Notes under the pieces: generated by a model
Told to the model about the DNA's origin: nothing
Seen by the model: the letters and a program-made list of their open reading frames with translations, nothing else
Database searches by the model: none
Position numbers and translations under genes: made by a program
In this document: in pieces, positions 1 to 64,000 of the stretch
Position numbering within the stretch: position 1 is the first letter of the stretch
Layout: the number at the start of each line of letters is the position of its first letter
Origin: Candidatus Moraniibacteriota bacterium
GTDB taxonomy: Bacteria > Patescibacteriota > Minisyncoccia > Moranbacterales > UBA1568
Assembly (NCBI GenBank): GCA_017983435.1
Contig: JAGOBM010000001.1
Coordinates: 47,916 to 111,915 of the forward strand
DNA length: 64,000 nt
Direction of reading: 5' to 3'

Positions 1-188
1 TTCCACCGCCATCTTTCTTCTCACCGGGCACCCTCTTGGCATAAGCGCCGGTACAAAAGATCCGTGACGCGAGTCTTCCGTAGCGGACAGGAGATTTTGT
101 CGGCGTGATGCTTGAGAGCGGTCGGAAGAAGAAACTGGCGGAGAAAATTTCAAAACGATCTCTCTGCTTCATAAAAGGTTGGGAATAA

Positions 189-216
189 GAAAACCGAGGC
201 ATATCCTCGGTCTTTT
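189..216. terminator. GC hairpin CCGAGGcatatCCTCGG with T/A runs on both sides; probably a bidirectional intrinsic terminator downstream of rel.
   Basis: Inverted repeat with flanking A-run and T-run seen in the sequence. Confidence 0.45.
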
Positions 217-309
217 CATATCTTGGATTTGATATTCCAAATTCTAAAATCTTAAACCCACATTCCACATTCCATATTCCATATTCTCTATTCTACATTC
301 TTCTTCGGC

Positions 310-1815
310 CTACTCCTTCATCTTGAATTCCTCATGCCGGAGTTCGCGGCGGATATGCGATTTCGCGTTGGACGTCTTTACAAAATTGAGCCAGTCACGT
401 GATGGGCGCTTCTTCTCCCGGACAGTGAGGATCTCGACGACTTGGCCGTTCTCGATGTGCGAGTCGAGCGGGACCATCTTGCCGCCGACTTTGGCGCCGG
501 TAGCCCGGTTGCCGACTTCGCTGTGGATGGCATAGGCAAAATCGATCGGAGTGGCATCCTCGGGCAGCTCGATGATGTCGCCTTTCGGCGTGAAGGCGAA
601 GATGTGGTTCTTGAAGAATTCGATCTTGAGTCCCTGCATGAATTCCTCGTCGTTGCGGCCGATCTCGCGCTGCCATTCTTTGAGCTGATTGACCCAGGCG
701 AGTTCCTTGGGAGGGGCCTGGTGAGTCTCCGGCCGGCGTCGGAAAAAGAGATTGCGCCAGCCCCGGCGCTCCTTCTCGGTATAGATCCAGTGGGCCGCGA
801 TGCCATATTCGGATTCGTCGTGCATCTTCTGGGTGCGGATCTGGACTTCGAGGATGCGGCCTTCAGGACCGAAGACGGTCGTATGAAGCGATTGATACCC
901 GTTCGGTTTCGGCAGGGAGATATAGTCCTTGATGCGGCCGACCATGGGACGGTAGAGTTTGTGGATGATGCCGAGCGATTCGTAGCAGTCGGCGATCTCA
1001 GGGACGACGATGCGGATCGCGACCAGGTCATACACCCGGGTGATATCCATATCGTGCTTCTCGAGCTTCTGGAAGAGTCGGTAGAGATGCTTGGTGCGGC
1101 CGTGGATATCGAGGATATGGATCTTCTCCTTCTCGAGCTCCTCCCGGAAGAGACTGACAGTCCGGGTCATGTATTCGTTGCCTTCGCGGAGGTAGGTGTC
1201 CTGCAGCTTCTTCGTGAGCGCGTAGTTCGTCGGGTCGAGGTATTTGAAACAGAGATCCTCGAGCTCGCCCTTGAGCTCGCCGATGCCGAGGCGGTTTGCG
1301 ATCTGCGAGTAGACTTCCAGAGTCTCGCGGGCGATGCGCTCCTGCTTCTCGCGGGGGACGTGCTCGAGCGTGCGCATGTTGTGCAGGCGGTCGGCTAGCT
1401 TGATGATGACGACCCGGATGTCGCGTGCCATGGCGAGAAACATCTTGCGGAGATTCTCGAGATAGAACTCTTCTTTTGTTCCGCGGAGTTTGATCTTGCC
1501 GAGCTTGGTGATACCGTCGACGAGGTAGGCGATTTCGGCACCGAATTTCTTCTCGATCTCGGCGAGCGTGACCTCAGTGTCCTCGGGAACGTCGTGGAGG
1601 AATCCGGCGGCAATTGTCGTGGCGTCCATACCGATCTCACGCAGGGTGAGGCCGACCGCGAGGCAGTGGATGATATAGGGTTCTCCGGAGCGGCGCTTCT
1701 GATGAGCATGCGCCTTTTCGGCGAAAGCATAGGCTTCCTGCAAGAGCTTCTGGTCGTCGCTTGAGAACGGGGAATTGCCGGCTTCAATGATGTCTTTGAG
1801 TGTGGTCGGGTTCAT
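310..1815 (-). CDS. rel: Bifunctional (p)ppGpp synthetase/hydrolase of the RelA/SpoT family, about 502 aa: HD hydrolase domain, synthetase domain and TGS domain. The six-frame ORF runs to 2025, but the ATG at 1815..1813 (MNPTTLKD) fits the conserved N-terminus.
   Basis: Motifs HDVPEDT (HD domain), RelA_SpoT-like core and a TGS segment (TPKGDIIELPEDATPIDFAYAIHSEVG) read directly from the translation. Confidence 0.85.
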   Translation of the reverse strand: MNPTTLKDIIEAGNSPFSSDDQKLLQEAYAFAEKAHAHQKRRSGEPYIIHCLAVGLTLREIGMDATTIAAGFLHDVPEDTEVTLAEIEKKFGAEIAYLVDGITKLGKIKLRGTKEEFYLENLRKMFLAMARDIRVVIIKLADRLHNMRTLEHVPREKQERIARETLEVYSQIANRLGIGELKGELEDLCFKYLDPTNYALTKKLQDTYLREGNEYMTRTVSLFREELEKEKIHILDIHGRTKHLYRLFQKLEKHDMDITRVYDLVAIRIVVPEIADCYESLGIIHKLYRPMVGRIKDYISLPKPNGYQSLHTTVFGPEGRILEVQIRTQKMHDESEYGIAAHWIYTEKERRGWRNLFFRRRPETHQAPPKELAWVNQLKEWQREIGRNDEEFMQGLKIEFFKNHIFAFTPKGDIIELPEDATPIDFAYAIHSEVGNRATGAKVGGKMVPLDSHIENGQVVEILTVREKKRPSRDWLNFVKTSNAKSHIRRELRHEEFKMKE

Positions 1816-1852
1816 ATGGGTAGAGGAGTGTGAGTTTGCTCCAGTATAGCAG

Positions 1853-1881
1853 ATTTGACAAATGCAACTAAGTTGCATAAT
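1853..1881 (+). promoter_or_regulatory. Sigma70-like promoter (TTGACA, 17-nt spacer, CATAAT) with a perfect 17-bp palindrome ATGCAACTAAGTTGCAT at 1862..1878, a candidate Zur/Fur operator. The ATG at 1890 is about 8 nt from the -10, so the mRNA may be leaderless.
   Basis: Hexamers and palindrome seen directly; lies between divergent rel and zur and immediately upstream of the Fur-family gene. Confidence 0.5.
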
Positions 1882-1889
1882 ATCAAAAC

Positions 1890-2315
1890 ATGCTGATCGA
1901 TATGGAAAAAAGCAGGGAGTTCCTCCGGACACGCGGTCTGCGGGAGACGCGCGCCCGGGTAGCGATACTCGGGGTTTTCCTCTCGGCTCCATCGCCGGTA
2001 TCGGTACCGGATGTGTTTTTGGCACTCGCGGATATCGGTCAGGTTTTCAACAAGACGACGCTCTATCGGGAGCTTGAGTTTCTGGCGGCCGAGGGTATCG
2101 TGTCGGGAGCGCTCTCGCTCGGGTCTTGCCAGTACTATGAGCTCGCGCGCGAGCATCATCATCATTTGGTCTGTACCAGTTGCGGCACTATACAGGATAT
2201 CGAAGCGCGGGAAGATCTCTGTCGGTTCGAGCATGAGCTCTGGCATGAGAAGGGGTTCCGTGTGGCCAGGCACTCGATGGAATTCTTCGGGATCTGCCAG
2301 AAGTGTTTGATTTAA
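1890..2315 (+). CDS. zur: Fur-family metalloregulator, probably Zur given the znuABC genes downstream.
   Basis: 141 aa with the Fur fold signature HHHHLVCxxCG...C..C; an ABC metal-uptake operon lies downstream. Confidence 0.75.
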   Translation: MLIDMEKSREFLRTRGLRETRARVAILGVFLSAPSPVSVPDVFLALADIGQVFNKTTLYRELEFLAAEGIVSGALSLGSCQYYELAREHHHHLVCTSCGTIQDIEAREDLCRFEHELWHEKGFRVARHSMEFFGICQKCLI

Positions 2316-2339
2316 TAATTTCGTTGAAGAAGAATCGGT

Positions 2340-3308
2340 ATGAAGAAAGGATATGTGATATTCGGAGTAGTCTCTCTCTTGCTGCTCAGCGGGGCGTACT
2401 GGCTCATGCGCGATGGAATCCCGGCAGATCAGCAGACTCCGCAGGACGACCGCTTGCGGATCGTCGTCTCGTTTTTTCCGTATGGCGAATTCGCACGGGC
2501 GGTCGTCGGGGATCGGGCGACGGTATCTGAGCTGGTGCCATCCGGAGTCGAACCGCATGATTTCGAACCGACCCCTCGCGATATCGAGCAGATGTATCGA
2601 GCGGATATCGTGATTATCAATGGCGCCGGTATTGATGCCTGGGCGGAGAAGGTTGCTCGCGAACTGCCGGAGCGCGGCGTGCGGGTGATCCGTATGGCGG
2701 ATGGTATCGAACTCTTGTCGGCGAGCGAAGAAGAACATGAGGAAGAAAATCAGGAAATATCTCACGAAGAGTCCGGGAATCATTCCGCGGACCCGCATTT
2801 TTGGCTGGATCCTATCCTGGCGGAGAGCCAGGTGAGGACTATCGCTCAGGTGATCGGCGAGCAAGACGAGCAGCATCGCGATTTCTACCAGGCGCGCGCG
2901 GAGGTATTTGCCCTGGAACTCGGTCGGTTGGATCAGGAGTATCAGACGGGTCTTCGTCAGTGCCGCTTGCGGACAATAGTTACTTCGCATGATGCTTTTG
3001 CTTATCTTGCGAAGCGGTATCTCCTTGAGACCGTATCGATCGCTGGCCTCTCTCCGGATGCCGAGCCTTCTTCGCAGCGGCTGGCTGAGATAGCCCGGGA
3101 GACGAGTCGGCTCGGAGTGAAGTTTATTTTTTTCGAGACGCTCTCGAGTCCGAAGCTGGCACAGACACTGGCCAGCGAGCTCGGTATTGGTACGCTCGTC
3201 TTCGATCCGATCGAAGGTTCTCCAGTTGTCGATGGTGCTCGCGCGACGTATACTGAGCTCATGCGCTCGAATCTCCGTAACCTAGAAGTCGCGCTTGAAT
3301 GTCTATGA
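2340..3308 (+). CDS. znuA: Metal ABC transporter substrate-binding protein of the ZnuA/TroA family, with signal/TM N-terminus and a His/Glu-rich loop.
   Basis: Cluster-9 SBP features and the acidic His-rich loop EEEHEEENQEISHEESGNHSADPHFWLDP. Confidence 0.8.
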   Translation: MKKGYVIFGVVSLLLLSGAYWLMRDGIPADQQTPQDDRLRIVVSFFPYGEFARAVVGDRATVSELVPSGVEPHDFEPTPRDIEQMYRADIVIINGAGIDAWAEKVARELPERGVRVIRMADGIELLSASEEEHEEENQEISHEESGNHSADPHFWLDPILAESQVRTIAQVIGEQDEQHRDFYQARAEVFALELGRLDQEYQTGLRQCRLRTIVTSHDAFAYLAKRYLLETVSIAGLSPDAEPSSQRLAEIARETSRLGVKFIFFETLSSPKLAQTLASELGIGTLVFDPIEGSPVVDGARATYTELMRSNLRNLEVALECL

Positions 3309-4054
3309 ATGACGAACCGATCATCGTAGCCGACGGAATGAGTTTCCGGTATGGCCCAGAAGATATCTTGACTGATATCTCGTTTGAGATACCGGCTGGC
3401 GGATATGTCGGCATCCTCGGGGCGAACGGGAGCGGGAAGACGACTTTGATCAAGCTGATCGTAGGGCTCCTGACTCCGGCTGCCGGAACGCTCCGGCTGT
3501 TCGGGAGCGATCCTCGGCTGTTCCGCGGCTGGGAGCAGGTAGGGTATGTCCCGCAGCATGTTTTCAAAAATGATCAGAATTTCCCGGCGACGGTCGAAGA
3601 GATAGTGGCGAGCGGTCTCGGTAGTGATGAACGGCGTCTCTCGAAGATCGAACGCAAGGCCTGTATCGAGCGCGCTCTCGCAGCGGCCCGTGTCGAACAT
3701 GTGGCCAAACGGCGTATCGGCGAGCTCTCCGGTGGTGAGCGGCAACGGGCATTCATCGCCCGGGCGCTCGCGACGCAGCCTCGATTGCTCATCCTCGATG
3801 AGCCAACGACCGGTATCGATCGGACTTCCGAACGGGAATTCTATGCGCTCCTCAAAGAGCTCAATGATAAGGGTATGACGATACTCCTGATCTCACATGA
3901 CCTGGATGCTGTCTCGCGGGAGGTCAAGCAGGTACTCTGTCTCAATCGCCGACTCGTTTATTTCGGTACTCCGGCAGCACTCCGATCCTCAGAGACTCTT
4001 CAAGAAATGTACGGAGATGGGAAGCAGGCGCTCTTTCACTCGCATGAACACTGA
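3299..4054 (+). CDS. znuC: Metal ABC transporter ATP-binding protein.
   Basis: Walker A GANGSGKTT, ABC signature LSGGERQR, Walker B LILDEPT. Confidence 0.85.
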   Translation: MSMNDEPIIVADGMSFRYGPEDILTDISFEIPAGGYVGILGANGSGKTTLIKLIVGLLTPAAGTLRLFGSDPRLFRGWEQVGYVPQHVFKNDQNFPATVEEIVASGLGSDERRLSKIERKACIERALAAARVEHVAKRRIGELSGGERQRAFIARALATQPRLLILDEPTTGIDRTSEREFYALLKELNDKGMTILLISHDLDAVSREVKQVLCLNRRLVYFGTPAALRSSETLQEMYGDGKQALFHSHEH

Positions 4055-4874
4055 TATGGACCTCTCGGCTTTCCTTCAATTCGATTTTCTACAGCGGGCG
4101 CTCGAAGCCGGCATCCTCGTCGGTATCGCTGCTCCGCTGCTCGGCATGTTTCTTGTTGTGCGCCGCTATTCGCTGCTTTCCGATGCATTGTCGCACGTGT
4201 CGCTCCTCGGCGTGGCGCTAGCGCTCATACTCAAGATCCCGATTTTTTTCGGTGCGCTTTTCCTTTCGGTCGCATCAGCGCTCGGCATGGAACGGCTGCG
4301 AGCGAGCGGCCGGATGCCTGGTGAGTCGGTAGTGGCGCTCTTCCTTTCGGGCAGTCTAGCGCTGGCAGTCGTGCTCCTATCCTCGCTCCGCGGGCTCAAT
4401 GCGAATATCATGAGCTATCTCTTCGGGAGTCTTTCGACCGTGACCGCGTTCGATCTCCTGATGCTCTGCGTAATCGTCGCGCTCGTTATCGTGTTCGTCT
4501 CCTGGAAGTATCATTCGCTCTTCCTCTCCTCGCTCGATGAGGAGCTCGCCCGGGTGTCTGGGGTCCGGGTTTCGCTCCTCAATGTCTGCTTTGTCTCTTT
4601 GGCAGCCGGCGTCGTCGCGGCTTCCATTCAGATCGTCGGCGCTCTCCTGATCGGCGCGCTCATGGTAATACCGGTGCTGGCAGCGCTCGAGCTCCGGCGC
4701 GGATTCTTCGCTACCCTGATGGCTGCCGAAGTTATCTCGGTCGTAGCGGTCATCATCGGGTTCTTCCTGTCGTACCATTTCAACCTGGCCAGCGGCGGCG
4801 CTATCGTGCTGGTCGCTATGGGCGGATATTTCCTCGCGTTTTTCTATCGGAGGCTGGTGCCGTCAATTATTTGA
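4044..4874 (+). CDS. znuB: Metal ABC transporter permease. The start is taken at the ATG at 4044, which overlaps the znuC stop; the ORF track begins at 3897.
   Basis: Multi-TM protein typical of ZnuB/TroC; in operon position. Confidence 0.8.
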   Translation: MNTDMDLSAFLQFDFLQRALEAGILVGIAAPLLGMFLVVRRYSLLSDALSHVSLLGVALALILKIPIFFGALFLSVASALGMERLRASGRMPGESVVALFLSGSLALAVVLLSSLRGLNANIMSYLFGSLSTVTAFDLLMLCVIVALVIVFVSWKYHSLFLSSLDEELARVSGVRVSLLNVCFVSLAAGVVAASIQIVGALLIGALMVIPVLAALELRRGFFATLMAAEVISVVAVIIGFFLSYHFNLASGGAIVLVAMGGYFLAFFYRRLVPSII

Positions 4875-5638
4875 TTTTTGATATGCCGGAAATCCAGAAT
4901 CAACGATTGAAATTCTTCACATGGAAGCGCATGGTATTGCGCTTCTTCTATCCTCTCTGGATAGTAGCGTCGAGCAAAAAAAAGATGGACGCGCTCAATG
5001 AGCGCAATATCCTGGACGCGTGCGCTGCTAGTGGCCGCATAACGATTTTTCTACATGGTATCGCTTCGACATACTACTTCGCTCCTTATTGGATCGTGAA
5101 GTGGTTTACCCGGAACGGTATCCATATGGTCTCGCTCGGGTATGATTACAATGCCGATCTCGCGACAGCGGCGAAGGATATCAAGATGCAGATAGATGCG
5201 ATCAGAGAGCGCTCTGGTGTCACGGAAATCAATATCGTCGGAGTCAGTCTCGGTGGTGTCGTAGGACGCTACTATGTCGAGGCTCTGGGCGGAAAGGATA
5301 TTACGCACAAACTGATCACGATTTTTTCGCCGATTATCCCGCCAGAGCCAGGAGAAACAAGTATCGCGCTCAGCATGAGCAAGCTGCTCAGTCACGGAAC
5401 AGCCGAACGATCAGCTAGCCAGAATCGGGTGATCAAGGATACGTTTGCAGTCAGGAATTACCTAGCGATCTATGGGACATCGGACTGGATCGTCGGCAAG
5501 CGGATGTATCCGCTGAAGCAGGCGCCTGAAAGCGTGCGCCAAGTTCCGCTCGCCGGAGGGCATATGCTGGTGACATACAATACGGATGCTGCGGAGGTAG
5601 CGCTGGACTATCTCCAGGAGTGTAGTATATCTGGCTGA
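4871..5638 (+). CDS. Alpha/beta-hydrolase, lipase/esterase-like.
   Basis: GXSXG motif GVSLGG and an alpha/beta-hydrolase-like layout. Confidence 0.55.
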   Translation: MIFDMPEIQNQRLKFFTWKRMVLRFFYPLWIVASSKKKMDALNERNILDACAASGRITIFLHGIASTYYFAPYWIVKWFTRNGIHMVSLGYDYNADLATAAKDIKMQIDAIRERSGVTEINIVGVSLGGVVGRYYVEALGGKDITHKLITIFSPIIPPEPGETSIALSMSKLLSHGTAERSASQNRVIKDTFAVRNYLAIYGTSDWIVGKRMYPLKQAPESVRQVPLAGGHMLVTYNTDAAEVALDYLQECSISG

Positions 5639-5667
5639 TCGGTGGAGGTGAAGCTATCCGTTGTGGG

Positions 5668-6335
5668 CTACTGGGCGGCGGGAGAGACAATGAGTGCTCT
5701 CTCGCTGATTTTGTGTGCCGGGACGCCTCCCCAGACTTCATTCGCTGGGATGACGGTGTCTTTGGGTACTACGGCGCCGGCGACGACGATACTGTTTTCT
5801 CCGATTGTCACACCGGGAAGAATGACAGCATTGACGCCGATCGTAACATAATTGCCGATTGTAATCGGCTGAGCTCCGAGGATGCCGGATTCCATGATAT
5901 GCGGTAGATGCAATTATCACCGATAGTGATCATCGAATAGGGATGACTCAGGATAGAACCGCTCGGATAAGTATTTTTTCCGATCTTTATTCCGAGCATG
6001 ATATGGATGAGCCGAGTGCATGGCAGAGGAATAGGGAGGCGGTGGAGAATCGGGTCGAAGAAGAAGATAACGAATAATGTCTGGAGTTGGTAGTGAAATT
6101 CTTCTGGTGATCTGTCAGTGTAGATACCGGGCGTGAGCGGGAAGAATCGGGCATGCAGCCGATGCGTGATGATGGTAAGGAGAGAGAAGATGGAGATCCA
6201 GAGGATACAAAGCGAGAGCGTGCTGCTAGTCCCGGTCCAAAGAAGGATGCCGGTGACGAGTAAGAAGCTCATGCTGCCGATGAGGAGGAGGATTGAGACG
6301 AAAAAAAATATGATGAGAGGAGGCATGGTTTTCAT
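5668..6335 (-). pseudogene. Possibly frameshifted hexapeptide-repeat (LbH) acetyltransferase. The N-terminal membrane-anchored part (5808..6335) is in one frame, and the C-terminal hexapeptide part (5668..5913, TTG start directly after a TAA) is in another.
   Basis: ITIGDNCIY at the end of frame A and HIMESGILGAQPITIGNYVTIGVNAVILPGVTIGENSIVVAGAVV in frame B; together they resemble a single WcaF/Mac-type transferase. Confidence 0.35.
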
Positions 6336-7561
6336 AGGAGATGTTCTATGGTTTTAAGAAATATGGCATCTGGATGATAGGTGAGTATCTCTTGCTTGAG
6401 CGTATCGGCTTTCTCAGTATAGCTGGTTTGACTGAGAATTTCATCTAGAGCTTTGGTGAGCGAGACTCTCGTCGTCTCGGATGGTCGGAGTATGATACCG
6501 GCACCGAGTTTTTCGATACGTTCCATGCTGAAATACTGAGCGATATTATCAGGGATACCGATGAGAGGGATGCCGTGACGGAAAGCCTGATAGGCAACGA
6601 CATTGCCGCCATGGCAGATGACGAGAGCTGATCGCGCTATTATTTGGAGAGCCGGTGCATAGGGTATGAGACAGAAATTTTCCGGTGGTTTTCCGGGAAT
6701 AAGCCGTCCGGCGGTTGATACAATGACTCGGACCGGTCGTCGGCCGAGTATATCAAAGAGAATGGGAAAAATATTCGTATTGCCTGATGACCCGAAGGAT
6801 ATATAAATAAGCGGCTGCGCTGGATCAGTTGTTGCCAGCCAGTCGGGGATTGGGATTGGCGGCTCCCAGAAGAGAGGGCCGATGAAAGCGTGACCGGAAG
6901 GAAGAGTGGTAACCGGTGTGACGGAGGGGATGTCGGGATAAAGGACAGCGGTACCTTGTGTCGAGGCGGCGCGCTGTGATGATGGGGGTGTGAGCCCGTA
7001 GTGTCGGTAGAGTCTGATAATCGGTCGCTGGTAGAGCCAGAGGACCAGGGGGAGGACTAGCGGGAAAATTCGGTCGGCAATACGGCGTCCGATCAAGGAA
7101 GAAAAGGTATTTTCCGGTTGCGGATAAGGGAGTAATGACGCTGGACTCCAGTATCCATCAGTCAGATTGATATGAGGGATGCCCATTCGGCGCGCGGTGA
7201 TATCTATGCTGAGTCGGAAGTCTGAGATAATAATGTCCGGCCGGATTTTTTTGACCAGAGCCTCATCGGCTTCGACGTAGTCGCGGAGTTCGCGGTATTG
7301 ATAGAGGGCGTTGAGGGCGAAGCGGAGACGGCGGGCGAATGTCTGATGAGGAATCGTTAGGAGCGGATGCCATGTAATCCCGGCCTGTTCGACGAGATCA
7401 CGGTAACGGGTTCCGCATGCAAACGCGATACGGAACCGTGGATCACGGAGAAGCGGCGTAGCGAGGGCGATGAGTCGGACGACATGCGAAAGAGTTACTT
7501 CTTCTCCGATGAAGAGAAGTGTCTTCGGTTCGGCTGGAGTATCTGATGAAGAAGCGATCAT
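6332..7561 (-). CDS. GT-B fold glycosyltransferase (UDP-glycosyltransferase/MGT-like). The start is taken at the ATG at 7561; the GTG at 7621 would overlap topA.
   Basis: C-terminal nucleotide-sugar motif HGGNVVAYQAFRHGIPLIGIP. Confidence 0.7.
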   Translation of the reverse strand: MIASSSDTPAEPKTLLFIGEEVTLSHVVRLIALATPLLRDPRFRIAFACGTRYRDLVEQAGITWHPLLTIPHQTFARRLRFALNALYQYRELRDYVEADEALVKKIRPDIIISDFRLSIDITARRMGIPHINLTDGYWSPASLLPYPQPENTFSSLIGRRIADRIFPLVLPLVLWLYQRPIIRLYRHYGLTPPSSQRAASTQGTAVLYPDIPSVTPVTTLPSGHAFIGPLFWEPPIPIPDWLATTDPAQPLIYISFGSSGNTNIFPILFDILGRRPVRVIVSTAGRLIPGKPPENFCLIPYAPALQIIARSALVICHGGNVVAYQAFRHGIPLIGIPDNIAQYFSMERIEKLGAGIILRPSETTRVSLTKALDEILSQTSYTEKADTLKQEILTYHPDAIFLKTIEHLL

Positions 7562-7581
7562 AGGTACAGCTCGATGTTTGG

Positions 7582-9744
7582 TCAGCGCTTTTCGAGTTTG
7601 TGCGGGTTGTGGTTCGGGCACTCTTTCTTGCTGCAGCGATCAGGAATAGTCTTCGTACCTTGCATCATGAGCGCGCCGCACAGCTTGCAGAGAGCGCCAG
7701 TCGGCCGGGCTTTGATGGCGTGCTTGCAGTCTGGATAGTTCGAGCAGGAATAGAAGAGACCGAAGCGTCCGCGCCGCTCGATCATGTCGCCTTTCTGACA
7801 GAGCGGGCACTGGACGCCGCTCGAGACGATGGACTTCTCGTCTGCTTTGATGAATTTGCATTTAGGATAGTTCGAACAGGCGATGAATTTCCCATATTTG
7901 CCTTCGCGCTCGATGAGCTTGCCATCTTTGCAATCAGGGCAGGCCTCGCCGGTCTCTTTGGGCGGTTCGACGACTTTGCCTTCTTCGGTCAGTGCACCGT
8001 CGCATTCGGGAAACTTCGAACAGGAGAAGAATTTTCCACTGCGGGAGAGCTTGATGACCATGCTGGCCCCGCACTTGGGACAGACCGTGCCTTCCGGAGC
8101 GTCACCCATGTTGGTCACCTTGTCGACTTTGTCCTTGCTCTTCACCTCTTTGGAAAATGGCGTGTAGAATTCTTTGAGCGTCTTCTCGTATTCACGGTCG
8201 CCGTTGGCGATATCGTCGAGTTTGTTCTCCATATCAGCAGTGAATTGTTCGGAGACGATCTCGCTGAAGTGCTGGAAGAGGAAATCATCAACCACGATGC
8301 CGGTATCGGTCGCGATGAGCGATTTTCCTTCTTTGTTGACGTAGCCACGGTCTTGGATGGTTTTCACGATGCTGGCATAGGTCGACGGCCGTCCGATGCC
8401 GCGTTTCTCGAGCTCTTTAACGAGGCCGGCTTCGGTATAGCGCTTTGGTGGTTCGGTAGCTTTTTCTTCGGATTCGATGCGCTTGAGATCGAGCGGATCA
8501 TTGGGAGCGACCTGTGGTACCTCGACGTCATCGCTCCGGGCAGCGGTGTCGAGGGCGAGCCAGCCGTCGAACAGGAGCTGTGATCCGTTCAGGGTGAAAT
8601 CAGGCAGGGCTCGGTCAGTCGTATTGGCCGTGATCTTGGTGCGGAGCACTTCGGCATCGGCCATCTGTGAAGCGAGTGTCCGGATGCGGATGAGCGTATA
8701 GAGCCGCTTCTCATCATCGGTGAAGCCGGCGGTCTTCTTGCCCGGGTCGGTCGGTCGGATAGCCTCATGTGCTTCCTGGGCATTCTTCGATTTCGTCTGA
8801 TAGCGCCTGACGGAGACGTAGCGCTCGCCGAATTCTTTCTTTGCGAGACTGGCGAGTTTCGGGATGATCTCTTCCGAGAGAGAGACACTGTCGGTACGCA
8901 TGTAGGTGATAGCGCCTTTCTCATAGAGCTTCTGAGCGGCACGCATGGTACGCGACGGCGACATGCCGAGACGTGAACTCGCAGCTTGTTGGAGGGTCGA
9001 AGTTGTGAACGGGGGATACGGCCGGCGACGCGCATCGGTCGCGGTAACCGCTGTCACTTCCCAATCTTTCTTTTTGGCTGTCTCGAGGATATGCTCGGCA
9101 GCTTCGGCTGTCTTGGGTTGTTCGGTGCAGGTAAGGAGGAGTGTGGATTTTTTTTTGGTCCGGCACTCGGCAGTGATGATAAAATACGCTTCGGGGATGA
9201 AAGATCGAATCTCTTTTTCGCGTTCGACGAGTATATGGAGGGCCGGAGATTGGACACGGCCAGCTGAGAGTCCGTAGCGGACTTTCTTCCAGACGAGACC
9301 GGAGAGGTCATAGCCGACGAGCCGGTCGAGGACGCGGCGGGCTTCCTGGGCTTTGCGGAGATTCTGATCGAGAGGACGCGGATGCATGACGGCTTCGTTG
9401 ACTGATTTCTCAGTAATCTCGTAGAAGAGGACACGCTCGGGCTTCTTGATGTCGCAGACCTGGGCGACGTGCCAGGCGATCGCTTCGCCTTCGCGGTCGG
9501 GGTCGGTAGCGAGGAATACCTGGGTGCTCTTTTTGACGAGTGATCTGAGTTCACTCACGAGGGATTCTTTGCCGGGCGTGACGACGTAGCGGGGGATGAA
9601 TCCTCCGTCGATATCGATAGCATCCTTGTTGGATTTCGGAAGGTCACGGACATGGCCGACAGAAGCGACGACCTTGTATTCGCTCTTCAGATATTTCTCG
9701 ATGGTTTTCGCTTTGGAGGGCGACTCGACGATGAGAAGTTTCAT
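7582..9744 (-). CDS. topA: DNA topoisomerase I with C-terminal zinc-ribbon repeats.
   Basis: Toprim N-terminus MKLLIVESPSKAKTIEKYL, a 720-aa type IA core, and several C4 ribbons (CPKCG..., CPDCKDG..., CPLCQKG...). Confidence 0.9.
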   Translation of the reverse strand: MKLLIVESPSKAKTIEKYLKSEYKVVASVGHVRDLPKSNKDAIDIDGGFIPRYVVTPGKESLVSELRSLVKKSTQVFLATDPDREGEAIAWHVAQVCDIKKPERVLFYEITEKSVNEAVMHPRPLDQNLRKAQEARRVLDRLVGYDLSGLVWKKVRYGLSAGRVQSPALHILVEREKEIRSFIPEAYFIITAECRTKKKSTLLLTCTEQPKTAEAAEHILETAKKKDWEVTAVTATDARRRPYPPFTTSTLQQAASSRLGMSPSRTMRAAQKLYEKGAITYMRTDSVSLSEEIIPKLASLAKKEFGERYVSVRRYQTKSKNAQEAHEAIRPTDPGKKTAGFTDDEKRLYTLIRIRTLASQMADAEVLRTKITANTTDRALPDFTLNGSQLLFDGWLALDTAARSDDVEVPQVAPNDPLDLKRIESEEKATEPPKRYTEAGLVKELEKRGIGRPSTYASIVKTIQDRGYVNKEGKSLIATDTGIVVDDFLFQHFSEIVSEQFTADMENKLDDIANGDREYEKTLKEFYTPFSKEVKSKDKVDKVTNMGDAPEGTVCPKCGASMVIKLSRSGKFFSCSKFPECDGALTEEGKVVEPPKETGEACPDCKDGKLIEREGKYGKFIACSNYPKCKFIKADEKSIVSSGVQCPLCQKGDMIERRGRFGLFYSCSNYPDCKHAIKARPTGALCKLCGALMMQGTKTIPDRCSKKECPNHNPHKLEKR

Positions 9745-9823
9745 ACATCAGTAAACAGTAAGCAATAAACAGAAAACAGAGAAGAAGAATGTGTTAGCTG
9801 TTCATTGTTGTTTGTTGGTTGGC

Positions 9824-10945
9824 TTATATTCTCATATAGTGCATGCCGCCGATATTCTTGGCAAGCCCCTTCATTTCGAGGAGCGTGAGCAGAGCCATGA
9901 TTTCGCCTGCTGGCCGCTTCGTCCGGAGGATGATGGCATCGATGTGTATCGGCTCACGGCTGAGGAGATCGAAGAGTGCCTGCTCATGGTCTGGAAGCGT
10001 CGGTGTGGATGATTCGGAACTGGTCATATCCGGAGAGAGACGGGGTAATTCTTCAAGTATATCCTCGATCGAGGTGACGAGTTTGGCTCCGCGCTGGATG
10101 AGCCGGTGGCAGCCGATGGCTCCTGGAGCGAAGATGGATCCGGGGACGGCGCAGACATCGCGATTGTATTCGAGCGCGAGGCGGGCAGTGATGAGCGTAC
10201 CACTCTGCTCTCCGGCCTCGATGACGAGCGTGAGCGGGCTCATGCCGGCCATGATGCGGTTGCGGGCGGGGAAGGTACCGACCGTCACGGTGGTTCCCGG
10301 GATGAATTCGGAAATGACCGCACCGTCATGCTCTATGATGCGGTGCGCGAGCGCGAGGTGCGATTGCGGAGCGATCGAAGCGTCATCGATGCCACTGCCG
10401 ATGACCGCGATGGTCCGGCCGCTGTTTTCGAGCGTGGCTTCGTGAGCGAGACCATCGACTCCGAAAGCGAGTCCGGAGATGATAGTGCAGCCAGCTTGCG
10501 AGAGACGGCGGGCGAAGTCCTGAGCGACTTGCCGTCCGTAGACGGATGGCTTGCGGGTACCGACGATAGTGATCATCGGATGATGAGCGTGCCAGTCATA
10601 CGTGCCGCGGACATAGAGAATCGGCGGGGCATCGGGGATTTCTCGGAGAAGTGCCGGGTAGCGATTATCGGTATAGCCGATAGGGGTGGCGCCGAGGGTG
10701 TGGAGTTCTTGCCAGAGCCGGGCGGGCTCGAGGACCGGTAGGGTATCGCGAAGTGCTTTGATTGCCTGGGGTCGGATATCTAGTAGTGTGCTTCCGGTAT
10801 CAGTCACGGCATTCCAGGCGGCTCTCCCTGATCCAAAAGTACGGATGAGTGAGAGAATCGTTTTGTTGCCGATGCCGGGAATACGAGAAAAAGCGTATAT
10901 CCAGGCGGTATCAGGCAGAGACTCGATAGCTGGCGGGGTACTCAT
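9824..10945 (-). CDS. dprA: DNA processing protein A (Smf).
   Basis: DprA Rossmann-like core (ITIVGTRKPSVYGRQVA, ISGLAFGVDGLAHEATL); adjacent to topA, as is common. Confidence 0.85.
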   Translation of the reverse strand: MSTPPAIESLPDTAWIYAFSRIPGIGNKTILSLIRTFGSGRAAWNAVTDTGSTLLDIRPQAIKALRDTLPVLEPARLWQELHTLGATPIGYTDNRYPALLREIPDAPPILYVRGTYDWHAHHPMITIVGTRKPSVYGRQVAQDFARRLSQAGCTIISGLAFGVDGLAHEATLENSGRTIAVIGSGIDDASIAPQSHLALAHRIIEHDGAVISEFIPGTTVTVGTFPARNRIMAGMSPLTLVIEAGEQSGTLITARLALEYNRDVCAVPGSIFAPGAIGCHRLIQRGAKLVTSIEDILEELPRLSPDMTSSESSTPTLPDHEQALFDLLSREPIHIDAIILRTKRPAGEIMALLTLLEMKGLAKNIGGMHYMRI

Positions 10946-11002
10946 ACAATATATATGTGTGCACGCAATATGTCTGGTATTGTAACATGACTGATGTTTG
11001 GA

Positions 11003-11030
11003 TAGACAAAAGCCCGGATTTCGCTATAAT
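11003..11030 (+). promoter_or_regulatory. Candidate sigma70 promoter for the tRNA cluster: TAGACA, 16-nt spacer, TATAAT.
   Basis: Hexamers seen directly upstream of the first tRNA-derived sequence. Confidence 0.35.
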
Positions 11031-11041
11031 GGCTGAGTATC

Positions 11042-11059
11042 TGATCGGGCCCATAGCTC
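11042..11059 (+). repeat. 18-nt partial copy of the tRNA-Ala 5' end (TGATCGGGCCCATAGCTC), duplicated 100 nt upstream of the intact gene.
   Basis: Identical 18-mers at 11042..11059 and 11142..11159. Confidence 0.7.
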
Positions 11060-11146
11060 CCTAGAGAGGCGGGTAAACATTTGGCAGAGCGCGCTTGGGC
11101 GTGTAGGTGCTCCGGTGGATACTCTGTTTGGTTTTTGAAAATGATC

Positions 11147-11219
11147 GGGCCCATAGCTCATTTGGTAGAGCACCTGCTTTGCACGCAGGGGGTGAGCGGT
11201 TCGAATCCGCTTGGGTCCA
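11147..11219 (+). tRNA. tRNA-Ala(TGC).
   Basis: Cloverleaf folds by hand; anticodon loop CTTTGCACG; G3:U70 alanine identity pair; no encoded CCA. Confidence 0.85.
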
Positions 11220-11296
11220 CCCTTGATTTTCTCGGATGCCTGGGGTACACTGGGCAACGTGGTGATCGAACCGGTTTTTTATTGTTGGAATTTCCC

Positions 11297-11370
11297 GGGC
11301 GATTAGCTCAGTTGGTTAGAGCGCGACACTGATAATGTCGAGGTCCCAAGTTCGAATCTTGGATCGCCCA
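11297..11370 (+). tRNA. tRNA-Ile(GAT).
   Basis: Cloverleaf; anticodon loop ACTGATAAT; acceptor stem GGGCGAT/ATCGCCC. Confidence 0.85.
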
Positions 11371-11395
11371 CACCGGCCATGTATGGCGGTATTAT

Positions 11396-11469
11396 AGCGG
11401 GGTAGAGCAGTCTGGCAGCTCGCTTGGCTCATAACCAAGAGGTCGGTGGTTCAAATCCACCCCCCGCAA
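11396..11469 (+). tRNA. tRNA-Met(CAT), possibly the initiator: A11:U24 pair and an unpaired 1-72 position.
   Basis: Cloverleaf; anticodon loop CTCATAA; D-stem GAGC/GCTC gives A11:U24. Confidence 0.65.
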
Positions 11470-11482
11470 CAAATGGAAAGAG

Positions 11483-11556
11483 GGCAGGGTAGCTCAGCCG
11501 GTTAGAGCACAGCACTCATAACGCTGAGGTCGTGGGTTCGATTCCCACCCCTGCTA
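11483..11556 (+). tRNA. Second CAT-anticodon tRNA, either elongator Met or tRNA-Ile2 (lysidine).
   Basis: Cloverleaf; anticodon loop CTCATAA; T-arm GTGGGTTCGATTCCCAC. Confidence 0.65.
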
Positions 11557-11580
11557 CACTTGAAAAAAGAACCAAGAACC

Positions 11581-11640
11581 AAGCTCCAATAACCAAGTAG
11601 CGTATTTCCTTGGTGATTGGATTTTGGTAATTGGAGCTCG
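11581..11640 (+). other. Stem-loop of about 60 nt between tRNAs (CAAGCTCCAATAACCAAG ... TTGGTAATTGGAGCTCG), possibly a processing or spacer structure.
   Basis: Near-perfect inverted repeat seen directly. Confidence 0.4.
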
Positions 11641-11652
11641 AATAGAGTCTAT

Positions 11653-11726
11653 GGGGGCGTAGCTCAGCTGGTTAGAGCGCCACACTGTCACTGTGGAGGT
11701 CGCGGGTCCGAATCCCGTCGCTCCCG
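11653..11726 (+). tRNA. tRNA-Asp(GTC).
   Basis: Cloverleaf; anticodon loop CTGTCAC; discriminator G73. Confidence 0.8.
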
Positions 11727-11735
11727 CCCATAGAA

Positions 11736-11768
11736 AAATACGGCCGGTTCATCCGGTCGTATTTTTTT
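11736..11768 (+). terminator. Intrinsic terminator ATACGGCCGGttcatCCGGTCGTAT followed by T9.
   Basis: Hairpin and T-run seen directly. Confidence 0.7.
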
Positions 11769-11899
11769 TGTGGAGCGAAAGAAATCAACTGCTTGATTTC
11801 TGTCGGGATGAGGAAAGCGGAGCGATGCCGAGCGAGTACGCGAGGCCGCGAGCTGGGGTCGCGAAAATCGGCGAGCGGCGGTGAGGCGATTATTCGTGA

Positions 11900-11924
11900 C
11901 CGAATCCCGTCGCTCCCGCCCATA
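11900..11924 (+). repeat. 25-nt partial copy of the tRNA-Asp 3' end (CCGAATCCCGTCGCTCCCGCCCATA), about 190 bp downstream of the intact gene.
   Basis: Identical to 11708..11732; looks like the partial tRNA copy left at the far end of an element integrated into a tRNA gene. Confidence 0.7.
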
Positions 11925-11958
11925 AACAAAAACAGGTCTCAGTGGACCTGTTTTTGTT
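11922..11958 (+). terminator. Second intrinsic terminator AACAAAAACAGGTCtcagtGGACCTGTTTTTGTT.
   Basis: Hairpin and T-run seen directly. Confidence 0.6.
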
Positions 11959-12093
11959 TGCTCAGGTGGGATATATGGATGAAGAATCCTGTCACTCTCA
12001 CCCAAAATATTCGGAAAGGGATACCGGATTGACAGAACGGATAGTCTCTGGTAGGGTGATATATCCCATTCGCCAAGGAAAGGAGGTGTCGTC

Positions 12094-12450
12094 ATGGGAG
12101 ATATCGTCGGTACGTGTATTACGTTCGGCAAACAGGAATGTGCGGTGATTGTCGCGCAGAAAGAGGTGTCGGGAGCACGGTTCATTGAATTGCTAGAGCA
12201 GAAAGTGATGGATGTCATTTTTCAGATCCATCATGAGATGGAGCGGATGCCGAGAAGCACACTCGTCGAATCTTTCACTGCCTCACCTCCTGAAAAGCCC
12301 TACTATGGTGATCTGATGATCGAAGTGGTCTACCGTCTCAGCGACGAAACTCGCTTTCGGCACACATTGCATTTCGTCTACGTCGATCGAGGGAGAAAGC
12401 TCGATGGAAAGCTGTATACGCAGCAGCGTCGCGAAATTCCACACTCATGA
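12094..12450 (+). CDS. Hypothetical protein, 118 aa.
   Basis: Strong SD AAGGAGGTG 7 nt upstream of the ATG; ordinary amino-acid composition. Confidence 0.5.
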   Translation: MGDIVGTCITFGKQECAVIVAQKEVSGARFIELLEQKVMDVIFQIHHEMERMPRSTLVESFTASPPEKPYYGDLMIEVVYRLSDETRFRHTLHFVYVDRGRKLDGKLYTQQRREIPHS

Positions 12451-12527
12451 TCGTTCCAGGACGATTTTCATAAAGACCGGGGAAGAATCTTTCTCCGGCT
12501 TTTTCTTTTTCTTTATTACAAATGGCT

Positions 12528-12625
12528 CAAAAAATCCTGGGGTGCGAGAAATTTTTTTCTTGCTGTACGCTCGGAAGCGTAGTGCATCGAAAAAATCTTT
12601 CTCGCACCCCAGGATTTTTTCTCGA
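12528..12625. other. Long hairpin of about 23 bp (AAAAAATCCTGGGGTGCGAGAAA ... TTTCTCGCACCCCAGGATTTTTT) with a 40-nt loop.
   Basis: Perfect inverted repeat seen directly. Confidence 0.5.
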
Positions 12626-12646
12626 GATATCAAAACGACACTGGAT

Positions 12647-12738
12647 GGATTATCGAGATGCAAAAGAGTTTTTCTCTGCCGCCCGAGACTTCCGAGGCGA
12701 TAGCAAGGAGAAAAGCTGCTTTTGTAGCTCGATAATCC
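12647..12738 (+). ncRNA. Candidate structured RNA or repeat element, copy 1: an 11-bp closing stem (GGATTATCGAG/CTCGATAATCC) encloses the conserved core ...CTGCCGCCCGAGACTTCCGAGGCGATAGCAAGGAGAAAAGCTGCTTTTGTAG.
   Basis: A second copy with about 85-90% core identity lies at 61975..62060, with a different but also perfect closing stem and a compensatory T:A to C:G change in the inner helix. Confidence 0.4.
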
Positions 12739-12995
12739 GGAATAGTAGAGAGGAGCGTGGGCTAACACTGCTTTTGTAGTTTGGTAGACTGTGATATTTC
12801 GTGGCTTGTTGTAGTGTTGCACTTACTTGTTGAACCTATCGGAGTTAGAATTGACACTTATTTTATTTTCTGCTATAATTTATTTCTTATCTGATTCTTT
12901 TTCTTGGGGGCCGAGATGTGTGAAAAGGGCTTGGGTAGGGGATAATTTACCGTGGATGATCCCAGAGAGGAGTATTCCACCCAAGCGAAGAATAT

Positions 12996-14228
12996 ATGTT
13001 TCGGAAGAGTTTCGAGAAACGCCACTCGCGTGAGCTGAAGCGCGATACCGGCAGGAATTACGTCGGACGGCAGCGCCAGAGCGGCAGCCGGGTCGGCAGC
13101 AGCAGGAAGAAGTTCGCGGGTATCGATCCGGCGTTGTTTGTGCGCAAGGCGATCGTGACCACCCAGGCTGAGGTATTCAATCCGAAGCACCGGTTCGCGG
13201 ATTTCAAGGTGGACCCGAAGCTGAAGGAGAATGTCGAGAAGCGTGGTTTTACAAATCCGACGCCGATCCAGGACGGGACGATTCCGTTCATCCTCGAAAA
13301 GCGCGATGTGATCGGTATGGCCAATACCGGTACCGGCAAGACGGCTGCTTTCCTCATCCCGCTCATCCACAAGGCGATGCATAAGGGAGGGGAGAAGGCT
13401 CTGATCGTCGTACCGACCCGCGAGCTGGCCAACCAGATCGATGCTGAGTTCCATGATTTTTCAGCCAGGACGGGCCTCCGGTCATCTGTCTGTATCGGCG
13501 GCGCCAATATCCAGATGCAGATCCGTCGTCTGCGTCAGGACCCGCATTTCATCATCGGTACCCCAGGACGGTTGAAGGACCTCGTCGAGCGCAAGCATCT
13601 CGATCTCTCGTCTTTCAACAACGTCGTGCTCGACGAAGTGGATCGCATGCTCGATATGGGCTTCATTCATGATATGAAATTCCTGCTCGCGCTCTTGAAG
13701 GAGCCTCGGCAGACCCTTTTCTTCTCGGCAACCCTGCCGAAGGAAATTGCGGAACTGGCGAAGAAATTCCTCAAGGATCCGATTACGGTCCGTATCGAAT
13801 CTCGAGCGACTGCTGAGAACGTCGAACAGAACGTGATCAACGTGAGGAAGAAGGATCAGAAAGTCGATATCCTGCATGATCTCCTCCTGAAAGAGGATTT
13901 CCAGAAGGTGCTGATCTTCTGTCGGACGAAGCGCGGAGCAGAGCGGCTGTCGAAGACGCTTCTTGAGAGCGGCTTCAAGTCAGACTCTATCCATGGCGAC
14001 AAGTCTCAGAGCCAGCGCGAGCGAGCGCTCCGCCGGTTCGAGGAGAATGCCCTCCAGGTGCTCGTCGCAACCGATGTCGCTGCGCGCGGCCTCGATATCG
14101 ATGATGTGACCCATGTCATCAATTTCGATGTCCCAGAGACCTACGAAGACTATATCCATCGTATCGGCCGTACTGGTCGCGGTGGGAAGACCGGCAACGC
14201 GCTGACCTTCATCGAAGAGGAGAAATAA
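12996..14228 (+). CDS. DEAD-box ATP-dependent RNA helicase with an Arg/Gly-rich N-terminus.
   Basis: Motifs TGTGKTAAFLIP, PTRELA, DEVD, SAT, HRIGRTGR. Confidence 0.85.
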   Translation: MFRKSFEKRHSRELKRDTGRNYVGRQRQSGSRVGSSRKKFAGIDPALFVRKAIVTTQAEVFNPKHRFADFKVDPKLKENVEKRGFTNPTPIQDGTIPFILEKRDVIGMANTGTGKTAAFLIPLIHKAMHKGGEKALIVVPTRELANQIDAEFHDFSARTGLRSSVCIGGANIQMQIRRLRQDPHFIIGTPGRLKDLVERKHLDLSSFNNVVLDEVDRMLDMGFIHDMKFLLALLKEPRQTLFFSATLPKEIAELAKKFLKDPITVRIESRATAENVEQNVINVRKKDQKVDILHDLLLKEDFQKVLIFCRTKRGAERLSKTLLESGFKSDSIHGDKSQSQRERALRRFEENALQVLVATDVAARGLDIDDVTHVINFDVPETYEDYIHRIGRTGRGGKTGNALTFIEEEK

Positions 14229-14246
14229 ACATAACGGAAAGCCAAA

Positions 14247-14274
14247 AGACCCCATTCGTGAGGTCTTTTTTGCT
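14247..14274 (+). terminator. Intrinsic terminator downstream of the helicase gene.
   Basis: AAAGACCCCAttcgTGAGGTCTTTTTT. Confidence 0.55.
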
Positions 14275-14319
14275 TCAGAACGCAGTGGTGTATGATGAAG
14301 ATATATAAAATACTCCTTT

Positions 14320-15435
14320 ATGGAAACCGTTCCGTTTGAAGCGATTCTCGAACAGGCGCGTCTGGCGCCTTCGGGGGACAATATCCAGCCGTGGCTGGTG
14401 AAGATCATTTCGGAGCATGAGCTGTGGATTTTCAAGAATCAGCCGGATTTCATCTCGCCGTCGGATTATTTCCGGGGCGGATTGTACTGTGGCGTCGGAG
14501 CATTCATCGAAGTGATTGTCATCGCGGCGAGCCAGCATGGGTTCGCGGTCTCGGTGACCTATACAGAAGATATCGGTCCGGAGACCGGACATCTCGCTTC
14601 ACTCCTGTTTTCGGTGCTTCCAGATTCGGAGCAGCCGGAGCTTGATCGACCGCTGTACCTCGCATTGCCGGACAGGCGGACCGACCGTCGCCGCTATATG
14701 AGAGAGGCACTCGATCCGGGCATCATACGGCAGATGGAGGAAATAGCAGCTCATCTGGGCGGGCACGCGATATGTCTGAGTGATCCATCAGCGCTGAAGC
14801 AGCTGAGCAAGGCTTTCTCGAAACACGATGATTTTTTCTGGACCAGCGATGAAGGGCCTCGTGAAGATCTGGTGAAACTGGTGCATCGGTCCAGATCTTC
14901 TTCAGCTCCGAGTGTCGGCATGCCAAGCGATACACTCGGCCTCGGATGGAAGGGGTCTTGGTTACCGCTGATATTTCGGATAGCATACTTTGTTCCTGGA
15001 CTCTGGAAAATCATCGGATGGCAGTCGAAATATGTTTCGGAGGACCTGATGCAGCACTCGGGAGCTCTCGTGCTAATCACACTGCCGAAGCGGAGAAAGA
15101 AAAAGATTTTTGAAACAGGCTATCAGTTTTCAGATGATATAGTGGGCGGACGCATCATGCTGCGGCTCTGGCTCTTGGCGACGACGCTCGGCCTCAGTGT
15201 ACAGCCGACGTATGCGCTGGTGGCGCAGATGCAGAACGAGGGCAATACCCACGAAGGCGAGCGTTTTCTTCGACTGAATCGGGAAGTGGTCGCGGAGCTG
15301 ACCAGCATAGTCCCGGCGCTGGAACGCGAGACATTGGTCTTCGCCTTTCGTATCGGAAAACCGATAGTATCTACTCCGGTACCGAGTTCGCCGCGCAAGT
15401 CCCTCAAGGATATCATCTGGAGCGTGGCAGAGTGA
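14320..15435 (+). CDS. Nitroreductase-family protein with two nitroreductase-like halves.
   Basis: N-terminal APSGDNIQPW, a typical nitroreductase FMN-site motif; 371 aa. Confidence 0.6.
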   Translation: METVPFEAILEQARLAPSGDNIQPWLVKIISEHELWIFKNQPDFISPSDYFRGGLYCGVGAFIEVIVIAASQHGFAVSVTYTEDIGPETGHLASLLFSVLPDSEQPELDRPLYLALPDRRTDRRRYMREALDPGIIRQMEEIAAHLGGHAICLSDPSALKQLSKAFSKHDDFFWTSDEGPREDLVKLVHRSRSSSAPSVGMPSDTLGLGWKGSWLPLIFRIAYFVPGLWKIIGWQSKYVSEDLMQHSGALVLITLPKRRKKKIFETGYQFSDDIVGGRIMLRLWLLATTLGLSVQPTYALVAQMQNEGNTHEGERFLRLNREVVAELTSIVPALERETLVFAFRIGKPIVSTPVPSSPRKSLKDIIWSVAE

Positions 15436-15561
15436 TAGGGGGGCAATATAATACACAAAAAACCTATCTTTATGAGACAGGTTTTTTGTCTGGCTGGAGC
15501 AATATCAATGAGTGGATCCTGGTGGTTTCCACGGACAGGTCGGGTCGAGCACGATTTCTCT

Positions 15562-16293
15562 TCACATCATCTTGTACCAGAGATGGTAGCCGGCACTGGA
15601 TGGATGGATGCCATCCTTGGCAAAGAAGACCCCGGGTTTCTGTCGGAAAGGGTCTGTCGAATCAGCCGTGAGCAGATCGATGAATTTGACGTGATGGGCA
15701 TGAGCGGCTTGGCGGAAAATATCTCTTTGTCGGAGGGCGCGGCGGCCGAGATAACGGCGGAGCCAGCGGGGAAACAGGGGGGCGGATCCGATATTGCTGT
15801 ACCCGAGCAGGATGACGTGCTGTGTCGAAATACGGTTCGCCCAATCAAGTATGATTGAGAGCTGTCGCTCAAGCTTGGTCGGGGAGCTCAAGTGCCAGAT
15901 ATCGTTGCCGCCGATGCTGATGATGACGAGATCGTAGCAGGCGCTCCCGATCGATTGCAGGGTCGGGAGGAGATCACGGACGCGCGCTCCGTTGCTCGCG
16001 CGGTTATGGATCGTGATCTGCGGGATATCGTGCGCGAGCTTGCCGGAGAGGGTATCTTCCGGCCGGTCGGCTCCGGTACCGACGGCCGTGCTGTCACCCA
16101 AGATGAGTATTTTTTTGAGTGGGTAGCGATGCTGTATGGAAAAGGCTCTCGCTCGATTGGCTAGGGATCGATTCACGCTGAGATGCCAGAGCATCTTGAG
16201 CGCCGAAAGCACGATGAACACATCGATGATCAGGAGTATGGATTCGAGAGTCGTTTCAGCGTCGGAAAGACTGATGAGCGGAGTTGGATTCAT
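15562..16293 (-). CDS. SGNH/GDSL hydrolase with an N-terminal TM anchor.
   Basis: ILILGDSTAVGTG (block I), SIGGNDI (block III), C-terminal DGIHPS. Confidence 0.7.
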   Translation of the reverse strand: MNPTPLISLSDAETTLESILLIIDVFIVLSALKMLWHLSVNRSLANRARAFSIQHRYPLKKILILGDSTAVGTGADRPEDTLSGKLAHDIPQITIHNRASNGARVRDLLPTLQSIGSACYDLVIISIGGNDIWHLSSPTKLERQLSIILDWANRISTQHVILLGYSNIGSAPLFPRWLRRYLGRRALRQRDIFRQAAHAHHVKFIDLLTADSTDPFRQKPGVFFAKDGIHPSSAGYHLWYKMM

Positions 16294-16302
16294 GGGTGTG
16301 AA

Positions 16303-17043
16303 TCAGGATTTGCGGAGCTGGTCGGTCCAGCCATGCTCCTCGAGGGATTGCTTGAGGGCGATATACCAAAGCGCGTAGCCATCGCCGGAGGGATGGATAC
16401 GGTCAGCGGCGAAATATTTTCGGCGGTGCAAGTGCGCGGGAATTTTTGGTACATTGGTGTAGAGATCGATATAGATGAAGTCTCCTTTTTTAGAGCGATG
16501 GAGGGCGAAATCTCGTATGTGTTTGGCGCGCCAGGAGAACAGAAGGGAGAGTGGGAAACGGAAATACGGTATCGATCCAAGATCGGGAGGGGTGACAAGT
16601 ATGATGCGCGGGGCGATATGTTTCGCCATGCGGAGTATCGACGCGATATTCGAGCGCAGGGTACGGAGTGATCTGAGGCCCATGATATCGATGCCGCCGA
16701 TATGGATGATGAGCAGGTCAGCCTTCCATTCCGGATGCTTGGCGGTAAGCAAGGCGACGAGATCAGCAGAGCTCGCTCCGTTGATGCCGTGATTGATGAT
16801 CGTGATATCGGGGAAATCATGAGCGAGACGGCCAGCTACCGACTGTGTGGAGTGCTGCGCGCCGGTACCGACGGCGGTGCTGTCGCCGATACACATGACG
16901 GTCGCACTTGGATGATTGATGAAGCGGCAAAAAGGTACAGCTATACGTCCGAGCCGCCGAGCAGTCAGGCCATTCGATATCATACGGGACACCTCGGAGA
17001 CTACGTAGGTGATGATGATGCTGATGGCAAGTGGAAGTGGCAT
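16303..17043 (-). CDS. Second SGNH/GDSL hydrolase, a tandem paralog of the previous gene. Start taken at the ATG at 17043; the upstream part of the long ORF is antisense to the ftsX-like gene.
   Basis: VMCIGDSTAVGTG, IHIGGIDI, DRIHPS; same domain order as 15562..16293. Confidence 0.65.
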   Translation of the reverse strand: MPLPLAISIIITYVVSEVSRMISNGLTARRLGRIAVPFCRFINHPSATVMCIGDSTAVGTGAQHSTQSVAGRLAHDFPDITIINHGINGASSADLVALLTAKHPEWKADLLIIHIGGIDIMGLRSLRTLRSNIASILRMAKHIAPRIILVTPPDLGSIPYFRFPLSLLFSWRAKHIRDFALHRSKKGDFIYIDLYTNVPKIPAHLHRRKYFAADRIHPSGDGYALWYIALKQSLEEHGWTDQLRKS

Positions 17044-17112
17044 AAGTCTCTCGCATTCTAGCGTGTTTTCTGACCGTATCCAAGTATGAACATGTGTTAG
17101 AATGAAAGAGCT

Positions 17113-18318
17113 ATGATGACTCTGTCTACTTTTTTCTTGTTGGCATCGTATGTGATCCGGGATATCGCTCGGAGCCGCATGCTTTTTGCGTTGATTGTCT
17201 CGGGTCTCTCGGTGGCGTCGGCGGCCATCCTGTTGACGGTCGGCGTGTTGAACGGTTTTCAGACCATGTTGGGTGATAGTGAACGGGGATGGTTGTCTGA
17301 TATCGTCATTACCCCGACTGGTGATGACCGGACAATCGCTGAAAACTCGCGTCTTGAAGCCGAATTGGCCGCGATGGAGGGCGTCGAGGCGTTCAGTCTG
17401 CGGAGCCAGGGAGGGCAGATACTCGTGCGGTACGAGGAGGAGAAAACCAGCCCTTTTTTGACGATCGGGATCGATACGGCCAGCACGGAACAAGCGACAT
17501 TGCTGTCTTCCCGGGTCATTGAGGGGAGTTTTTTTGAGAGTGGCATAGAGTATTCGAATGAAGTCGTGCTCGGAAAGATCATTGCAGATAGTCTGGTCGG
17601 GAGCACGGATGACGGCCGATCGGTCGGGGCGGGTGATGATCTCTATGTCCTCGGTCCGCATGGCGAATCGAAGCGGTTCCGTGTCCGGGGTATTATCGAT
17701 GCCAAGACTTTTTTCCCAAACTGGAGCCTCTTCATGACCAAGCAGGAATATGAAAAACTTGATCCTGCCGGGCGCAACGCGCAGATGGTCGTCAAAATCA
17801 AGCCGGGTGTCGAGAGAGCGGTAGTGATCCGGTCCTTGCAGGATCGATTTCCAAAGGCAAATATCAGAACCTGGGAAGAAGAATCGAAATACGTGCAAGA
17901 CATCATGCTGGCGGTGTCATTTATCACACAGTCTATCCATTATCTCTTGGTCCTGACGATATTTACGATTGTCAGTGTCGTTATCTATATCAATATCAGC
18001 CAGAAGAAGCGGCAGATCGGTATCCTGAAATCGATGGGCGCCGAAAATCGTTTCATTCTTTCCGCATATCTGCTGGAATCGTGTACATACGCAGGTGTCG
18101 CGTTTGTTATCGGCTGCCTGATTTTTTTCGCTCTGTACTCCGTGTCCTCTCAGCATCCGTTACCGATGTTGATCGGTGATTTCCGCATCGTGTTTTCTCT
18201 TGATATCCTGATTTCAGCCTGGATCACGGTGTTTGTCGCTACACTGGGTGGGGGATTCATACCGGCGTATATGGCTTCTCGGACACATATCATCGATGTT
18301 ATGCGCGGGACTGTCTGA
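17113..18318 (+). CDS. ABC transporter permease, FtsX/MacB-like: N-terminal TM, periplasmic domain, three C-terminal TMs.
   Basis: Topology and FtsX-like C-terminal TM bundle. Confidence 0.75.
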   Translation: MMTLSTFFLLASYVIRDIARSRMLFALIVSGLSVASAAILLTVGVLNGFQTMLGDSERGWLSDIVITPTGDDRTIAENSRLEAELAAMEGVEAFSLRSQGGQILVRYEEEKTSPFLTIGIDTASTEQATLLSSRVIEGSFFESGIEYSNEVVLGKIIADSLVGSTDDGRSVGAGDDLYVLGPHGESKRFRVRGIIDAKTFFPNWSLFMTKQEYEKLDPAGRNAQMVVKIKPGVERAVVIRSLQDRFPKANIRTWEEESKYVQDIMLAVSFITQSIHYLLVLTIFTIVSVVIYINISQKKRQIGILKSMGAENRFILSAYLLESCTYAGVAFVIGCLIFFALYSVSSQHPLPMLIGDFRIVFSLDILISAWITVFVATLGGGFIPAYMASRTHIIDVMRGTV

Positions 18319-18329
18319 TTTTTGAACCT

Positions 18330-19067
18330 ATGCTATCACCTCTATCTCTATCACCATCGAACGAGAGCGCTACGCCGACGCTTCCGGTGCGGACGCTGGT
18401 ATCGGTCAGGCATCTGAGGAAAGAATACGCTCCGCGAGGCGGGGTGCCGGTCACCGCTTTGGCCGGTGTGGATCTGGATATCCTTATGGGTGAGTTCGTG
18501 GCGATCACTGGTCACTCCGGATCAGGGAAGAGCACGCTCCTGCATCAGATCGGACTCTTGGATGAGCCGACGAGCGGGAGTATCTTTATCGCCGGCAAGG
18601 ATGTTGCCGCGTTTTCCGAGGCGATGCGGACGGATTTCCGTCTCCGTTCGCTCTCGTTTGTGTTCCAGTTCTTCAACCTGATCGAGCATTATACGGCCCT
18701 GGAAAATATCACCTTTCAGCTGCGCTTGCAGGGGTATGGCATGCGCGACTCCGATGCCAAGGCTCAAGAAATCCTCAATTTCCTCGGATTGGCGGATCGG
18801 GCGGATCTCTTGCCGAAGGAGTTGTCCGGTGGCGAGCAGCAGCGTATCGCTATCGGACGGGCGCTAGCGAAGGATTCCTTGCTCCTGATTGCCGATGAGC
18901 CGACCGCCCATCTGGATTCCAAGAACGCTGAGATCATCATCGATCTGTTGAAACATGTGAACAAGGAGTTCGGGAAGACGATCGTGCTCGTGACGCATGA
19001 GCCGGAAGAAGCCCGGCAGGCTGATCGGATCATTGAGTTGCGGGACGGGAAGATTATCCGGGGGTGA
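18330..19067 (+). CDS. ABC transporter ATP-binding protein (MacB/LolD-like).
   Basis: GHSGSGKSTLL, LSGGEQQR, LLIADEPT. Confidence 0.85.
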   Translation: MLSPLSLSPSNESATPTLPVRTLVSVRHLRKEYAPRGGVPVTALAGVDLDILMGEFVAITGHSGSGKSTLLHQIGLLDEPTSGSIFIAGKDVAAFSEAMRTDFRLRSLSFVFQFFNLIEHYTALENITFQLRLQGYGMRDSDAKAQEILNFLGLADRADLLPKELSGGEQQRIAIGRALAKDSLLLIADEPTAHLDSKNAEIIIDLLKHVNKEFGKTIVLVTHEPEEARQADRIIELRDGKIIRG

Positions 19068-20671
19068 TGCGATTTTGCTCCGTGGATGCTATACTAGGAG
19101 AGATAGAATCTATGCTGGGATCTTGGTGGAAATTCATTCTTGTGCTTCTTGCGGGCATCGTTCTGGCCGTTGTTTTCTTTTTCAGAGATGAGCTCTTTGG
19201 TCGATCTGTCGCGATCATGGGCGGTGAGCTGGTCGAGCTGGTCGATGGTCGTCGTTCGGTGCGGATCAGTGGTGCCAAATTGGTACCGGTCAGTGAATAT
19301 TCGCTGTCCGCTCCGTATGCTGCCAAGGTGGACTCAATCCTGGTGGATGAAGGCGATGTCGTGGGTGCGGCCGGATCAGGCGTGCTCAAGCTGGATACTG
19401 CCGAGCTCGAGCTCGAGTTGAAAAAATACGAGTCATTGCTGGCGCGCGAACGCACCATCGTCGAGAAGCTCCGGCAGGGCACGCGCTACGAAGAACTCGT
19501 GATCGTGCAGCAGCAGAAGAAATCAGCTGAGTCATCCAAGAAGACCATCGGGCAGTCAGCAGTACAGGCGTTGTACAGCGCGTTCGTCCAGGCGGATGAT
19601 GCCATCAGGAACCAGACTGACCCGATGTTCTCTGATCCTGAAGGATCAGACCCACAGCTCTCTTTCGCCGTGGCGGATACCGATCTTGAAGCGGAGATCG
19701 AGAAGGACCGGGAAGCGCTTTCTGGACGATTGCGTGACTGGAAAGATCTCGTGAGCGATATCAAAGCCGGCGATGATTTGGAAAAGCGTTTTGAGAAGAC
19801 CGAATCGAATCTGCGTGCTGTCCGGGAATATCTGGATGAAGTGGCATTGGCGGTCAATAGCTTGTCAGCCGGGGCGGTCTCGCAGTCGACTATCGATGCC
19901 TGGAAGGCGGCGACACTCGTGGCTCGATCCGATGTCGAAGCGGCCGCTGCTGCGATGAGTGAATCCCGATCGGGGTATGCAACTGCCAAGCAGGGAGTAC
20001 TCGTCGCGACCCGCGAGTTGGATCTGCGCATCGCGGGTACCGATAAGCAGGATATCGAGGTGGCGCTGAACGCTGCTGACGCCGCGCGTACCCAGATGGA
20101 GATCATCGCAGAGCGACTGAGGCAGGCGACTGTTTCGACGCCGGAGAATAATCTGCTCGTGAAGAGGATTATTCCGGAGAGAGGTGAATTCATGACGGCC
20201 GGGCTGCCGGTAGCGATCGTGGCGAGTCCGGATATGGAGATCGAAGCGGATGTCGCGGAAGAAGATCTGCGTGGCATCGAGATAGGGAGCGAAGTGCTGT
20301 TGCGGCTGACCGCGTTTCCTGATCAGGACGTACATGGAAAGATTTCCGAAATCGAGGGACAGGAGATCGAGCGGGAAGGCAGCGTCTATTTCAGAGTGCA
20401 TGCCGCGATCGATACGGCGGCGCTCGGGTCAAAACTGAAGCTGCGCTCCGGTATGACTGGCGATCTGGTCGTCGCGACCCGCGAGACCGGGAAGATCATT
20501 CTGGTGCCGAAGCAGCTGGTCTCGTATCGTGATGGGAGAAGTTTTGTGCGAGTAGTGTCTCTGGATACTGGATCGATACGGGAAAAGATGATCGAGACCG
20601 GTATGGCGCAGGGCGAGGATGTGGAAGTGCTTTCCGGTGTCAGTGTCGGAGAACGGATAGTCAGAGAATAG
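19064..20671 (+). CDS. Periplasmic adaptor/membrane-fusion protein of the HlyD/MacA family.
   Basis: N-terminal TM, long coiled-coil, beta-barrel C-terminus; coupled to the ABC genes. Confidence 0.65.
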   Translation: MMRFCSVDAILGEIESMLGSWWKFILVLLAGIVLAVVFFFRDELFGRSVAIMGGELVELVDGRRSVRISGAKLVPVSEYSLSAPYAAKVDSILVDEGDVVGAAGSGVLKLDTAELELELKKYESLLARERTIVEKLRQGTRYEELVIVQQQKKSAESSKKTIGQSAVQALYSAFVQADDAIRNQTDPMFSDPEGSDPQLSFAVADTDLEAEIEKDREALSGRLRDWKDLVSDIKAGDDLEKRFEKTESNLRAVREYLDEVALAVNSLSAGAVSQSTIDAWKAATLVARSDVEAAAAAMSESRSGYATAKQGVLVATRELDLRIAGTDKQDIEVALNAADAARTQMEIIAERLRQATVSTPENNLLVKRIIPERGEFMTAGLPVAIVASPDMEIEADVAEEDLRGIEIGSEVLLRLTAFPDQDVHGKISEIEGQEIEREGSVYFRVHAAIDTAALGSKLKLRSGMTGDLVVATRETGKIILVPKQLVSYRDGRSFVRVVSLDTGSIREKMIETGMAQGEDVEVLSGVSVGERIVRE

Positions 20672-20688
20672 CTGAACTGATTGATGCT

Positions 20689-21312
20689 ATGGAATACTTG
20701 TGTCGGGAGGCGAATGGAGTAGCGGAAAGAACGGAGGCTCGGGCTATCGTGCTCGCCGAATACGCCCGGAGCGGATATATCTCCCAGGAAGATGCGCAAG
20801 CGGGTATCGCCGGTGTGTTGCCGAGCGATGCGGCTGTCGATTCGCCCGCCAGCACGACGCTGGTGATCCCCTCCGGGGAGCGTATCGTCGGTACGGTTTC
20901 AGTTGTTTTTGATTCGCCGGTCGGGTTTCCGATGGACAGCCTGTATCATGATGAGCTCGAGGCGCTTCGGAAGGACGGTCATCAGCTGGCTGAGGTCGTG
21001 CAATTGGCGACCGATCAGGATTTTGTGGCCGGCTTGCCGGGTATCGGCGGAGGGTTGGCGCTGATCCTCCCTCTTTTTCAGGGGGTGTTGCAGCTCGGAA
21101 AAGAGCGGGGAGTGGATGGTTTCTGTATCACTGTCAATCCGAAACATGACCGATTTTATGCCGAAATAGGCTTCGTGCCTCTTGGCCCAGAACGGCAGTA
21201 TGAAGCTCTCGGAGGGGCTCCGACTCTGCCGAAGATACTCTACTGGCAGTCGATCCTGGAGCATTCGGACCAACAAGGCCCCCTTTCCCGTTTACTCACA
21301 GATGCGGTATGA
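20689..21312 (+). CDS. GNAT-fold acyl-ACP-dependent N-acyltransferase-like protein (OlsB/N-acyl amino acid synthase/LuxI-like).
   Basis: C-terminal GVDGFCITVNPKHDRFYAEIGFVPLG resembles PF13444-type acyltransferases; a PlsC-like gene follows directly. Confidence 0.4.
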   Translation: MEYLCREANGVAERTEARAIVLAEYARSGYISQEDAQAGIAGVLPSDAAVDSPASTTLVIPSGERIVGTVSVVFDSPVGFPMDSLYHDELEALRKDGHQLAEVVQLATDQDFVAGLPGIGGGLALILPLFQGVLQLGKERGVDGFCITVNPKHDRFYAEIGFVPLGPERQYEALGGAPTLPKILYWQSILEHSDQQGPLSRLLTDAV

Positions 21313-21328
21313 TGAGACACAAGAAAAT

Positions 21329-22030
21329 ATGCGTAGAGATACCCGTACAACCGTAGTGATAGGCCGATGGCGCGCGATGGCGAGCAATCGGGTGATTTTT
21401 CTGGTGCAGCTGGCTTCATATTTCATCCTCTATCTCCCTCTGCTCATCTTTTTCCGTTCGCATCGTCTGCTTTCAGGCAATATCCGGCAGCTTGATCGCG
21501 GGGCGCTCCTGATCGCGAATCATCAGTCGATCGCTGATCCGTTCATCGTGATGGGTAATCTCCCGTTTTCAGTCTTCATCCGGCTTTTGCCAGTCCGCTT
21601 CCCGACCGATCATGATTATATGCAGTTGCCGGTGACTGGTCAGCTCCTCCGATTCTTCGGGTGTTATGATGTCGGGGCGACGCCGCGATTGCGGATGTGC
21701 ACGCTGCTTAAGACCTGTGATCTCCTGCGTTCCGGGGAGACGGTGTTCTTGTTTCCGGAAGGCTCGATCGCTCGCTCCGAGATGAAGGAGTTCAATCGGG
21801 GTATAGAATTTTTCATCCGTGAGTCCCGGTCGGTAGTCTTTGTCCGCATGGACGGATTCAATGAACCGATCGCGGATCATATCATCGAGACTGGGCGGAC
21901 GCTCTGTTATGGGGAAGTGCGGAGTGCCGACGATCTTGAGCACGACGCTCGTTCTCTCCGGGAGTCCTTCGATTTTTTGACGGGACATACCGAGAGCGTC
22001 GGATGGCAGCCTTCAAACCAAGAAGCCTAA
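21329..22030 (+). CDS. Lysophospholipid/lyso-aminolipid acyltransferase of the PlsC/OlsA-like family. Start ambiguous between 21302 and 21329.
   Basis: HXXXXD motif NHQSIAD and FPEGS block. Confidence 0.7.
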   Translation: MRRDTRTTVVIGRWRAMASNRVIFLVQLASYFILYLPLLIFFRSHRLLSGNIRQLDRGALLIANHQSIADPFIVMGNLPFSVFIRLLPVRFPTDHDYMQLPVTGQLLRFFGCYDVGATPRLRMCTLLKTCDLLRSGETVFLFPEGSIARSEMKEFNRGIEFFIRESRSVVFVRMDGFNEPIADHIIETGRTLCYGEVRSADDLEHDARSLRESFDFLTGHTESVGWQPSNQEA

Positions 22031-22051
22031 TCATATATCTGAGGTACCTCT

Positions 22052-22915
22052 ATGGAACAGGAAGCCATGACCTATTTTCGTGAGGCATTCGCACGAAATA
22101 TTGGTATTCTCACGATTGAAGAGCAGGAGAAACTGCGTTCATCGACGATAGCCATCGCTGGACTCGGTGGTGTCGGTGGAGCGCATGCACACGGGTTCGC
22201 TCGTATGGGAGTCTGCCGTTTCCATCTGTCGGATCTGGATATCTTCGAGACCGTGAATATCAATCGGCAGTTCGGAGCGAATCGTGATACGTTTGGGAAA
22301 CCGAAAGTGCTCATGGTTCGCGACCAGGTCTTGGCGATCAATCCGTATGCTGAGATTGAAATATTTGAGCAGGGATTCTCGGAGGCCAATGCGGAAGAGT
22401 TTTTTCGGGGAGTCGATCTGGCTATCGATGGGCTGGATTTCTTCAGTATCGATGCGCGTCGCATATATTTCCGGGAAGCGCGCAAGCGGGGGATACCGGT
22501 CGTTACCGCTGCCCCGATCGGATTCGGATCAGCCGCTTATGTCTTCACTCCGGAGGGGATGAGCTTCGATGAGTATTTCGATCTGCACGACGGTCTGGAA
22601 AAGAAAGAGCTGCTTTTCCGGTTCGCGATCGGTCTGGCTCCGGCGATGCTGCAGCGGAAGTATTTCCGACCGACCACTATCGATTTCGATGATCATGCTG
22701 CTCCATCCATCGTATCGGGGATATTGGCAGCCGCGTCGATAGCGACCACGTTCGGTGCTCAGGTGCTGCTCGGGAAACCGATATCGGCCGCGCCGCATTC
22801 GATTCATTTCGATCCGTACGTGTTGCGTTATCGGCAGGTCTATCTTCCTTTCGGCAATCGTTCTCCTTGGAGACGGCTCATCCGTGAGATCGCTCGGAGA
22901 CTGTATCTGAAATAA
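22052..22915 (+). CDS. ThiF/MoeB/E1-like adenylyltransferase-fold protein (ThiF/HesA/TcdA-like).
   Basis: Rossmann motif IAGLGGVGGAHAHGFARMG. Confidence 0.75.
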   Translation: MEQEAMTYFREAFARNIGILTIEEQEKLRSSTIAIAGLGGVGGAHAHGFARMGVCRFHLSDLDIFETVNINRQFGANRDTFGKPKVLMVRDQVLAINPYAEIEIFEQGFSEANAEEFFRGVDLAIDGLDFFSIDARRIYFREARKRGIPVVTAAPIGFGSAAYVFTPEGMSFDEYFDLHDGLEKKELLFRFAIGLAPAMLQRKYFRPTTIDFDDHAAPSIVSGILAAASIATTFGAQVLLGKPISAAPHSIHFDPYVLRYRQVYLPFGNRSPWRRLIREIARRLYLK

Positions 22916-22923
22916 GACTGGAT

Positions 22924-23562
22924 ATGGAAGTTGCTTTTTCCCTGCCGGCGGATATTGATGGAGACTGGTTTGCGGAGGATGAGCCGGCTCTGTGGCCGGA
23001 GCTGACTGCGGACAAGCGCGTCGCCCGCATGCTCGGGAGGATCGCAACCAAGAAGGCTACCGTTCAGTATCTTCAGCAGGAAGGTATAGTCTGTGCGCCG
23101 AGGTCCGTGGTGGTACACAACGATGCTCTCGGTGTGCCTTTTGTTTCAGTTGATGCCGTGACTCGAGAGGATATCCGGATCAGCCTGAGTCATGAGAGCG
23201 CGGGAGCGGTGGCAGCAGTAGGCTCATCGGCAACGCCACGGTTCGGAGTCGATATCGAACGTATCCGATCTTTTGATGCTCGCTTTCAGGCGGATTTTCT
23301 CTCCCCGGAAGAACAGCAGATAGTGGCGATACTGCCAGTAGCTGAGCAGTCTCATGCTCTGACGCGGTATTGGTCGATCAAGGAAGCCTGTCTCAAGGCG
23401 CTCGGGACCGGTCTGCGAGAACATCCACATACGCTCTCGGTACGGGATATCGATCCGGGGAAATACGGGATTTTTCGTGCAGACAGGCTGATCGGGGAGG
23501 GGAGCGAGCTCCCAGTGCCGATAGCGGGGCGGATCGCGGTCATCGTGCATCTTTCGGAATGA
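22924..23562 (+). CDS. 4'-phosphopantetheinyl transferase, Sfp/EntD type.
   Basis: FGVDIERI and WSIKEACLKALG motifs. Confidence 0.75.
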   Translation: MEVAFSLPADIDGDWFAEDEPALWPELTADKRVARMLGRIATKKATVQYLQQEGIVCAPRSVVVHNDALGVPFVSVDAVTREDIRISLSHESAGAVAAVGSSATPRFGVDIERIRSFDARFQADFLSPEEQQIVAILPVAEQSHALTRYWSIKEACLKALGTGLREHPHTLSVRDIDPGKYGIFRADRLIGEGSELPVPIAGRIAVIVHLSE

Positions 23563-23595
23563 TACGCTATACTGGGCGCGATAAGCTTTTTAAGC

Positions 23596-23841
23596 ATGAA
23601 ATTACGTATGAGTACCGATCTACTGCAGCGCGTGCAGACGCTAGTATCGAGAGTGACGGGCAAGGATGCTAAGATGATTCAGCCCGAGATGAAAATTGAT
23701 GACCTGGTCACCGATTCGATCGAGCTCTTCCGGTTGATTATGGCTTTTGAGGAGGAGTTCAAGCAGAGGGCTGATTATAAGGAATTGATGAAAATAGAGA
23801 CGGTCGCCGATATCGTCGCGTATCTGGGTCGTCTCCGTTAA
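23596..23841 (+). CDS. Acyl carrier protein.
   Basis: Ser attachment motif DDLVTDSIELFRLIMAFEEEF; 81 aa. Confidence 0.7.
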   Translation: MKLRMSTDLLQRVQTLVSRVTGKDAKMIQPEMKIDDLVTDSIELFRLIMAFEEEFKQRADYKELMKIETVADIVAYLGRLR

Positions 23842-23868
23842 TGTTGCGATACAAAAGAGCGTCTTGCA

Positions 23869-23898
23869 GCATCCCTCCTGATCGGAGGGATTTTTTTT
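23869..23898 (+). terminator. Intrinsic terminator after the ACP gene.
   Basis: CATCCCTCCtgatcGGAGGGAT followed by T9. Confidence 0.7.
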
Positions 23899-24009
23899 TC
23901 GAGCAGACTGGCTTCTATCGGCGCTCGTTCTGCGATATCTGGCGGCTTTCGTCAACGGTGTCGGCCATCCGATTGTGCGCTATCATGAAGGGGATAATCC
24001 TTTCTGCGT

Positions 24010-25086
24010 ATGTCAGGAACATTGACGAGACATCCGGTCGCTCAGGCCCTCGAGCATTCACTCGGGATGTTTGTCGTGACGGATCGTGACGGAGTGGCGC
24101 TCTATGCCAATGACGGAGCGGCTCGCCGCACCGGCTATGCGGTCGCTGAAACGGTCGGCAAGAAGCCAGGGAAGCTCTGGGGCGGCCATATGCCACGCGC
24201 GTTTTATGACCATCTCTGGGAGACGATCGATGCTGGACAGCCGATCGTGGCCGATCTTGAGAATCAGCGCAAGGACGGACGTCTCTATGCCGAGCGGGTG
24301 CATATCGCACCGATACTTGGTACTGGTCGAGAACCGCAATTCTTCATCGCTGCGCAGCCGTTCCACCTCGAGAGCGCGGAGGCACTCGATCGTTTCGGTG
24401 TTGAATTCAGGTGGTTCTTCTCGACCGGCACAAAAATATCCGATCTCCGTTTCATCGAGTGGATCAATCGCTGGTTCACAGCTGAGCGCGATCCGGAGGG
24501 AAATCATTCTTCTGGTTCGACAGCGGGCTTCATCGAGAGCGAGCTAGTCGATCCGCTCCGCGAGCGGTTCGCTGCCCGCGAGGAAGACCGGGTGCTGATC
24601 GAAGCGGCGCAGGCGGATGCCCGGGAGTTTCGGGAGCTCTACGCCAAGTATCAGGATCTGGTACGGCAGTACTTCCTCCGGCATCTCCGCTATGATCGCG
24701 ATGTGGCGGATGACCTGACGCAAGACACCTTCTATCGGGCTCTCTCGTATCTCCCGGGCTTCACCGCGACCAACGCTTCCTACGGGACCTATCTCCTCCG
24801 GGTCGCGCACAATCTCCTCGTCAATCACTATCGGAAAAAGAAGACGCTCGGCCTGTTTGACGAGCGCATCGCGAGCGAGGTAAGCGGAGTCGCCGCGCCC
24901 GAGCCGCTTTCCGTGTGCCAGATTTTTGATTCGCCGCTCCTGCGTCCGGCTGAGCGCCGCATCCTGTCGATGAAATACCAGGAGGGATTCGCGGTGCAGG
25001 AGATAGCCGCTCTGCTCGGTACTTCCGAGAATGCGGTCAAGCTTCGGCTCTCTCGTGCCCGGAAGCGTCTGCGGGGCCTACTGTAA
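24010..25086 (+). CDS. ECF-type sigma-70 factor with an N-terminal PAS-like sensor domain of about 180 aa.
   Basis: Region 2 (DLTQDTFYRALSYLPGF) and region 4 (RILSMKYQEGFAVQEIAALLGTSENAVKLRLSRARKRL) at the C-terminus; PAS-like N-terminal half. Confidence 0.65.
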   Translation: MSGTLTRHPVAQALEHSLGMFVVTDRDGVALYANDGAARRTGYAVAETVGKKPGKLWGGHMPRAFYDHLWETIDAGQPIVADLENQRKDGRLYAERVHIAPILGTGREPQFFIAAQPFHLESAEALDRFGVEFRWFFSTGTKISDLRFIEWINRWFTAERDPEGNHSSGSTAGFIESELVDPLRERFAAREEDRVLIEAAQADAREFRELYAKYQDLVRQYFLRHLRYDRDVADDLTQDTFYRALSYLPGFTATNASYGTYLLRVAHNLLVNHYRKKKTLGLFDERIASEVSGVAAPEPLSVCQIFDSPLLRPAERRILSMKYQEGFAVQEIAALLGTSENAVKLRLSRARKRLRGLL

Positions 25087-25325
25087 GAGGGGATTTCGAC
25101 TTTTTTTTGAACCCATAATCCGCACAGCAGCCGGTCTGCTTCGCGGGTTTTTTGTGTGATGACACCTTTTGCTGTCTCAAGTGTTTGTATAGATGTACTG
25201 GCCGGATCCCAGAAAGGGCCGAGGCCGAAGGAGATGGATGGAGATGTGCGCTGTCGCTTCGGCGAAGCGTCTTTTCTTCCCCCTAAATGCCGTTCGTAAA
25301 TACCATAAGATAAGCTCTACGCACT

Positions 25326-27524
25326 ATGCCGGTCTACAAAATACAGAAGCGCAACGGGTCGATCGTGGATTTCAATCTCGAGAAGATAGAGGAGGCGATC
25401 AGTCATGCGGCGGCCGCGACCGGCAAGCACGACGAAATCGTCGCGCAGGTGCTGGCAGCCGATGTCTATGCCCGGCTCGAGGAGGAATTCGCCGACCGGA
25501 TTCCGGCCGTCGAGGAAGTGCAGGATATCGTCGAAGATATGCTCATTCAGTACGGTTACGCCGAGACCGCCAAGGCCTATATCCTCTATCGGCAGAAGCG
25601 CCGCGAAGCGCGCGAAGAGAAGAACGTCGTGGTCGAGGTGGAGAAGGCGATCCGTGAGTATCTCGAGAAACTCGACTGGCGGGTCAATGCCAATTCGAAT
25701 CAGGGCTACTCGCTCGGTGGCATGATCCTCAATACCGCCGGCAGCGTCATCGCGAACTACTGGCTCTCGCATATCTATCCGAAGGCGGTCGGCGACGCGC
25801 ATCGCAATGGGGACTATCATATCCATGATCTCGATATGTTTTCCGGCTACTGCGCCGGCTGGAGCCTGCGGGTATTGCTCGAGGAGGGTTTCAACGGCGT
25901 GCCAAACAAGATCGAATCGGCGGCTCCGAAACATCTCTCATCAGCCGTCTCGCAGATGGTCAATTTTCTCGGGACGCTTCAGAACGAATGGGCGGGCGCG
26001 CAGGCTTTCTCAAGCTTCGATACCTACCTCGCTCCGTTCGTGAAGAAATACGAGCTGGAGCTTCGGGAAGATATCGGCCGCTATGGCATGGCCTTCACAG
26101 ATGACGCGGCTCGTGAGCGCTATGTCGTTGAGAAGGTCTACGAGTACACGCATCAGAATATCCAGTCTTTCGTTTTCAATCTCAATATCCCGTCGCGTTG
26201 GGGGACGCAGACACCATTTACAAATATCACGCTCGACTGGGATGTGCCGGAAGACATGCGCGAGAAGCGTCTTGTGCTCGGCGGCGAGCCTTTTGCTTAT
26301 ACCTTCGGCGAGCTCCAGCCTGAGATGGATGTCATCAACCGCGCTTTTATCGAAGTGATGTCCCGCGGCGACCGCAAGGGGCGCACCTTCACCTTTCCGA
26401 TTCCGACCTACAATATCACCAAGGATTTCGATTGGGCCGACGAGAAGAATCTGCCGCTCTTCGAGATGACTGCCAAGTACGGCACGCCGTATTTCCAGAA
26501 CTTCGTGAATTCAGAGCTCAACCCGGGCGATGTCCGTTCCATGTGCTGCCGGCTCCAGCTTGATCTCCGAGAGCTCAGGAAGCGCGGTGGCGGTCTCTTT
26601 GGCTCGGCTGAGATGACCGGTTCGATCGGCGTTGTCACGATCAACGCAGCCCGGCTCGGCTATCTCTATCGCGGGGACAAGGAGAAGCTCTTCGAACGGC
26701 TCGGCTACCTGATGGAGCTCGCCAAAACATCGCTCGAGATCAAGCGCGAGGAGATACAGAAATGGATCGACCGAGGACTCTTCCCGTATACGAAGCGCTA
26801 TCTCGGTTATCTACGCAATCACTTCTCGACTATCGGTGTGAACGGTATCAACGAAGCGATCCGCAATTTCACCGAGGACCGGGAGAATATCTCGACACCG
26901 GAGGGGCAGGCCCTGGCCAAAGAGATTCTTGATTTCATGCGCGAGCGGATCAAAGATTTTCAGGAGGAGACGAACAACTACTACAATCTCGAAGCCACAC
27001 CAGCCGAGGGGACGACGTACCGGTTCGCCAAGGAAGACAAGAAGCGTTTCCCAGATATCATCCAGGCCGGGACCGCCGAAGCGCCCTACTATACCAATTC
27101 CTCCCAGGTACCGGTCGAGTATAGCGATGATATCTTCGAAGTGCTCGAGCTCCAGGATGAGCTCCAGCGCAAGTATACCGGCGGCACGGTGCTGCACTGC
27201 TACATGCACGAGAAGGTGAGCTCGGGCGAGGCCTGCCGCAATCTCGTCCGCTCGATACTCTCGAATTTCCGCCTGCCATATATCACTATCACGCCGACCT
27301 TCTCCATCTGTCCGAAGCACGGCTATCTCGAGGGAGAGTGGGACTACTGTCCGAAGTGCGATCACGAGCTTGGTATTGAGGACGGGGAGCGCTACGATAC
27401 GGAGCTGCACAAGACCTATCGGAGCGAGCTCGCTCGGACAGCAGTAGTCCCGAAGAAAAAACCAGTGATGAAAAAGAAGCCGATCGCCAAAAAGAAGCCA
27501 GTATCATCAAAGAATAAAAAATAA
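25326..27524 (+). CDS. nrdD: Anaerobic ribonucleoside-triphosphate reductase (class III) with ATP-cone, C-terminal Zn-ribbon and a Lys-rich tail.
   Basis: ATP-cone N-terminus, NrdD core, C-terminal CPKHGYLEGEWDYCPKC, then KKKPVMKKKPIAKKKPVSSKNKK. Confidence 0.9.
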   Translation: MPVYKIQKRNGSIVDFNLEKIEEAISHAAAATGKHDEIVAQVLAADVYARLEEEFADRIPAVEEVQDIVEDMLIQYGYAETAKAYILYRQKRREAREEKNVVVEVEKAIREYLEKLDWRVNANSNQGYSLGGMILNTAGSVIANYWLSHIYPKAVGDAHRNGDYHIHDLDMFSGYCAGWSLRVLLEEGFNGVPNKIESAAPKHLSSAVSQMVNFLGTLQNEWAGAQAFSSFDTYLAPFVKKYELELREDIGRYGMAFTDDAARERYVVEKVYEYTHQNIQSFVFNLNIPSRWGTQTPFTNITLDWDVPEDMREKRLVLGGEPFAYTFGELQPEMDVINRAFIEVMSRGDRKGRTFTFPIPTYNITKDFDWADEKNLPLFEMTAKYGTPYFQNFVNSELNPGDVRSMCCRLQLDLRELRKRGGGLFGSAEMTGSIGVVTINAARLGYLYRGDKEKLFERLGYLMELAKTSLEIKREEIQKWIDRGLFPYTKRYLGYLRNHFSTIGVNGINEAIRNFTEDRENISTPEGQALAKEILDFMRERIKDFQEETNNYYNLEATPAEGTTYRFAKEDKKRFPDIIQAGTAEAPYYTNSSQVPVEYSDDIFEVLELQDELQRKYTGGTVLHCYMHEKVSSGEACRNLVRSILSNFRLPYITITPTFSICPKHGYLEGEWDYCPKCDHELGIEDGERYDTELHKTYRSELARTAVVPKKKPVMKKKPIAKKKPVSSKNKK

Positions 27525-28030
27525 TCAGCACGCATATGACGCAGGCACACACAGCAGTCGAACGGACCCGGTGCGAGGTATGGACGAGGGTGATGGGGTA
27601 TCATCGGCCGGTCTCTCATTTCAATATCGGCAAGAAGTCCGAGCACTACTCCCGCAAGCATTTTCAGGAGACCGTCGTAGCCAACCATGATTTCTGCCGG
27701 AAGTACGCCGAAGCTGGATGCTGAAATCGCCGATGAGGGTACGCGGAGACATTCTTTGGAAGTTTCGATCGACCATGTTTCTGAGGATCGCTTTGTTTCC
27801 GACGCAAGCGCCGCTAGAAAATTTCCGTGGCCTGAGCGCAGCATAAGGTAACAGGAAATTTCCTCGGCGCGGCGTTGTGAAACAATCGATACCAGAAGCG
27901 GTCGGGCGGGGCTTTCAAAGAGTGTCTCGCGCGATTTTGTAGAGCCATTCTGTCTTGTTCCTCTGAATTTTTTCTGGCTGCCGCCAGTCATCTCTTCGGA
28001 AAGTTTGTTTATGTGTAGCTTATTTCTTCT

Positions 28031-28738
28031 ATGCTTATCAGTGGCGTGACCAAACTGACCCTGATCGATTTCCCCGGCAAGACTGCTTGCATCGTTTTCA
28101 CAGCGGGCTGCAATTTCCGTTGCGGGTACTGCCACAATCCTGAGTTCGTCCTGCCGGAGCGGCTCAAGGAGATCGCGCCGGGCTTCATTCCTGAGGAGAC
28201 GATGCTCGGCTTCCTCAAGCGCCGTCAGGGCATGCTCGAGGGAGTGGTCATCACCGGCGGGGAGCCGACGCTTCACCCGGATCTCGAAGTGTTCATCCGG
28301 AAGGTGCGGGCACTCGGCTACGCTATCAAGCTCGATACCAATGGCAATCGGCCGGAGATGTTGCGTCGATTGATCGATGCGGAGCTCCTCGACTCTGTCG
28401 CCATGGATTTCAAGATCGATCACACCCGCTACCCTGGTCTCGTCGGTCCGGGCGCGGATCCGGAGAAAATCCGGGAGAGCTTCGATCTGCTCAAGGAGGG
28501 GCGAGTGCCGTACGAGTTCCGGACGACCTTGGTGCGGGAGATACATACGGACGAGGTGTTGGCGGATATGCGGCGCGAACTCAGGGGAGCGGCGCGCTAT
28601 TTTCTCCAGACATTCCGGCCGGGCATCGTGCTCCATCCATCGTTCGCCGGGTACCATTCGTTCTCCCGAGAGGAGATGCAGGAAATAGCGGATGACTTTT
28701 CCGCTGTGGTCGGAGAAATCGGCGTCCGTGAAGAGTGA
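28031..28738 (+). CDS. nrdG: Anaerobic RNR activating enzyme (radical SAM).
   Basis: CNFRCGYCHN radical-SAM cluster motif. Confidence 0.85.
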   Translation: MLISGVTKLTLIDFPGKTACIVFTAGCNFRCGYCHNPEFVLPERLKEIAPGFIPEETMLGFLKRRQGMLEGVVITGGEPTLHPDLEVFIRKVRALGYAIKLDTNGNRPEMLRRLIDAELLDSVAMDFKIDHTRYPGLVGPGADPEKIRESFDLLKEGRVPYEFRTTLVREIHTDEVLADMRRELRGAARYFLQTFRPGIVLHPSFAGYHSFSREEMQEIADDFSAVVGEIGVREE

Positions 28739-28855
28739 TTCCTGACTTGACTTTTTGTTGAAAAAGATGTATAAGCAGAGCAGGAGGGATACGTCGTAAG
28801 ACGATCCTATTTTTGTTGCTTTACAATTTTTTCTACTTTCTCGAAAGGAACGGCC

Positions 28856-30322
28856 ATGGCTGCCACGGTCAAGCAGAGACGGACTGCGAAAAGCAAGACG
28901 AAAGTGTTCGTGCTTGATACCAACGTCCTGATGCACGATCCGAACTGTCTCTTTAGGTTCGAAGAGCATGACGTATTCATCCCCATGATGACGCTCGAAG
29001 AGCTCGATAACCACAAGAAAGGACAAACCGAAGTAGCACGTAACGCCCGTCAGGCGACGCGTCTCATCGACCAGATGCTCGAAGCGGATGATGCGATCGA
29101 TATCGCTGCCGGCGTTTCCCTTACTGAACCTTCCAAAGGTCTGGCAAGCGGCCGGTTGTTCCTGCAGGCGGAGAATATGGCTGGCACATTGCCGGATTCT
29201 CTACCAAAGGGCAAGGGGGATCACCAGATTCTTTCGGTGATCATACACATGAAGGACAATGAGGCGTATGAAGGACGCCAAGTCATTCTCGTCACGAAAG
29301 ATCTGAACATGCGCATCAAAGCGCGGACGATCGGCGTGACGGCGCAGGACTACCTGAGCGACAAAGTGCTTGAGGATACGGATCTCTTGTATTCCGGTAT
29401 GACGGAGCTCGCTCCTGATTTCTGGGAGCAGCACAGCGAAGGTATGCAGTCAAAGAAGGAGGGTGCCAAGATCATCTATCGTGTCTCCGGCCCGCTCTGT
29501 CCGAGTCTGCTCGTCAATCAGCTGGTGTGGTCGGATGAATTCCAACTCGACGCTCTGGTCCGGGAAGTTTCTGGTCGTCGGGCGACGATCGAAACGCTGA
29601 CTGACTACACGCATCAGAAGCACGCGATCTGGGGGATCATGGCCAGGAACCGGGAGCAGAATTTCGCTCTCAACTTGCTCATGGATCCGAATATCGATTT
29701 CGTCACGCTCGTAGGTCAGGCGGGTACCGGCAAGACATTGCTGACGCTCGCTGCCGGTCTCGTGCAGACGCTCGAATCAAATCAGTATTCCGAAATCATC
29801 ATGACTCGGGTGACGGTGCCGGTCGGCGAAGACATCGGCTTTCTTCCGGGGACGGAGGAGGACAAGATGGCTCCGTGGATGGGTGCACTCGAGGATAACC
29901 TGGATGTATTGGGTTGTGATGCTGGTGAAGAGCACGAAAAAGACGACGGGATATATGGGAAGACAGCATTGGGACGGGAGGCTTCTCGGGCAGCAACCAG
30001 AGATATGATGCGTTTGCGCATCAAAGTCAGGTCGCTCAATTTCATGCGTGGCCGGACGTTCCTTAAGAAGTATGTCATCATCGACGAGGCTCAGAACCTG
30101 ACGCCGAAGCAGATGAAGACACTCATCACTCGTGCCGGTCCCGGTACGAAGATCGTGTGTCTCGGCAATCTCGCGCAGATCGATACTCCCTACCTCACGG
30201 AAGGGTCGTCCGGTCTTACGTATGTCGTCGACCGCTTCAAAGGATGGGAGAATGGCGGACACGTCATTCTCAAGCGCGGTGAACGCTCACGCTTGGCGGA
30301 TCATGCCAACGACGTGCTGTAA
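28856..30322 (+). CDS. PhoH2-type protein: N-terminal PIN domain plus PhoH-like ATPase.
   Basis: PIN-like N-terminus (VLDTNVLMHD); Walker A GQAGTGKTLL; PhoH core. Confidence 0.85.
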   Translation: MAATVKQRRTAKSKTKVFVLDTNVLMHDPNCLFRFEEHDVFIPMMTLEELDNHKKGQTEVARNARQATRLIDQMLEADDAIDIAAGVSLTEPSKGLASGRLFLQAENMAGTLPDSLPKGKGDHQILSVIIHMKDNEAYEGRQVILVTKDLNMRIKARTIGVTAQDYLSDKVLEDTDLLYSGMTELAPDFWEQHSEGMQSKKEGAKIIYRVSGPLCPSLLVNQLVWSDEFQLDALVREVSGRRATIETLTDYTHQKHAIWGIMARNREQNFALNLLMDPNIDFVTLVGQAGTGKTLLTLAAGLVQTLESNQYSEIIMTRVTVPVGEDIGFLPGTEEDKMAPWMGALEDNLDVLGCDAGEEHEKDDGIYGKTALGREASRAATRDMMRLRIKVRSLNFMRGRTFLKKYVIIDEAQNLTPKQMKTLITRAGPGTKIVCLGNLAQIDTPYLTEGSSGLTYVVDRFKGWENGGHVILKRGERSRLADHANDVL

Positions 30323-30330
30323 GAGTCGCG

Positions 30331-30367
30331 TATGCCCTGGAAAGGAAACTTTCCAGGGCTTTTTTTT
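30331..30367 (+). terminator. Intrinsic terminator.
   Basis: GCCCTGGAAAGgaaaCTTTCCAGGGC followed by T8. Confidence 0.75.
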
Positions 30368-30756
30368 ATGAAAAAACGTGTATACTAGGAGGGCAATCAG
30401 TAATATATCCAGATATGGAAGGGGAGAATATGCTGTCCGCGATGGGCAGGAAGGATGAGAGAGAGATACCGTCAGGAGAGACACCGCAGGAGATGCCGCG
30501 TACGCCGGAAGAGGAGCAGGAGCCGGAAATCGATCATGAGATCGGTCAGCGCATCATCGATGATATCGAGAGCGGCGAAGATGCTGATCGGCAGCATCGC
30601 GACCGTGTTGACCAGATCATTTATGACCGGGATCATCGCCGGACGATTCATTGAAAAACAGGGGATAAACCGCCTTGGTTCACATCGGGGCGGTTTTGTG
30701 TTTGGAGCGGAAGCCCGGGCAGTGCTACGATACGGAAACACCTCTCGATACTCCGT

Positions 30757-32298
30757 ATGACTCAGGATGAAGCTCTGGCGATCCTCAGGACCGGCGCGCA
30801 TGTCTTTCTGACGGGCGAGGCCGGATCCGGCAAGACGCACACCATCAATCGTTACACCACGTACCTGCGCGAGCACGGTATCGATTTTGCCGTGACCGCT
30901 TCGACTGGTATCGCGGCGACGCATATCCATGGCCTGACCATCCATGCGTGGAGCGGAGTCGGGGTGGAGCGCCGGCTCGATGACGATGCTATCGCTGATA
31001 TCGCGGACAATCGCAAGGTCGCCAAGCGCATCAAAAAAGCCAAGGTGCTTATCATCGATGAGATCTCGATGCTCGATGCAGCGGTTTTCGATCTCGTCGA
31101 GCGGGTCTGCCGCAAGGTCCGCAAGGGGCATCTGCCGTTCGGGGGATTGCAGGTCGTCGTGGTCGGTGATTTCTTCCAGCTGCCGCCGATCGCACACGAG
31201 GGGCAGACCGCTCGTTTCGCCTTCGAATCTGATGCCTGGCTCTGGCTCAATTTCAAAGTCTGCTACCTCACTGAGCAGCACCGCCAGGAGGATGATGTCT
31301 TCCTGGGGATGCTGACGGCCATCCGCCGTCAGAGCTGGACAGCGGACCACCAGCGCATCATCGAGGAGCGCCTCATCGGCGAAGGCGAATTGCCGGACGA
31401 GATGACGCGGCTTTTCTCACACAACGTCGATGTCGATCGGATCAACCAGGGTGAGCTCCGGAAGCTGCCGAGCAAGACCTATCGGTTCATCATGGCGGAG
31501 CGCGGGCCCGAGAAGCTCGTCGCGGCGCTCAAGCGCGGCTGTCTCTCCCCGGAGAGCCTCGAACTCAAAGAAGGAGCGACCGTCATGTTTACCAAGAACA
31601 ATCCGGATGAAGGCTATGTCAACGGGACGCTCGGTATTATCACCGGCTTCGAGGGATCGAAACATTTTCCAGTCGTACGGACTCATCGCGGCGATCGTGT
31701 CACGGTGGAGCCGGCCGAGTGGATGATCGCCGAGGGCGATGAGATCTTCGCCAAGATCACCCAGCTGCCGCTCCGGCTCGCCTGGGCGATGACGATACAC
31801 AAGAGCCAGGGGGTGAGCCTCGACGCGGCGGTGATGGATCTCTCGCAGACTTTCGAATTCGGCCAGGGCTATGTGGCGCTGTCACGGGTGCGCCGCTTGT
31901 CAGGCATTCATCTCATCGGCATCAACGCCAAGGCGCTCATGGTGCATCCGGCAGTGCTCGAGGTGGACGTCTCTTTCCGCCAGGTTTCCGAGAAAGCCGG
32001 AGAAGATCTCTCTCTCCTCGCGCCGGAGAAACAGCGGGAGCTCGAGAAGAATTTCATCCTGATCTGCGGAGGGAAGATACAGGCGGTGAAGCGGGTCGAA
32101 AAGCCGGTTGAGACCGATCTTGAGAAACGACGCACGGAACATAAGAACGCGTATCGCCCTTGGACGGGCGCGGAAGAGACGGAACTCAAGCAGTGCTTCG
32201 ACCGGGGCGATCGGGTCAAAGATATGGCGGAGAGACTCGGTCGTGAGCCTGGGGCGATCCGGGCCCGGATCAAGAAGCTCGGTCTCAAGGAGATCTAG
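30757..32298 (+). CDS. Pif1/RecD-family 5'-3' DNA helicase with a C-terminal HTH-like extension.
   Basis: Walker A GEAGSGKTHT, AAA_30/Pif1 core, IDEISML, C-terminal helicase motifs. Confidence 0.75.
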   Translation: MTQDEALAILRTGAHVFLTGEAGSGKTHTINRYTTYLREHGIDFAVTASTGIAATHIHGLTIHAWSGVGVERRLDDDAIADIADNRKVAKRIKKAKVLIIDEISMLDAAVFDLVERVCRKVRKGHLPFGGLQVVVVGDFFQLPPIAHEGQTARFAFESDAWLWLNFKVCYLTEQHRQEDDVFLGMLTAIRRQSWTADHQRIIEERLIGEGELPDEMTRLFSHNVDVDRINQGELRKLPSKTYRFIMAERGPEKLVAALKRGCLSPESLELKEGATVMFTKNNPDEGYVNGTLGIITGFEGSKHFPVVRTHRGDRVTVEPAEWMIAEGDEIFAKITQLPLRLAWAMTIHKSQGVSLDAAVMDLSQTFEFGQGYVALSRVRRLSGIHLIGINAKALMVHPAVLEVDVSFRQVSEKAGEDLSLLAPEKQRELEKNFILICGGKIQAVKRVEKPVETDLEKRRTEHKNAYRPWTGAEETELKQCFDRGDRVKDMAERLGREPGAIRARIKKLGLKEI

Positions 32299-32299
32299 A

Positions 32300-32542
32300 G
32301 TGTATTTTGAGATCATTCCTTCTATGCGTATTTTTGTCACCACCAAGACGAAAGCGAGAGCTGAGAGTGTGGAGCGTCTCGACGAGACTCATTTTGTCGT
32401 GTCCGTGAAAGCCCTTCCGATCGAAGGCAAGGCGAATACAGCTATCATGAAGCTTCTGGCTCGGCATCTCGGCATTCCGATCGCGGATATCTCGCTTCGG
32501 TCCGGATCGACCGGGAAGCACAAGGTCTTCGAGGTCGGATAG
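32300..32542 (+). CDS. DUF167/YggU-family small protein; GTG start at 32300 or ATG at 32324.
   Basis: The stretch HFVVSVKALPIEGKANTAIMKLLARHLGIPIADISL resembles UPF0235. Confidence 0.5.
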   Translation: MYFEIIPSMRIFVTTKTKARAESVERLDETHFVVSVKALPIEGKANTAIMKLLARHLGIPIADISLRSGSTGKHKVFEVG

Positions 32543-32561
32543 GGAAGATATACGGTATACT

Positions 32562-33839
32562 GTGTCTATGTTCTCCTTGCATACATCAGAGCGGAAGACT
32601 CAGAGCCTCCGGGGCGGCATCATCGTGCGGGTGATCTCGTCGTTCCTGTCTTTGTTTGTGCTCGTAGTCGCATGCCTCGCGCTCTCCGATGCGTTTCGCG
32701 GAGTCTCGCTCGACCAGGCTGGCCTGCGCTCAGGTGTCGCCGAGATGCTCGGGGTCAGAGTTTCGGAGACCGTGGCAACGCTGCCGGCGGCCGCAGATCC
32801 GAAGTTGGTCCGGTTCGAATGGAAATACGGTGGTCATACTTATGCCCTCGATGAAACATTCTACGGATCGCACTACCGTTTTTACCGTTCGCTGCCGACC
32901 GGCATACCGCTCGGGGATACCGGGGCGCAGGACCGGACCTGGTGGGCTTCGCTCGACGCGCTGTTTCTCAGGACCATCGAGGGGGATATGGCTATCAGCC
33001 GATTGGCGCCGGCTCTCCGAGAGCTCGGCCAGGCACAGAAGCTTTCTGATGATCAGCTCGTCGAGTTTGTCGCGGCGTTCGTGCAGGCTATTCCGTATGA
33101 TCAGGCGAAGACCGACCGGCGCGAGCAGGGTCTGAGTACCGATGCCGAGAAAGTCACCTATCCGTACGAGGTACTCTACGATCAGAAAGGAGTCTGTCAG
33201 GACAAGAGCTATCTCGCCTATCGTCTGCTCCAGGAGCTCGGCTATGGTGTCGCGATTTTTCTCTTCCCGGATCCGGCTGACAATCACATGGCGGTCGGCG
33301 TCCGCTGTCCGGCACAGTATTCGAATTATGCTTCCGGATACTGCTTTCTCGAGACGACTGGCACAGGCAACAAGATCGGCATGATACCGGAGCTCTCCGC
33401 AGCGACGCGTGTAGCGACGGCTGATATCGAGATCGGAGATATCAAGACGGACCAGCCAGCCGGTCAGTACCAGCCGCTCGGGCGAGTCGAAGTCATCAAT
33501 GCGATCGAGGGGAAGGAATATGCCGGCATCGTCGCGACAATCAAGACGCGCGATGAGCTCGAGCGTTTGAGGACATCGATCGCGGGTTATCGACGTGAGC
33601 TCAAAACGCTTGGCTCGACCGTCGAGTCCGAGGAGAGCACACTTGAGAAGTACAGAGACAAACTCGACAAGCTGAAACGGCAGGAGCGCTACGAGGATTA
33701 CAACGACCTTGTGGAGGAGTACAATGATCTGGCCGCCAAGCTGAAGAAACATATCGCTGCCTACAATGCCTTGGTAACCAAGAGCAATGCGGCGATACAG
33801 CGATACAATACGCTCGGGAATGGCTTCTATGCTGATTGA
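32562..33839 (+). CDS. Membrane-anchored transglutaminase-like domain protein with a C-terminal coiled-coil.
   Basis: Putative Cys core GVCQDKSYLAYRLLQELGY; N-terminal TM. Confidence 0.45.
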   Translation: MSMFSLHTSERKTQSLRGGIIVRVISSFLSLFVLVVACLALSDAFRGVSLDQAGLRSGVAEMLGVRVSETVATLPAAADPKLVRFEWKYGGHTYALDETFYGSHYRFYRSLPTGIPLGDTGAQDRTWWASLDALFLRTIEGDMAISRLAPALRELGQAQKLSDDQLVEFVAAFVQAIPYDQAKTDRREQGLSTDAEKVTYPYEVLYDQKGVCQDKSYLAYRLLQELGYGVAIFLFPDPADNHMAVGVRCPAQYSNYASGYCFLETTGTGNKIGMIPELSAATRVATADIEIGDIKTDQPAGQYQPLGRVEVINAIEGKEYAGIVATIKTRDELERLRTSIAGYRRELKTLGSTVESEESTLEKYRDKLDKLKRQERYEDYNDLVEEYNDLAAKLKKHIAAYNALVTKSNAAIQRYNTLGNGFYAD

Positions 33840-33903
33840 CTTTCCTGCTTGTTTGGTGTATAATAGTACGTTGCCATTGTAGCAACATTGACAAGGAGAA
33901 AGT

Positions 33904-34249
33904 CATGACTCACATGACAAGTATGGAGATATCATCGGCCCTGCTCGGATCGATGATAGCGATTACGCTGACTCGATCGGTACGGTATTTCATTCGGACA
34001 CCGGATGGCTGCCTGCATCAGGAAGCGAAATGGCTGTTCCAAGGAGAGTTCATCCATATCGGCGCGATCAAAGAAGGATATTATCCTCAGAAGGTCGAGG
34101 TGGTACCGTTTGTCCGGTTCGGACATATCTACTACGTGATACTGCGTGAGCTCGTCACACAGGACATCGCCGAGCGCATCCGTTTCATAGGTGAGCTCGA
34201 CCGTCAGGGGAGTCCTGAGCAGAAAGGAGTCCGTCCATGGATGCGGTAG
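33904..34249 (+). CDS. Hypothetical protein.
   Basis: ORF with ordinary composition; weak similarity to the next ORF. Confidence 0.35.
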
Positions 34250-34527
34250 TCAAACCAGCGACCATCATGGTCACGATGACGCATGCGGTCCGCTTCTTCC
34301 GGGTAGTGGACAGTCAGGTACAGTTGTACCGTACGGATCGGATCGTTATTGAAGGGTCGAAGATCCGTATCTGGCCTCCGGAGCAGAAGGTATATGATCA
34401 TCGGATACAGCTGGCGGTGCCATGTGTGTATCTGTCTCGTCCGGGATATATCTTGCTTGAGGAGATCCGTGATCCGTTTCTGAAAGAGCGCATGTCTCTG
34501 CTGCGTCGATTCTCGATAGCCGCGTGA
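34237..34527 (+). CDS. Hypothetical protein.
   Basis: ORF overlapping the previous one by 13 nt. Confidence 0.35.
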   Translation: MDAVVKPATIMVTMTHAVRFFRVVDSQVQLYRTDRIVIEGSKIRIWPPEQKVYDHRIQLAVPCVYLSRPGYILLEEIRDPFLKERMSLLRRFSIAA

Positions 34528-34671
34528 GCGATGAAGTACTTTTGACACAGAGGAGAAAGAAACATGAATGGTAAGTCATGACGATTGTTCCTACAGAAGC
34601 GTTGTTTCCCGAGAGGAGACAGCACTTTTTCTTTTGTCAGAGAAGGGGAAACAGTGATAGACTGGAAGCGT

Positions 34672-35070
34672 ATGAAAAAGAAGAAACACATGTTCAGGCT
34701 GTTCGGGCACGGAGGGGCGATCGATATCTGGTCGATGCCGCATCTTTTCTTCGGCGTGGTCGCGGCGATTTTCGCGATCGTGGTTGGTTTGGATTTCCTG
34801 CCGACATTTGTCATTATCCTCATGGTCGCGATCTTCTGGGAATGGTTCGAACGGCGCTATCTCGGCGTCCGTGAGAATCGTCTCAACCAGTCCGCGGATT
34901 GCGCGCTGCCGCTCATCGCCTTCAGCCTGGCCTACCCGCTCTTCGAGACCGTGCCGTTTGCGCATGGCAGCCGTCCGGCGATACTGGTGGCAGCGGTGCT
35001 TCTCTTCTTTCTCCTGAACTATATCTCCTGGGAAGCCCGGCTCAACGGCGAACGGGAATTTCTTGGGTAA
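34672..35070 (+). CDS. Hypothetical membrane protein.
   Basis: Three to four predicted TM helices. Confidence 0.45.
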   Translation: MKKKKHMFRLFGHGGAIDIWSMPHLFFGVVAAIFAIVVGLDFLPTFVIILMVAIFWEWFERRYLGVRENRLNQSADCALPLIAFSLAYPLFETVPFAHGSRPAILVAAVLLFFLLNYISWEARLNGEREFLG

Positions 35071-35095
35071 GATCTATCGCTGCTAGAAAGAACAT

Positions 35096-35476
35096 ATGGC
35101 AGATGTTTGGAATCAGCTCACACCCGAAGAAGAAGAAATCATCGCGCACAAGAAAACAGAGCGTCCGTTTTCGGGTCAGTACGATGATTTTTTTGGGGAA
35201 GGGATATATCGCTGTCGGCGGTGTGACGCCCAGCTTTATATTTCTCGGGATAAATTCCATTCTGGCTGCGGCTGGCCAAGCTTCGACGACGCCGTGCCTG
35301 GTGCGGTGACCCGAATACCAGATACGGATGGGTTCCGGACAGAGATCGTCTGCACGCATTGCGGGGCGCATCTCGGGCACGTGTTTGAAGGAGAGCAGCT
35401 GACGGAGAAGAATACGCGTTACTGCGTGAATTCCCTTTCCCTCTCTTTCGTCCCGAAAGATACGAAAGAAAAATAA
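35096..35476 (+). CDS. msrB: Peptide methionine sulfoxide reductase B.
   Basis: CRRCDAQL...GCGWPSF...HLGHVF (SelR). Confidence 0.9.
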
Positions 35477-35477
35477 T

Positions 35478-36026
35478 ATGGCTACAAACACTCCTTGTAT
35501 CGAACGGGCCGTATTCGGTGGTGGGTGTTTCTGGTGTGTCGAAGCGATATTTTCACGATTACGTGGCGTGGAGAGTGTCGTGTCGGGGTATGCCGGCGGA
35601 CTGACTGTCGACCCGACATATGCAGAGGTCTCTTCCGGGGAGACGGGGCATGCCGAAGTTGCGGAAATTCGATTTGATCCGACGGTCATACCGTACGAGA
35701 TTTTGCTCGAAGTATTTTTTGCCATGCATGACCCGACCACGCCGAACCGGCAGGGAGCTGATATCGGGACACAGTATCGCTCCATTATTCTTACAGTTAC
35801 CGAGGCGCAGCAGAAGAGAGTGGAACAGGCATTAGCTTCGCTTGAGTCCGAACACGTCTTCGATCGTCCGATCGTGACAGAGATCAGGCCGCTGGATGCT
35901 TTTTATCAGGCGGAAGCCTCCCATCAGGAGTACTATCAACGGCATCCGGAGCAGGCCTACTGTCAGGCAGTCATCACTCCGAAGCTCGCCCATCTCCGAG
36001 TCTCTTTTCAGGAACTGCTCAGGTAA
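35478..36026 (+). CDS. msrA: Peptide methionine sulfoxide reductase A.
   Basis: GGGCFWCVEA active-site motif. Confidence 0.9.
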   Translation: MATNTPCIERAVFGGGCFWCVEAIFSRLRGVESVVSGYAGGLTVDPTYAEVSSGETGHAEVAEIRFDPTVIPYEILLEVFFAMHDPTTPNRQGADIGTQYRSIILTVTEAQQKRVEQALASLESEHVFDRPIVTEIRPLDAFYQAEASHQEYYQRHPEQAYCQAVITPKLAHLRVSFQELLR

Positions 36027-36119
36027 ACCGATCGGGGAGACCAGGAAATTCCGTATGCTAGAATAGGCAGACGCTTCTTTTTGACTATTCACTTGAATTG
36101 ATGGGTTAGTTTACGCATT

Positions 36120-37337
36120 ATGAAAAAGAAAACGCTCCGAGTCCTCTTCTTCACCCTCATGCTCGACATGATCGGACTCGGCATGGTCATCCCCATCATT
36201 CCGATCATCTTCACCGACCCATCAAGTCCGTCCTTCCTGCTCCAGGGCTATTCGACGCAGGGGCAGTATATCGTGTCCGGAGTCATCACAGCGCTGTTCG
36301 GTATCATCCTCTTTTTCGCTGCCCCGATACTCGGCGAGCTGTCGGATGTCTATGGGCGCAAGCGGCTGCTCATGGTCGGTGTCGGTGTGCTGGCATTCTC
36401 GCAGCTCCTCTTCGGTCTCGGCATCGAGATTGGTTCACTCACGCTTCTCTTCGTCAGTCGGGCGGTAGCCGGTCTGGCAGGGGCGAATTTCAGCATCGCG
36501 CAGGCGAGTATCGCTGATGTCTCGGAGCCTCACGAGCGGGCCAAGAATTTCGGCCTTATCGGAGCCGCTTTCGGCATTGGATTCATACTGGGCCCGGTGC
36601 TCGGCGGGTGGATCGCTGCCGCTCTGCATTCGGCCGCCGCTCCTTTCTGGTTCTCGGGCATGCTCGGCATCGTCAACACGCTCCTCGTCATGTTCTTCCT
36701 GCCGGAGACCCGGAAGACGAGTGCGGCCGATCGGAAGCGGTTCCATCTGCTCCGCGGCATCGACAATATCCGGGCAGCGTTCCGGGACAAGGATGCGAGC
36801 CCAGTCTATATGGCGAGCTTCCTGTATATCTCTGGCTTCTCTTTCTTCACTTCGTTCATCGGCATCCTGCTCGTCAGCCGCTTCAGTCAGTCGGAGGCGG
36901 AGATCGGCAGCTTTTTCGGCTTCGTCGGTGTCTGGATCATCGTGACACAGACGGTGATCCTCCGGACGCTATCGAAGCGCTATACGGAGCGGACGATACT
37001 CCGTATCTCGCTCGCGTGTCTCGCTGGTGCGATCGCGCTCTATCCGCTCGCTCCGAGCGTCTTCTGGGTGTTCTTGCTCGCTCCGCTGACGTCTATTCCC
37101 AACGGCCTTTCGATGGCCAATATGAGCGCGCTCGTGAGCAAGAGCGTTTCGGTCGACAAGCAGGGGGCGGCGCTCGGTATCAATGGCTCGCTCGGCGCAC
37201 TGTCGAGCGGCATCGTCCCGCTCCTGGCCGGCTTCGGCTCAGGCTTCCTCGGTCTCTCGGCACCGTTCTTCGTGGGCGGCTTGCTCGTGGCGGCCGCCTG
37301 GGGTATGATGGTGCTCAATCATCGACGCTATGCCTGA
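36120..37337 (+). CDS. MFS transporter.
   Basis: 12-TM topology with MFS signature loops. Confidence 0.8.
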   Translation: MKKKTLRVLFFTLMLDMIGLGMVIPIIPIIFTDPSSPSFLLQGYSTQGQYIVSGVITALFGIILFFAAPILGELSDVYGRKRLLMVGVGVLAFSQLLFGLGIEIGSLTLLFVSRAVAGLAGANFSIAQASIADVSEPHERAKNFGLIGAAFGIGFILGPVLGGWIAAALHSAAAPFWFSGMLGIVNTLLVMFFLPETRKTSAADRKRFHLLRGIDNIRAAFRDKDASPVYMASFLYISGFSFFTSFIGILLVSRFSQSEAEIGSFFGFVGVWIIVTQTVILRTLSKRYTERTILRISLACLAGAIALYPLAPSVFWVFLLAPLTSIPNGLSMANMSALVSKSVSVDKQGAALGINGSLGALSSGIVPLLAGFGSGFLGLSAPFFVGGLLVAAAWGMMVLNHRRYA

Positions 37338-37887
37338 GAAATTCCTACTGCATACCTGCTGCGCGCCGTGCGGCATCGCGGTCATCGACGAGCTCCGGAA
37401 GGAGTTCGATTTGACTATCCTCTTCTTCAATCCGAATATCTATCCGGAGACGGAATACATCAAGCGCAAGGCCGAAGTGATACGCGTGTGCGAGGAGTGG
37501 TCGCTCCCGATGATCGATATGGACTATGTGCCGGAGGAGTGGGCCAGCCGGGTCCGAGGACTCGAGAGCGAGCCGGAGCAGGGCAAGCGCTGCTATACCT
37601 GTATTGGCATGCGGCTTGACCGGTCAGCTCGTGAAGCTAAGGAGCGGGGATTCGGCATCTTCGGGACGACGCTCACGATGGGCAGCCGCAAGAGCTCCAA
37701 AGTCATCTTTCCGATCGGCGAGGCGGCGGCCCGCCGGCATGGTCTGGATTTTTACGCTGAGGACTGGAAGAAGCAGGGGCGCGAAGCGATCGGCCGCCAA
37801 ATGGTCCGCGAGCGAGGCATCTATCGTCAGAATTATTGTGGTTGCCGCTACTCGATCCGAGAGTCGGTGCCTGGCCGAGATGTCTAG
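37330..37887 (+). CDS. queH: Epoxyqueuosine reductase QueH (DUF208).
   Basis: LLHTCCAPCG and conserved DUF208 cysteines. Confidence 0.8.
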   Translation: MPEKFLLHTCCAPCGIAVIDELRKEFDLTILFFNPNIYPETEYIKRKAEVIRVCEEWSLPMIDMDYVPEEWASRVRGLESEPEQGKRCYTCIGMRLDRSAREAKERGFGIFGTTLTMGSRKSSKVIFPIGEAAARRHGLDFYAEDWKKQGREAIGRQMVRERGIYRQNYCGCRYSIRESVPGRDV

Positions 37888-37958
37888 CTGGGTATTGCTA
37901 TTTTGCTCGATATGTGATACAATATATTGAGTTCATTTTTCAATACAAGGGAGGAATC

Positions 37959-38456
37959 ATGGCAGCTCAACAGCTTCCGCAAGGGTGTATCGATGCGGTC
38001 CGTTTCATGGCCTGCGGCGGACAAGGGATAGCCCCTGAGTGTTCTCGGGCGCGCTTCTATCGGCTTGAGGACTATCAAGAGCGGTTGGCAGCGCGTCAGA
38101 TCGATGCCAGTGATTGTCCGGTCGTCGACCGATATTTCGATATCGTCATTTCTCAGCCGGAGAATCACCGCCGTCTTGCAGCTCTGCTCGGGTTCGCACA
38201 CGGGCTCTGTCTCACGGATCGGACTCTACCGCAGGACTTCCCGTTCTGGTGGCAGGCGCTCTCAGCACTCGGTGTGACTGGCTGGGAAGCGGATGCTCGT
38301 CAGACCGCATTTCAGTTCCGTTTTCTCGAGCGGGGGTACTATCTGTCGGATGTGACGGATGTCCGCCTCTGTATCCGGCGCGAAGCCTATCGCTTCGATC
38401 CGACTGACACGGCGATTATGGAGAACCTCTCGTGTTTCGAGACGCAGTACGTGTAG
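37959..38456 (+). CDS. Hypothetical protein.
   Basis: SD AAGGGAGGAAT before the ATG at 37959. Confidence 0.5.
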   Translation: MAAQQLPQGCIDAVRFMACGGQGIAPECSRARFYRLEDYQERLAARQIDASDCPVVDRYFDIVISQPENHRRLAALLGFAHGLCLTDRTLPQDFPFWWQALSALGVTGWEADARQTAFQFRFLERGYYLSDVTDVRLCIRREAYRFDPTDTAIMENLSCFETQYV

Positions 38457-38512
38457 TCAAAGCGGATGATCCCTAGATCATCCGCTTCTTTTTTTTCAGG
38501 GTGGGGTAAACT

Positions 38513-39106
38513 CTATTTCTCGTGCTTGATCGCGCGGATCTCCTGGAGGAGGATCTCGATCGCCGATTCGATCTTCTCAATGCGCTTCTGGTCCTCGGTG
38601 CGCTCGACAGCGTCTTCCTGGTCATCCCTCTCGATTTCTACGCCGAGCTCATCGACATCCTCAGATATGTCCTCCACATCCTCGCTGATCTCTTTCACGT
38701 CTTCCTGGATGGTATCGATATCCTTGGAAATCTCCTCCACATCCTCGCTGATCTCTTCCACATCTTCCTGGATGGTATCGATATCCTTGGAAATCTCTTC
38801 CACATCCTCAGATATGTCTTCCACGTCTTCGCTCACTTCCTCGATCTGCTTGGCGTGCTGATTGACCGTCATCTGGATGAAGAGCGAGAGATAGATCGCT
38901 TCGAGTGAGACGAGAGTCGTCAGGATAAGCATGATCTGGTCGAACGAGAACCCGAACAGCTGCAGCGTGAAGATGCCGACGAAGAAGCAAGTGTGCAGGA
39001 TGAGCGAGGTCGGCGATCCGAGATACTGTGGGGCAGCGAGCGCGAGGGATTCGACGCGTGAGGCCTTCGGTTCCGTGACTTCCGGCAATGGGAGCGGGGT
39101 TTCCAT
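38513..39106 (-). CDS. DUF1003-family membrane protein with a C-terminal acidic tandem-repeat coiled-coil.
   Basis: FDQIMLILTTLVSLEAIYLSLFIQMTVNQHAKQ matches the DUF1003 core; repeated EDVEEISKDIDTIQ units follow. Confidence 0.6.
   Translation of the reverse strand: METPLPLPEVTEPKASRVESLALAAPQYLGSPTSLILHTCFFVGIFTLQLFGFSFDQIMLILTTLVSLEAIYLSLFIQMTVNQHAKQIEEVSEDVEDISEDVEEISKDIDTIQEDVEEISEDVEEISKDIDTIQEDVKEISEDVEDISEDVDELGVEIERDDQEDAVERTEDQKRIEKIESAIEILLQEIRAIKHEK
38640..38850. repeat. Tandem DNA repeats of about 66 nt, three or more units, inside the DUF1003 gene.
   Basis: Near-identical blocks ATCTCCTCCACATCCTCGCTGATCTCTTCCACATCTTCCTGGATGGTATCGATATCCTTGGAA. Confidence 0.75.
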
Positions 39107-39464
39107 AGATGATTGATAGTGAATGCTGGTAATCGGGCTCCCCGAGAGGAGGACTTTCAAGCAAAAAGCCCTCAATGCGGAGAGGTGATTGAGTCCCGTA
39201 AAAATGAGTAACGGAAAAAATATTTCATTTTTCCCTGGCTTAGTCAGGTGGGTCTCAGTTAGGAATCCGAGGATTCCATCGCTTCTCGTTCTGAAGGCTT
39301 TTCACTGCCAGTATACTCTTCTTTGGCTGTCTGTGCTATCCTGGCGCGGAAAGCCCTTTGGATAAAGCAAAAAAAGTATGTCGGATATCATCGTGCATGA
39401 TCGGACGCAGATTACTCCTGTACCGGGCCTCTGATAGTCGGAAATTCTCATATCTCTCCACCCT

Positions 39465-39893
39465 ATGAAAAAGATCAGACCGAGCATCGCGATACTCGAC
39501 ACCGAGATGGAACCGCTTGCATACCGGAGCCATGCGTTCCGTTGGCTGGACCGATGGCTGCCCGAGGTGGTCGATCTGGTCATGCATGCTTACTGGTATG
39601 CGACTGATCCATCGTATCGCCTGGTCATACAGCTCGACCGCCTGTTCCGTCGGCACTCTGACCGTATCGATCTCCTGCCGGAGTCCTCAGGGGAGCGCGG
39701 CTTCGTTCTTTCGCTCGACCGTCAGGCCGCCCTCTATTTCGTCCAGGATGGCGATCGGTTTTTCTACGAGGGTTGGAGTCTCGCCGGACCAGGAGAAGAG
39801 TACGAGACAGGGAGTCCGCTCGTCGCCGATACGCTCCGCGACGCGCACGAAGCGATCGCCGCGGAAGATACACCTGATCAGGTCAGTGAATAG
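39465..39893 (+). CDS. Hypothetical protein.
   Basis: ORF with ordinary composition. Confidence 0.4.
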   Translation: MKKIRPSIAILDTEMEPLAYRSHAFRWLDRWLPEVVDLVMHAYWYATDPSYRLVIQLDRLFRRHSDRIDLLPESSGERGFVLSLDRQAALYFVQDGDRFFYEGWSLAGPGEEYETGSPLVADTLRDAHEAIAAEDTPDQVSE

Positions 39894-40039
39894 TCCGGTA
39901 TTGTTGACATTCCCAGTATATTCAGTATAATGTTATTGCCCTTTGACAATCTCTGTTTCTCAGAAAGTCGCGGCTTTTTGTTGTTGAAGCTCGGTCGAGC
40001 TTCGCCAAAAGGGTGTTTTGGAAGTGAAAGGAGTCAATC

Positions 40040-40237
40040 ATGAGCAAAGACGTCTATCGTAATGGCGAACTTGTCGGTAAGATCGATGTTACACCTACGG
40101 CTAACGGTGGCACAAAGACAACGGAATCAGAAGTTCTTTCCCGAGATATTTTCGGGTTTGATACGGCAAAGATTACCACGGAAACTTACAGAGACGAGAA
40201 CAATAATGTTACTCGCATCGATGATCGTAAAAAATAA
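40040..40237 (+). CDS. Small hypothetical protein, 65 aa.
   Basis: Strong SD GAAAGGAG 7 nt upstream. Confidence 0.45.
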   Translation: MSKDVYRNGELVGKIDVTPTANGGTKTTESEVLSRDIFGFDTAKITTETYRDENNNVTRIDDRKK

Positions 40238-40597
40238 TCGGCATGGACGTAATTTGTCCATAACCGTATAAAGCAACTCTTCCGGATTCGCAGAAGTATC
40301 GGAGCGACGGAAGCCCCCTCGTACAAGAGTCGCCTGGCGACGAGACGGACAGCTCGTCTTGATCACCAGGTGCACGCATCGCACACAATAGTATCTGAGA
40401 CAGCTAGAATCCCGAGCAGTCTCCTCATCGCTTCATCAGAAGCGGCAGCAGTCAGTATCATCTGGCTGCTTTTTTCTTGCCCGATGGGGCTGCTCCGTGT
40501 TGGGGTGTCCCTATCGCAATACAGTTCTTTTCGTCTGAAACAGGGTGCCGGGTAGCCGATGTGATATGATGGACACATTGCTATTAAAGGAACAGCT

Positions 40598-40816
40598 ATG
40601 TTCGTTCGGCATCATCTCGTACGATATTTTACTCACAATATCGCTGTCGTCGTCGGCGTGGTCTTTGTCTGGCGAGGCATCTGGCATCTTCTCGATATCG
40701 TCGACATCAAGCTTTTCGACGGCAATCTGGCATATACCGCAGTAGGCGGTATTGTCCTCGGTCTGCTTATCCTGTATCTGCCGGACAAGGATCTGAAAGA
40801 GCTGGGAAATCTTTAG
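40598..40816 (+). CDS. Small membrane protein, 72 aa.
   Basis: Two TM helices; followed by a terminator. Confidence 0.35.
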   Translation: MFVRHHLVRYFTHNIAVVVGVVFVWRGIWHLLDIVDIKLFDGNLAYTAVGGIVLGLLILYLPDKDLKELGNL

Positions 40817-40828
40817 CGCCACTCACCC

Positions 40829-40858
40829 AGGGCTTCCACCGGAAGCCCTTTTATTTTT
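40829..40858 (+). terminator. Intrinsic terminator just outside the island's left border.
   Basis: GGGCTTCCaccGGAAGCCC followed by TTTTATTTTT. Confidence 0.7.
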
Positions 40859-40921
40859 ACTCAAAATGGGGTGTAATGCGGCTTGTGGAGCGGGGTATCA
40901 GGTGATAGGATATACGTAACA

Positions 40922-40941
40922 AGTTACGTAACTGATTACGT
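40922..40941. repeat. Left 20-bp direct repeat AGTTACGTAACTGATTACGT, containing the palindrome GTTACGTAAC; an extra inverted arm ACGTAACaaGTTACGT lies just upstream.
   Basis: Identical 20-mer at 49651..49670. Confidence 0.85.
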
Positions 40942-40943
40942 CT

Positions 40944-41120
40944 ATGACCAAGAAAATAACGGGGGATAAGAATACCAGAAAACTGACCAAGCTCGGGGGA
41001 AAGAGTATCGGGCTGACGCTTCCCATTGATATGGTCCGCGAGCTCGGCTGGAGAGAGAAACAGAAAGTTACAGTGAAGAGAGTAAGAGGAGGAGTTCTCA
41101 TCAAAGATTGGAAAGCTTAA
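40944..41120 (+). CDS. AbrB/MazE/SpoVT-like small DNA-binding protein, 58 aa (below the ORF-track size cutoff).
   Basis: Manual translation MTKKITGDKNTRKLTKLGGKSIGLTLPIDMVRELGWREKQKVTVKRVRGGVLIKDWKA; swapped-hairpin-like pattern. Confidence 0.45.
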   Translation: MTKKITGDKNTRKLTKLGGKSIGLTLPIDMVRELGWREKQKVTVKRVRGGVLIKDWKA

Positions 41121-41179
41121 ACGAATATTGATTAAGGATTTATCCCGCTAGATTCACCTGAGTGATCATTTAACTGGGA

Positions 41180-44100
41180 TTGGAAGAAATAGATTGTATG
41201 TCAGCAATAACAAACGTAGGGGCAAATACATTGTCATCTAATCTCAAAAGCATTCTTCCGAATTGTGATCGGGTAGATGCTCTTGTTGGTTATTTCTATT
41301 TTTCTGGATTCAAAGATCTTCATCATGAGCTCGAAGATAAGCAGATTCGGATTCTTGTCGGGATGGATATAGATAGGAAAATAATTGAGAAAGTGTCGAC
41401 ATTGAAGGATATTAATCTTGATTTCCATACGATCGAAACAAAAATTTCGTCTCGCTCAGGGGCGAAAGATGATTATATCGAAAACTTCTCAAAAGTTTTT
41501 AATGATACGGATTATTTTGATAATGAGGAGTCGCAAGTAGCCTTTGAAATATTTCTTGGGAAGATTCAGGATGGGAGTCTGCAGATTAAGAAGACTGCAC
41601 AAGCTAATCATTCTAAATTCTACATACTTCACAATAAACCGGAATTTTCCATGAATGGTATAACTCCGGGTATCGTTATTGAAGGTTCTAGTAATCTAAC
41701 CTTTTCTGGTTTGAAAGGACAAGGGGAGCATAATAGGATTTTGCAAGAAAAACATTATTATGATGATGATGTTCAGCGATTTGAAGAGTGCTGGAATGAT
41801 CCGGACAACATCATTATTACGGATTTGGACTCCTCAGAATCCTTTATCAAGGAGGTGAAGAGCAGAATCTGGCTTTATTCATTGCCGGATCCGCTTCTTA
41901 TGTACTACCGGGTGTTGAGCGAATACTTTTCCATCACGGAAGTCGAGGACATGAAGACCCCGAAGAATATAACCGGCGGGAAGTTTTCTGATCTTAAATA
42001 TCAGAAGGACGCGATCAATCTTGGTATTGACCGGATTAAGAAATTCGGCGGGGTGATAATTGCGGATGTTGTCGGACTCGGGAAAAGTATTGTGGCTTCC
42101 GCTATTGCTCATAACTTAGGCATGAAGACGCTTATCATTGCGCCACCACACCTTGAGAGCCAGTGGAAAGACTACATGGCAGAATTCGATTTCAAAGGTT
42201 TTGTGTATACGACTGGGAAAATCGAGGAGGCTCTCGAGAGACATGGGAGTGATGATGGAAAGTTATTGATTATTCTCGACGAAGCGCATAAGCACCGGAA
42301 CGAGGATACGGACAACTACAAAGTGCTCCATCGTCTCTGTGCTGGTCACTATGTGATGGCTCTTTCCGCGACTCCGTTCAATAATGATCCAAAAGATATC
42401 TATGCGCTCATAAAACTGTTCAGTACACCGGGACAGTCGACTATCCGGACCGTGGAGAATTTGAGCATGTCGTTCCATATGCTTTTCAAGCGATACAAGA
42501 CAGTGAGAAGGCAGCTCCGTAATACAGGAAAAGATGACAATGGCGAGGGGTCTACTATCAGAGTTGAACTTCATTCCATCGCTGATGAATTGCGTAGGAT
42601 GATAGAGCCGCTCATTATCCGGCGATCAAGATTGGATCTCGAGGAAATCGACGAGTACCGGAACGATCTGAAAGCGCAAGGAATTTCTTTCGCGAAGGTA
42701 CATGATCCAGAATTACTCGAGTACGAACTGGGAGATATGTTTGACCTGTATGTTGGGACACTCGAGAAAATCGCTCCGGAAGACAAGAGCACAAGTTTCA
42801 TCGGCGCGAGGTACAAGCCGGCTAGTTATATCCGGCAGGGGTCGGAGTTTATCAAGAAGCTTGTCGAGGGTGACGATGACGAGGATGGCGTATCTCCTGA
42901 AGAAAAACTCCATAGCATCAAACAGGCGCAGGTGAACATCACGAAGTTCATGCGAAGATTACTGGTGAGGCGCTTTGAAAGTTCAATCGGTGCGTTCAAA
43001 CTTTCACTGGGGAATATGATCACGTCTTCGGAAGTGATGCTGGATTGGTATGTGAATAGACATGAAGTTCCTATTTTCAAGAAGGGGGCGCTCCCGGATG
43101 TCGAAGATCTGAATGAGATGGACGATAAGGAACGGGAAGATCTTCTTTCAAAATTCGAGGATAAGGGACTCATCAGGATACCTGTTGCGGAACTTCAGCC
43201 GGAGTTTGAATCGCATTTGAGAAGCGATATAGTTCTGCTTAAAGAGATACAAGGGAAGTGGGCGCACAATTCTGATGATCCGAAATACGAATTCCTTAAG
43301 AAGAAATTGTCTGAAGCTATTTTTCAAGACAAGAAGCGGAAGATCATCATCTTTACGGAGTTTTCTGATACCGCCAATTACGTTTATCAAAAACTGAACG
43401 ATGATGGATTCAAGAGGGTATTCAAATATAGTTCGGAAGATTCCACTGATGAGAACAAGCGGATTATCCGGGCTAATTTTGATGCTGGGTTGGATGATGC
43501 GAAACAAACCGATGATTATGATGTCATTATCGCAACAGATGCGATTTCGGAAGGATTCAACCTGCACCGCGCCGGCATCGTCATCAACTATGATATTCCT
43601 TACAATCCGACGAGAGTGATCCAGCGTGTTGGTCGTATAAACCGCATCAACAAGAAGGTTTTTGACGAGTTGTATATATACAACTTTTTCCCAACTTTGA
43701 CCGGCGAGATGGAGACCCGGACGAAGGCGATCTCGACACTAAAGATGGATCTGATTCATACGCTTCTCGGGGAGGACACCAAGACATTGACATCCGATGA
43801 GGATTTGAAGAATTACTTCGCGAAGCAGTACAAGGAGGAAAATTCGAAAAGCGAGAAGCTCTCATGGGATGCTCCATACAGGAATACCTGGCTCTCCATA
43901 AAAGACGACCAGGATATAATGCGAAAAATCGCTGAAATTCCCCATCGATCAAGAATCGCAAGGAAAGCGAAAATTTCTGGTGTTGTGGCATTTGCCAAGA
44001 AGAGTGGAAACTACGTATTTGCGTTTGGTGAGAGTCCGGAGACTGTGCAGATTGTATCCCCGCAGATTGCTCTACCATTGTTCAATGAGGTCGCGGATTT

Positions 44101-44488
44101 AGAGCAACCTCTCCAGACGACTATCAACTTTGATCCAATTTATAAAATAGCCAAGGAACATATCTTTAAGGATAACACTCGATCGCCGGTTGATAGCGGA
44201 AGAAAACAGGACTCACTTAATAAAATTAAGATCCTTTCGGATAATTATCCTCAAGCCAAAGATCTTTGTATTGACCTGATTAGGGTTATTAAGGATCTTG
44301 ACGGTCTGCCGAACGGAGTGCTTAAGGAAATCGCAGAGCTAAAAATCGACAAGAACGATTTTGGAAAAGCGTTCCAGGAATTGAAGGAGCTCGTGCCACA
44401 CAAGTATCTCGAAAGCATATTTAGGACAGCGGATCGAGCCAATGACACTGGGAAGCTTATTGTCTTATCCGAAGAGTTGGTCGTATGA
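41180..44488 (+). CDS. Fusion of an N-terminal PLD-family (HKD) nuclease domain with an SNF2-family helicase, 1102 aa.
   Basis: HSKFYILHN...GSSNLT matches the HxK...GSxN PLD motif; SNF2 motifs ADVVGLGKS (I), ILDEAHKHRN (II), LSATPFNN (III), and helicase C-terminal motifs DAISEGFNLH and QRVGRINR. Confidence 0.85.
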   Translation: MEEIDCMSAITNVGANTLSSNLKSILPNCDRVDALVGYFYFSGFKDLHHELEDKQIRILVGMDIDRKIIEKVSTLKDINLDFHTIETKISSRSGAKDDYIENFSKVFNDTDYFDNEESQVAFEIFLGKIQDGSLQIKKTAQANHSKFYILHNKPEFSMNGITPGIVIEGSSNLTFSGLKGQGEHNRILQEKHYYDDDVQRFEECWNDPDNIIITDLDSSESFIKEVKSRIWLYSLPDPLLMYYRVLSEYFSITEVEDMKTPKNITGGKFSDLKYQKDAINLGIDRIKKFGGVIIADVVGLGKSIVASAIAHNLGMKTLIIAPPHLESQWKDYMAEFDFKGFVYTTGKIEEALERHGSDDGKLLIILDEAHKHRNEDTDNYKVLHRLCAGHYVMALSATPFNNDPKDIYALIKLFSTPGQSTIRTVENLSMSFHMLFKRYKTVRRQLRNTGKDDNGEGSTIRVELHSIADELRRMIEPLIIRRSRLDLEEIDEYRNDLKAQGISFAKVHDPELLEYELGDMFDLYVGTLEKIAPEDKSTSFIGARYKPASYIRQGSEFIKKLVEGDDDEDGVSPEEKLHSIKQAQVNITKFMRRLLVRRFESSIGAFKLSLGNMITSSEVMLDWYVNRHEVPIFKKGALPDVEDLNEMDDKEREDLLSKFEDKGLIRIPVAELQPEFESHLRSDIVLLKEIQGKWAHNSDDPKYEFLKKKLSEAIFQDKKRKIIIFTEFSDTANYVYQKLNDDGFKRVFKYSSEDSTDENKRIIRANFDAGLDDAKQTDDYDVIIATDAISEGFNLHRAGIVINYDIPYNPTRVIQRVGRINRINKKVFDELYIYNFFPTLTGEMETRTKAISTLKMDLIHTLLGEDTKTLTSDEDLKNYFAKQYKEENSKSEKLSWDAPYRNTWLSIKDDQDIMRKIAEIPHRSRIARKAKISGVVAFAKKSGNYVFAFGESPETVQIVSPQIALPLFNEVADLEQPLQTTINFDPIYKIAKEHIFKDNTRSPVDSGRKQDSLNKIKILSDNYPQAKDLCIDLIRVIKDLDGLPNGVLKEIAELKIDKNDFGKAFQELKELVPHKYLESIFRTADRANDTGKLIVLSEELVV

Positions 44489-47400
44489 TGAAATTCAACG
44501 AGAAATATCAACCCGATGATTTTCTGCAATTTTTGCAGGAGTTTTTACCGGAAGATTTTTCAGAAAAAGAGGAAGATATTGTCATCAACAAGGAACGATA
44601 TAAGGTGATAACCGAAGCTACGGTTCTTGGCTACTGTGGCTCGCTCGATCTTCATGTTTTGGAGATGGTCCATACCAGAGAAAAGGATCCTCGGGTTTCT
44701 ATTACTACAGATGCGTTCAAGATTCTTGCTGATAATTGGATTCATCGTGCGCTGGTCGTTTTTAGGAACAAGGATACCGAGAATTATCGGTTTTCATATT
44801 TGACTATCACTCTTGATCTAAATGATAAGAGTAAAGCAGTTAAAAAGTATTCAAATGCACGGAGATATTCTTTCTATCTAGGAGCGAATGCAAAGGTGCG
44901 GACGCCGGAGCAGCAGTTGATCAAGAAAGGGAGAATTAAGGATGTCGACGATCTGCTCACCCGGTTCTCGGTGGAGGTGGTCAATAAGCAATTCTATCTT
45001 GAGGTGGCCAAATTTTTTGATGAGCTTGTATCGGGTGAGGGTAAAAATTTGTCGCTTCCGAGCGTATCGCAGGAAAACGTAAATGTTAGGAAGAGCTTTG
45101 CTGTCCGGTTGATCGGCCGCCTGATGTTCTGCTGGTTTTTGAAACAGAAGAAATCTGAATCAGGCCAGCTTATTCCCGATGAATTGCTTTCTTCTGATGT
45201 CGCTAGGAAGACAAGTGGTTATTATCACGGCATTCTTGAGCCGCTCTTTTTTGAGGTGCTGAACACGAGTATTAACACTCGTGGCATCAGGAGCGAGTTG
45301 TTCGATAGGGTGCCGTATTTGAATGGTGGACTTTTTAATCCTCAGCCGGAGGATTACTACGAATTAGACGGAAGTACATTTTTTTCGAAGTATATCAATA
45401 CGCTTTCGATAAGTGATCAGTGGTTCGTGGATTTCTTCGAACTCCTCGAACTGTATAACTTCACCATCGATGAAAACACGGTGTTCGATCAGGAGCTTTC
45501 CGTGGATCCGGAGATGCTCGGGAGGATCTTCGAGAATTTGCTTGCCGAGATAAATCCGGAAACCGGGAGCAGCGAGCGGAAACGGACTGGGAGTTTTTAC
45601 ACCCCACGGCAGATCGTGGAGTATATGGTCGACCAGTCGCTCATAGAATACTTCAAGACCAAGACGAGCATCGACGAAGCGAAACTCGCCGCGCTTGTGA
45701 GTTACGATCTTAATGATGATGCTGGCTATCCATTGTCGGATGATGAGAAACAGAAAGTGGTGATGGCGATTGAGACCCTGAAACTTCTTGATCCGGCCTG
45801 TGGATCTGGCGCATACCCGATTGGGGCACTCCAGAAGATCGTTTATATCCTCCAGATCGTCGATCCGGACTGCAAACTCTGGCTTAATGAGAAGCTGAAA
45901 GACGTCCCAGATCTGTACAAACAGAAGATCATTAATGAAGTTCACTCAAACCCATTTGATTACACGCGCAAGCTCGATGTGATTAAAAATTCCATTTTCG
46001 GAGTGGATATCCAGCCGATTGCTGTGGACGTATCTCGTTTGCGGTGTTTTCTTACACTTGTTGTGGAATCGGAGATTGACGATATAAAGCCAAATCGAGG
46101 CATTGAACCACTGCCAAACCTTGATTTCAAATTCGTATGCGCCAATACGTTGATTGGTCTCCCGAAGGCGGAGTCGAGCGGATTGTTTGATGACCATTCT
46201 GGAATTTCAGAACTTTCAAAGATCATGTCAGAGTATTTCTCCTGTAATAGTCAGAGAAAAAATGAAATTCGTCTTAAGTTTCTTCATGTTCAAAAAGATA
46301 TCCTCGAGAAAACTATTTCTGCCTTTGGAAAAAATACTGGAGAGCTCACGCTGAGGCTCGCCACATGGAATCCGTTCAGTAATAATTCTAATAGCTGGTT
46401 TGATCCGGAGTGGATGTTTGGTATTACAGAAAAGTTCGATATTGTAATCGGAAATCCTCCTTATAATGTTAAATTATCTGGCGAGGAGAGAAAATTTTAT
46501 AAAGGAAATTATATAGGGGTAAAGTCTGGAAGACAGGATACCGCTGCAATTTTTGTTGAGGCAGCTTCGCGGTTTAGCAATAACGAATCTATTGTATGTT
46601 TTATCATCCCATACCGGCTGTTCTCTCGAAAAAGAAATCATGGAGCTTTCCAAGAGTATGTTCTGAAAAATTCTTCAATAAATGAGATAGTTTATCTAGG
46701 AAAGGATGCTGGGTTTGACACTGCAAAAGATGAATTTATGATCGTGGTGTTTTCGAAATATGAACACGATAATTCTATAAGAATTTGCAGTAAGCCCGAT
46801 TTCAAGAATCTAAATAGACTAGATTTTTCGCGTGTCGCCCAGTGTATATTCGAGAAAAGTAATGAAATTAATATAAATGTTTCTAAGTTTGACACGCGAA
46901 TTTTATCAAAGATAGAAAAAGGGAATCCCATTTTATCAGACATATGTTATGTCAAAGATGGAATAGTCCCGTATATTCGGGAGAAAATGATAAGCCAAAG
47001 AAAAATTGATGATCGTTATGTAAAGTTCGCTGGTGTTTCTGGAACGTATAAGCTTGATAGGTACGCATTTACCGCAGATGAGATGTATTTATGCTATGAC
47101 ATATTAGAAGCAAAAAAGTATATATCGGATATTAACGAATTAAGAAAAGTGCAGTTAAGGGATAAGGCAATCTTCTTGCAAGATGAGAAAATCATTACTT
47201 CTCAGAATAGCGCGAAATTAAAAGGATCGATTGATACTGAACAGTATTTCGTATCTAATTCGATACACAGTACATACCTCAAAGAAGAATGTAAGGACAA
47301 GTATAAACTATCCTTTATTTTAGGTTGTATCAATTCTTCCTTGCTAAATTATTACTATAACTCGAAGCGGTTGAAGGGAGTGGATTTGCACCCACAGATA

Positions 47401-47610
47401 TTAATTACAACATTGAAACTATTGCCGATTCCAGCGATCATTGGGGAGCGAGTTGTGGTGGTTAAAGAAGTTATTTCTTTAGTTGAGGATGTGATGAGAA
47501 TGAAAAAGTCTGGTACAAATACTGAGGATTTAGAAAACAAGATTGATGAGCTTGTTATGGATCTTTACGGACTCAATGATGAAGAAAAGGAAGTTGTAAG
47601 AAATTCGTAG
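44485..47610 (+). CDS. Gamma-class N6-adenine DNA methyltransferase of the Eco57I/MmeI/PglX type, with an N-terminal domain of about 350 aa and a C-terminal TRD-like region; 1041 aa. Translationally coupled to the upstream gene by an ATGA overlap.
   Basis: GSFYTPRQIVEYMV (motif X), LLDPACGSGAYP (motif I), VIGNPPYNV (motif IV). Confidence 0.85.
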   Translation: MMKFNEKYQPDDFLQFLQEFLPEDFSEKEEDIVINKERYKVITEATVLGYCGSLDLHVLEMVHTREKDPRVSITTDAFKILADNWIHRALVVFRNKDTENYRFSYLTITLDLNDKSKAVKKYSNARRYSFYLGANAKVRTPEQQLIKKGRIKDVDDLLTRFSVEVVNKQFYLEVAKFFDELVSGEGKNLSLPSVSQENVNVRKSFAVRLIGRLMFCWFLKQKKSESGQLIPDELLSSDVARKTSGYYHGILEPLFFEVLNTSINTRGIRSELFDRVPYLNGGLFNPQPEDYYELDGSTFFSKYINTLSISDQWFVDFFELLELYNFTIDENTVFDQELSVDPEMLGRIFENLLAEINPETGSSERKRTGSFYTPRQIVEYMVDQSLIEYFKTKTSIDEAKLAALVSYDLNDDAGYPLSDDEKQKVVMAIETLKLLDPACGSGAYPIGALQKIVYILQIVDPDCKLWLNEKLKDVPDLYKQKIINEVHSNPFDYTRKLDVIKNSIFGVDIQPIAVDVSRLRCFLTLVVESEIDDIKPNRGIEPLPNLDFKFVCANTLIGLPKAESSGLFDDHSGISELSKIMSEYFSCNSQRKNEIRLKFLHVQKDILEKTISAFGKNTGELTLRLATWNPFSNNSNSWFDPEWMFGITEKFDIVIGNPPYNVKLSGEERKFYKGNYIGVKSGRQDTAAIFVEAASRFSNNESIVCFIIPYRLFSRKRNHGAFQEYVLKNSSINEIVYLGKDAGFDTAKDEFMIVVFSKYEHDNSIRICSKPDFKNLNRLDFSRVAQCIFEKSNEININVSKFDTRILSKIEKGNPILSDICYVKDGIVPYIREKMISQRKIDDRYVKFAGVSGTYKLDRYAFTADEMYLCYDILEAKKYISDINELRKVQLRDKAIFLQDEKIITSQNSAKLKGSIDTEQYFVSNSIHSTYLKEECKDKYKLSFILGCINSSLLNYYYNSKRLKGVDLHPQILITTLKLLPIPAIIGERVVVVKEVISLVEDVMRMKKSGTNTEDLENKIDELVMDLYGLNDEEKEVVRNS

Positions 47611-47628
47611 GTATAGTTATAGTTTTGT

Positions 47629-48501
47629 ATGGAAAGTCAGCTTTTTTCAGAAAAATCTTTGGCGGATCATTTATTTGATATCTGTTATGATGGTCCATCT
47701 TTTGATGGTGCCATGGAAATTTCTTTGTTAAAAAATGAAATAGCTGGTCTTGATAATGCTTTACGTATAGCAGCGCAAGTTTTAGCAAAACATAAAAAAA
47801 TCGACTTTCGTTCTGGTGATGTAGAGATTTATATTGAGGCTTTTGAGAGGGGTTCTTTTAAGAAAAAAGTTAAAGTTGTTTTAAAATCTTTACAGGATTT
47901 AAACCAGTATCAAGGTGCGATAGCTCTGGGGGCGTTAGTTATTAGTGTGATGACATTCGTAAAACAACAGGAGACTTTAGATATAGACCATATACCACCG
48001 GAAATAATGGCTCAGTTTAAGACTCAAGTGGAGTATGATTTGTTACAGAATAGAGAATTTCTTAAGTCTGTTTCTGATATTGTTGCCCCATTGAATCAAA
48101 GCGGTGATCATTTACATATAGCCGTCCCGAAAAATTCTGAAACCGATATAGATTACTTGGATAAAGAAAAATTTATTAAATTAGCACTACCCAGCGTGGT
48201 TGAAGGGGTTGATGGCGATAAACACGAGATAATCGTAGGGCGGATTAATCGCGTTGATCTCGATGCTACTATTCGCCATATTGGATTCAAGGTAAAAGGA
48301 GAGGGGTCTTCGATTCCGGCAACGCTTTCAACTCAGGTAAAATCTTCTGTTAGTATGAATGACTTACTGGGGAAGTGGGTGGAAATGGGTGCTTTAACTA
48401 CGTATAAAGGCGATATCAGAGAGCATATCGAGATTGAGGATATAAAAATAGTAGAACAACAAAAACTCCCCATTGATTTTAATAATGAAGGAATCGAGTG
48501 A
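47629..48501 (+). CDS. Hypothetical protein, 290 aa, island cargo.
   Basis: ORF with AT-rich codon usage matching the island. Confidence 0.5.
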   Translation: MESQLFSEKSLADHLFDICYDGPSFDGAMEISLLKNEIAGLDNALRIAAQVLAKHKKIDFRSGDVEIYIEAFERGSFKKKVKVVLKSLQDLNQYQGAIALGALVISVMTFVKQQETLDIDHIPPEIMAQFKTQVEYDLLQNREFLKSVSDIVAPLNQSGDHLHIAVPKNSETDIDYLDKEKFIKLALPSVVEGVDGDKHEIIVGRINRVDLDATIRHIGFKVKGEGSSIPATLSTQVKSSVSMNDLLGKWVEMGALTTYKGDIREHIEIEDIKIVEQQKLPIDFNNEGIE

Positions 48502-48546
48502 TTTGGCGTTAAAAAATTCGTTGTAAGTTAGGGATTACTAGGCAAT

Positions 48547-49368
48547 ATGCGTTTTTCTCAAAGAATAGGTAAATCTTCAATAAGGACAGAAATTCAAGTT
48601 GATTCGATGGATGATCGACTAAGGAACCGACTTTTTAATGTTGTGAAAGACTATATAGATCAACAATTGGCCTTCTGGGATGCGGGACGATATATTAAGC
48701 ATGATTTTATTGTTCAATATTGTGATTGTTTTGGTAAGTTACATAAGAGTGATGACTACGAAGATTTTTTTAAAGAATTATTCCAAAAAATATTTGTTAA
48801 TGAAGATATTTTTTTCTTTTATGATTTTATAGAATTTGTAGTTCGGCGGGGCGCACATAGTAAAGAAATTCTTATTCATGAATTCAATCGTATTTTTGAA
48901 GAAGAAAAATCAGCGTACAAACTTGATATTAGTGGGTCTTTAATACAAATTACAGATGATATTGAGCTTGAAGAGATTGATTTGGCAATAGCGAGTGCGA
49001 GCGAGTATAAGAGTGTACAAGAGCATTTGGAGAAGGCTAGGGGATTTTTCTCTAGCCGTGAAAATCCTGATTACAAGAAATCTATCGAAGAATCTGTTCA
49101 TGCTATAGAGGCAATGGCTAAAATAGTAGTAAAAGATAAAAATGCTATTTTGAGTGATGCGTTGAAGAAGATAAATGATTTGCACCCAGCTTTGAATCAG
49201 AGTTTGCAAAAGTTGTATGCCTTTGCCGGGGATGCAAGCGGTATTCGTCATAGTAACAAAGAGCCTGTTGATTCTGAAAAAGAACATTCTGTAGGAATTG
49301 GTGAGGCAAGAATGATTCTTGTTTTGAGTCACTCAATGATTAATTATTTGAAAGAGAAGTTTTTGTAA
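48547..49368 (+). CDS. Hypothetical protein, 273 aa, possibly AbiJ-N-terminal-like plus a HEPN-like C-terminus (ARMILVLSH, Rx6H).
   Basis: N-terminus MRFSQRIGKSSIR and the C-terminal Rx6H motif; weak manual similarity only. Confidence 0.45.
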   Translation: MRFSQRIGKSSIRTEIQVDSMDDRLRNRLFNVVKDYIDQQLAFWDAGRYIKHDFIVQYCDCFGKLHKSDDYEDFFKELFQKIFVNEDIFFFYDFIEFVVRRGAHSKEILIHEFNRIFEEEKSAYKLDISGSLIQITDDIELEEIDLAIASASEYKSVQEHLEKARGFFSSRENPDYKKSIEESVHAIEAMAKIVVKDKNAILSDALKKINDLHPALNQSLQKLYAFAGDASGIRHSNKEPVDSEKEHSVGIGEARMILVLSHSMINYLKEKFL

Positions 49369-49652
49369 TGAAAAAGAATGATAAGAGAGAATTGAATCGA
49401 GGATTTGGGCTTACTATTATAGGGGCCTTGCTTGGATTTTTCATAAGCGTGACAGCATCGGGAGTGTTTGAAATTTCAATGCATGGCCGGTCTGGTCGGG
49501 CAGGCTGGATTACTCTTTGTTATGGTGTAGTCTCTTTGTTTCTGATTTCGTTATTTTCGTACCGTATAGAAAATTTAGATCGGGTAAAAAACATGTCCGA
49601 TGGAGAAATTTTTAAAGATTATTTGAAAACCGTGCTTCATTTTAAGAAATAG
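49368..49652 (+). CDS. Small two-TM membrane protein, 94 aa; its ATG overlaps the upstream TAA.
   Basis: TAATG overlap; two hydrophobic helices. Confidence 0.4.
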   Translation: MKKNDKRELNRGFGLTIIGALLGFFISVTASGVFEISMHGRSGRAGWITLCYGVVSLFLISLFSYRIENLDRVKNMSDGEIFKDYLKTVLHFKK

Positions 49653-49670
49653 TTACGTAACTGATTACGT
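49651..49670. repeat. Right 20-bp direct repeat AGTTACGTAACTGATTACGT.
   Basis: Identical to 40922..40941. Confidence 0.85.
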
Positions 49671-49678
49671 AAACCGGT

Positions 49679-50074
49679 ATGCAAGCCTGCGAGACGGTCG
49701 GGGAATATATGGAGGGGCTGCCTGAGGGAGTGCGGGCGGAGTTCACTCTGCTCTGGCAGACAGTCCGGGAGCTGGTACCAGGGGGCGAGGAAGTGATCCG
49801 CTACGGGATGCCGACTATGCGGGTGGTGGGGAAGAATCTCGTCCACTGCGCCGTCATGAAAGAGCATTTCGGATTCTATCCGACCCCTTCGGGCGTGAAG
49901 GCATTTGAGAGCGAGCTTCTTGGGAAATATCGGTATTCCGAGGGTGCTATCCAGTTTCCGTTCGGCGAGCGGCTGCCGCTCCCGCTTGTCCGCAAGATCG
50001 TGCGCTTCCGCCTCTCCGAAGAATCTTCCCTCCCAGAATCCCTCGAAATCCCACCCTCCAAAAAAGTAACATAA
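49679..50074 (+). CDS. DUF1801/YdhG-like protein.
   Basis: Pattern HCAVMKEHFGFYPTPSGVKAFESELL; 131 aa. Confidence 0.55.
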   Translation: MQACETVGEYMEGLPEGVRAEFTLLWQTVRELVPGGEEVIRYGMPTMRVVGKNLVHCAVMKEHFGFYPTPSGVKAFESELLGKYRYSEGAIQFPFGERLPLPLVRKIVRFRLSEESSLPESLEIPPSKKVT

Positions 50075-50075
50075 T

Positions 50076-50097
50076 TATACGGCCGTGGAATTATGTT
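50076..50097. promoter_or_regulatory. Palindromic element TAATTATACGGCCGTGGAATTATG upstream of the PaaX-like gene; a related copy lies downstream of it.
   Basis: The arm CGTGGAATTATG is shared with 50759..50783. Confidence 0.4.
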
Positions 50098-50154
50098 ACA
50101 ATATAAAAAAGAGAAGATGTATTTTTCGGATACGATATAAGGTGCAGAAGATGT

Positions 50155-50760
50155 ATGTATAAGTTCGGCCCGGTTCAACAGAAGCTCCTCCTCCTGCTTG
50201 TCGCTGGAATCGGGTTGGGATTGGAGACTTCCTCTATCCGCTATTATCAGAAGCTCGGAGCGATAGTGAGGGAATGGAAACGTATCGATCAGCGAAGTAT
50301 CAAGCGTTCCGTAAGGCGCTTGTGCAGTGAGAAGCTGGTCAGGGAAATCATCCAGCCTGATGGATCATTCAAGCTCGTGCTTACGGAGGAGGGGAAGAGG
50401 CAGGCTCGCATCCAATTTCTTTTCGACAATTCGATCCGTTTCAAGAATTCGAGGCGATGGGATAAGAAATGGCGTATCGTCATGTTTGATATCCCGGAAA
50501 AGGAGAGAGGATTCCGCGATATTCTGCGCGAGCATCTGCGTGAATTGAATTTTTATAAGCTGCAGCAGAGTGTCTTCGCTTCCCCGAATCCGTGCGAGAA
50601 GCAGATAGCGGAACTGGTATCGTTGTATAGAGCGGAATCGTTGGTGCGTGTAATGACAGTCGATTGGATCGATAACGAGAAGAAGCTCAGGGATTATTTT
50701 TTTGGCCAGAAATCTTCCCGGAAAATTACTCAGAAAACCGAATATGAAACGGTATCATAA
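50155..50760 (+). CDS. PaaX-like transcriptional regulator: N-terminal wHTH plus a C-terminal PaaX_C-like domain.
   Basis: WDKKWRIVMFDIPEKERGFRDILREHLRELNFYKLQQSVFASP resembles the PaaX C-terminal signature. Confidence 0.45.
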   Translation: MYKFGPVQQKLLLLLVAGIGLGLETSSIRYYQKLGAIVREWKRIDQRSIKRSVRRLCSEKLVREIIQPDGSFKLVLTEEGKRQARIQFLFDNSIRFKNSRRWDKKWRIVMFDIPEKERGFRDILREHLRELNFYKLQQSVFASPNPCEKQIAELVSLYRAESLVRVMTVDWIDNEKKLRDYFFGQKSSRKITQKTEYETVS

Positions 50761-50783
50761 TTCCACGGTCGTGGAATTATGAT
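50759..50783. promoter_or_regulatory. Perfect palindrome AATTCCACGGTCGTGGAATT (20 bp) overlapping the stop of the PaaX-like gene.
   Basis: Seen directly; related to the upstream copy. Confidence 0.4.
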
Positions 50784-50986
50784 ACTTTTAAAAATGCGGG
50801 ATTATTCTTAATGGGGACAGATATGGAAAAATCCTACCAGCAGTGCCAGTCGTGCAGCAGATCCCGAAGAGCTGGTAAGATAGGCTGATCCGGAGCGGTA
50901 AGTAGATCGAATCAGGGGCTTGACTTCCGGGTGTATACTGGAAGAGTCAATGAGGGGGGGTGTAATTCGTAACGCAGAACATGCTT

Positions 50987-51214
50987 ATGGAAACTACGCC
51001 AGTGAGACGTCTGTATCGGAGCGCTACGGAGCGGGTCTGCGCGGGAGTGTGCGGCGGTCTGGGGGAATACTGGGCGATCGACCCGGTCGTGCTGCGGCTC
51101 TTGTGGACATTTATCACGGTCTTTACCGGGTTTGCGCCCGGCATCATCGTCTATATCCTCGCGGTCTTCATCATCCCAGTGAAGCCTCTGGAACTGCCAG
51201 TTGCTCATCAATAA
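50987..51214 (+). CDS. PspC-domain membrane protein.
   Basis: LYRSATERVCAGVCGGLGEYWAIDPVVLRLLW PspC signature followed by a TM helix. Confidence 0.7.
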   Translation: METTPVRRLYRSATERVCAGVCGGLGEYWAIDPVVLRLLWTFITVFTGFAPGIIVYILAVFIIPVKPLELPVAHQ

Positions 51215-51425
51215 TTTTTAACAGGACGAGTATGGATAAGATCAAAATCGAGAATCATGCGTGCTCAGGCGGCATATGGATAGTGGCCTGGATGTTCACC
51301 GTCGGATTCTTGCAGCTGACATTCTGGCAGGGAGTGCAGGCGATCGTCATCTGGCCGTACTATCTCGGCGATGCTGTCCGTCCGATGTTTTTCGAGTAGA
51401 TCAGGAACTTTTCCGTGGGGTGCTT

Positions 51426-51731
51426 ATGCCAAAAGATATATTCAAAATACAGGCAGCAGTATGGCTGTATCCGGGGGAGAATGCCAACTGGCATTTTGTA
51501 AATGTATCGAAAGAGGTATCAGCTGAGATCCGAGAGCGTTTCGGGGGGAAATCGAGAGGGTGGGGATCCTTGCCGGTGACGGTGACTCTCGGTCAGACGA
51601 CTTGGGATACTTCGATTTTTCCCGATAAGAAATCCGCTACCTATCTCCTGCCGCTCAAGGCGGCGGTGCGAACCAAGGAGACGGTTCGGGCTGGTGACAG
51701 CGTATCCTTATCGATACGGATCCGCGCCTAA
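51426..51731 (+). CDS. DUF1905-family small protein.
   Basis: GSLPVTVTLGQTTWDTSIFP pattern; 101 aa. Confidence 0.5.
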   Translation: MPKDIFKIQAAVWLYPGENANWHFVNVSKEVSAEIRERFGGKSRGWGSLPVTVTLGQTTWDTSIFPDKKSATYLLPLKAAVRTKETVRAGDSVSLSIRIRA

Positions 51732-51873
51732 GGTGTCTTTTTTTTGGTCTTCAAATCCCATCCCTTCCACTACGGAAGGGGTTTTTGATATATCATTTGA
51801 CGGTTTTTCCGTATCTTCCTATACTGTATGCAGATGGTAGTGTAAGTCTGGTAAACAAACTTTCATACGTCGT

Positions 51874-52722
51874 ATGGAGAAAGAAATCATATCGCGTCTG
51901 CATAAGCACTTCGAAGAATACGCCCATGACCGGGATGGGGTGGAGTTCTGGTATGCTCGGGAGCTCCAGGATTTGCTTGGATATGATGAGTGGCGGAATT
52001 TTGAAGGGGTTATTGATAAGGCGAAGATAGCCTGTAGAATGGCTCAACAGAAAGATTCTGATCATTTTGTTGACGCCAACAAAACGATACCGATGCCGAA
52101 AGGCGCCAGCAAGGAAGTACTGGATATCATGCTGACGCGCTACGCCTGCTATCTCATCGCCCAGAATGGCGATCCGCGCAAGGATGAGATCGCTTTTGCA
52201 ATGACGTATTTTGCCATCCAGACCCGCAAGCAGGAGGTGGTCGAACAGCGGCTGGCCGAGTGGGAGCGGCTGTACGCGCGGGAGAAGCTGACACTTTCGG
52301 AAAAGGAACTCTCCGGCGTGCTGTACGAGCGCGGTGTCGACAGCCATGGATTCGCGCGTATCCGAAGTCGTGGGGATCAGGCTCTATTCGGTGGGAGCAC
52401 GACGCAGGAGATGAAGTTCAAGCTGCGGGTGCCATCGACTCGCGCCTTGGCGGATTTCCTCCCTGCAGTGACGATCAAGGCCAAGGATCTGGCTACGGAG
52501 ATCACCAATCACAATATCAAGCAGGACGGGACGCTCCGAGGGGAGCCGATCATCGCAAGTGAGCACGTGAAGAACAATCGGAATATGCGCGAGATGCTCG
52601 TCAAAAGCGGTATCTATCCGGAAGCGCTCCCGGCAGAAGAGGATATCCAGAAGCTGGGGCGTCGGCTGAAATCCGAAGGCAAGAAGCTGTCGAAACAGGT
52701 GAAGGTATTGAAGAAAAAATAA
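51874..52722 (+). CDS. dinD: DNA-damage-inducible protein D.
   Basis: Strong similarity to the remembered E. coli DinD sequence: EFWYARELQDLLGYDEWRNFEGV and MLTRYACYLIAQNGDP. Confidence 0.8.
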   Translation: MEKEIISRLHKHFEEYAHDRDGVEFWYARELQDLLGYDEWRNFEGVIDKAKIACRMAQQKDSDHFVDANKTIPMPKGASKEVLDIMLTRYACYLIAQNGDPRKDEIAFAMTYFAIQTRKQEVVEQRLAEWERLYAREKLTLSEKELSGVLYERGVDSHGFARIRSRGDQALFGGSTTQEMKFKLRVPSTRALADFLPAVTIKAKDLATEITNHNIKQDGTLRGEPIIASEHVKNNRNMREMLVKSGIYPEALPAEEDIQKLGRRLKSEGKKLSKQVKVLKKK

Positions 52723-52745
52723 TTTGTCGGGTTAAGCAGAAGAAT

Positions 52746-53396
52746 ATGGAAATTCTGACACAGAAGCAGAAGATCGTGCTGCAAGCTATCAAGCAGTTCC
52801 TCGCCGAGCATGGCAAGATGCCGACGGTGCGGGAGATCAAAGAAGAGAGCTCACGGCTCGGGTTGCAGCTCAAGAGCTTGCGCAGCTTCTTCATCTATCT
52901 CAATGCGCTTGAGGAGAAGGGGTATATCGAGCGGACCTCCGAAGATCGGGGGATACTGCTCAAGGGGGTGACGAGCGAGAATTTCGTCCAAGTGCCGGTT
53001 TTCGGATCGGCGAGCGCCGGCGCGGCGGCGATGTTTGCGGATCAGTATGTCGAGGGGTATCTCCGGGTCTCCAAGCGTCTGGTGAAAGATCGGAATATCT
53101 TCGCCGTGCAAGTCAACGGCACGTCGATGAACAAAGCAGTGGTCAATGGCAAGACCATCGAGAGCGGCGATTTCGTCCTGGTGGATGGCAGCTCTCGGGA
53201 ATACAAGAACAACGATCGGGTGCTGGTGGTGATCGACGGCTTGGCGACGGTGAAGACCTATCGGACCGTGGACGGCAAGACGATCGCGCTCGTACCGGAA
53301 TCGACCGACAAGAAGCATCAGCCGATCTTCCTCTCGGACGATGACAATTTCGTCATCAACGGTCTCGTGGTGAATGTACTCAAGCTGCCGAAATAA
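52746..53396 (+). CDS. lexA: LexA repressor (S24 peptidase).
   Basis: N-terminal wHTH, cleavage-site region VPVFGSASAGAA, and Ser/Lys dyad NGTSM...K. Confidence 0.85.
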   Translation: MEILTQKQKIVLQAIKQFLAEHGKMPTVREIKEESSRLGLQLKSLRSFFIYLNALEEKGYIERTSEDRGILLKGVTSENFVQVPVFGSASAGAAAMFADQYVEGYLRVSKRLVKDRNIFAVQVNGTSMNKAVVNGKTIESGDFVLVDGSSREYKNNDRVLVVIDGLATVKTYRTVDGKTIALVPESTDKKHQPIFLSDDDNFVINGLVVNVLKLPK

Positions 53397-53404
53397 TTTT
53401 TTTT

Positions 53405-53953
53405 ATGTACGTTTTTATCGATGAATCCGGTACGAACAAAGGAAGCGGATACTCGGCTTTTGCATTGGTCTATATAGCGGTGGACGATTATAGGATTTTT
53501 GATCGTGCCGTGATAGAAATCGAAAAGACTCTCGGGATCGAGAGTTTCCATTGGGCTAAGAATGCTCCACTAGTCCGGGCGAAGTTTTTTGAAGGTATGA
53601 TGAAACTTGATTTCAAATCGAAGATTGCGATTGTGCGTAATCCGTCGCTGCCTGACAGCGAGATGGAGCGTCTCTTGCCCCATATGCTGATAGAAAAAAA
53701 TATCCGATCGATTGTTTTGGATGGGAAAAAACCGAAGTGGTATCAGAAAAAACTCAAAAAGATATTGCGCGATCGGGGTGTTACGACGAAAAAGTTGAAG
53801 ATAGAAAATGATAGGAGTTCCGGGGGTATTCGTGCAGCGGATGCGATAGCGGGTTTGGCGCGGGCTTACTATGATGGGAAGGGCGGATCCGTAGTCCGGG
53901 AGCGGTTCGAACAGCTCAAACGAAAGAAGAAGATAATGCTTATTTTAGAATAA
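53405..53953 (+). CDS. DUF3800-family protein.
   Basis: N-terminal MYVFIDESGT motif. Confidence 0.6.
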   Translation: MYVFIDESGTNKGSGYSAFALVYIAVDDYRIFDRAVIEIEKTLGIESFHWAKNAPLVRAKFFEGMMKLDFKSKIAIVRNPSLPDSEMERLLPHMLIEKNIRSIVLDGKKPKWYQKKLKKILRDRGVTTKKLKIENDRSSGGIRAADAIAGLARAYYDGKGGSVVRERFEQLKRKKKIMLILE

Positions 53954-54189
53954 TAAGTATTCGCCTTAGAGCCTGCCTACGACGATTCGTGTAGCGATTC
54001 AGATTGGCCAGTTCTGGACACTGGAGTGATGTTTCGTCGGGTAATAAACAAAAACCCCAGCTTACGCCGAGGTCAGGGTGTCCGCTAGCCTTTCGGCTCT
54101 CCCTCTGGGATTTGTCGCGGAACCCTCGTTGGTACTTCTATAGTATACTGGACGTGAAGTTGTGTCAAAGATCTAACGGGAATGCGCTT

Positions 54190-54525
54190 ATGGCGACGAA
54201 GCTCTCGACTATCGAATACATAGAAGATCAGCTGGCGGATGTGCCGGGCGTGCGGTCGCGCAAGATGTTTGGCGAGTATGCGCTCTATGTCGGAGACAAA
54301 GTCGTGGCGCTCATCTGCGACGATACGCTCTATGTGAAGATCACTGATGCGGGCAGGGAGTATGTCGGAGAGCGCTACGAGGAGGGCATCGCCTATCCTG
54401 GAGCCAAGCCGTCGATACGAATCGATGATGACAGCCTGGAAGATCGTGAGTGGTTGGCGACGCTGATCCGTATCACCGCTGATGTGCTTCCAGATCCCAA
54501 GCCGAAAAAAAAGCGCCGCTCATGA
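54190..54525 (+). CDS. TfoX/Sxy N-terminal-domain protein (competence-regulator-like).
   Basis: RKMFGEYALYVGDKVVALICDDTLYVKI. Confidence 0.6.
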   Translation: MATKLSTIEYIEDQLADVPGVRSRKMFGEYALYVGDKVVALICDDTLYVKITDAGREYVGERYEEGIAYPGAKPSIRIDDDSLEDREWLATLIRITADVLPDPKPKKKRRS

Positions 54526-54639
54526 CATGAACTGAAATCCATCGTATTGGTCGGCAATCCGATAAGGAACGCTGGCATGGTACAATAGGTACTGCTGAGA
54601 TTTGGAAGCGGCACTCGGTATATCAATTAAAAGAATAGT

Positions 54640-55062
54640 ATGGGAAAAATCATTGTGGTAGCGGTAATAATCGGTTTGGGCGCGTATGTCTTCATGCAAA
54701 AGACAGCGGCCCCGGCATCTGATATGACAGAGTCATCGCGATCAGGTGCGGCGTCTGAGCAGGCCGCCAGCGGTCCGGTCAAGGAGTTCTCCATGACGGC
54801 GTATTACGATGCGCAGGGGAAGTGGTATTCTCTCAAGGATATTTCGGTCAAGAAAGGCGATCGCGTGCGGATCAAGGTGACCAATACGGCCGGCATGCAT
54901 GATTTTGTGCTGGATGAATTCGGCGTGAAGCAGGAATTACCATTGAATCAGGAAATGGTCATCGATTTCGTGGCCGATAAGGTGGGGGCGTTTCAGTACT
55001 ATTGTTCCAAACCGGGTCACCGGGCTGGCGGGCAGTGGGGTACACTTACCGTATCTGAGTAG
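54640..55062 (+). CDS. Membrane-anchored cupredoxin-like (blue-copper-like) protein.
   Basis: GMHDF ... YYCSKPGH ligand-like spacing; N-terminal TM. Confidence 0.55.
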   Translation: MGKIIVVAVIIGLGAYVFMQKTAAPASDMTESSRSGAASEQAASGPVKEFSMTAYYDAQGKWYSLKDISVKKGDRVRIKVTNTAGMHDFVLDEFGVKQELPLNQEMVIDFVADKVGAFQYYCSKPGHRAGGQWGTLTVSE

Positions 55063-55140
55063 TCCTGAGTGCAGAGGAAAGGCCGCCGACGATCGGACGG
55101 CTTTTTTCGAGACCGATAGACATATATTGAGAAACAAGAT

Positions 55141-55875
55141 ATGACGAATGACACTCTTCTTTTCCTCGATACCGAGACGACCGGGACCGGACCGGATGAT
55201 CGGCTGTGCCAGGTGGCGTACAGCTTCGCGGGCCGGGAGGCTGAGGCGCTCTTCAAGCCGTCGGTACCGATCAGCGTCGATGCCATGAGCGTGACGCATA
55301 TCACGAACCGCATGGTCGAGCACTGTGAGACGTTTGCCGGATCGACGATGCGGCAGGAGCTCGAGCACATCCTGGCTGGCGGAGCGATACTCGTGGCGCA
55401 CAATGCCAAGTTCGATATCGAGATGCTTCGGCACGAAGGGCTCTCGGTGACTGCCTCGATCGATACCTTCAAACTCTCGCACCATCTCGATGCGGCGGGG
55501 ACGGTACCACGGCACAATCTCCAGTATCTCCGCTACTATCATGACCTCGAGGTCGCTGATGCGACGGCGCACGATGCGCTCGGCGATGTCCGGGTTCTCC
55601 GTGCACTCTTCGATTTCTATGCCGACACGATGCTTGCCGTCTCGGGCGATGAAGCAGCCGTGCTCCGCGAGATGATCGAGGTTTCATCCCGTCCGATCCT
55701 CATGAAGAAATTCAATTTTGGAAAATACACCGGAGAAGAAGTGAAGAAAGTCGCCTTGGAGGATGCGAGCTATCTGACCTGGCTCCTCAATCAGAAAATC
55801 ATGACACGCGAGCAGGGCGGCGAGGATGATGAGAACTGGATCTATACTCTTGATCATTATCTGCCGAAGCCATGA
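55141..55875 (+). CDS. DnaQ-like 3'-5' exonuclease (DEDDh).
   Basis: Exo I FLDTETTG; Exo II and Exo III spacing with H...D. Confidence 0.8.
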   Translation: MTNDTLLFLDTETTGTGPDDRLCQVAYSFAGREAEALFKPSVPISVDAMSVTHITNRMVEHCETFAGSTMRQELEHILAGGAILVAHNAKFDIEMLRHEGLSVTASIDTFKLSHHLDAAGTVPRHNLQYLRYYHDLEVADATAHDALGDVRVLRALFDFYADTMLAVSGDEAAVLREMIEVSSRPILMKKFNFGKYTGEEVKKVALEDASYLTWLLNQKIMTREQGGEDDENWIYTLDHYLPKP

Positions 55876-56159
55876 TGGATTCCCTTGATCTCCTATTATG
55901 GTTGGCTGGTTTTTTCATCGCGATCAATGCGACGGCTTTCGGCATCATGCTCTGGGATAAGTCGCGATCGAAGCGTGCGGGAGCAGAGCGGATTTCTGAA
56001 GGGCTGCTCTTCTTCATGGCGGCGATGTTCGGCAGTATCGGAGTGTATGCGGGCATGTTTGCCTTCCGGCACAAGACGCGCAAGTGGTATTTCGTGATCG
56101 GTATTCCGGTACTCATCCTCGAGCAGGCCGCGCTCCTCTATCTGATATACTCGATGTGA
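55872..56159 (+). CDS. DUF1294 membrane protein.
   Basis: WDKSRSKRAGAERISEGLLFFMAAMFGSIGVYAGMFAFRHKTRKWYF. Confidence 0.6.
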   Translation: MMDSLDLLLWLAGFFIAINATAFGIMLWDKSRSKRAGAERISEGLLFFMAAMFGSIGVYAGMFAFRHKTRKWYFVIGIPVLILEQAALLYLIYSM

Positions 56160-56256
56160 ATCCGTCGATGATCCGTATGCAGATATCGGCTCTGGCGTCG
56201 GCGGATGAGCGGAGGGCGTATACTGAAGGAAGGAGAATTTTTTACACAAAAGAAGT

Positions 56257-56712
56257 ATGTCGAAACAGATACTGATCATTGTTCTCGTGATGCTCGCCGT
56301 AGCGCTCGCTGGCGGAGCGGCTTTTTGGAAGGGTGGTACGACTCTGGATGAATCAGTAATGCCGACAGCGAAGATAGTCCAGCCGGTGGAGCAGGCGGTG
56401 GATGATGCGGCTACTGCGTCTGAGACAGCAGCCGATCCGACACCGGCAGCCAAGCCCGGGGTGAAGCATGTCTCCATCACCATCTATGAGGATGCGGCGA
56501 GCGGAGAAGAGCTCGAGGTGGCTCTGGCTGATGATGAGAGTACGGTGACGCTCTCAGGTATCGGATTCAATCGGCTCGTGCTCGTATCGATCGCATCGGT
56601 ATCCGGATCCAAGTATGAGAATGCGGAGCAGAAGATAGTGTTCTGGGAGAAGGATGGTCATGCAGCGGTCTATCGCGGAGACAAGAAGATCTTCGCAGGG
56701 TCGATTCAGTAG
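56257..56712 (+). CDS. Hypothetical secreted or membrane-anchored protein.
   Basis: N-terminal TM; Ala/Glu-rich. Confidence 0.45.
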   Translation: MSKQILIIVLVMLAVALAGGAAFWKGGTTLDESVMPTAKIVQPVEQAVDDAATASETAADPTPAAKPGVKHVSITIYEDAASGEELEVALADDESTVTLSGIGFNRLVLVSIASVSGSKYENAEQKIVFWEKDGHAAVYRGDKKIFAGSIQ

Positions 56713-56955
56713 ATAGAGAGGCGGGTAATGGAGGGGAAAACTCTTGAGTCTTGACAGGGTTCTCGAATGCCGGTATATTGCTTTGGTCGGCTGAAATGCC
56801 GATTTTGCTTTTCGAGTCCATTCCGGACTCGGAGCAACATAGCCAGGAGATTACCAATGCAGAAGCAAACTCAGTAGGGTAACAGTCGTTCCGTCAAGTC
56901 CTTTCCGCACCGTCCGTCGACGCTCAGCATCTCTATCGGCTCCACGTCGATCCCG

Positions 56956-57186
56956 ATGTCTGCTGGCCAGGTCAAAAAGCTGGCTGGTAGTGACTGGACC
57001 CATTGCCACGGTACCGCCAGCGATGGCACCCCGGTCAACTCGCTGTCGATCGGTGATGCCGCCGACTCGCTCCTGATCCGTGATGGCTCCGGCAAGCTGC
57101 ACGCTTTCGATAAGAAGGAAATCGAAGTCGCGCTGCCGAAAATCGCCAAGCGTCTCGGTATGGATCCGGCCGTCTTCTCTGCCTAG
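56956..57186 (+). CDS. Small hypothetical protein.
   Basis: ORF only. Confidence 0.25.
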   Translation: MSAGQVKKLAGSDWTHCHGTASDGTPVNSLSIGDAADSLLIRDGSGKLHAFDKKEIEVALPKIAKRLGMDPAVFSA

Positions 57187-57355
57187 GCCTGAGCGCCTCC
57201 TCAGTGCTAGCACCGCATCCGCAGCGCTAGCATCATCCCCCGAACATCCATCGTGATGTTTCGGGGGATTTTTCTTAGTCATTCTTGATTGACCACTTCG
57301 GAGCAAAAGGAGTGAGGGGTATTGTCGTGCTAGGTGTCTTTTTCCGGTATATACG

Positions 57356-57390
57356 AAAACAGCCCTGACGTGAGTCAGGGCTGTGTTTCA
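57356..57390. terminator. Bidirectional intrinsic terminator CAGCCCTGACgtgaGTCAGGGCTG with flanking A-run and T-run.
   Basis: Seen directly downstream of cspA (minus strand). Confidence 0.7.
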
Positions 57391-57406
57391 TCTGTATCGA
57401 TCGCGA

Positions 57407-57604
57407 TTAGGCGAGGGACACATTGGTGGCCGCAGGGCCCTTCTGGCCTTCAGTGACCTCGAAGGTGACGTTGTCGCCGACCTTGAGCTCATCGAAGGTA
57501 ACGCCTACGAGCTCCTTGGAGTGGAAGAAAAGATCCTTCGCCTCGCCATCGCGAGAGATGAATCCGAATCCGCGATCCGTGAGCGTCTTGATAGTTCCGT
57601 TCAT
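57407..57604 (-). CDS. cspA: Cold-shock protein.
   Basis: MNGTIKTLTDRGFGFISRDG...FHSKEL... with RNP1/RNP2 motifs; 65 aa. Confidence 0.9.
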   Translation of the reverse strand: MNGTIKTLTDRGFGFISRDGEAKDLFFHSKELVGVTFDELKVGDNVTFEVTEGQKGPAATNVSLA

Positions 57605-57853
57605 AGTGTTGCTTCTTGGCTTGTTCGATAGAAATCCGACTACATTTCTTCTTGCATTAGTTGCATAGCCACTATAGCATAAAAGATTGTATCGGTCAAT
57701 ACTCTGAAATATCGCTGAAATAAGGGAAAAAAATCGATACAAAACTGAGTTCTGGTTGACGGAATGGAGAGGGTATGACACATTCTGGAAGGTTCTTTTA
57801 ATCGCTCTCTTCGGAGAGTTTTCTGTTTTGATGACGCCTGAAAGGCAGAGGAG

Positions 57854-58876
57854 ATGATCATGAGGAAGCTTGAGAAGCACGAATACGATTCGGTCAAAGG
57901 TATTGGCGGACTTTTGAAACACTATCCGCATTTCCATGCGGTGATAGAGGAACGGCGTCTCGCGGCCGAGAGAGGGGAGGAGCTGCATGAGTTCGTGGTG
58001 CTCCGGCATTTCGTGCTGGATCATTTCGGTCAGGTGGGCAGGATCAGTCCATATCCTGACGGCAGCATGGACCATAAGGGTCTCTGCGAGCCCAAGGCGG
58101 AATTCTTTGCGGACCTGCACGGGAAGTGTCAGTATGTCTCCGTCACGCTGGCGCCGGTCTACTTGCCGCCGCTCAATATACAATGCGCGGGCTGCGGCCA
58201 GTACTACGGTACCGAGGACTGTCATGACGTGATGGTATGGAATGAGCACGAGATCCATCTGCCGCTCGATGAGTTCGTCGGCCGGCAGTTCTGGGAGGTG
58301 AAGCACGCTTTCAGTACTTGTCATACGGCGCACCACTTCTTTTCTCCGCAGGCTATGATCCGGAACGATCGTTTCATCGATCTGGCGCAGGAGCCGTACT
58401 TCGATTCGAAATCGCGGATCAACCAGCGCGGATGGGTCGGTGTCGAGCAGGGGCTCGGCGATTGGTATGTCGTCCAGCCGGGAGATGAGACCTGCTACCA
58501 TCGGACGCAGTATTTCCATCAGGCCTGTTTTGAACCGTGGATGACTGAGAAGACGAGAAGGGAGTTCGAAGCAGTGCTGCTTGCGACCGGTTTCGATGCG
58601 AGCAGCGCTATGACGGTCATGCCCAACGGGTACGGATCTTTCGCGTACCGCGGTCCGTGGTTCCGAGTGGAGCTGCCAGAAGGCTCTCTTCGTATCGGCT
58701 GGCGCAAGCGAGTCATCGAGATCGTCCTGAATGATTGGCCGATAGACTGTGCGAGTCTGTTGGCTGATGAGAGTGTGACGGTGGGTCAGCAGCTGGTACA
58801 TGCCTGGGATTATGACAAGGCAGTGCAGTATCTCAGTCGTATGCGGCAGGCCATGTACGACAAAGTGTCCGTGTAA
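57854..58876 (+). CDS. Hypothetical Cys/His-rich protein, 340 aa.
   Basis: SD GGCAGAGGAG before the ATG; complex composition. The long antisense ORF opposite it is spurious apart from cspA. Confidence 0.55.
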   Translation: MIMRKLEKHEYDSVKGIGGLLKHYPHFHAVIEERRLAAERGEELHEFVVLRHFVLDHFGQVGRISPYPDGSMDHKGLCEPKAEFFADLHGKCQYVSVTLAPVYLPPLNIQCAGCGQYYGTEDCHDVMVWNEHEIHLPLDEFVGRQFWEVKHAFSTCHTAHHFFSPQAMIRNDRFIDLAQEPYFDSKSRINQRGWVGVEQGLGDWYVVQPGDETCYHRTQYFHQACFEPWMTEKTRREFEAVLLATGFDASSAMTVMPNGYGSFAYRGPWFRVELPEGSLRIGWRKRVIEIVLNDWPIDCASLLADESVTVGQQLVHAWDYDKAVQYLSRMRQAMYDKVSV

Positions 58877-58956
58877 GGACGGATCGATTTTTGAAGACCG
58901 AAAGCTCGAATGAGCGAGTAGGTCTTTTTTCTTGGCAGCGATATAATGGAAGTCCT

Positions 58957-60252
58957 ATGAATACTCTCTTCAAAATCATGCTGGCGGCGGGTATCGGAGG
59001 CGTGCTCTGGATGTTTTTTCTCGATCCGGAAAGACCTCCGCAAAATCAGGCGGTCGAGATGCCGGCCCTGATCGATTCAGCGCCAGCTGAAACAGGTGCG
59101 ACGGACAGATCGGATGATCGATCTTTGGCAGTAATCCAAGTGCCGATAGACCGGACGGATGAACGCGTGACTCGGAAGCCTTTCGGCATTCTGATCGATC
59201 CCGAGACATCGCCGGTGCAGCCAGAGCGTTTCCGGGGCTACCACACCGGGACAGACTTTGAGATTTTTCCTGAAGAGGCGGAGAGGGAGGTCCTTATCCG
59301 GGCGGTCTGCAACGGGACGATCGCGGTGAAGCGTGATGCTTCTGGGTATGGCGGCGTCATCGTCGAGCACTGTGAGCTCGGAGGCGAGATCGTGACGGTG
59401 ATCTACGGACATCTGACGCTCGAGAGTGTGAAGGCAAACGCGGGTGGCCGTGTGGAAAGAGGGGATGTGCTTGGCCGGCTCGGCGCGGCTGGAAGCACGG
59501 ATACCGATGGGGAGCGCAAACACCTGCACCTCAGTATCCATAAGGGTGAGGCGATAGATATCCGCGGCTACGTGAGCCGGCGAGCTGATCTGTCCCAGTG
59601 GATCGATCCCTGTCTCTTCTTCTGCTCGGAGACGCGACGAGCTCATGAACCGGTATCATCGATTATGAATCATGTCGTACCGTTTGCGGTGCAGGCGCCA
59701 GCTGGCGCTTGGCAGGACCCGATATTCCAGGACGGATGCGAGGAGGCATCGATACTCATGGCAGCGCATCTGGGAAGAGCAACTCCTTTTTCAGCCGAAG
59801 AAGCGAAACGGGAAATATACAGGCTCTCGAAACTCTCAGCCGAGCTCTTCGGGACGGCGGTGGATACGTCGGCTGAGGACACCTTGACTCTGTTTCGGAA
59901 ATATACCGGCCGGTCGGACGGCGAGCTGCTTGATCCGGCGACGGATGATGGGATGCGGTCAGCTTTGGTATCGGGCTATATTCTCATCGTACCGGTGGAT
60001 GGTCAGGCACTCGGCAATCCGCATTTCACGGCACCGGGACCGGAGACACATATGCTCGTCGTGATCGGATACGATGCGACGACGGGGGAGTATATCACGC
60101 ATGATCCAGGGACGCGCTTCGGCGAGGGGTATCGGTATCCAGAAGAGCGGCTCATCAGGGCGATGCGCGATTATCCGACGGGCGATCATTTGCCTATCGG
60201 GTCGGTCGTGAAGCGGGCGATCGTGATCGGCCAGGGTGCGGATCGGGAGTGA
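58957..60252 (+). CDS. M23/LytM metallopeptidase with a C-terminal papain/C39-like domain.
   Basis: HTGTDFE ... HLHLSIHKG (M23 HxH); C-terminal DGCEEASILMAAH...HMLVVIGYD. Confidence 0.65.
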   Translation: MNTLFKIMLAAGIGGVLWMFFLDPERPPQNQAVEMPALIDSAPAETGATDRSDDRSLAVIQVPIDRTDERVTRKPFGILIDPETSPVQPERFRGYHTGTDFEIFPEEAEREVLIRAVCNGTIAVKRDASGYGGVIVEHCELGGEIVTVIYGHLTLESVKANAGGRVERGDVLGRLGAAGSTDTDGERKHLHLSIHKGEAIDIRGYVSRRADLSQWIDPCLFFCSETRRAHEPVSSIMNHVVPFAVQAPAGAWQDPIFQDGCEEASILMAAHLGRATPFSAEEAKREIYRLSKLSAELFGTAVDTSAEDTLTLFRKYTGRSDGELLDPATDDGMRSALVSGYILIVPVDGQALGNPHFTAPGPETHMLVVIGYDATTGEYITHDPGTRFGEGYRYPEERLIRAMRDYPTGDHLPIGSVVKRAIVIGQGADRE

Positions 60253-60487
60253 TTCGGGTATACTACGGAGGTTCATCATTTTTTTTGCAGTATGTCAGAT
60301 ATCCGACTGCCTTTCGATGCGAGCCGCAACATTTCGGGCCCGCTCGCTTTGCTGATAGTGACAGCGGTGGCCGGTCTGGCGGCCTGGTTTTTATTGTCGA
60401 TCGGCCGTCAGGTGATAGAGAACGCGGAACATTCACCGATGGTGGATGTCAGTCAGCGCTCTTCAGACATCAAACGCTAGACCGATT

Positions 60488-61174
60488 ATGCTCTTCCATT
60501 CCGCTACTCTGATCAGTTGGATCAAAGACTATGTGATGCAGGTGCCGCTTGAGTGGTTCGTTTTTTCGGGGTCGTTTCTTGAAGAAGTCATCAGTCCGAT
60601 ACCGTCGATGCTTATCACCGGCATCGCCGGGTCGCTCGCACTCATGCGGCACGAAGGCTGGTGGTATCTCGCACTCCTGGCACTTTTGGCGAGCTCGGGC
60701 AAGACGATCGGTGCCTGGGTGTATTATGTTTTCGGCGACAAAGGGGAAGATCTCTTGATCGGCCGCGTCGGCCGCTGGCTCGGCGTTACGCATGCGGATG
60801 TCGAGCGCGTCGGCACGCGGTTCACCAGGCATCACTGGAAGGATGGCGGGCTCTTGTTTCTGATACGTGCCGTGCCGTTCATGCCGACCACTCCATTTTC
60901 GGTGGCATCGGGGATCTTCAAGATGGATATCCGCGTCTTCCTCACGGCGACGCTCTCAGGATACTTCGTGAAAGATCTCGGCTATGTCCTGGCGGGGTAT
61001 TTCGGCATTGCGAAACTCTCGACTCTCTGGCGGGATATCCGTGACGTCAAATGGATCTTCGATGACCTGGTCGCGATCGCGATCGTCGTCTCGTTGTATC
61101 TCTTGTATCGACACCGGCATCACGGCCGGCATGTCTGGCGGCGGCTCTGTCAGATCTTCGATCGAAAAAAATAG
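60488..61174 (+). CDS. DedA/VTT-family membrane protein.
   Basis: DedA core EEVISPIPSMLITGIAG...LIRAVPFMPTTPFSVASG. Confidence 0.75.
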   Translation: MLFHSATLISWIKDYVMQVPLEWFVFSGSFLEEVISPIPSMLITGIAGSLALMRHEGWWYLALLALLASSGKTIGAWVYYVFGDKGEDLLIGRVGRWLGVTHADVERVGTRFTRHHWKDGGLLFLIRAVPFMPTTPFSVASGIFKMDIRVFLTATLSGYFVKDLGYVLAGYFGIAKLSTLWRDIRDVKWIFDDLVAIAIVVSLYLLYRHRHHGRHVWRRLCQIFDRKK

Positions 61175-61413
61175 CGTTTATCGGAGCAGCTATTGCACAA
61201 TGTGCTTGAAAAGGTCTCAAAGCCTTCGGTTCTCCATACCGTCCTTCGATCATTTCTCGACGCCACGCCGACAAAATTTCCTGTCCTCTACGTAAGACAT
61301 CGCGTCACGGAAATTTTCTTGCGGCGCTTACGTCGGAAATGATACCGAATGACGGTCAAGGAGACCCAAAAACTTTGAGACCTTTTTACTGAGAGGAAAT
61401 CAAAGAGGGTTGT

Positions 61414-61872
61414 TTAATATATGAATGGGAAGAGCTTCTGGGTGCCGGCCTGGTAGACAGCATAGCCGGGGAATCTGGCCGTGAGCAGGCGCTCTTCATA
61501 GGAGAATTTGATATTGAGCACTGCGAAGAGGAGCGCCCAGGCGATGAAGTGTCCCGGAACTGGATAGTTGAGGAACAGACCGAAGGTCGCTACGATGAGC
61601 GCTGTATACATCGGGTGACGGATGATTGCGTAGGGACCGCTCGTGATGAGCGTGGCAGTGGCATGTGGCTCCGGAGCGATCTTGAATCGGCTCTGGCGCA
61701 TGGTGAAGAGCGCAGAGAGGCCGAGCGCGATGCCGGTGATGACGAGCGTCCCGGCGACGATATCCTGCGGGCCGAAGACCTGACGGATCGGATGGAAGAG
61801 GATGAAGTAGCCGATGATGGCGAATTGCGCGGCGATGAGGAATCGCGACAGCCAAGAAGTTTGATGCGTCAT
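61414..61872 (-). CDS. Isoprenylcysteine carboxyl / phospholipid methyltransferase-family membrane protein.
   Basis: GPYAIIRHPMYTALIV motif. Confidence 0.65.
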   Translation of the reverse strand: MTHQTSWLSRFLIAAQFAIIGYFILFHPIRQVFGPQDIVAGTLVITGIALGLSALFTMRQSRFKIAPEPHATATLITSGPYAIIRHPMYTALIVATFGLFLNYPVPGHFIAWALLFAVLNIKFSYEERLLTARFPGYAVYQAGTQKLFPFIY

Positions 61873-61974
61873 AAGGGAATTGTTTTTTAAGAAAATAATG
61901 ATGGAAAAGTAGATTGTATTTCGTTGATCGAAAAAGCAGATTTTCTTTGAATATCAACCTGGATAATGCGCACT

Positions 61975-62060
61975 CTCCTGGGTTGCGAAAGAGGTTTTCC
62001 CTGCTGCCCGAGACTTCCGAGGCGATAGCGAGGGGAAAAGCTGCTTTCGTGACCCAGGAG
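61975..62060 (+). ncRNA. Candidate structured RNA or repeat element, copy 2: a 9-bp closing stem (CTCCTGGGT/ACCCAGGAG) encloses the core ...CTGCTGCCCGAGACTTCCGAGGCGATAGCGAGGGGAAAAGCTGCTTTCGTGA.
   Basis: Homologous to 12647..12738, with compensatory changes. Confidence 0.4.
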
Positions 62061-62255
62061 AGGCCTCAGGGATAACAACCCCTTCCGCATCTTGAGACAA
62101 GTATTCCTGTTGTGCAGTCTGAGAAATTATTTATATTACCGGAAATCTTTTTTAGTATAACACTGACATCGGTAAGGTGGGGTGTGTTACGATAGAAGCA
62201 TTGACGCTTCGACAGGAGCACCGTAGACTACTCCTTTCCAAAGACACTCATATAT

Positions 62256-64000
62256 ATGAACATATCACCATTCCAATTGAAATCGCCCTGGGGTCCGTCG
62301 GGGGATCAGCCGAAGGCTATCGAAGCGCTGACACGCGGCGTCGGGTCGGGTGCGCCTTTCCAGACGCTGCTCGGAGTGACCGGATCAGGCAAGACGTTTA
62401 CCATGGCCAACGTGATCGCGAATATCGGCAAGCCGACCTTGGTCATCGCGCACAACAAGACGCTTGCGGCTCAGCTGGCCCAGGAGTATCAGGAATTCTT
62501 CCCCGATCATGCGGTGCACTATTTCGTCTCGTACTATGATTTCTATCAGCCGGAAGCCTATCTCCCAGTCACTGATACCTATATTGAGAAAGACGCGCAG
62601 ATCAACGAGGAGATCGACCGGCTGCGGCACGCTTCGACGCAGGCGCTGCTTACCCGGCGCGATACGATCATCGTGGCTTCGGTATCCTGCATCTATGGCT
62701 TGGGGAGTCCGGCAGAATACGAGAAGAAGAATCTTCGCCTTTCGGTCGGGACACCGATGACGCGCACCGAGCTGCTCCATACACTGGTAGCTATCTTTTT
62801 CGAGCGGACGAATGCCGATCTTTCGCCGGGTATGTTCCGCAGTCTCGGCAATCGCGTCGAAGTGATGCCGATATCGGAGAAGTATGTGTATAGCATCGAT
62901 ATCGTGGCGGGAAAAATCGGACATATCGTGAAGATTGATCCAGTGACGCAGAAGATCTTCGAAGAGCCGAAGGATATCTTCCTCTTTCCGGCCAAGCATT
63001 TCATCACCGACGAGAACGAGAAGGAGCAGGCGGTCAAAAATATCCGCGAAGAACTCTCGCTGCGCCTTTCGGAGCTCGATGCCGAGGGGAAGCTTCTCGA
63101 AGTGGAGCGGCTCAAGCGGCGCACGACGTATGATCTCGCGATGATTGAGGAAATCGGCTACTGCAGCGGCATCGAGAATTATTCGCGACATCTTTCGGGC
63201 AAGCTGCCAGGCGAGCCGGCCGAGACGTTGCTCTCATATTTCCCGCACCTGCCGGACGGCACGCCGGATTTCCTGACCGTCATCGACGAGTCGCACGTGA
63301 CGATACCGCAGCTCCGCGGCATGTATGCCGGTGATCAGTCGCGCAAGAAGACACTGGTTGAATTCGGTTTCCGGCTTCCATCGGCGCTCGACAATCGGCC
63401 GCTCCGCTATGAAGAGTTCCTCGAGCGGGTCGGACCGGTCGTCTTTACATCGGCGACTCCGGCGGACTATGAGCGTGAGGTGAGTGAGCAGATCGTCGAG
63501 CAGGTGATCCGGCCGACCGGCCTGCTGGACCCGATCGTCGATGTGCGCGGTGTCCGGGCGGATGAGCCCAGCGACTATCCGGGTCAGATACAGGACTTCA
63601 TCCGTGAGACGGAAATCGAGGTCAAGAAAGGCGGTCGGGTGATCGCGACGACCCTGACCAAGAAGATGGCGGAAGACCTCTCGGTGTACCTCAAAGAAAA
63701 AGGCATCCGATCAGAATACCTGCACAGCGATATCAAGACGATCGATCGTATCAAGATACTGACTTCATTCCGTCGGGGCGAGTTCGACTGCATCGTCGGC
63801 GTCAACCTGCTGCGCGAAGGGCTCGATCTGCCCGAGGTATCGTTCATCGGTATCCTCGATGCGGACAAGGAAGGGTTCCTCCGCTCGGAGACATCGCTTA
63901 TTCAGATCATCGGCCGGGCGGCGCGCAATGCGAGCGGCCGGGTGACGCTCTATGCCGACCGCATGACCGGTTCGATCAACTATGCTCTCAGCGAGACGAA
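62256..64000 (+). CDS. uvrB: Excinuclease ABC subunit B, 5' partial; continues beyond the window.
   Basis: N-terminus F.LKSPWGPSGDQPKAIEALTRGV; Walker A GVTGSGKTFT; helicase motifs; YYDFYQPEAY. Confidence 0.9.
   Translation, partial: MNISPFQLKSPWGPSGDQPKAIEALTRGVGSGAPFQTLLGVTGSGKTFTMANVIANIGKPTLVIAHNKTLAAQLAQEYQEFFPDHAVHYFVSYYDFYQPEAYLPVTDTYIEKDAQINEEIDRLRHASTQALLTRRDTIIVASVSCIYGLGSPAEYEKKNLRLSVGTPMTRTELLHTLVAIFFERTNADLSPGMFRSLGNRVEVMPISEKYVYSIDIVAGKIGHIVKIDPVTQKIFEEPKDIFLFPAKHFITDENEKEQAVKNIREELSLRLSELDAEGKLLEVERLKRRTTYDLAMIEEIGYCSGIENYSRHLSGKLPGEPAETLLSYFPHLPDGTPDFLTVIDESHVTIPQLRGMYAGDQSRKKTLVEFGFRLPSALDNRPLRYEEFLERVGPVVFTSATPADYEREVSEQIVEQVIRPTGLLDPIVDVRGVRADEPSDYPGQIQDFIRETEIEVKKGGRVIATTLTKKMAEDLSVYLKEKGIRSEYLHSDIKTIDRIKILTSFRRGEFDCIVGVNLLREGLDLPEVSFIGILDADKEGFLRSETSLIQIIGRAARNASGRVTLYADRMTGSINYALSET

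Follow-up and report, generated by a model that had tools for sequence, protein, structure and literature searches.

Introduction

Why does a compact tRNA operon carry, upstream of its first gene, an exact copy of the start of that gene and, downstream of its last gene, an exact copy of that gene's end? This arrangement occurs in a genome of Candidatus Moraniibacteriota (Patescibacteriota), in the 64,000-nucleotide stretch of DNA analyzed here, which is referred to as the window. An earlier note, made from the letters of this DNA alone, took both fragments as a possible signature of past integration and excision at tRNA genes, and considered the tRNA-Asp pair to be the remnant of a lost element or a duplicated attachment site. 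Features of this kind are known, as tandem attachment-site repeats at a tRNA-type gene accompanied by recombinase-less units, and the locus represents a new instance in Patescibacteria. Compared loci carry L numbers, and percentages given with relatives refer to identity with the DprA protein of the window.

Organization of the tRNA operon and its repeats

The five tRNA genes lie on the + strand (11147–11730) in the order Ala-Ile-Met-Met-Asp, with ARAGORN and Rfam concordant, which bears out the gene content given by the earlier note (Ala-TGC, Ile-GAT, two CAT, Asp-GTC). The T-loop of tRNA-Asp reads TCCGAAT (C at position 55). The operon is bordered on one side by dprA-topA (− strand) and on the other by a 118-aa ORF and then a DEAD-box helicase gene (both + strand). 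Most DprA homologs that bear a name are assigned to Candidatus Moraniibacteriota, at ~50% identity, and it is by these names that the analysis placed the genome among uncultured Patescibacteria (CPR). The promoter, also proposed before, agrees with the consensus at 11 of 12 positions and is kept in L006, L143, L149, and L155; a promoter-like motif ahead of the 118-aa ORF, kept upstream of its 116-aa homolog in L175 and L179, marks the beginning of the flanking chromosome. The features of the locus are as follows (tRNA genes by ARAGORN and Rfam).

11003–11030, + strand: sigma-70-type promoter, TAGACA-16-TATAAT
11042–11141, + strand: 100-nt leader module, which begins with the exact 18-nt copy, the remainder being a decayed tRNA-Ala-like body with a 19-nt insert
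11147–11221, + strand: tRNA-Ala (TGC)
11297–11371, + strand: tRNA-Ile (GAT)
11396–11470, + strand: tRNA with CAT anticodon, first of two
11483–11557, + strand: tRNA with CAT anticodon, second of two
11652–11730, + strand: tRNA-Asp (GTC)
11708–11732, + strand: R1, core copy inside tRNA-Asp, from the T-loop through the discriminator base to 6 nt past
11734–11770, + strand: terminator A, inverted repeat, a hairpin with 14-nt arms and then T8
11771–11899, + strand: element X, ~130 nt, non-coding (from minimum-energy folds and two-sequence covariation)
11900–11924, + strand: R2, second core copy, which also gives element X the 3' strands of P3 (11904–11909) and P1 (11910–11916)
11924–11959, + strand: terminator B, inverted repeat with 15-nt perfect arms and a T run
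11965–12002, + strand: Y', truncated start of a second module (GGUGGGAUAUAUGGAUGAAGA...), the full version of which is Y in L143
12029–12057, + strand: promoter-like TTGACA-17-TAGGGT ahead of the 118-aa ORF (12094–12450)

Both fragment copies reported earlier proved exact and are read directly from the letters. The 18-nt sequence TGATCGGGCCCATAGCTC occurs exactly twice (11042–11059 and 11142–11159) and comprises the 5 nt that precede tRNA-Ala plus the first 13 nt of the gene; the 25-nt sequence CCGAATCCCGTCGCTCCCGCCCATA also occurs exactly twice, as R1 and R2, which are identical at 25 of 25 positions. A hairpin terminator after each Asp copy had been described correctly as well, A and B being perfect or near-perfect inverted repeats followed by a T run (11734–11766 and 11924–11959), neither of which was called by a G+C-rich terminator rule. 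Nothing was found to favor chance or faulty assembly as the source of the repeats, and this notion can be regarded as refuted: expected matches in shuffled sequences were 0.00 for the 17-nt core of the Asp repeat and 0.14 on average for the Ala repeat when as many as 3 mismatches were tolerated, other species have homologous arrangements, and an artefact is ruled out because independent assemblies (L001, L002, L176, L177, and L178) carry the identical sequence of the locus.

The tRNA-Ala leader module

The tRNA-Ala fragment had been listed beside the Asp fragment as an integration signature, a view that the comparison does not sustain, given that no recombinase is linked to it and that the 100-bp module is present or absent within one species. 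The module occurs in the window, in L143 and in L149–L153; it is missing in L154, which has the same DprA protein as L149–L153, with a break exactly at the 17–18-nt repeats, and also in L155 and L156 (82%) and in every relative checked at 70% DprA identity or less. The bases before tRNA-Ala vary by species and match between both copies (TGATC in the window, TTCT in L149). Within the module, a D-arm stretch (CATTTGGCAGAGCGC) is similar to that of tRNA-Ala (CATTTGGTAGAGCAC), with a score that was equaled by 18–32 of 500 shuffles. The module had no Rfam match up to E 10 and no tRNA was detected in it by ARAGORN, and its fold is not significant (z-scores of 0.2, −1.0, and 0.9). We read the leader as a decayed tandem copy of tRNA-Ala that is lost via recombination between the repeats. 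The 18-nt fragment would then be the boundary repeat of a 100-bp decayed copy located between promoter and gene, which could drop out precisely between its repeats and would constitute a separate case of the same plasticity as that at tRNA-Asp.

Attachment cores and islands in sister genomes

This lineage uses the tRNA-Asp 3' end as an integration site, and to this extent the attachment-site reading of the earlier note stands. The same five-tRNA operon is found in L006 (70%), and because its overlap with L180/L181 is 99.8% identical over 1412 bp, these sequences can be joined. The joined L006 and L180 contain four tandem copies of the core TCCCGTCGCTCCCGCC, in the order tRNA-Asp with R1, terminator, a short X', R2, terminator, a 0.85-kb island, R3, a 9.7-kb island, R4, terminator, and the 116-aa gene, which is the homolog of the 118-aa ORF of the window. 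R3 is a perfect and R4 a degenerate core, and the genes of the 9.7-kb defense island encode an ABC ATPase, Shedu SduA_C, a KAP NTPase, and DUF5677. In the same species, L175 is an empty site and L179 carries a different island (N6/N4 Mtase, ResIII helicase) that ends with the same right-end motif and core; a 324-aa ORF near the left of the L179 island had no family match. The tandem array is thereby seen directly, as are the empty (L175), occupied (L180/L181), and differently occupied (L179) alleles with the same boundaries, to which L143, lacking the unit between R1 and R2 (unit A), can be added.

A large serine recombinase apparently drives this hot spot. An ORF that crosses R3 on the reverse strand of L006 (L006:578-1426) matches the integrase family PHROG 95 (E 3e-25) as well as Pfam Zn_ribbon_recom, a domain that represents the zinc ribbon in large serine recombinases (score of 48.8 bits, threshold 25.3). 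Stop codons interrupt the N-terminal part of this ORF, and the catalytic domain is not intact. This truncated remnant at R3 of the sister genome, itself a direct observation, is the only recombinase seen beside an attachment site, and a Pfam scan of 30 ORFs from the 64-kb window yielded none. L142 was considered as a phage attachment site with an integrase and rejected, no integrase being found.

Wider collections were searched with several parts of the locus. A blastn search of 11731–11960 against phage and plasmid collections gave no match, and scans of viral contigs with the 17-nt core matched phage tRNA-Asp genes and chance sites. In a metagenome scan with the same core, 92 of 128 matches are tRNA-Asp genes from many phyla, and just one additional locus, L054, has an alignment that spans the tRNA operon. 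Viral-contig scans with the X-R2 junction pattern and with the right-end motif of the islands found nothing, and the sole match to an X motif was a chance one in a lysin gene. Element X does not resemble the right-end sequence that the true islands have in common, which, like the negative recombinase scan of the window, tells against the insertion reading preferred below.

The unit between R1 and R2

R1 and R2 enclose 167 bp (11733–11899) that are non-coding, consist of terminator A and the ~130-nt element X and leave no room for a gene; the unit is flanked by attL/attR-type repeats and lacks integration or transfer genes. In the close relative L143 it is absent, with a break exactly at the repeats. 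In L143/L144 (95%) tRNA-Asp is followed by terminator B (directly 3' of the intact gene in L143), 26 nt homologous to window positions 11960–11987, the ~95-nt module Y, and a core copy, and Y and X have GGAUGAGGA in common. Terminator B looks like the terminator native to the empty site; terminators resembling A, AAAAATCC...GGATTTTT, follow tRNA-Asp in L006, L161, L159, and L164. The simplest reading would be an ancestral array composed of tRNA-Asp with R, unit A, R, unit B, and R, from which unit A would have dropped out between core copies in L143, and of whose unit B the window would no longer have the final part.

Relatives of X are found after the same tRNA operon in L006 (70%, short form), L159 (65%, 5' remnant), and L161 (62%, full). 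In L159 terminator A is present and X is reduced to its first ~45 nt, with a broken P2 hairpin. In L161, a 740-kb contig, there is no mobile gene between terminator and fragment; the neighboring tRNA-Asp is gone, a Met/Asp-like chimera holds a decayed R1, and R2 is intact and identical to the tRNA-Asp 3' end of the sisters L162 and L164. L162, L164, and the more distant L054 have tRNA-Asp and a single terminator and no unit. It follows from this distribution that unit A is old, clade-wide by descent and lost several times. It is the oldest and most widely held unit of the array and not a dying scar, and on this point the lost-element reading fails, since 167 bp that recur in L006, L159, and L161 with a maintained fold are not decaying leftover cargo. 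The same fragments in a related genome with no mobile element, as L161 has them, are also the outcome that the earlier note had named as refuting its reading, in favor of a stable local duplication.

The explanation that we prefer, with about even confidence, places R2 in a series of core copies at a serine-recombinase hot spot, where it bounds a recombinase-less mini-unit with a conserved tRNA-like element. The attachment core would be the tRNA-Asp 3' end, beginning in the T-loop and finishing a few bases after the discriminator, as used by the large-serine-recombinase islands; each insertion would add one direct core copy, units would stack in tandem downstream of the tRNA, and they would be lost again through recombination between core copies. 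The window would accordingly contain the intact tRNA (R1), the 167-bp recombinase-less unit (terminator A and X), R2 with terminator B, and the stump Y'. We infer that R2 of the window arose by site-specific insertion.

Alternatively, the terminal tRNAs may have been copied in place by partial tandem duplication with no mobile element involved (Ala with its 5' flank, Asp with its terminator) and then decayed or been remodeled, so that X plus R2 would be a selected small RNA derived from tRNA-Asp and the sister islands would target the site independently. Several observations are in line with such copying, which we consider a serious possibility, if on balance improbable: the interior of the leader is similar to the D-arm of tRNA-Ala, the similarity of R2 to the tRNA extends leftward past the exact repeat into the 5' strand of the T-stem (39 nt at 87%), GTGGAG at the start of X equals the 3' strand of the tRNA-Asp anticodon stem, and R2 varies with tRNA-Asp at a base that differs by clade (position 59, which is A in the window and G in L161, L162, and L164). 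Moreover, L062, which belongs to an unrelated organism, has comparable tandem partial tRNA-Asp copies, each with a terminator, that look like plain local duplication. Unit A contains no mobile gene and recurs after the same operon in relatives as distant as 62%; this too is in line with copying in place, and vertical descent of a local duplication fits it as well as an ancient insertion does. Against copying in place, R2 stands in one tandem series with R3 and R4, which bound real islands; neutral decay cannot give identities of 18/18 and 25/25 beside bodies that are about half diverged; and presence or absence in close relatives changes exactly at the repeats. Insertion at a recombinase hot spot and duplication in place are not mutually exclusive.

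Structure and conservation of element X

Folding of X together with R2 predicts five helices.

P1: GGAGCGA, 5' strand 11772–11778, pairs with the acceptor 3' strand TCGCUCC of R2 (11910–11916)
P2: 9-bp hairpin, 11780–11801, loop CUGC
P3: CGGGAU, 5' strand 11804–11809, pairs with the T-stem 3' strand AUCCCG of R2 (11904–11909)
P4: hairpin inside P3, 11816–11854, loop AGUA
P5: hairpin inside P3, 11857–11901

The predicted structure of X plus R2 is tRNA-like, with a 7-bp acceptor-like stem stacked on a 5–6-bp T-stem-like helix and three added hairpins. The X homolog of L161 lies at the same position, and its independent minimum-energy fold has the same architecture. Covariation is seen directly in the alignment of window and L161, in which RNAalifold gave 45 pairs, 11 of them compensatory and 0 broken, for a structure derived from these same two full-length sequences (n = 2); only 1–3 compensatory pairs were left in controls with the 3' partners slid by 1–3 columns. 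P1 and P3 cannot covary because their partner strand, the core, is invariant. The CUGC and AGUA loops and the unpaired linker GAGGAAAGCGGAGCGAUG are constant between the two genomes and the stems vary. The 5' end of X is a perfect complement of the core over 7–9 nt in a varying register (GGAGCGA in the window, GGAGCGACG in L006, GCGGGAG in L161), matched in 18, 1, and 43 of 2000 shuffles, respectively. A covariance-model search retrieved X in the window and L161 only, with a weak match to Y in L143.

None of the known classes compared accounts for X. A coding sequence was rejected and X taken as non-coding because substitutions are spread over the three codon positions (15/13/12) with no codon periodicity. 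No Rfam family was found for X at the gathering threshold or up to E 10, and X plus R2 matched neither the tRNA covariance model (RF00005, E up to 10) nor a tRNA by ARAGORN. A tRNA-Asp with an intron was rejected on the CUGC loop of P2 and the lack of a GTC anticodon, and tmRNA, SRP RNA, and 6S RNA on the lack of model matches; ARAGORN found no tmRNA, and Rfam gave just a weak, irrelevant permuted-tmRNA match at 11195–11269.

A structure that acts in DNA would be another source of the conserved fold, either as a folded single-strand recombination or replication site or as quasi-palindromes kept perfect by template switching, in which case the covariation would be mutational. Template switching within inverted repeats can mimic compensatory changes with no selection. 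Every supported helix of X is a local hairpin or pairs with the invariant core, X lacks a promoter and lies downstream of a strong terminator, and the reverse strand of L161 also beats its shuffles (z −4.2), all as such a structure would have it. It is nevertheless quite improbable in our view, as the + strand (z-scores of −2.9 in the window and −5.9 in L161, compared with −1.5 and −4.2 for the − strand) is more stable than the − strand by ~16 kcal/mol in both genomes and uses G-U pairs, and as loops and linker stay constant while stems change. X is therefore regarded as a candidate new structured RNA, resting on two full sequences, that is most likely transcribed in the direction of the operon and may be functional as RNA.

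We put forward only tentatively, and with rather more doubt than trust, that X and the tRNA-Asp 3' fragment form an undescribed family of tRNA-like RNAs derived from tRNA-Asp, selected in a clade of Patescibacteria related to Moraniibacteriota, with a 3' strand that doubles as the attachment core of serine-recombinase defense islands. If so, the integration "scar" might have been co-opted as a functional RNA or have originated as one, a suggestion that is equally speculative. Under this view its role could be that of an sRNA which tRNA-processing enzymes release from the operon transcript, or of a structure that affects recombination at the site.

Comparison with known systems

The closest counterpart is represented by the ssrA islands of Dehalococcoides, which lie in tandem downstream of a tRNA-like gene, are bounded by ~20-bp direct repeats of its 3' end with a conserved motif just upstream of each repeat, insert at a point in the T-loop, encode a CcrB-like large serine recombinase on the reverse strand beside attL, and include recombinase-less units in the array that are interpreted as cis-mobilizable elements (PMC3146451). 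Tandem cores and a reverse-strand recombinase at a core are likewise found in the joined L006 and L180, not in the window. The locus differs in its target, tRNA-Asp, and host, Patescibacteria, in that its sole recombinase is truncated and located in a sister genome, and in its innermost unit of 167 bp, which holds a covarying element that uses the repeat as one strand.

SCCmec and other composite CcrAB cassettes, including pseudo-SCC, are serine-recombinase cassettes with 15–20-bp direct repeats at the 3' end of a housekeeping gene; SCC cassettes stack in tandem and some of them have no recombinase. Their target is the protein-coding gene orfX/rlmH and not tRNA-Asp, and we know of no structured RNA at the SCCmec junction. 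Cis-mobilizable elements (CIMEs) are units between attL- and attR-type repeats without integration or transfer genes and usually consist of kilobases of decayed element, unlike the putative unit described here, which spans 167 bp and has been maintained between deeply diverged genomes.

Insertion at the T-loop sublocation of tRNA genes, mainly by tyrosine integrases, was reportedly described by Williams in 2002 in Nucleic Acids Res. The present locus is similar in that the block of identity runs from the T-loop to just past the tRNA 3' end and an intact gene is restored next to the promoter, and differs in that the enzyme implicated is a large serine recombinase. In the tRNA-like domains of tmRNA and of the bacterial Y RNA-like YrlA (RF02553), the 5' and 3' ends form an acceptor-like stem on a T-stem-like helix with extra structure in between. 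The ends of X plus R2 would pair likewise, with inserted structure; X has no model match to tmRNA, YrlA, or tRNA, however, and X plus R2 lacks an intact T-loop, the G3-U70 pair, and the tag reading frame of tmRNA.

Concluding remarks

The tiny genomes of host-dependent Patescibacteria retain a classic tRNA-linked hot spot that stacks defense islands, the exact core sequence of which is now given. If X is a real RNA, it would represent a new class of tRNA-derived RNA and illustrate that the footprint of an integration event can be functional in its own right.

Low-G+C region of the window

Between positions 40000 and 54200 of the window the G+C content falls to 35–46%, compared with about 55% elsewhere, and this stretch includes genes of the defence type, among which no recombinase was seen. 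The features of the low-G+C stretch are as follows:

41180–44488, SNF2/PLD helicase
44485–47610, Eco57I-type methylase
48547–49368, AbiJ
50155–50760, PaaX/Cas2-like protein
51874–52722, Bro-N protein
52746–53396, LexA-like S24 peptidase
53405–53953, DUF3800 protein
54071–54132, minus strand, DUF3800-II RNA

Interrupted and rearranged tRNA operons in related genomes

The tRNA operon is interrupted by protein genes in two relatives, L143 and L159 (95 and 65% identical to the window in DprA, respectively), and a third, L161 (62%), carries a chimeric pseudo-tRNA:

L143 273–617, minus strand, 114-aa ORF without a family match, in place of the Met-Asp spacer
L159 4149–4712, minus strand, 187-aa methyltransferase gene between tRNA-Ala and tRNA-Ile
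L161 4416–4492, minus strand, chimeric pseudo-tRNA

In the L161 chimera the 5' two-thirds come from the second CAT tRNA and the remainder is a decayed 3' end resembling that of tRNA-Asp, with the junction in the T-loop; thus neither the second CAT tRNA nor tRNA-Asp is intact at this locus. In L149 (1–300, minus strand), one allele of a species whose DprA is 84% identical to that of the window, the operon ends after the first CAT tRNA and is followed by AT-rich unrelated DNA; L152 encodes the same DprA protein, yet both CAT tRNAs are present. L153, a Logan contig which like these two carries the tRNA-Ala leader module, ends in approximately 25 nt (minus strand) of Illumina adapter sequence, AGATCGGAAGAGCGTCGTGTAG, which is an assembly contaminant and not biology.

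Tandem partial copies of tRNA-Asp occur in an unrelated metagenome contig, L062 (470–730, minus strand), where the gene is followed by two 92-nt units, each made up of a decayed remnant of the anticodon arm, the 3' core that is repeated in the window, and its own terminator.

Features of tRNA-Asp and its upstream spacer

A hairpin with 15-nt arms lies between the second CAT tRNA and tRNA-Asp (window 11582–11638), and is conserved in L006 (a relative with 70% DprA identity), in L159 and in L162 and L164, the sister genomes of L161.

Position 55 of tRNA is almost always U (pseudouridine). The T-loop of tRNA-Asp in the window (11705–11711) reads TCCGAAT, with C at this position, and C55 is also found in tRNA-Asp of L143, L006 and L175, another allele from the L006 species. 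The corresponding loop is TCCGAGT in L162 and L164, while L159 and the more distant relative L054 have the usual TTCGA. The C55 change extends to tRNA-Ala, in which it is present in L159, L161, L162, and L164.

Follow-up and report, generated by a model that had tools for sequence, protein, structure and literature searches.

Covarying intergenic hairpins upstream of a DEAD-box helicase gene and uvrB are best read as members of a REP-like genomic repeat family

The window, that is, the whole 64-kb stretch of DNA that was analyzed, carries hairpin-forming repeats at two intergenic loci, one upstream of a DEAD-box helicase gene and the other upstream of uvrB. At the first locus, a 118-amino-acid (aa) ORF (positions 12094 to 12450, plus strand), which has no Pfam match and is annotated as a gene in all related assemblies, is followed by its own canonical terminator (12477 to 12498); a 176-aa minus-strand ORF (11688 to 12218) that overlaps it is probably spurious. 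Between this terminator and a 12/12 sigma-70 promoter (12851 to 12879) lie copy A of the repeat (12529 to 12620, minus strand) and, 26 nt to its right and in the opposite orientation, copy B (12646 to 12739, plus strand). They are followed by CTGCTTTTGTAGTTTGGTAG, the remnant 3′ arm of an older family member (12768 to 12790, plus strand), which emerged from a comparison of window positions 12440 to 13000 with positions 4380 to 4935 of a related strain (L015). The helicase ATG is at 12996, downstream of the promoter, and the −35 element of this perfect promoter lies 113 nt downstream of copy B. Placed between terminator and promoter, copies A and B are outside the predicted helicase leader and transcript; copy B lies upstream of the helicase gene, as the first-pass annotation had placed it, but not in its leader. 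The helicase protein (12996 to 14228) is 100% identical over 410 aa to that of L015 (4930 to 6162) and is indexed in identical form in 41 blocks of the assembly collection. The gene differs from that of L015 at 4.4% of its nucleotides (95.6% identity), so that all 54 nucleotide differences are synonymous, and the neighboring DNA is 84 to 91% identical. At the second locus, copy C (61973 to 62062, plus strand) lies between two divergent genes, a PEMT/ICMT-family gene (start at 61872, minus strand) and uvrB (ATG at 62256). To the left of copy C, a remnant arm, CGAAAAAGCAGATTTTCTTT (61929 to 61950), complementary to the family 3′ arm, is the one-sided vestige of an older copy that enclosed copy C.

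Several other features were recorded in the window. Five tRNA genes (Ala-TGC, Ile-GAT, two Met-CAT, and Asp-GTC) occupy positions 11147 to 11730, and the 3′ end of tRNA-Asp recurs 192 nt downstream as a 39-nt direct repeat (11895 to 11933; 87% identity) that resembles an att-type remnant. Past this repeat, the DNA is strain variable, with two extra genes (135 and 325 aa) in L015, L017, and L018. A degenerate tandem repeat with a unit of 21 or 63 nt (38592 to 38860) lies within a coding region and, read in the minus-strand sense, probably encodes many acidic residues. A defense-like island (41180 to 49368) contains a SNF2-family helicase with a faint PLD match, an Eco57I-type methyltransferase/endonuclease of about 1,040 aa, an unknown 290-aa protein, and a protein with an AbiJ N-terminal domain. 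A different palindromic repeat, GTAACATAATT..AATTATGTTAC, occurs at 50061 to 50108 and 50725 to 50812 (686 nt apart, 77% identical); it has an operator-like look and lies near PspC, DUF1905, and Bro-N genes. A DUF3800-II RNA (Rfam RF02961; 65 bits versus a threshold of 43.2) at 54071 to 54132 on the minus strand lies just downstream of a DUF3800-family gene on the opposite strand (53405 to 53953, plus), and a LexA-like gene and a Bro-N gene are found immediately upstream.

No dispersed direct repeat in the window is longer than the one shared by positions 12659 to 12725 (copy B) and 61984 to 62050 (copy C) (67 nt, 90% identity), and the 24-mer GCCCGAGACTTCCGAGGCGATAGC occurs exactly twice, compared with an expectation of zero from 100 shuffles. 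The two distant copies with a shared core that the first-pass annotation had described are thus present as placed, and the different but perfect closing helices that it assigned to them are as described: GGATTATCGAG/CTCGATAATCC, the locus-specific outer stem, in copy B and CTC(TC)CTGGGT/ACCCAGGAG(AG) in copy C (outer stem CTCTCCTGGG/CCCAGGAGAG). In the inner helix TTTTCYCTGC/GCRAGGRGAAAA, T:A and C:G pairs are exchanged between the copies. Each copy forms one long imperfect hairpin, with folding energies of −47.5 (B) and −51.5 (C) kcal/mol (z = −7.3 and −6.2), and no shuffled sequence was equally stable. Two details of the earlier description were revised. The tip is not a plain 12-nt loop but is predicted to be a 7-nt loop, AGACUUC, closed by C-G and G-C pairs, plus a bulged A; in addition, the CGCC/GGCG helix, correctly noted to read TGCC in the second copy, still pairs there through a U·G wobble and is not broken. 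The reverse strands of copies B and C also fold well (z of about −6.3), and folding energy alone therefore indicates neither RNA nor a particular strand. A covariance model of the family (R1) does separate the strands, with copy B scoring 100.2 bits on the plus strand versus 26.2 on the minus strand and copy C scoring 102.9 bits on the plus strand. Copy A, which the first-pass annotation had missed, was found by an inverted-repeat scan. It has the same scaffold with a different tip (type 2, ACTACGCTTCCGAGCGTAC, versus the type 1 tip of copies B and C, CCGAGACTTCCGAGGCGAT), 30-nt arms that are 93% complementary, and a stem bordered by A6/T6 runs. It is a diverged member that scores 43.9 bits in model R1 on the minus strand versus 33.2 on the plus strand, and its core is identical in L015, L022, and L026.

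When 185,579 species-representative genomes were scanned for exact matches to the 21-nt core, 12 copies, distributed over eight contigs and present on both strands, turned up in a single related metagenome-assembled genome (MAG), CAZOKB01, labeled “uncultured Bdellovibrionales.” This MAG represents a relative of the window's organism and not the same organism: one of its contigs (L011) is collinear with window positions 51.4 to 64 kb at about 80% identity. A core match in an unrelated MAG (L009) was set aside as a chance occurrence, as the wider sequence does not fit the family model. A scan of JGI and ENA metagenomes added further contigs with copies, from several related species. The covariance-model scan of relatives that had been suggested earlier then gave 32 members above the alignment threshold and 35 in all, in about 0.3 Mb of lineage DNA; the copy number looks modest, in the tens and not in the hundreds. 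Both database scans required the type 1 tip, so that its apparent invariance is partly a matter of ascertainment; copies recovered by the model only, with a few tip substitutions, are found in L020 (position 734), L025 (594), and L031 (426). There was no match in viral contigs scanned with the type 1 and type 2 cores or in a plasmid search with the whole hairpin, and a literature search on REP elements in Bdellovibrio returned nothing relevant. The earlier failure to match the motif to a known RNA family was borne out by Rfam 15, which, across the whole window at gathering thresholds, reported only tRNAs and the DUF3800-II RNA, with no match to the hairpins, and in permissive scans at both loci reported only subthreshold microRNA hairpin look-alikes (24 to 37 bits versus thresholds of 79 to 100). 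The repeats also leave their mark on assemblies: Logan contigs of run SRR11088476 end within the invariant core, with position 1 of L019 corresponding to window position 12680 (copy B) and the end of L033 to position 62029 (copy C), as is expected where de Bruijn assemblers stop at repeats.

Every copy forms a hairpin of 81 to 94 nt, with a graded conservation that rises from base to tip. The outer stem (9 to 12 bp) differs between loci but is always complementary, with a loose consensus of TCTCCYGGG/CCCRGGAGA. The scaffold, YGCRAAAGAGGTTTTCC...GGAAAATCTGCTTTYGYR, is about 85 to 90% conserved and includes a fixed asymmetric internal loop and four fixed G·T wobble positions. For the tip, this common scaffold carries any of at least three cassettes, namely, the type 1 and type 2 tips of the window copies and a third type, CCGCGGTGCTTTAAACCGCT. 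In a MAFFT alignment of 14 sequences, compensatory changes occur in 18 of 33 pairs. Across 32 copies, in an alignment that was fitted to model R1 and is thus biased toward pairing, 96.6% of cells are paired and both sides have changed in 25 of the 33 pairs; none of 500 shuffles reached these values, and slid controls were 41 to 54% paired. The covariation first seen as T:A and C:G exchanges in the inner helix is therefore real and far above controls. The top strand scores about 100 bits in model R1 and the reverse strand about 30. There are 110 G·T pairs in total, and at nonfixed positions 27 G·T are found versus 14 A·C, so the top-strand hairpin is clearly better than the reverse-strand hairpin. 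The conserved asymmetries and the near-invariant tip suggest that the hairpin of one strand may be recognized by a trans-acting factor.

The boundaries of the repeat are, in contrast to its tip, the least conserved part. No conserved terminal repeat was found, the bases flanking the stems are not conserved, and a GTAG-type REP tetranucleotide is absent from the foot of the hairpin. In 29 of 32 copies, the junctions have direct repeats of 0 to 1 nt, which indicates no target-site duplication beyond chance. The copies thus carry no signature of transposition. The outer stems also lack the RYYYAAC...GTTRRRY boxes (R″/R′) of integron attC sites. A terminator scan did not flag the hairpins, most of which lack a U-tract; A/T runs beside the stem are restricted to the type 2 copies at the A locus, and neither conserved flanks nor sites resembling promoters or terminators were found around the copies. 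The idea that the outer stems are preexisting target palindromes split by insertion was rejected, since they share a loose consensus. In addition, a paralogous pair (L020 positions 884 to 972 and copy C with its L011 counterpart) has the outer stem and 7 nt of adjacent flank in common, which indicates that outer stems travel with the element. In k-mer counts over 35 copies, enrichment is limited to arm remnants and A-runs, so that two flank motifs common to copies B and C, ATATCAA and CTGGAT, may be degenerate arm fragments.

All 17 copies that could be placed against ORFs, which were called in the copy-bearing loci by a crude longest-ORF rule, are intergenic. Those between codirectional genes are about half sense and half antisense; seven of the 17 lie 15 to 50 nt (often 15 to 30 nt) downstream of a stop codon, several occupy 130- to 190-nt spacers between codirectional genes at 16 to 65 nt from the neighboring ORFs, and copy C and the L002 copy lie between divergent gene starts. 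Pfam scans of the ORFs beside copies in the window and the MAG identified unrelated housekeeping products (a DEAD-box helicase, UvrB, DprA, RuvA, and a YgjP-like protein), the others being unknown; among the neighbors checked by Pfam, in about 0.3 Mb of lineage DNA, there was no transposase, integrase, HUH enzyme, or RAYT. Adjacent copies are oppositely oriented in 9 of 10 pairs, for which rapid deletion between adjacent direct repeats would be the simplest explanation. In L013 and L022, the exact place of the tip cassette in an enclosing copy is taken by a complete hairpin flanked by short spacers, and these nested units are predicted to fold as a hairpin within a hairpin, with an outer helix of 27 to 30 bp built of family arms. 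One-sided arm remnants accompany many copies, including those beside copies B and C noted above. Together, nesting and cassette exchange suggest that the hairpin tips may be a preferred site of insertion or gene conversion.

At orthologous sites, the hairpins are 75 to 94% identical, compared with 23 to 88% for the adjacent 60-nt flanks, which are mostly near the random level of 48%. In 6 of 10 orthologous comparisons, not all of which are independent, the hairpin is reversed in place relative to collinear flanks: copy C versus L011, L001 versus L020, copy A versus L015 and L026, and copy B versus L026 and L023. At the copy C locus, the block at 61933 to 62067 is inverted relative to both flanking genes, with L011 positions 5991 to 6124 matching window positions 62067 to 61933 at 87% by BLAST and the flanks remaining collinear. 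At the position of the remnant at 12768 to 12790, the related strain has a complete hairpin, inverted (L015 positions 4633 to 4720). A single block inversion of the A-B pair was considered and rejected, as the order of A and B is kept and each copy is reversed individually. The strains with inverted A and B hairpins have an identical helicase protein. The L001 site carries a type 3 tip in one species and a type 1 tip in two others, with a similar outer stem, and L020 and L031 each have one extra copy that is missing from the MAG orthologue. The in-place flips argue against a discrete functional RNA.

In terms of classification, the family is one more variant in the general class of bacterial stem-loop repeat families. 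Its closest points of comparison include the REP/BIME sequences of Enterobacteria and Pseudomonas, which are mobilized by RAYT/TnpA-REP. Like these, it consists of dispersed extragenic imperfect palindromes (at least 12 copies in one MAG), located in short spacers and often just past stop codons, with several sequence types per genome, long vertical persistence, clusters of alternating orientation (9 of 10 adjacent pairs), and probable activity as the hairpin of one strand. It differs from REPs in its unit length (81 to 94 nt versus 20 to 40 nt), in having no 5′ GTAG-like tetranucleotide and a tip that is the most conserved part, in that no RAYT gene was found among the neighbors checked in about 0.3 Mb of lineage DNA, and in a copy number that appears to be in the tens rather than the hundreds. 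The alternating arrangement of REPs within BIMEs is described in PMC2817692. REPIN DNA repeats commonly show compensatory changes on both sides (Bertels and Rainey 2011, PMC3116915), and the present family shares with them these frequent compensatory changes, a hairpin of about 100 nt predicted in single-stranded DNA (ssDNA) or RNA, and a within-genome sequence population. However, the ends of REPINs (REP 16-mers) are invariant and the spacer is variable, whereas in this family the center is invariant and the ends are variable, and two invariant inverted REP ends were not found. To our knowledge, self-nesting and in-place inversion have not been described for REPINs.

The MITE-like stem-loop repeat families of bacteria (ERIC/IRU, Correia/NEMIS, BOX, and RUP; surveyed in PMC2267715) are also lineage-specific long stem-loops of about 100 nt that occur in either orientation in intergenic, often cotranscribed DNA and at times contain internal insertions. 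Unlike them, the present family has neither the terminal inverted repeats nor the target-site duplications of MITEs, but it has exchangeable tip cassettes. Integron attC sites resemble the family in being imperfect palindromes of similar length that are recognized as a folded single strand, with structure conserved above sequence and functionally important unpaired bases. The family differs from attC in lacking the RYYYAAC/GTTRRRY end boxes, in conserving its center and not its ends, and in being scattered among housekeeping genes on many contigs instead of arrayed between cassettes. Replication template switching produces multibase compensatory changes and exact loop inversions (PMC8794818), and would account, by mutation alone, for the two-sided stem changes and exact inversions between arms seen here at 6 of 10 orthologous sites; however, it is a mutational process and not an element family, and it leaves the dispersal and the conserved tip unexplained. 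Given the compensatory changes of REPINs and the effects of template switching, covariation cannot discriminate between RNA and repeat models. The copies also do not resemble intrinsic terminators, since a T-run is missing from most of them and half run antisense to the gene before them, or cis-regulatory leaders and riboswitches, for which a 5′ UTR position, a fixed sense orientation, and a recurrent gene family were looked for and not found.

On the best reading of these data, the covarying hairpins behave as a REP-type genomic repeat and not as a regulator of the helicase gene or uvrB. We consider it probable, though well short of certain, that the motif represents a previously undescribed, lineage-specific REP/BIME-like family of extragenic palindromic repeats that acts as a single-stranded hairpin. 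If so, the window copies near the helicase gene and uvrB would be bystander insertions in permissive intergenic DNA. A structured DNA repeat was among the options that the first-pass annotation had left open, and the evidence favors it. Its principal argument, that covarying stems with conserved loops mark a functional RNA, stands as regards structure and covariation but not as regards the conclusion, given a sequence that is multicopy, arbitrarily oriented, inverted in place, and nested. As the outcome that would speak against a functional RNA, it had named a multicopy REP/BOX-type repeat without covariation; many copies were indeed found, and they do covary, so that only half of this outcome was observed. 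In the mechanism that we propose, selection would act on the hairpin that one given strand forms in single-stranded nucleic acid, of which ssDNA exposed at replication is the likeliest candidate. The near-invariant tip may be recognized by a trans-acting protein, by analogy with RAYT/TnpA-REP on REPs, which is a conjecture. Insertion or gene conversion aimed at existing hairpin tips would spread the copies and keep them alike, and intrapalindrome template switching, together with selection for foldability, would account for stem complementarity and in-place inversions. Several observations weigh against the repeat reading: no candidate partner protein was found near any copy in about 0.3 Mb of lineage DNA, no signature of transposition was seen, the copy number looks modest, conservation at orthologous sites and the near-invariant tip would also fit a host function, including that of an RNA, and the tip is the most and the ends the least conserved part, which is the opposite of REPINs and MITEs.

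These observations leave some room for other explanations. It is unlikely, but worth stating, that the hairpins are the substrate of an unrecognized system that reads one strand, either a tip-homing, cassette-exchanging ssDNA mobile element or a set of structured small RNAs with conserved loops bound by a dedicated protein; if this were true, inversion in place would be actively driven, perhaps as a switch, instead of reflecting mutational noise. Similarly unlikely is a cis-acting, host-domesticated RNA, in which a 35- to 40-bp hairpin would serve as a 3′-end stabilizer, an RNase III site, a roadblock, or a terminator-like insulator. Such an RNA would be transcribed by read-through from neighboring genes, and because both strands fold (z of about −6), either orientation would be workable. 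The position of 7 of 17 copies at 15 to 50 nt past a stop codon, the persistence of the hairpins as conserved islands at orthologous sites with decaying flanks, and the A- and T-runs that border the type 2 copies at the A locus, as in bidirectional terminators, are all in keeping with this role. However, a generic hairpin role does not explain the near-invariant tips, the fixed asymmetric bulges, or the top-strand G·T bias. Copy C and the L002 copy, between divergent gene starts, have no 3′ end to protect, a canonical terminator is already present on the gene preceding copy A, and most copies have no U-tract.

A family of multicopy, independently transcribed small RNAs (sRNAs) is improbable; in such a family, the conserved apical loop (CGAGACUUCCGA or a variant of it) would be the binding site for a protein or target RNA, with nothing but pairing required of the basal stem. 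The strong covariation with a conserved loop, a strand preference consistent with G·U pairs, and the conservation of every copy at orthologous sites are what such sRNAs would show, but the flanks are unrelated and have no conserved promoter or terminator, and several copies are confined to codirectional spacers of 130 to 190 nt, at 16 to 65 nt from ORFs. Inversion in place (6 of 10 comparisons) would moreover disconnect a strand-specific gene from an external promoter, nesting and remnant arms are typical of repeats and not of genes, and Rfam holds no match. A site in double-stranded DNA, i.e., a cruciform or bound palindrome for a nucleoid-associated or topology-related protein, is distinctly improbable. 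REP/BIME sequences offer a precedent in their binding of gyrase, IHF, and Pol I, and the intergenic, orientation-independent location of the copies would suit such a site. So would the clusters in alternating orientation, an arrangement that PMC2817692 describes for BIMEs; however, a duplex or cruciform site would not be expected to favor the hairpin of one strand so consistently, with 110 G·T pairs that become A·C mismatches on the other strand. Finally, control of the helicase gene and uvrB by a cis-regulatory leader or riboswitch, an option raised in the first-pass annotation, would suit the position of copies B and C 5′ of, and on the same strand as, two genes of the DNA/RNA helicase type. 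It can be given almost no weight, as it is contradicted by the position of copy B upstream of the helicase promoter, by the inversion of the hairpins both at the uvrB locus and in related genomes whose helicase protein is identical, and by the presence of other copies beside unrelated genes (ruvA and a ygjP-like gene) in any orientation.

As a repeat family with textbook covariation (25 of 33 pairs), these dispersed DNA palindromes, which behave as a genomic repeat, call for caution in motif discovery and provide a counterexample to the rule that covarying stems with conserved loops equal a functional RNA. The hairpin repeat also fragments short-read assemblies of these organisms and is therefore worth masking or modeling. 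With respect to the family itself, it unites three features, namely, tip conservation above a base that is free to vary, self-nesting, and frequent exact inversion in place. Together, these may make it a model for how compact bacterial genomes, here of a lineage represented by uncultured organisms, keep up long palindromes by means of template switching, gene conversion at the tips, and the loss of direct-repeat pairs.

Follow-up and report, generated by a model that had tools for sequence, protein, structure and literature searches.

Positions 14320-23841 of the window, the 64-kb stretch of DNA analysed here, hold 11 genes that we read, with a probability of about 0.7, as a single unit for the biosynthesis and export of a lipid of the acyl-oxazolone (tyrazolone-like) class, built on an N-acylated aromatic amino acid. 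The DNA derives from a Candidatus Moranbacteria MAG (Patescibacteria/CPR), an ultra-small genome, in keeping with the reduced genome that a preliminary description had assumed. That description covered positions 20689-23841 and proposed an aminolipid module of the OlsB/OlsA or GlsB/GlsA kind. An ORF check finds all five of its plus-strand genes at the positions given, encoding an N-acyltransferase, a PlsC-fold acyltransferase, a ThiF-like protein, an Sfp-type 4'-phosphopantetheinyl transferase (PPTase) and an acyl carrier protein (ACP), with intergenic gaps of 8-33 bp. The strong terminator placed after the ACP gene is also there, as an intrinsic terminator on the plus strand at 23871-23900 (ATCCCTCC-TGATC-GGAGGGAT, then T9) whose hairpin, an 8-bp stem with 5 G-C pairs ahead of the nine T, closes the operon. 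The unit itself was drawn too short: the five genes are the tail of a same-strand run that starts at 17113, and an oxidase, two GDSL lipases and a MacB-type exporter are parts of the cluster that lie outside it. The description was right to see an aminolipid-type module with an N-acyltransferase at its base; it was wrong to identify that enzyme with OlsB, and it missed a trio that includes the ThiF-like protein and the oxidase.

[quoted passage not shown] The synthase (20689-21312, plus strand; 207 aa) belongs to the FeeM family (Pfam FeeM PF21926, E=4.4e-30) and aligns with FeeM itself (PDB 2G0B) over 163 residues at 38% identity (E=6e-25). It retains FeeM's proposed catalytic Glu (E102, in LAEVVQ) and the His and Phe with which FeeM contacts the ACP/phosphopantetheine (H153 and F156, in NPKHDRFY), and a Pfam search gave no match to the OlsB/GlsB-type family PF13444. 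It is predicted to be an acyl-ACP-dependent N-acylase of an aromatic amino acid. The ThiF-like protein (22052-22915, plus strand; 287 aa), of TyzB / OxzB-N / TrzS-N type, matches Pfam ThiF (E=3e-37) and, among NCBIfam models, PRK08223 (322 bits, cut-off 266), PRK14851 (E=2e-87) and PRK14852 (E=8e-60). Its invariant residues include GxGGxGG, R72, K85 and D129, the last of which aligns with D130 of MoeB and corresponds to D217 of the TrzS adenylation motif, a residue that has been mutated in that enzyme. Regarded earlier as an extra, this protein is the most strongly conserved of the three. The oxidase (14320-15435, plus strand), a nitroreductase-superfamily flavoprotein of Acg / TyzC / TrzS-C-terminal type, matches the NCBIfam Acg family over its full length (E=5e-30) and PRK14851 over positions 331-659 (E=2e-15); its APSGDNIQPW motif and several Arg residues are invariant among ThiF-linked homologs. 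In the window its gene lies 5 kb from the rest of the cluster, beyond two minus-strand genes; in six relatives (L005, L059, L091, L101, L111 and L113) it adjoins the ThiF gene.

Additional evidence that the three proteins act together came from gene fusions and from synteny. The curated NCBIfam model PRK14852 describes FeeM, ThiF and oxidase in a single protein, while PRK14851 and the Rv1355c (TrzS) family describe ThiF fused to oxidase, and the separate proteins of the window match the corresponding portions of these models; the ThiF-like protein (E=5e-19) and the oxidase (positions 378-702, E=7e-25) account for the two halves of the Rv1355c model. Among 80 species with a ThiF homolog of 40-48% identity, for which neighbourhoods of 8 kb were considered, the oxidase is adjacent or fused to ThiF in 55; 52 have a synthase, and 18 a MacB-type permease, within 8 kb. 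Many of the homologous clusters belong to sulfate reducers.

The remaining genes concern acyl handling and export. The ACP (23596-23841, plus strand; 81 aa; Pfam PP-binding E=2.9e-10), in a FeeL-like position, carries its Asp-Ser attachment site at residues 40-41 and reaches 51 bits against NCBIfam ACP models, below their cut-offs, and is therefore a divergent ACP. The PPTase (22924-23562, plus strand; 212 aa; Pfam ACPS PF01648 E=2.9e-17) has HetI as its top NCBIfam match (E=1.7e-13) and contains the motifs GVDIE (108) and WSIKEA (150). Both sit beside the N-acyltransferase, and a role as a private acyl-donor system, as first proposed, is likely. Among genes that might load the ACP, neither an adenylating ligase nor a FAS gene was found within the 64-kb window. 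Two tandem GDSL/SGNH lipase-acylhydrolases are encoded on the minus strand. The first (15562-16293; Pfam Lipase_GDSL_2 E=1.4e-21) has an N-terminal hydrophobic anchor at residues 18-36 and is conserved alongside the cluster only in Patescibacteria; its paralog (16303-17043, start ATG at 17043) contains GDS and DRIHPS motifs and matches the GDSL genes of L001-L005, L011, L059 and L064 (E=1e-18 to 7e-91). The exporter comprises, all on the plus strand, a MacB/FtsX-type ABC permease with a periplasmic core domain and four hydrophobic segments (17113-18318; Pfam MacB_PCD E=2e-13, FtsX E=2e-13), an ABC ATPase of LolD/MacB/DevA type (18330-19067; Pfam ABC_tran E=4.5e-31; TIGR02211 LolD E=1.5e-63; DevA family E=1e-51) and an N-terminally anchored membrane-fusion protein of HlyD/RND-adaptor type (19064-20671; Pfam HlyD_3 E=6e-10; TIGR01730 RND_mfp E=4e-24), whose gene overlaps that of the ATPase by 4 bp.

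The PlsC-fold (LPLAT) acyltransferase (21329-22030, plus strand; Pfam Acyltransferase PF01553 E=2e-12) has an N-terminal membrane helix. Its start is most likely the ATG at 21329, giving the 233 aa called in relatives too, rather than an overlapping TTG at 21182. Both motifs reported earlier are present, HXXXXD as NHQSIAD (H65/D70, numbered from ATG 21329) and FPEGS at residues 142-146; the invariant motifs are NHxSxxDP, G(C)YDVG and FLFPEG. The block II and III arginines, through which PlsC-type enzymes bind the lipid phosphate, are absent from this protein. It reaches 27 bits against TIGR00530, for which the cut-off is 103, and its AlphaFold model has Thermotoga maritima PlsC (5KYM) as top match with a TM score of 0.54. 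In 19 of the 20 metagenome loci found with this acyltransferase, its gene adjoins that for ThiF, the PPTase, the ACP or the synthase. Since it is bound to the cluster and lacks the phosphate-binding arginines, it is not a housekeeping PlsC. The preliminary description would have been refuted by an unrelated GNAT protein next to a housekeeping PlsC; the GNAT protein is instead a true N-acyl amino acid synthase, and the PF01553 protein is cluster-specific.

Among the 80 species, the acyltransferase, PPTase, ACP and GDSL lipases occur only at Patescibacteria loci. Loci with these extras come from Saccharibacteria (L011), Paceibacteria (L059, L064) and Kaiserbacteria (L113), and include L005 and L091 (both unclassified Patescibacteria group), L092 (taxon not given) and the window's own relatives L001-L004. 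The gene set is kept, in shuffled order, across more than 10 independent Patescibacteria lineages including these three, and the five-gene arrangement is therefore not a product of chance.

In the mechanism that we propose, the Sfp-type PPTase would convert the private ACP to its holo form, which would then bear a fatty acyl chain. The FeeM-family synthase would use this acyl-ACP to N-acylate an aromatic amino acid, for which tyrosine is the best guess; any chain length ascribed to the product would likewise be a guess. The ThiF-like enzyme would then adenylate the carboxylate with ATP, allowing the amide oxygen to close a 5(4H)-oxazolone ring, and the flavin oxidase would introduce a double bond between C-alpha and C-beta. 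Finally, the MacB-type transporter and membrane-fusion protein would carry the lipid out of the membrane. The data show homologies, motifs at catalytic sites, fusions between genes and synteny; substrates, sequence of reactions, origin of the acyl chain and end product are inferred.

This scheme has precedents in OxzAB, TyzACB and TrzAS, which yield N-acyl tyrazolones or tryptazolones by N-acylation, ATP-dependent ThiF cyclisation and flavin-dependent desaturation (bioRxiv 10.1101/2020.06.11.147165; PMC10404671; PMC12856293). OxzAB, from Pseudoalteromonas rubra and other Proteobacteria, is an oxazolone synthetase (de Rond et al., bioRxiv 10.1101/2020.06.11.147165). It shares with the window an N-acyltransferase, a ThiF-like cyclase and a nitroreductase-type oxidase, but OxzB is a single two-domain protein whereas the cyclase and oxidase are separate genes 5 kb apart here, and the ACP, PPTase, PF01553 acyltransferase and lipases are absent from that system. 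Likeness to TyzB, TyzC and OxzB was judged through NCBIfam models and an uncharacterised synthase-ThiF-oxidase operon (L083) of Undibacterium pigrum, in which an oxzAB pair has been validated; the ThiF of that operon is 43% identical to the window's. In Mycobacterium tuberculosis, TyzACB (Rv2336-Rv2338c) and TrzAS (Rv1356c/Rv1355c) provide the three activities as separate (Tyz) or fused (TrzS) proteins (PMC10404671, PMC12856293). The adenylation-motif Asp of TrzS is also kept in the window, and a lipid exporter gene is nearby in both cases, although the families differ (mmpL9 there, MacB here). The mycobacterial systems use acyl-CoA donors and O2-dependent desaturation in an aerobe, whereas the window has a private ACP and a host that is likely an anaerobe. 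The clusters for stieleriacines, thalassotalic acids and kyonggic acids, N-acyl dehydrotyrosines of Stieleria, Thalassotalea and Massilia (PMC12479983), likewise combine synthase, ThiF and nitroreductase, often with a methyltransferase that is found in the window's close relatives (L001-L004) and L111 but not in the window. They have no ACP, PPTase or acyltransferase, unlike the window, and the isolated products are open-chain dehydro-acids, not oxazolones.

Several observations temper the assignment to oxazolones. The characterised enzymes OxzA, TyzA and TrzA take acyl-CoA, not acyl-ACP. The distance of the oxidase gene from the rest of the cluster and the lack of a visible ACP-loading activity weigh on the same side. 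Moreover, the TyzC and TrzS oxidases need O2, while an anaerobic ribonucleotide reductase is encoded directly downstream of the cluster (25326-28738) and homologs occur in sulfate reducers, leaving the electron acceptor uncertain. The oxidase is kept in most Patescibacteria clusters; it was not detected near L011 and L064, and L098 combines acyltransferase, PPTase, ACP and synthase without ThiF, so the oxazolone may be an intermediate or optional.

A dedicated ACP beside the synthase is also seen in the fee cluster, where FeeM is an N-acyl tyrosine synthase and FeeL the ACP; the window's synthase branches distantly within the FeeM family. The fee cluster was reportedly obtained from soil environmental DNA (by Brady, Chao and Clardy in 2002 and Van Wagoner and Clardy in 2006) and is said to produce enol esters and acyl phenols. 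The synthase of a Candidatus Kaiserbacteria cluster that comprises these 11 genes shares 69% identity with FeeM, which makes it very probable that the fee cluster is of the window's type, a match made here on the synthase sequence.

The alternatives differ mainly in what they assign to the acyltransferase and the ThiF-like protein. In a membrane aminolipid pathway of OlsB/OlsA or GlsB/GlsA type, the synthase would make a lyso-aminolipid from 3-hydroxyacyl-ACP, the PF01553 enzyme would esterify its 3-hydroxyl with a second acyl-ACP, and ThiF would be unrelated. An N-acyltransferase beside a PF01553 O-acyltransferase is the standard two-step logic, acyl-ACP is the likely donor in both systems, the HX4D motif is intact and a private ACP and PPTase are present. 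We nevertheless consider this pathway unlikely: the synthase matches FeeM instead of PF13444, a source of 3-hydroxyacyl-ACP is not evident, and the dedicated exporter favours a secreted product over a bulk membrane lipid. Further, ThiF is the acyltransferase's tightest-linked gene across Patescibacteria loci and accompanies the oxidase and synthase across phyla; ThiF, oxidase and exporter are integral to the window's cluster.

Similarly improbable is housekeeping salvage, in which lipases, acyltransferase, ACP and PPTase would carry out Aas-like re-acylation of lysophospholipids for the cell's own membrane while synthase, ThiF and oxidase share the acyl-ACP pool. The acyltransferase's top NCBIfam match is indeed the acyltransferase region of Aas (2-acyl-GPE acyltransferase / acyl-ACP synthetase; E=3.7e-14), which works with ACP, Patescibacteria reportedly recycle lipids and do without fatty-acid synthesis, and the four components are confined to their loci. 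However, the adenylating acyl-ACP synthetase domain is absent, and the near-constant company of the synthase/ThiF cluster, the missing arginines and the score far under the PlsC cut-off speak against it. Slightly less probable again is an E1-style acyl-ACP synthetase, in which the Patescibacteria ThiF would adenylate free fatty acids and the acyltransferase would hand the acyl group to ACP, replacing the missing ligase. ThiF and the acyltransferase are the commonest adjacent pair at Patescibacteria loci, and ThiF is the sole ATP-using biosynthetic enzyme of a cluster with no other visible ACP-loading activity; but Patescibacteria ThiF proteins share 40-48% identity and all invariant residues with their counterparts in proteobacterial synthase-ThiF-oxidase operons, most Patescibacteria clusters retain the oxidase, and L098 has no ThiF. 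A classical E1 role, in sulfur-carrier activation for cofactor synthesis or as a peptide cyclodehydratase partner of a SagB-like nitroreductase (RiPP/TOMM-type), is very improbable despite clear ThiF/MoeB adenylation-domain homology and the resemblance of an E1-like protein with a nitroreductase-fold dehydrogenase to azole-peptide machinery, given that the conserved Cys and CxxC zinc site are absent from the ThiF-like protein, YcaO, rhodanese, ThiS/MoaD and precursor-peptide genes were not found in any annotated locus, and PRK14852 joins this family to FeeM in one protein.

Under the acyl-oxazolone reading, the acyltransferase and the two GDSL lipases would be a Patescibacteria-specific addition, a form of acyl handling that makes up for the lack of a fatty-acid synthase and of acyl-CoA pools. 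Scavenged lipids would yield acyl chains through the action of the lipases, and the acyltransferase may charge the ACP by transacylation or, in a possible OlsA-like second O-acylation, form an ester from acyl-ACP.

The 11-gene cluster at 14320-23841 is predicted from its sequence to encode a Patescibacteria-specific form of the acyl-oxazolone / N-acyl tyrosine pathway that depends on an ACP and is linked to an exporter, with kinship to TyzB, TyzC and OxzB traced via NCBIfam models. Five consecutive plus-strand genes had been claimed at 20689-23841 in the preliminary description, and all five are present: a FeeM-family synthase (20689-21312, 207 aa; Pfam FeeM, E=4.4e-30), a PF01553 acyltransferase (21329-22030, 233 aa; Pfam Acyltransferase, E=2e-12), a ThiF-like protein (22052-22915, 287 aa; Pfam ThiF, E=3e-37), a PPTase (22924-23562, 212 aa; Pfam ACPS, E=3e-17) and an ACP (23596-23841, 81 aa; Pfam PP-binding, E=3e-10). 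The motifs named for the acyltransferase (HX4D as NHQSIAD, and FPEGS) were also found, together with an Asp-Ser site in the ACP, and the strong terminator proposed after the ACP gene is a plus-strand hairpin with an 8-bp stem followed by T9 (23871-23900). Intergenic gaps in the five-gene stretch are 8-33 bp; the acyltransferase ORF opens at a TTG at 21182, while the ATG at 21329 gives the 233-aa product as called in relatives. The five genes continue a plus-strand run that starts at 17113 with a MacB/FtsX-type permease, an ABC ATPase and an HlyD-type membrane-fusion protein, the ATPase and fusion-protein genes overlapping by 4 bp. With MacB_PCD and FtsX in the permease, a separate ATPase and a membrane-fusion protein, this is a MacB-type tripartite exporter. 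Divergent from the run are two tandem GDSL/SGNH lipase genes on the minus strand (15562-16293 and 16303-17043), and upstream of the lipase pair lies a plus-strand flavin oxidase gene (14320-15435, 371 aa). The permease gene is crossed by an antisense ORF of 531 aa (16303-17898, minus strand), of which only the C-terminal third is genuine, as the second GDSL lipase gene; the remainder is a long-ORF artefact. A promoter scan gave no enrichment over shuffles, and an Rfam scan found no RNA elements within the cluster.

The genes flanking the cluster, which encode a DEAD-box helicase, a PAS-ECF sigma factor and NrdD/NrdG, are kept in close relatives only and look unrelated to it. The sigma factor, a fusion of a PAS sensor domain to an ECF-type sigma-70 factor (24010-25086), stands directly past the cluster terminator, a position kept only in the window's close relatives (L001-L004). 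Elsewhere in the window, a low-GC island at 40000-50000 (36-45% GC, against ~55% elsewhere) is probably a horizontally acquired defence island; it includes genes for an SNF2 helicase with a PLD nuclease domain (41180-44488), an Eco57I-type DNA methylase with a TaqI-like specificity domain (44485-47610), an AbiJ N-terminal-domain protein (48547-49368) and a PaaX/Cas2-like protein (50155-50760). A DUF3800-II RNA motif (RF02961; 54071-54132, minus strand; 65 bits against a gathering score of 43) lies just downstream of a DUF3800 gene (53405-53953) and overlaps the start of a TfoX-like ORF (54004-54525). Five tRNA genes (Ala-TGC, Ile-GAT, Met, Met, Asp) are packed at 11147-11730, with no rRNA genes nearby.

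Gene fusions, published biochemistry and comparative genomics converge on an acyl-oxazolone trio of synthase, ThiF cyclase and flavin oxidase as the predicted core of the cluster. The 989-aa NCBIfam model PRK14852 is covered by three separate window proteins, namely the synthase (36-189), the ThiF protein (310-589) and the oxidase (621-748), and both PRK14851 and the Rv1355c family are ThiF-oxidase fusions. Acyl-oxazolones are the products of OxzAB (Pseudoalteromonas rubra; bioRxiv 10.1101/2020.06.11.147165) and of TyzACB and TrzAS (M. tuberculosis; PMC10404671, PMC12856293). In the known pathway, Tyr, Phe or Trp is N-acylated, a ThiF homolog carries out ATP-driven ring closure, and an O2-dependent flavin oxidase of the nitroreductase superfamily desaturates the product; the resulting tyrazolones absorb near 360 nm (bioRxiv 10.1101/2020.06.11.147165). 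The trio has also been proposed to make the N-acyl dehydrotyrosines known from Stieleria, Thalassotalea and Massilia (PMC12479983). A SAM-dependent methyltransferase gene adjoins the oxidase or ThiF gene in L001-L004 (e.g., 2694-3365 in L003) and in the homologous locus L111 (8077-8784, minus strand). Stieleriacine clusters have a methyltransferase too, whereas the window has a second GDSL lipase in its stead.

Comparative evidence came from a co-occurrence survey that took one genome per species and covered 80 ThiF loci at 40-48% identity, among more than 3000 relatives of the ThiF protein. An oxidase was adjacent or fused to ThiF in 55 of the 80 species loci, a FeeM-like synthase lay within 8 kb of ThiF in 52, and both partners were present in 39; a MacB-type permease was found in 18. 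The oxidase HMM was built from domain envelopes only, leaving out the ThiF domains of fused ORFs. Pfam spot checks of Motiliproteus, one metagenome contig, Thauera and Undibacterium pigrum were consistent with the survey. In several proteobacterial loci (L008/L075, L044 and L010), the trio sits in PEP-CTERM/exosortase-type polysaccharide loci or beside PEP-CTERM proteins and MMPL or MacB transporters. These settings link the oxazolone trio to the older observation that such synthases accompany exosortase systems.

The synthase gene lies 740 bp upstream of the ThiF gene, and its product matches FeeM (PDB 2G0B) with E=6e-25 and 38% identity over 163 residues. It scores 105 bits against PF21926 (cut-off 27), the sole Pfam family found at E<=0.1. 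The preliminary description had proposed an OlsB-type N-acyltransferase, for which the corresponding family, PF13444, gave no match; the sequence points to an enzyme of FeeM type, not OlsB type. The equivalent of FeeM Glu95, the proposed catalytic residue, is kept as E102 in LAEVVQ, and those of His145 and Phe148, implicated in contact with the carrier protein or its phosphopantetheine, as H153 and F156 in NPKHDRFY, with residues mapped by motif so that numbering may shift by 1-2. FeeM is among the few carrier-protein-dependent GNATs, a dependence that fits the private ACP and PPTase of the cluster; the gene at 23596-23841 provides the synthase with a dedicated ACP partner. The proposed aminolipid module is therefore only partly upheld, since an N-acyltransferase does stand beside a PF01553 enzyme but is of FeeM rather than OlsB type.

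In the ThiF family, GxGGxGG, R72, K85 and D129 are invariant. D129 aligns with MoeB D130 and is the motif equivalent of TrzS D217, the adenylation-motif Asp whose alanine variant abolished cyclisation (PMC10404671, PMC12856293). The window protein matches the ThiF part of three NCBIfam models (PRK14851, E=2e-87; PRK14852, E=8e-60; Rv1355c family, E=5e-19); it is 43% identical to the product of the U. pigrum operon gene (L083), and its kinship to TyzB, OxzB and TrzS was judged via the NCBIfam models. A role in sulfur transfer fits the protein poorly, as it has a single, non-conserved Cys and no CxxC, and no ThiS/MoaD-type small-carrier gene appears in the annotation of any locus inspected. With neither a conserved Cys nor a zinc CxxC, the family looks like a cyclase rather than a sulfur-transfer E1. 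The nearest solved structures, PDB 9EGB and 9EGC (E=3e-13), are titled “THIF-type NAD/FAD binding fold domain-containing protein”, and a literature search found no publication for them. In a neighbour-joining tree of ThiF domains the Patescibacteria sequences group together, a grouping that does not amount to proof of monophyly. A ThiF homolog with 42% identity also occurs in a MAG labelled Nanoarchaeota (DPANN; L017, 7530-8393), with neither oxidase nor synthase detected within 7-10 kb.

The third member of the trio, the oxidase, aligns along its whole length with the Acg family of FMN oxidoreductases (E=5e-30) and also matches the C-terminal half of two fusion families, Rv1355c (E=7e-25) and PRK14851. 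A sequence search of the PDB returned no Acg-type structures, and homology is based on NCBIfam. In the window the oxidase gene is in the same neighbourhood as the ThiF gene, 6.6 kb upstream; the two are directly side by side in six homologous loci (L005, L059, L091, L101, L111 and L113).

The acyltransferase, ACYLTRANSFERASE (PF01553, 21329-22030), belongs to a narrow family, with 15 clusters in 5.8 billion sequences by word-indexed search. A metagenome search with the family alignment found 20 loci, in 19 of which the gene lay beside ThiF, PPTase, ACP or synthase genes, the exception being a truncated fragment; the most frequent order was ThiF-acyltransferase-PPTase-ACP-synthase. The HX4D dyad (H65/D70) is invariant in the family, while PlsC block II, FxxR, is replaced by G(C)YDVG, and block III, EGTR, by EGxI (FPEGxI). 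In PlsC, the block II and III arginines bind glycerol phosphate. The protein scores 27.3 bits against the PlsC model TIGR00530 (cut-off 102.95), and its top curated match is the acyltransferase region of Aas. In an AlphaFold model (pLDDT 77) the protein adopts the PlsC fold and has a long helix at its N terminus; the model matches 5KYM with a TM of 0.54, a probability of 1.0 and 17% identity. The low TIGR00530 score, the missing arginines and the confinement of the gene to the cluster argue against a housekeeping PlsC, and the protein is read as an LPLAT-fold enzyme dedicated to the cluster. The earlier comparison with OlsA holds at the superfamily level only, in that a PF01553 enzyme with HX4D adjoins an N-acyltransferase. 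Further PF01553 candidates were set aside. An AMP-ligase/ACP/PF01553 fusion near an oxidase and ThiF in a non-Patescibacteria locus (L030) had a pairwise BLAST match to the acyltransferase of just E=0.007, and its HMM score of E=1e-56 was circular because its sequence had entered the HMM; the fusion and its MFS neighbour are a generic Aas/LplT-like pair. PF01553 candidates from a first HMM run in Thauera and Azoarcus loci were unconfirmed by Pfam.

Two substrate roles for the dedicated acyltransferase appear about equally plausible. The enzyme may add a second acyl chain by ester from acyl-ACP, in the manner of OlsA and GlsA, which perform a second, ester-forming acylation. The fee cluster, a soil environmental DNA (eDNA) cluster that includes feeM, is reportedly a source of fatty-acid enol esters, and these would require such a step. 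Alternatively, the enzyme may load the ACP by transacylation from scavenged lipid. LPA acyltransferases can run in reverse to give acyl-CoA. Patescibacteria are reported to make no fatty acids and to reuse the lipids of other bacteria; loading from scavenged lipid would account for the joint occurrence of acyltransferase, ACP, PPTase and lipases in this phylum only.

The full gene set, comprising two GDSL lipases, MacB permease, ATPase, fusion protein, synthase, acyltransferase, ThiF, PPTase, ACP and, in most cases, the oxidase, is found again, with the genes in a different order, in Patescibacteria MAG GCA_018971045.1 (L005), Saccharibacteria (L011), Paceibacteria (L059, L064), two further MAGs (L091, L092), Ca. 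Kaiserbacteria (L113) and many metagenome contigs. Of the 80 species loci, only the three from Patescibacteria have the acyltransferase, PPTase, ACP and GDSL genes, and the four components are thus a Patescibacteria-specific extension of the widespread trio. No oxidase was detected nearby in L011 and L064, and ThiF is missing from another Patescibacteria locus (L098). L005 has a second, stand-alone FeeM-family gene (17326-17913) ~7 kb from the cluster. In L092, ThiF is in two ORF pieces (10699-11681) in an otherwise complete cluster, through a frameshift, a pseudogene or an assembly error. A literature search found nothing relevant tying oxazolones or N-acyl amino acids to Patescibacteria/CPR.

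FeeM itself, cloned from uncultured soil DNA, shares 69% identity (113/164 residues) with the synthase of the Kaiserbacteria locus (L113, 12500-13099), 68% with that of L111 (10377-10976), whose ThiF is 75% identical to the Kaiserbacteria ThiF, and 59-61% with the synthases of Paceibacterota and other Patescibacteria clusters. All these loci have an ACP gene directly before the synthase gene, just as feeL precedes feeM in the fee cluster. These identities and the shared gene order suggest Patescibacteria, and very probably a Kaiserbacteria-like genome, as the source of the classic fee eDNA cluster, which very probably belongs to the same cluster type as the window's; both proposals are judged from the FeeM sequence and the feeL-feeM order.

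In the pathway proposed for the window, the PPTase would prime the ACP and an acyl chain would be placed on it; the synthase would then produce an N-acyl aromatic amino acid. ThiF would adenylate the carboxylate, with ring closure to the oxazolone, the flavin oxidase would desaturate the C-alpha/C-beta bond, and the MacB system would export the lipid. The product expected of such a pathway would be a 2-alkyl-4-arylidene-oxazol-5-one. Several points weigh against carrying the known pathway over unchanged. Acyl-CoA and O2 serve the characterised homologs, whereas in the window organism an anaerobic ribonucleotide reductase is encoded beside the cluster, and sulfate reducers hold many of the homologous clusters. 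Loci devoid of oxidase (L011, L064) or ThiF (L098) are a further difficulty, and no ACP-charging gene was seen in the cluster or the 64-kb window. A scan of ~45 window ORFs likewise found no genes for FAS, PlsX/Y/C, AasS or a second ACP. A more speculative and rather unlikely proposal treats the cluster as a self-contained system that leads from acyl harvest to effector: anchored GDSL lipases and a PlsC-fold transacylase would move acyl chains from host or scavenged phospholipid onto the private ACP without ATP, or the acyltransferase would take the electrophilic oxazolone as activated acyl donor, and the reactive acyl-oxazolone made from the chains would be exported to act on the host bacterium. 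If true, acyl-ACP would have a new route of formation, ultra-small episymbionts would have their first defined secreted lipid effector, and the long-orphan fee eDNA cluster would find its place in Patescibacteria.

The predicted pathway variant extends the recently defined acyl-oxazolone pathway past Proteobacteria and Actinobacteria, in a version that would be ACP-dependent, exporter-linked and found in likely anaerobes, raising the question of what substitutes for O2 at the desaturation step. [quoted passage not shown] In the public annotation of the Candidatus Moranbacteria MAG, the synthase (KA731_00280) and oxidase (KA731_00250) are each a “hypothetical protein” and ThiF is a “ThiF family adenylyltransferase”, labels that the present assignments correct. 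In the tiny genomes of Patescibacteria (CPR), few biosynthetic clusters are known; a conserved 11-gene cluster that comes with a carrier protein, an activating enzyme, lipases and an exporter of its own for making a reactive lipid is a concrete, testable candidate for a part in acyl-chain handling, secretion, and communication with or harm to the host.
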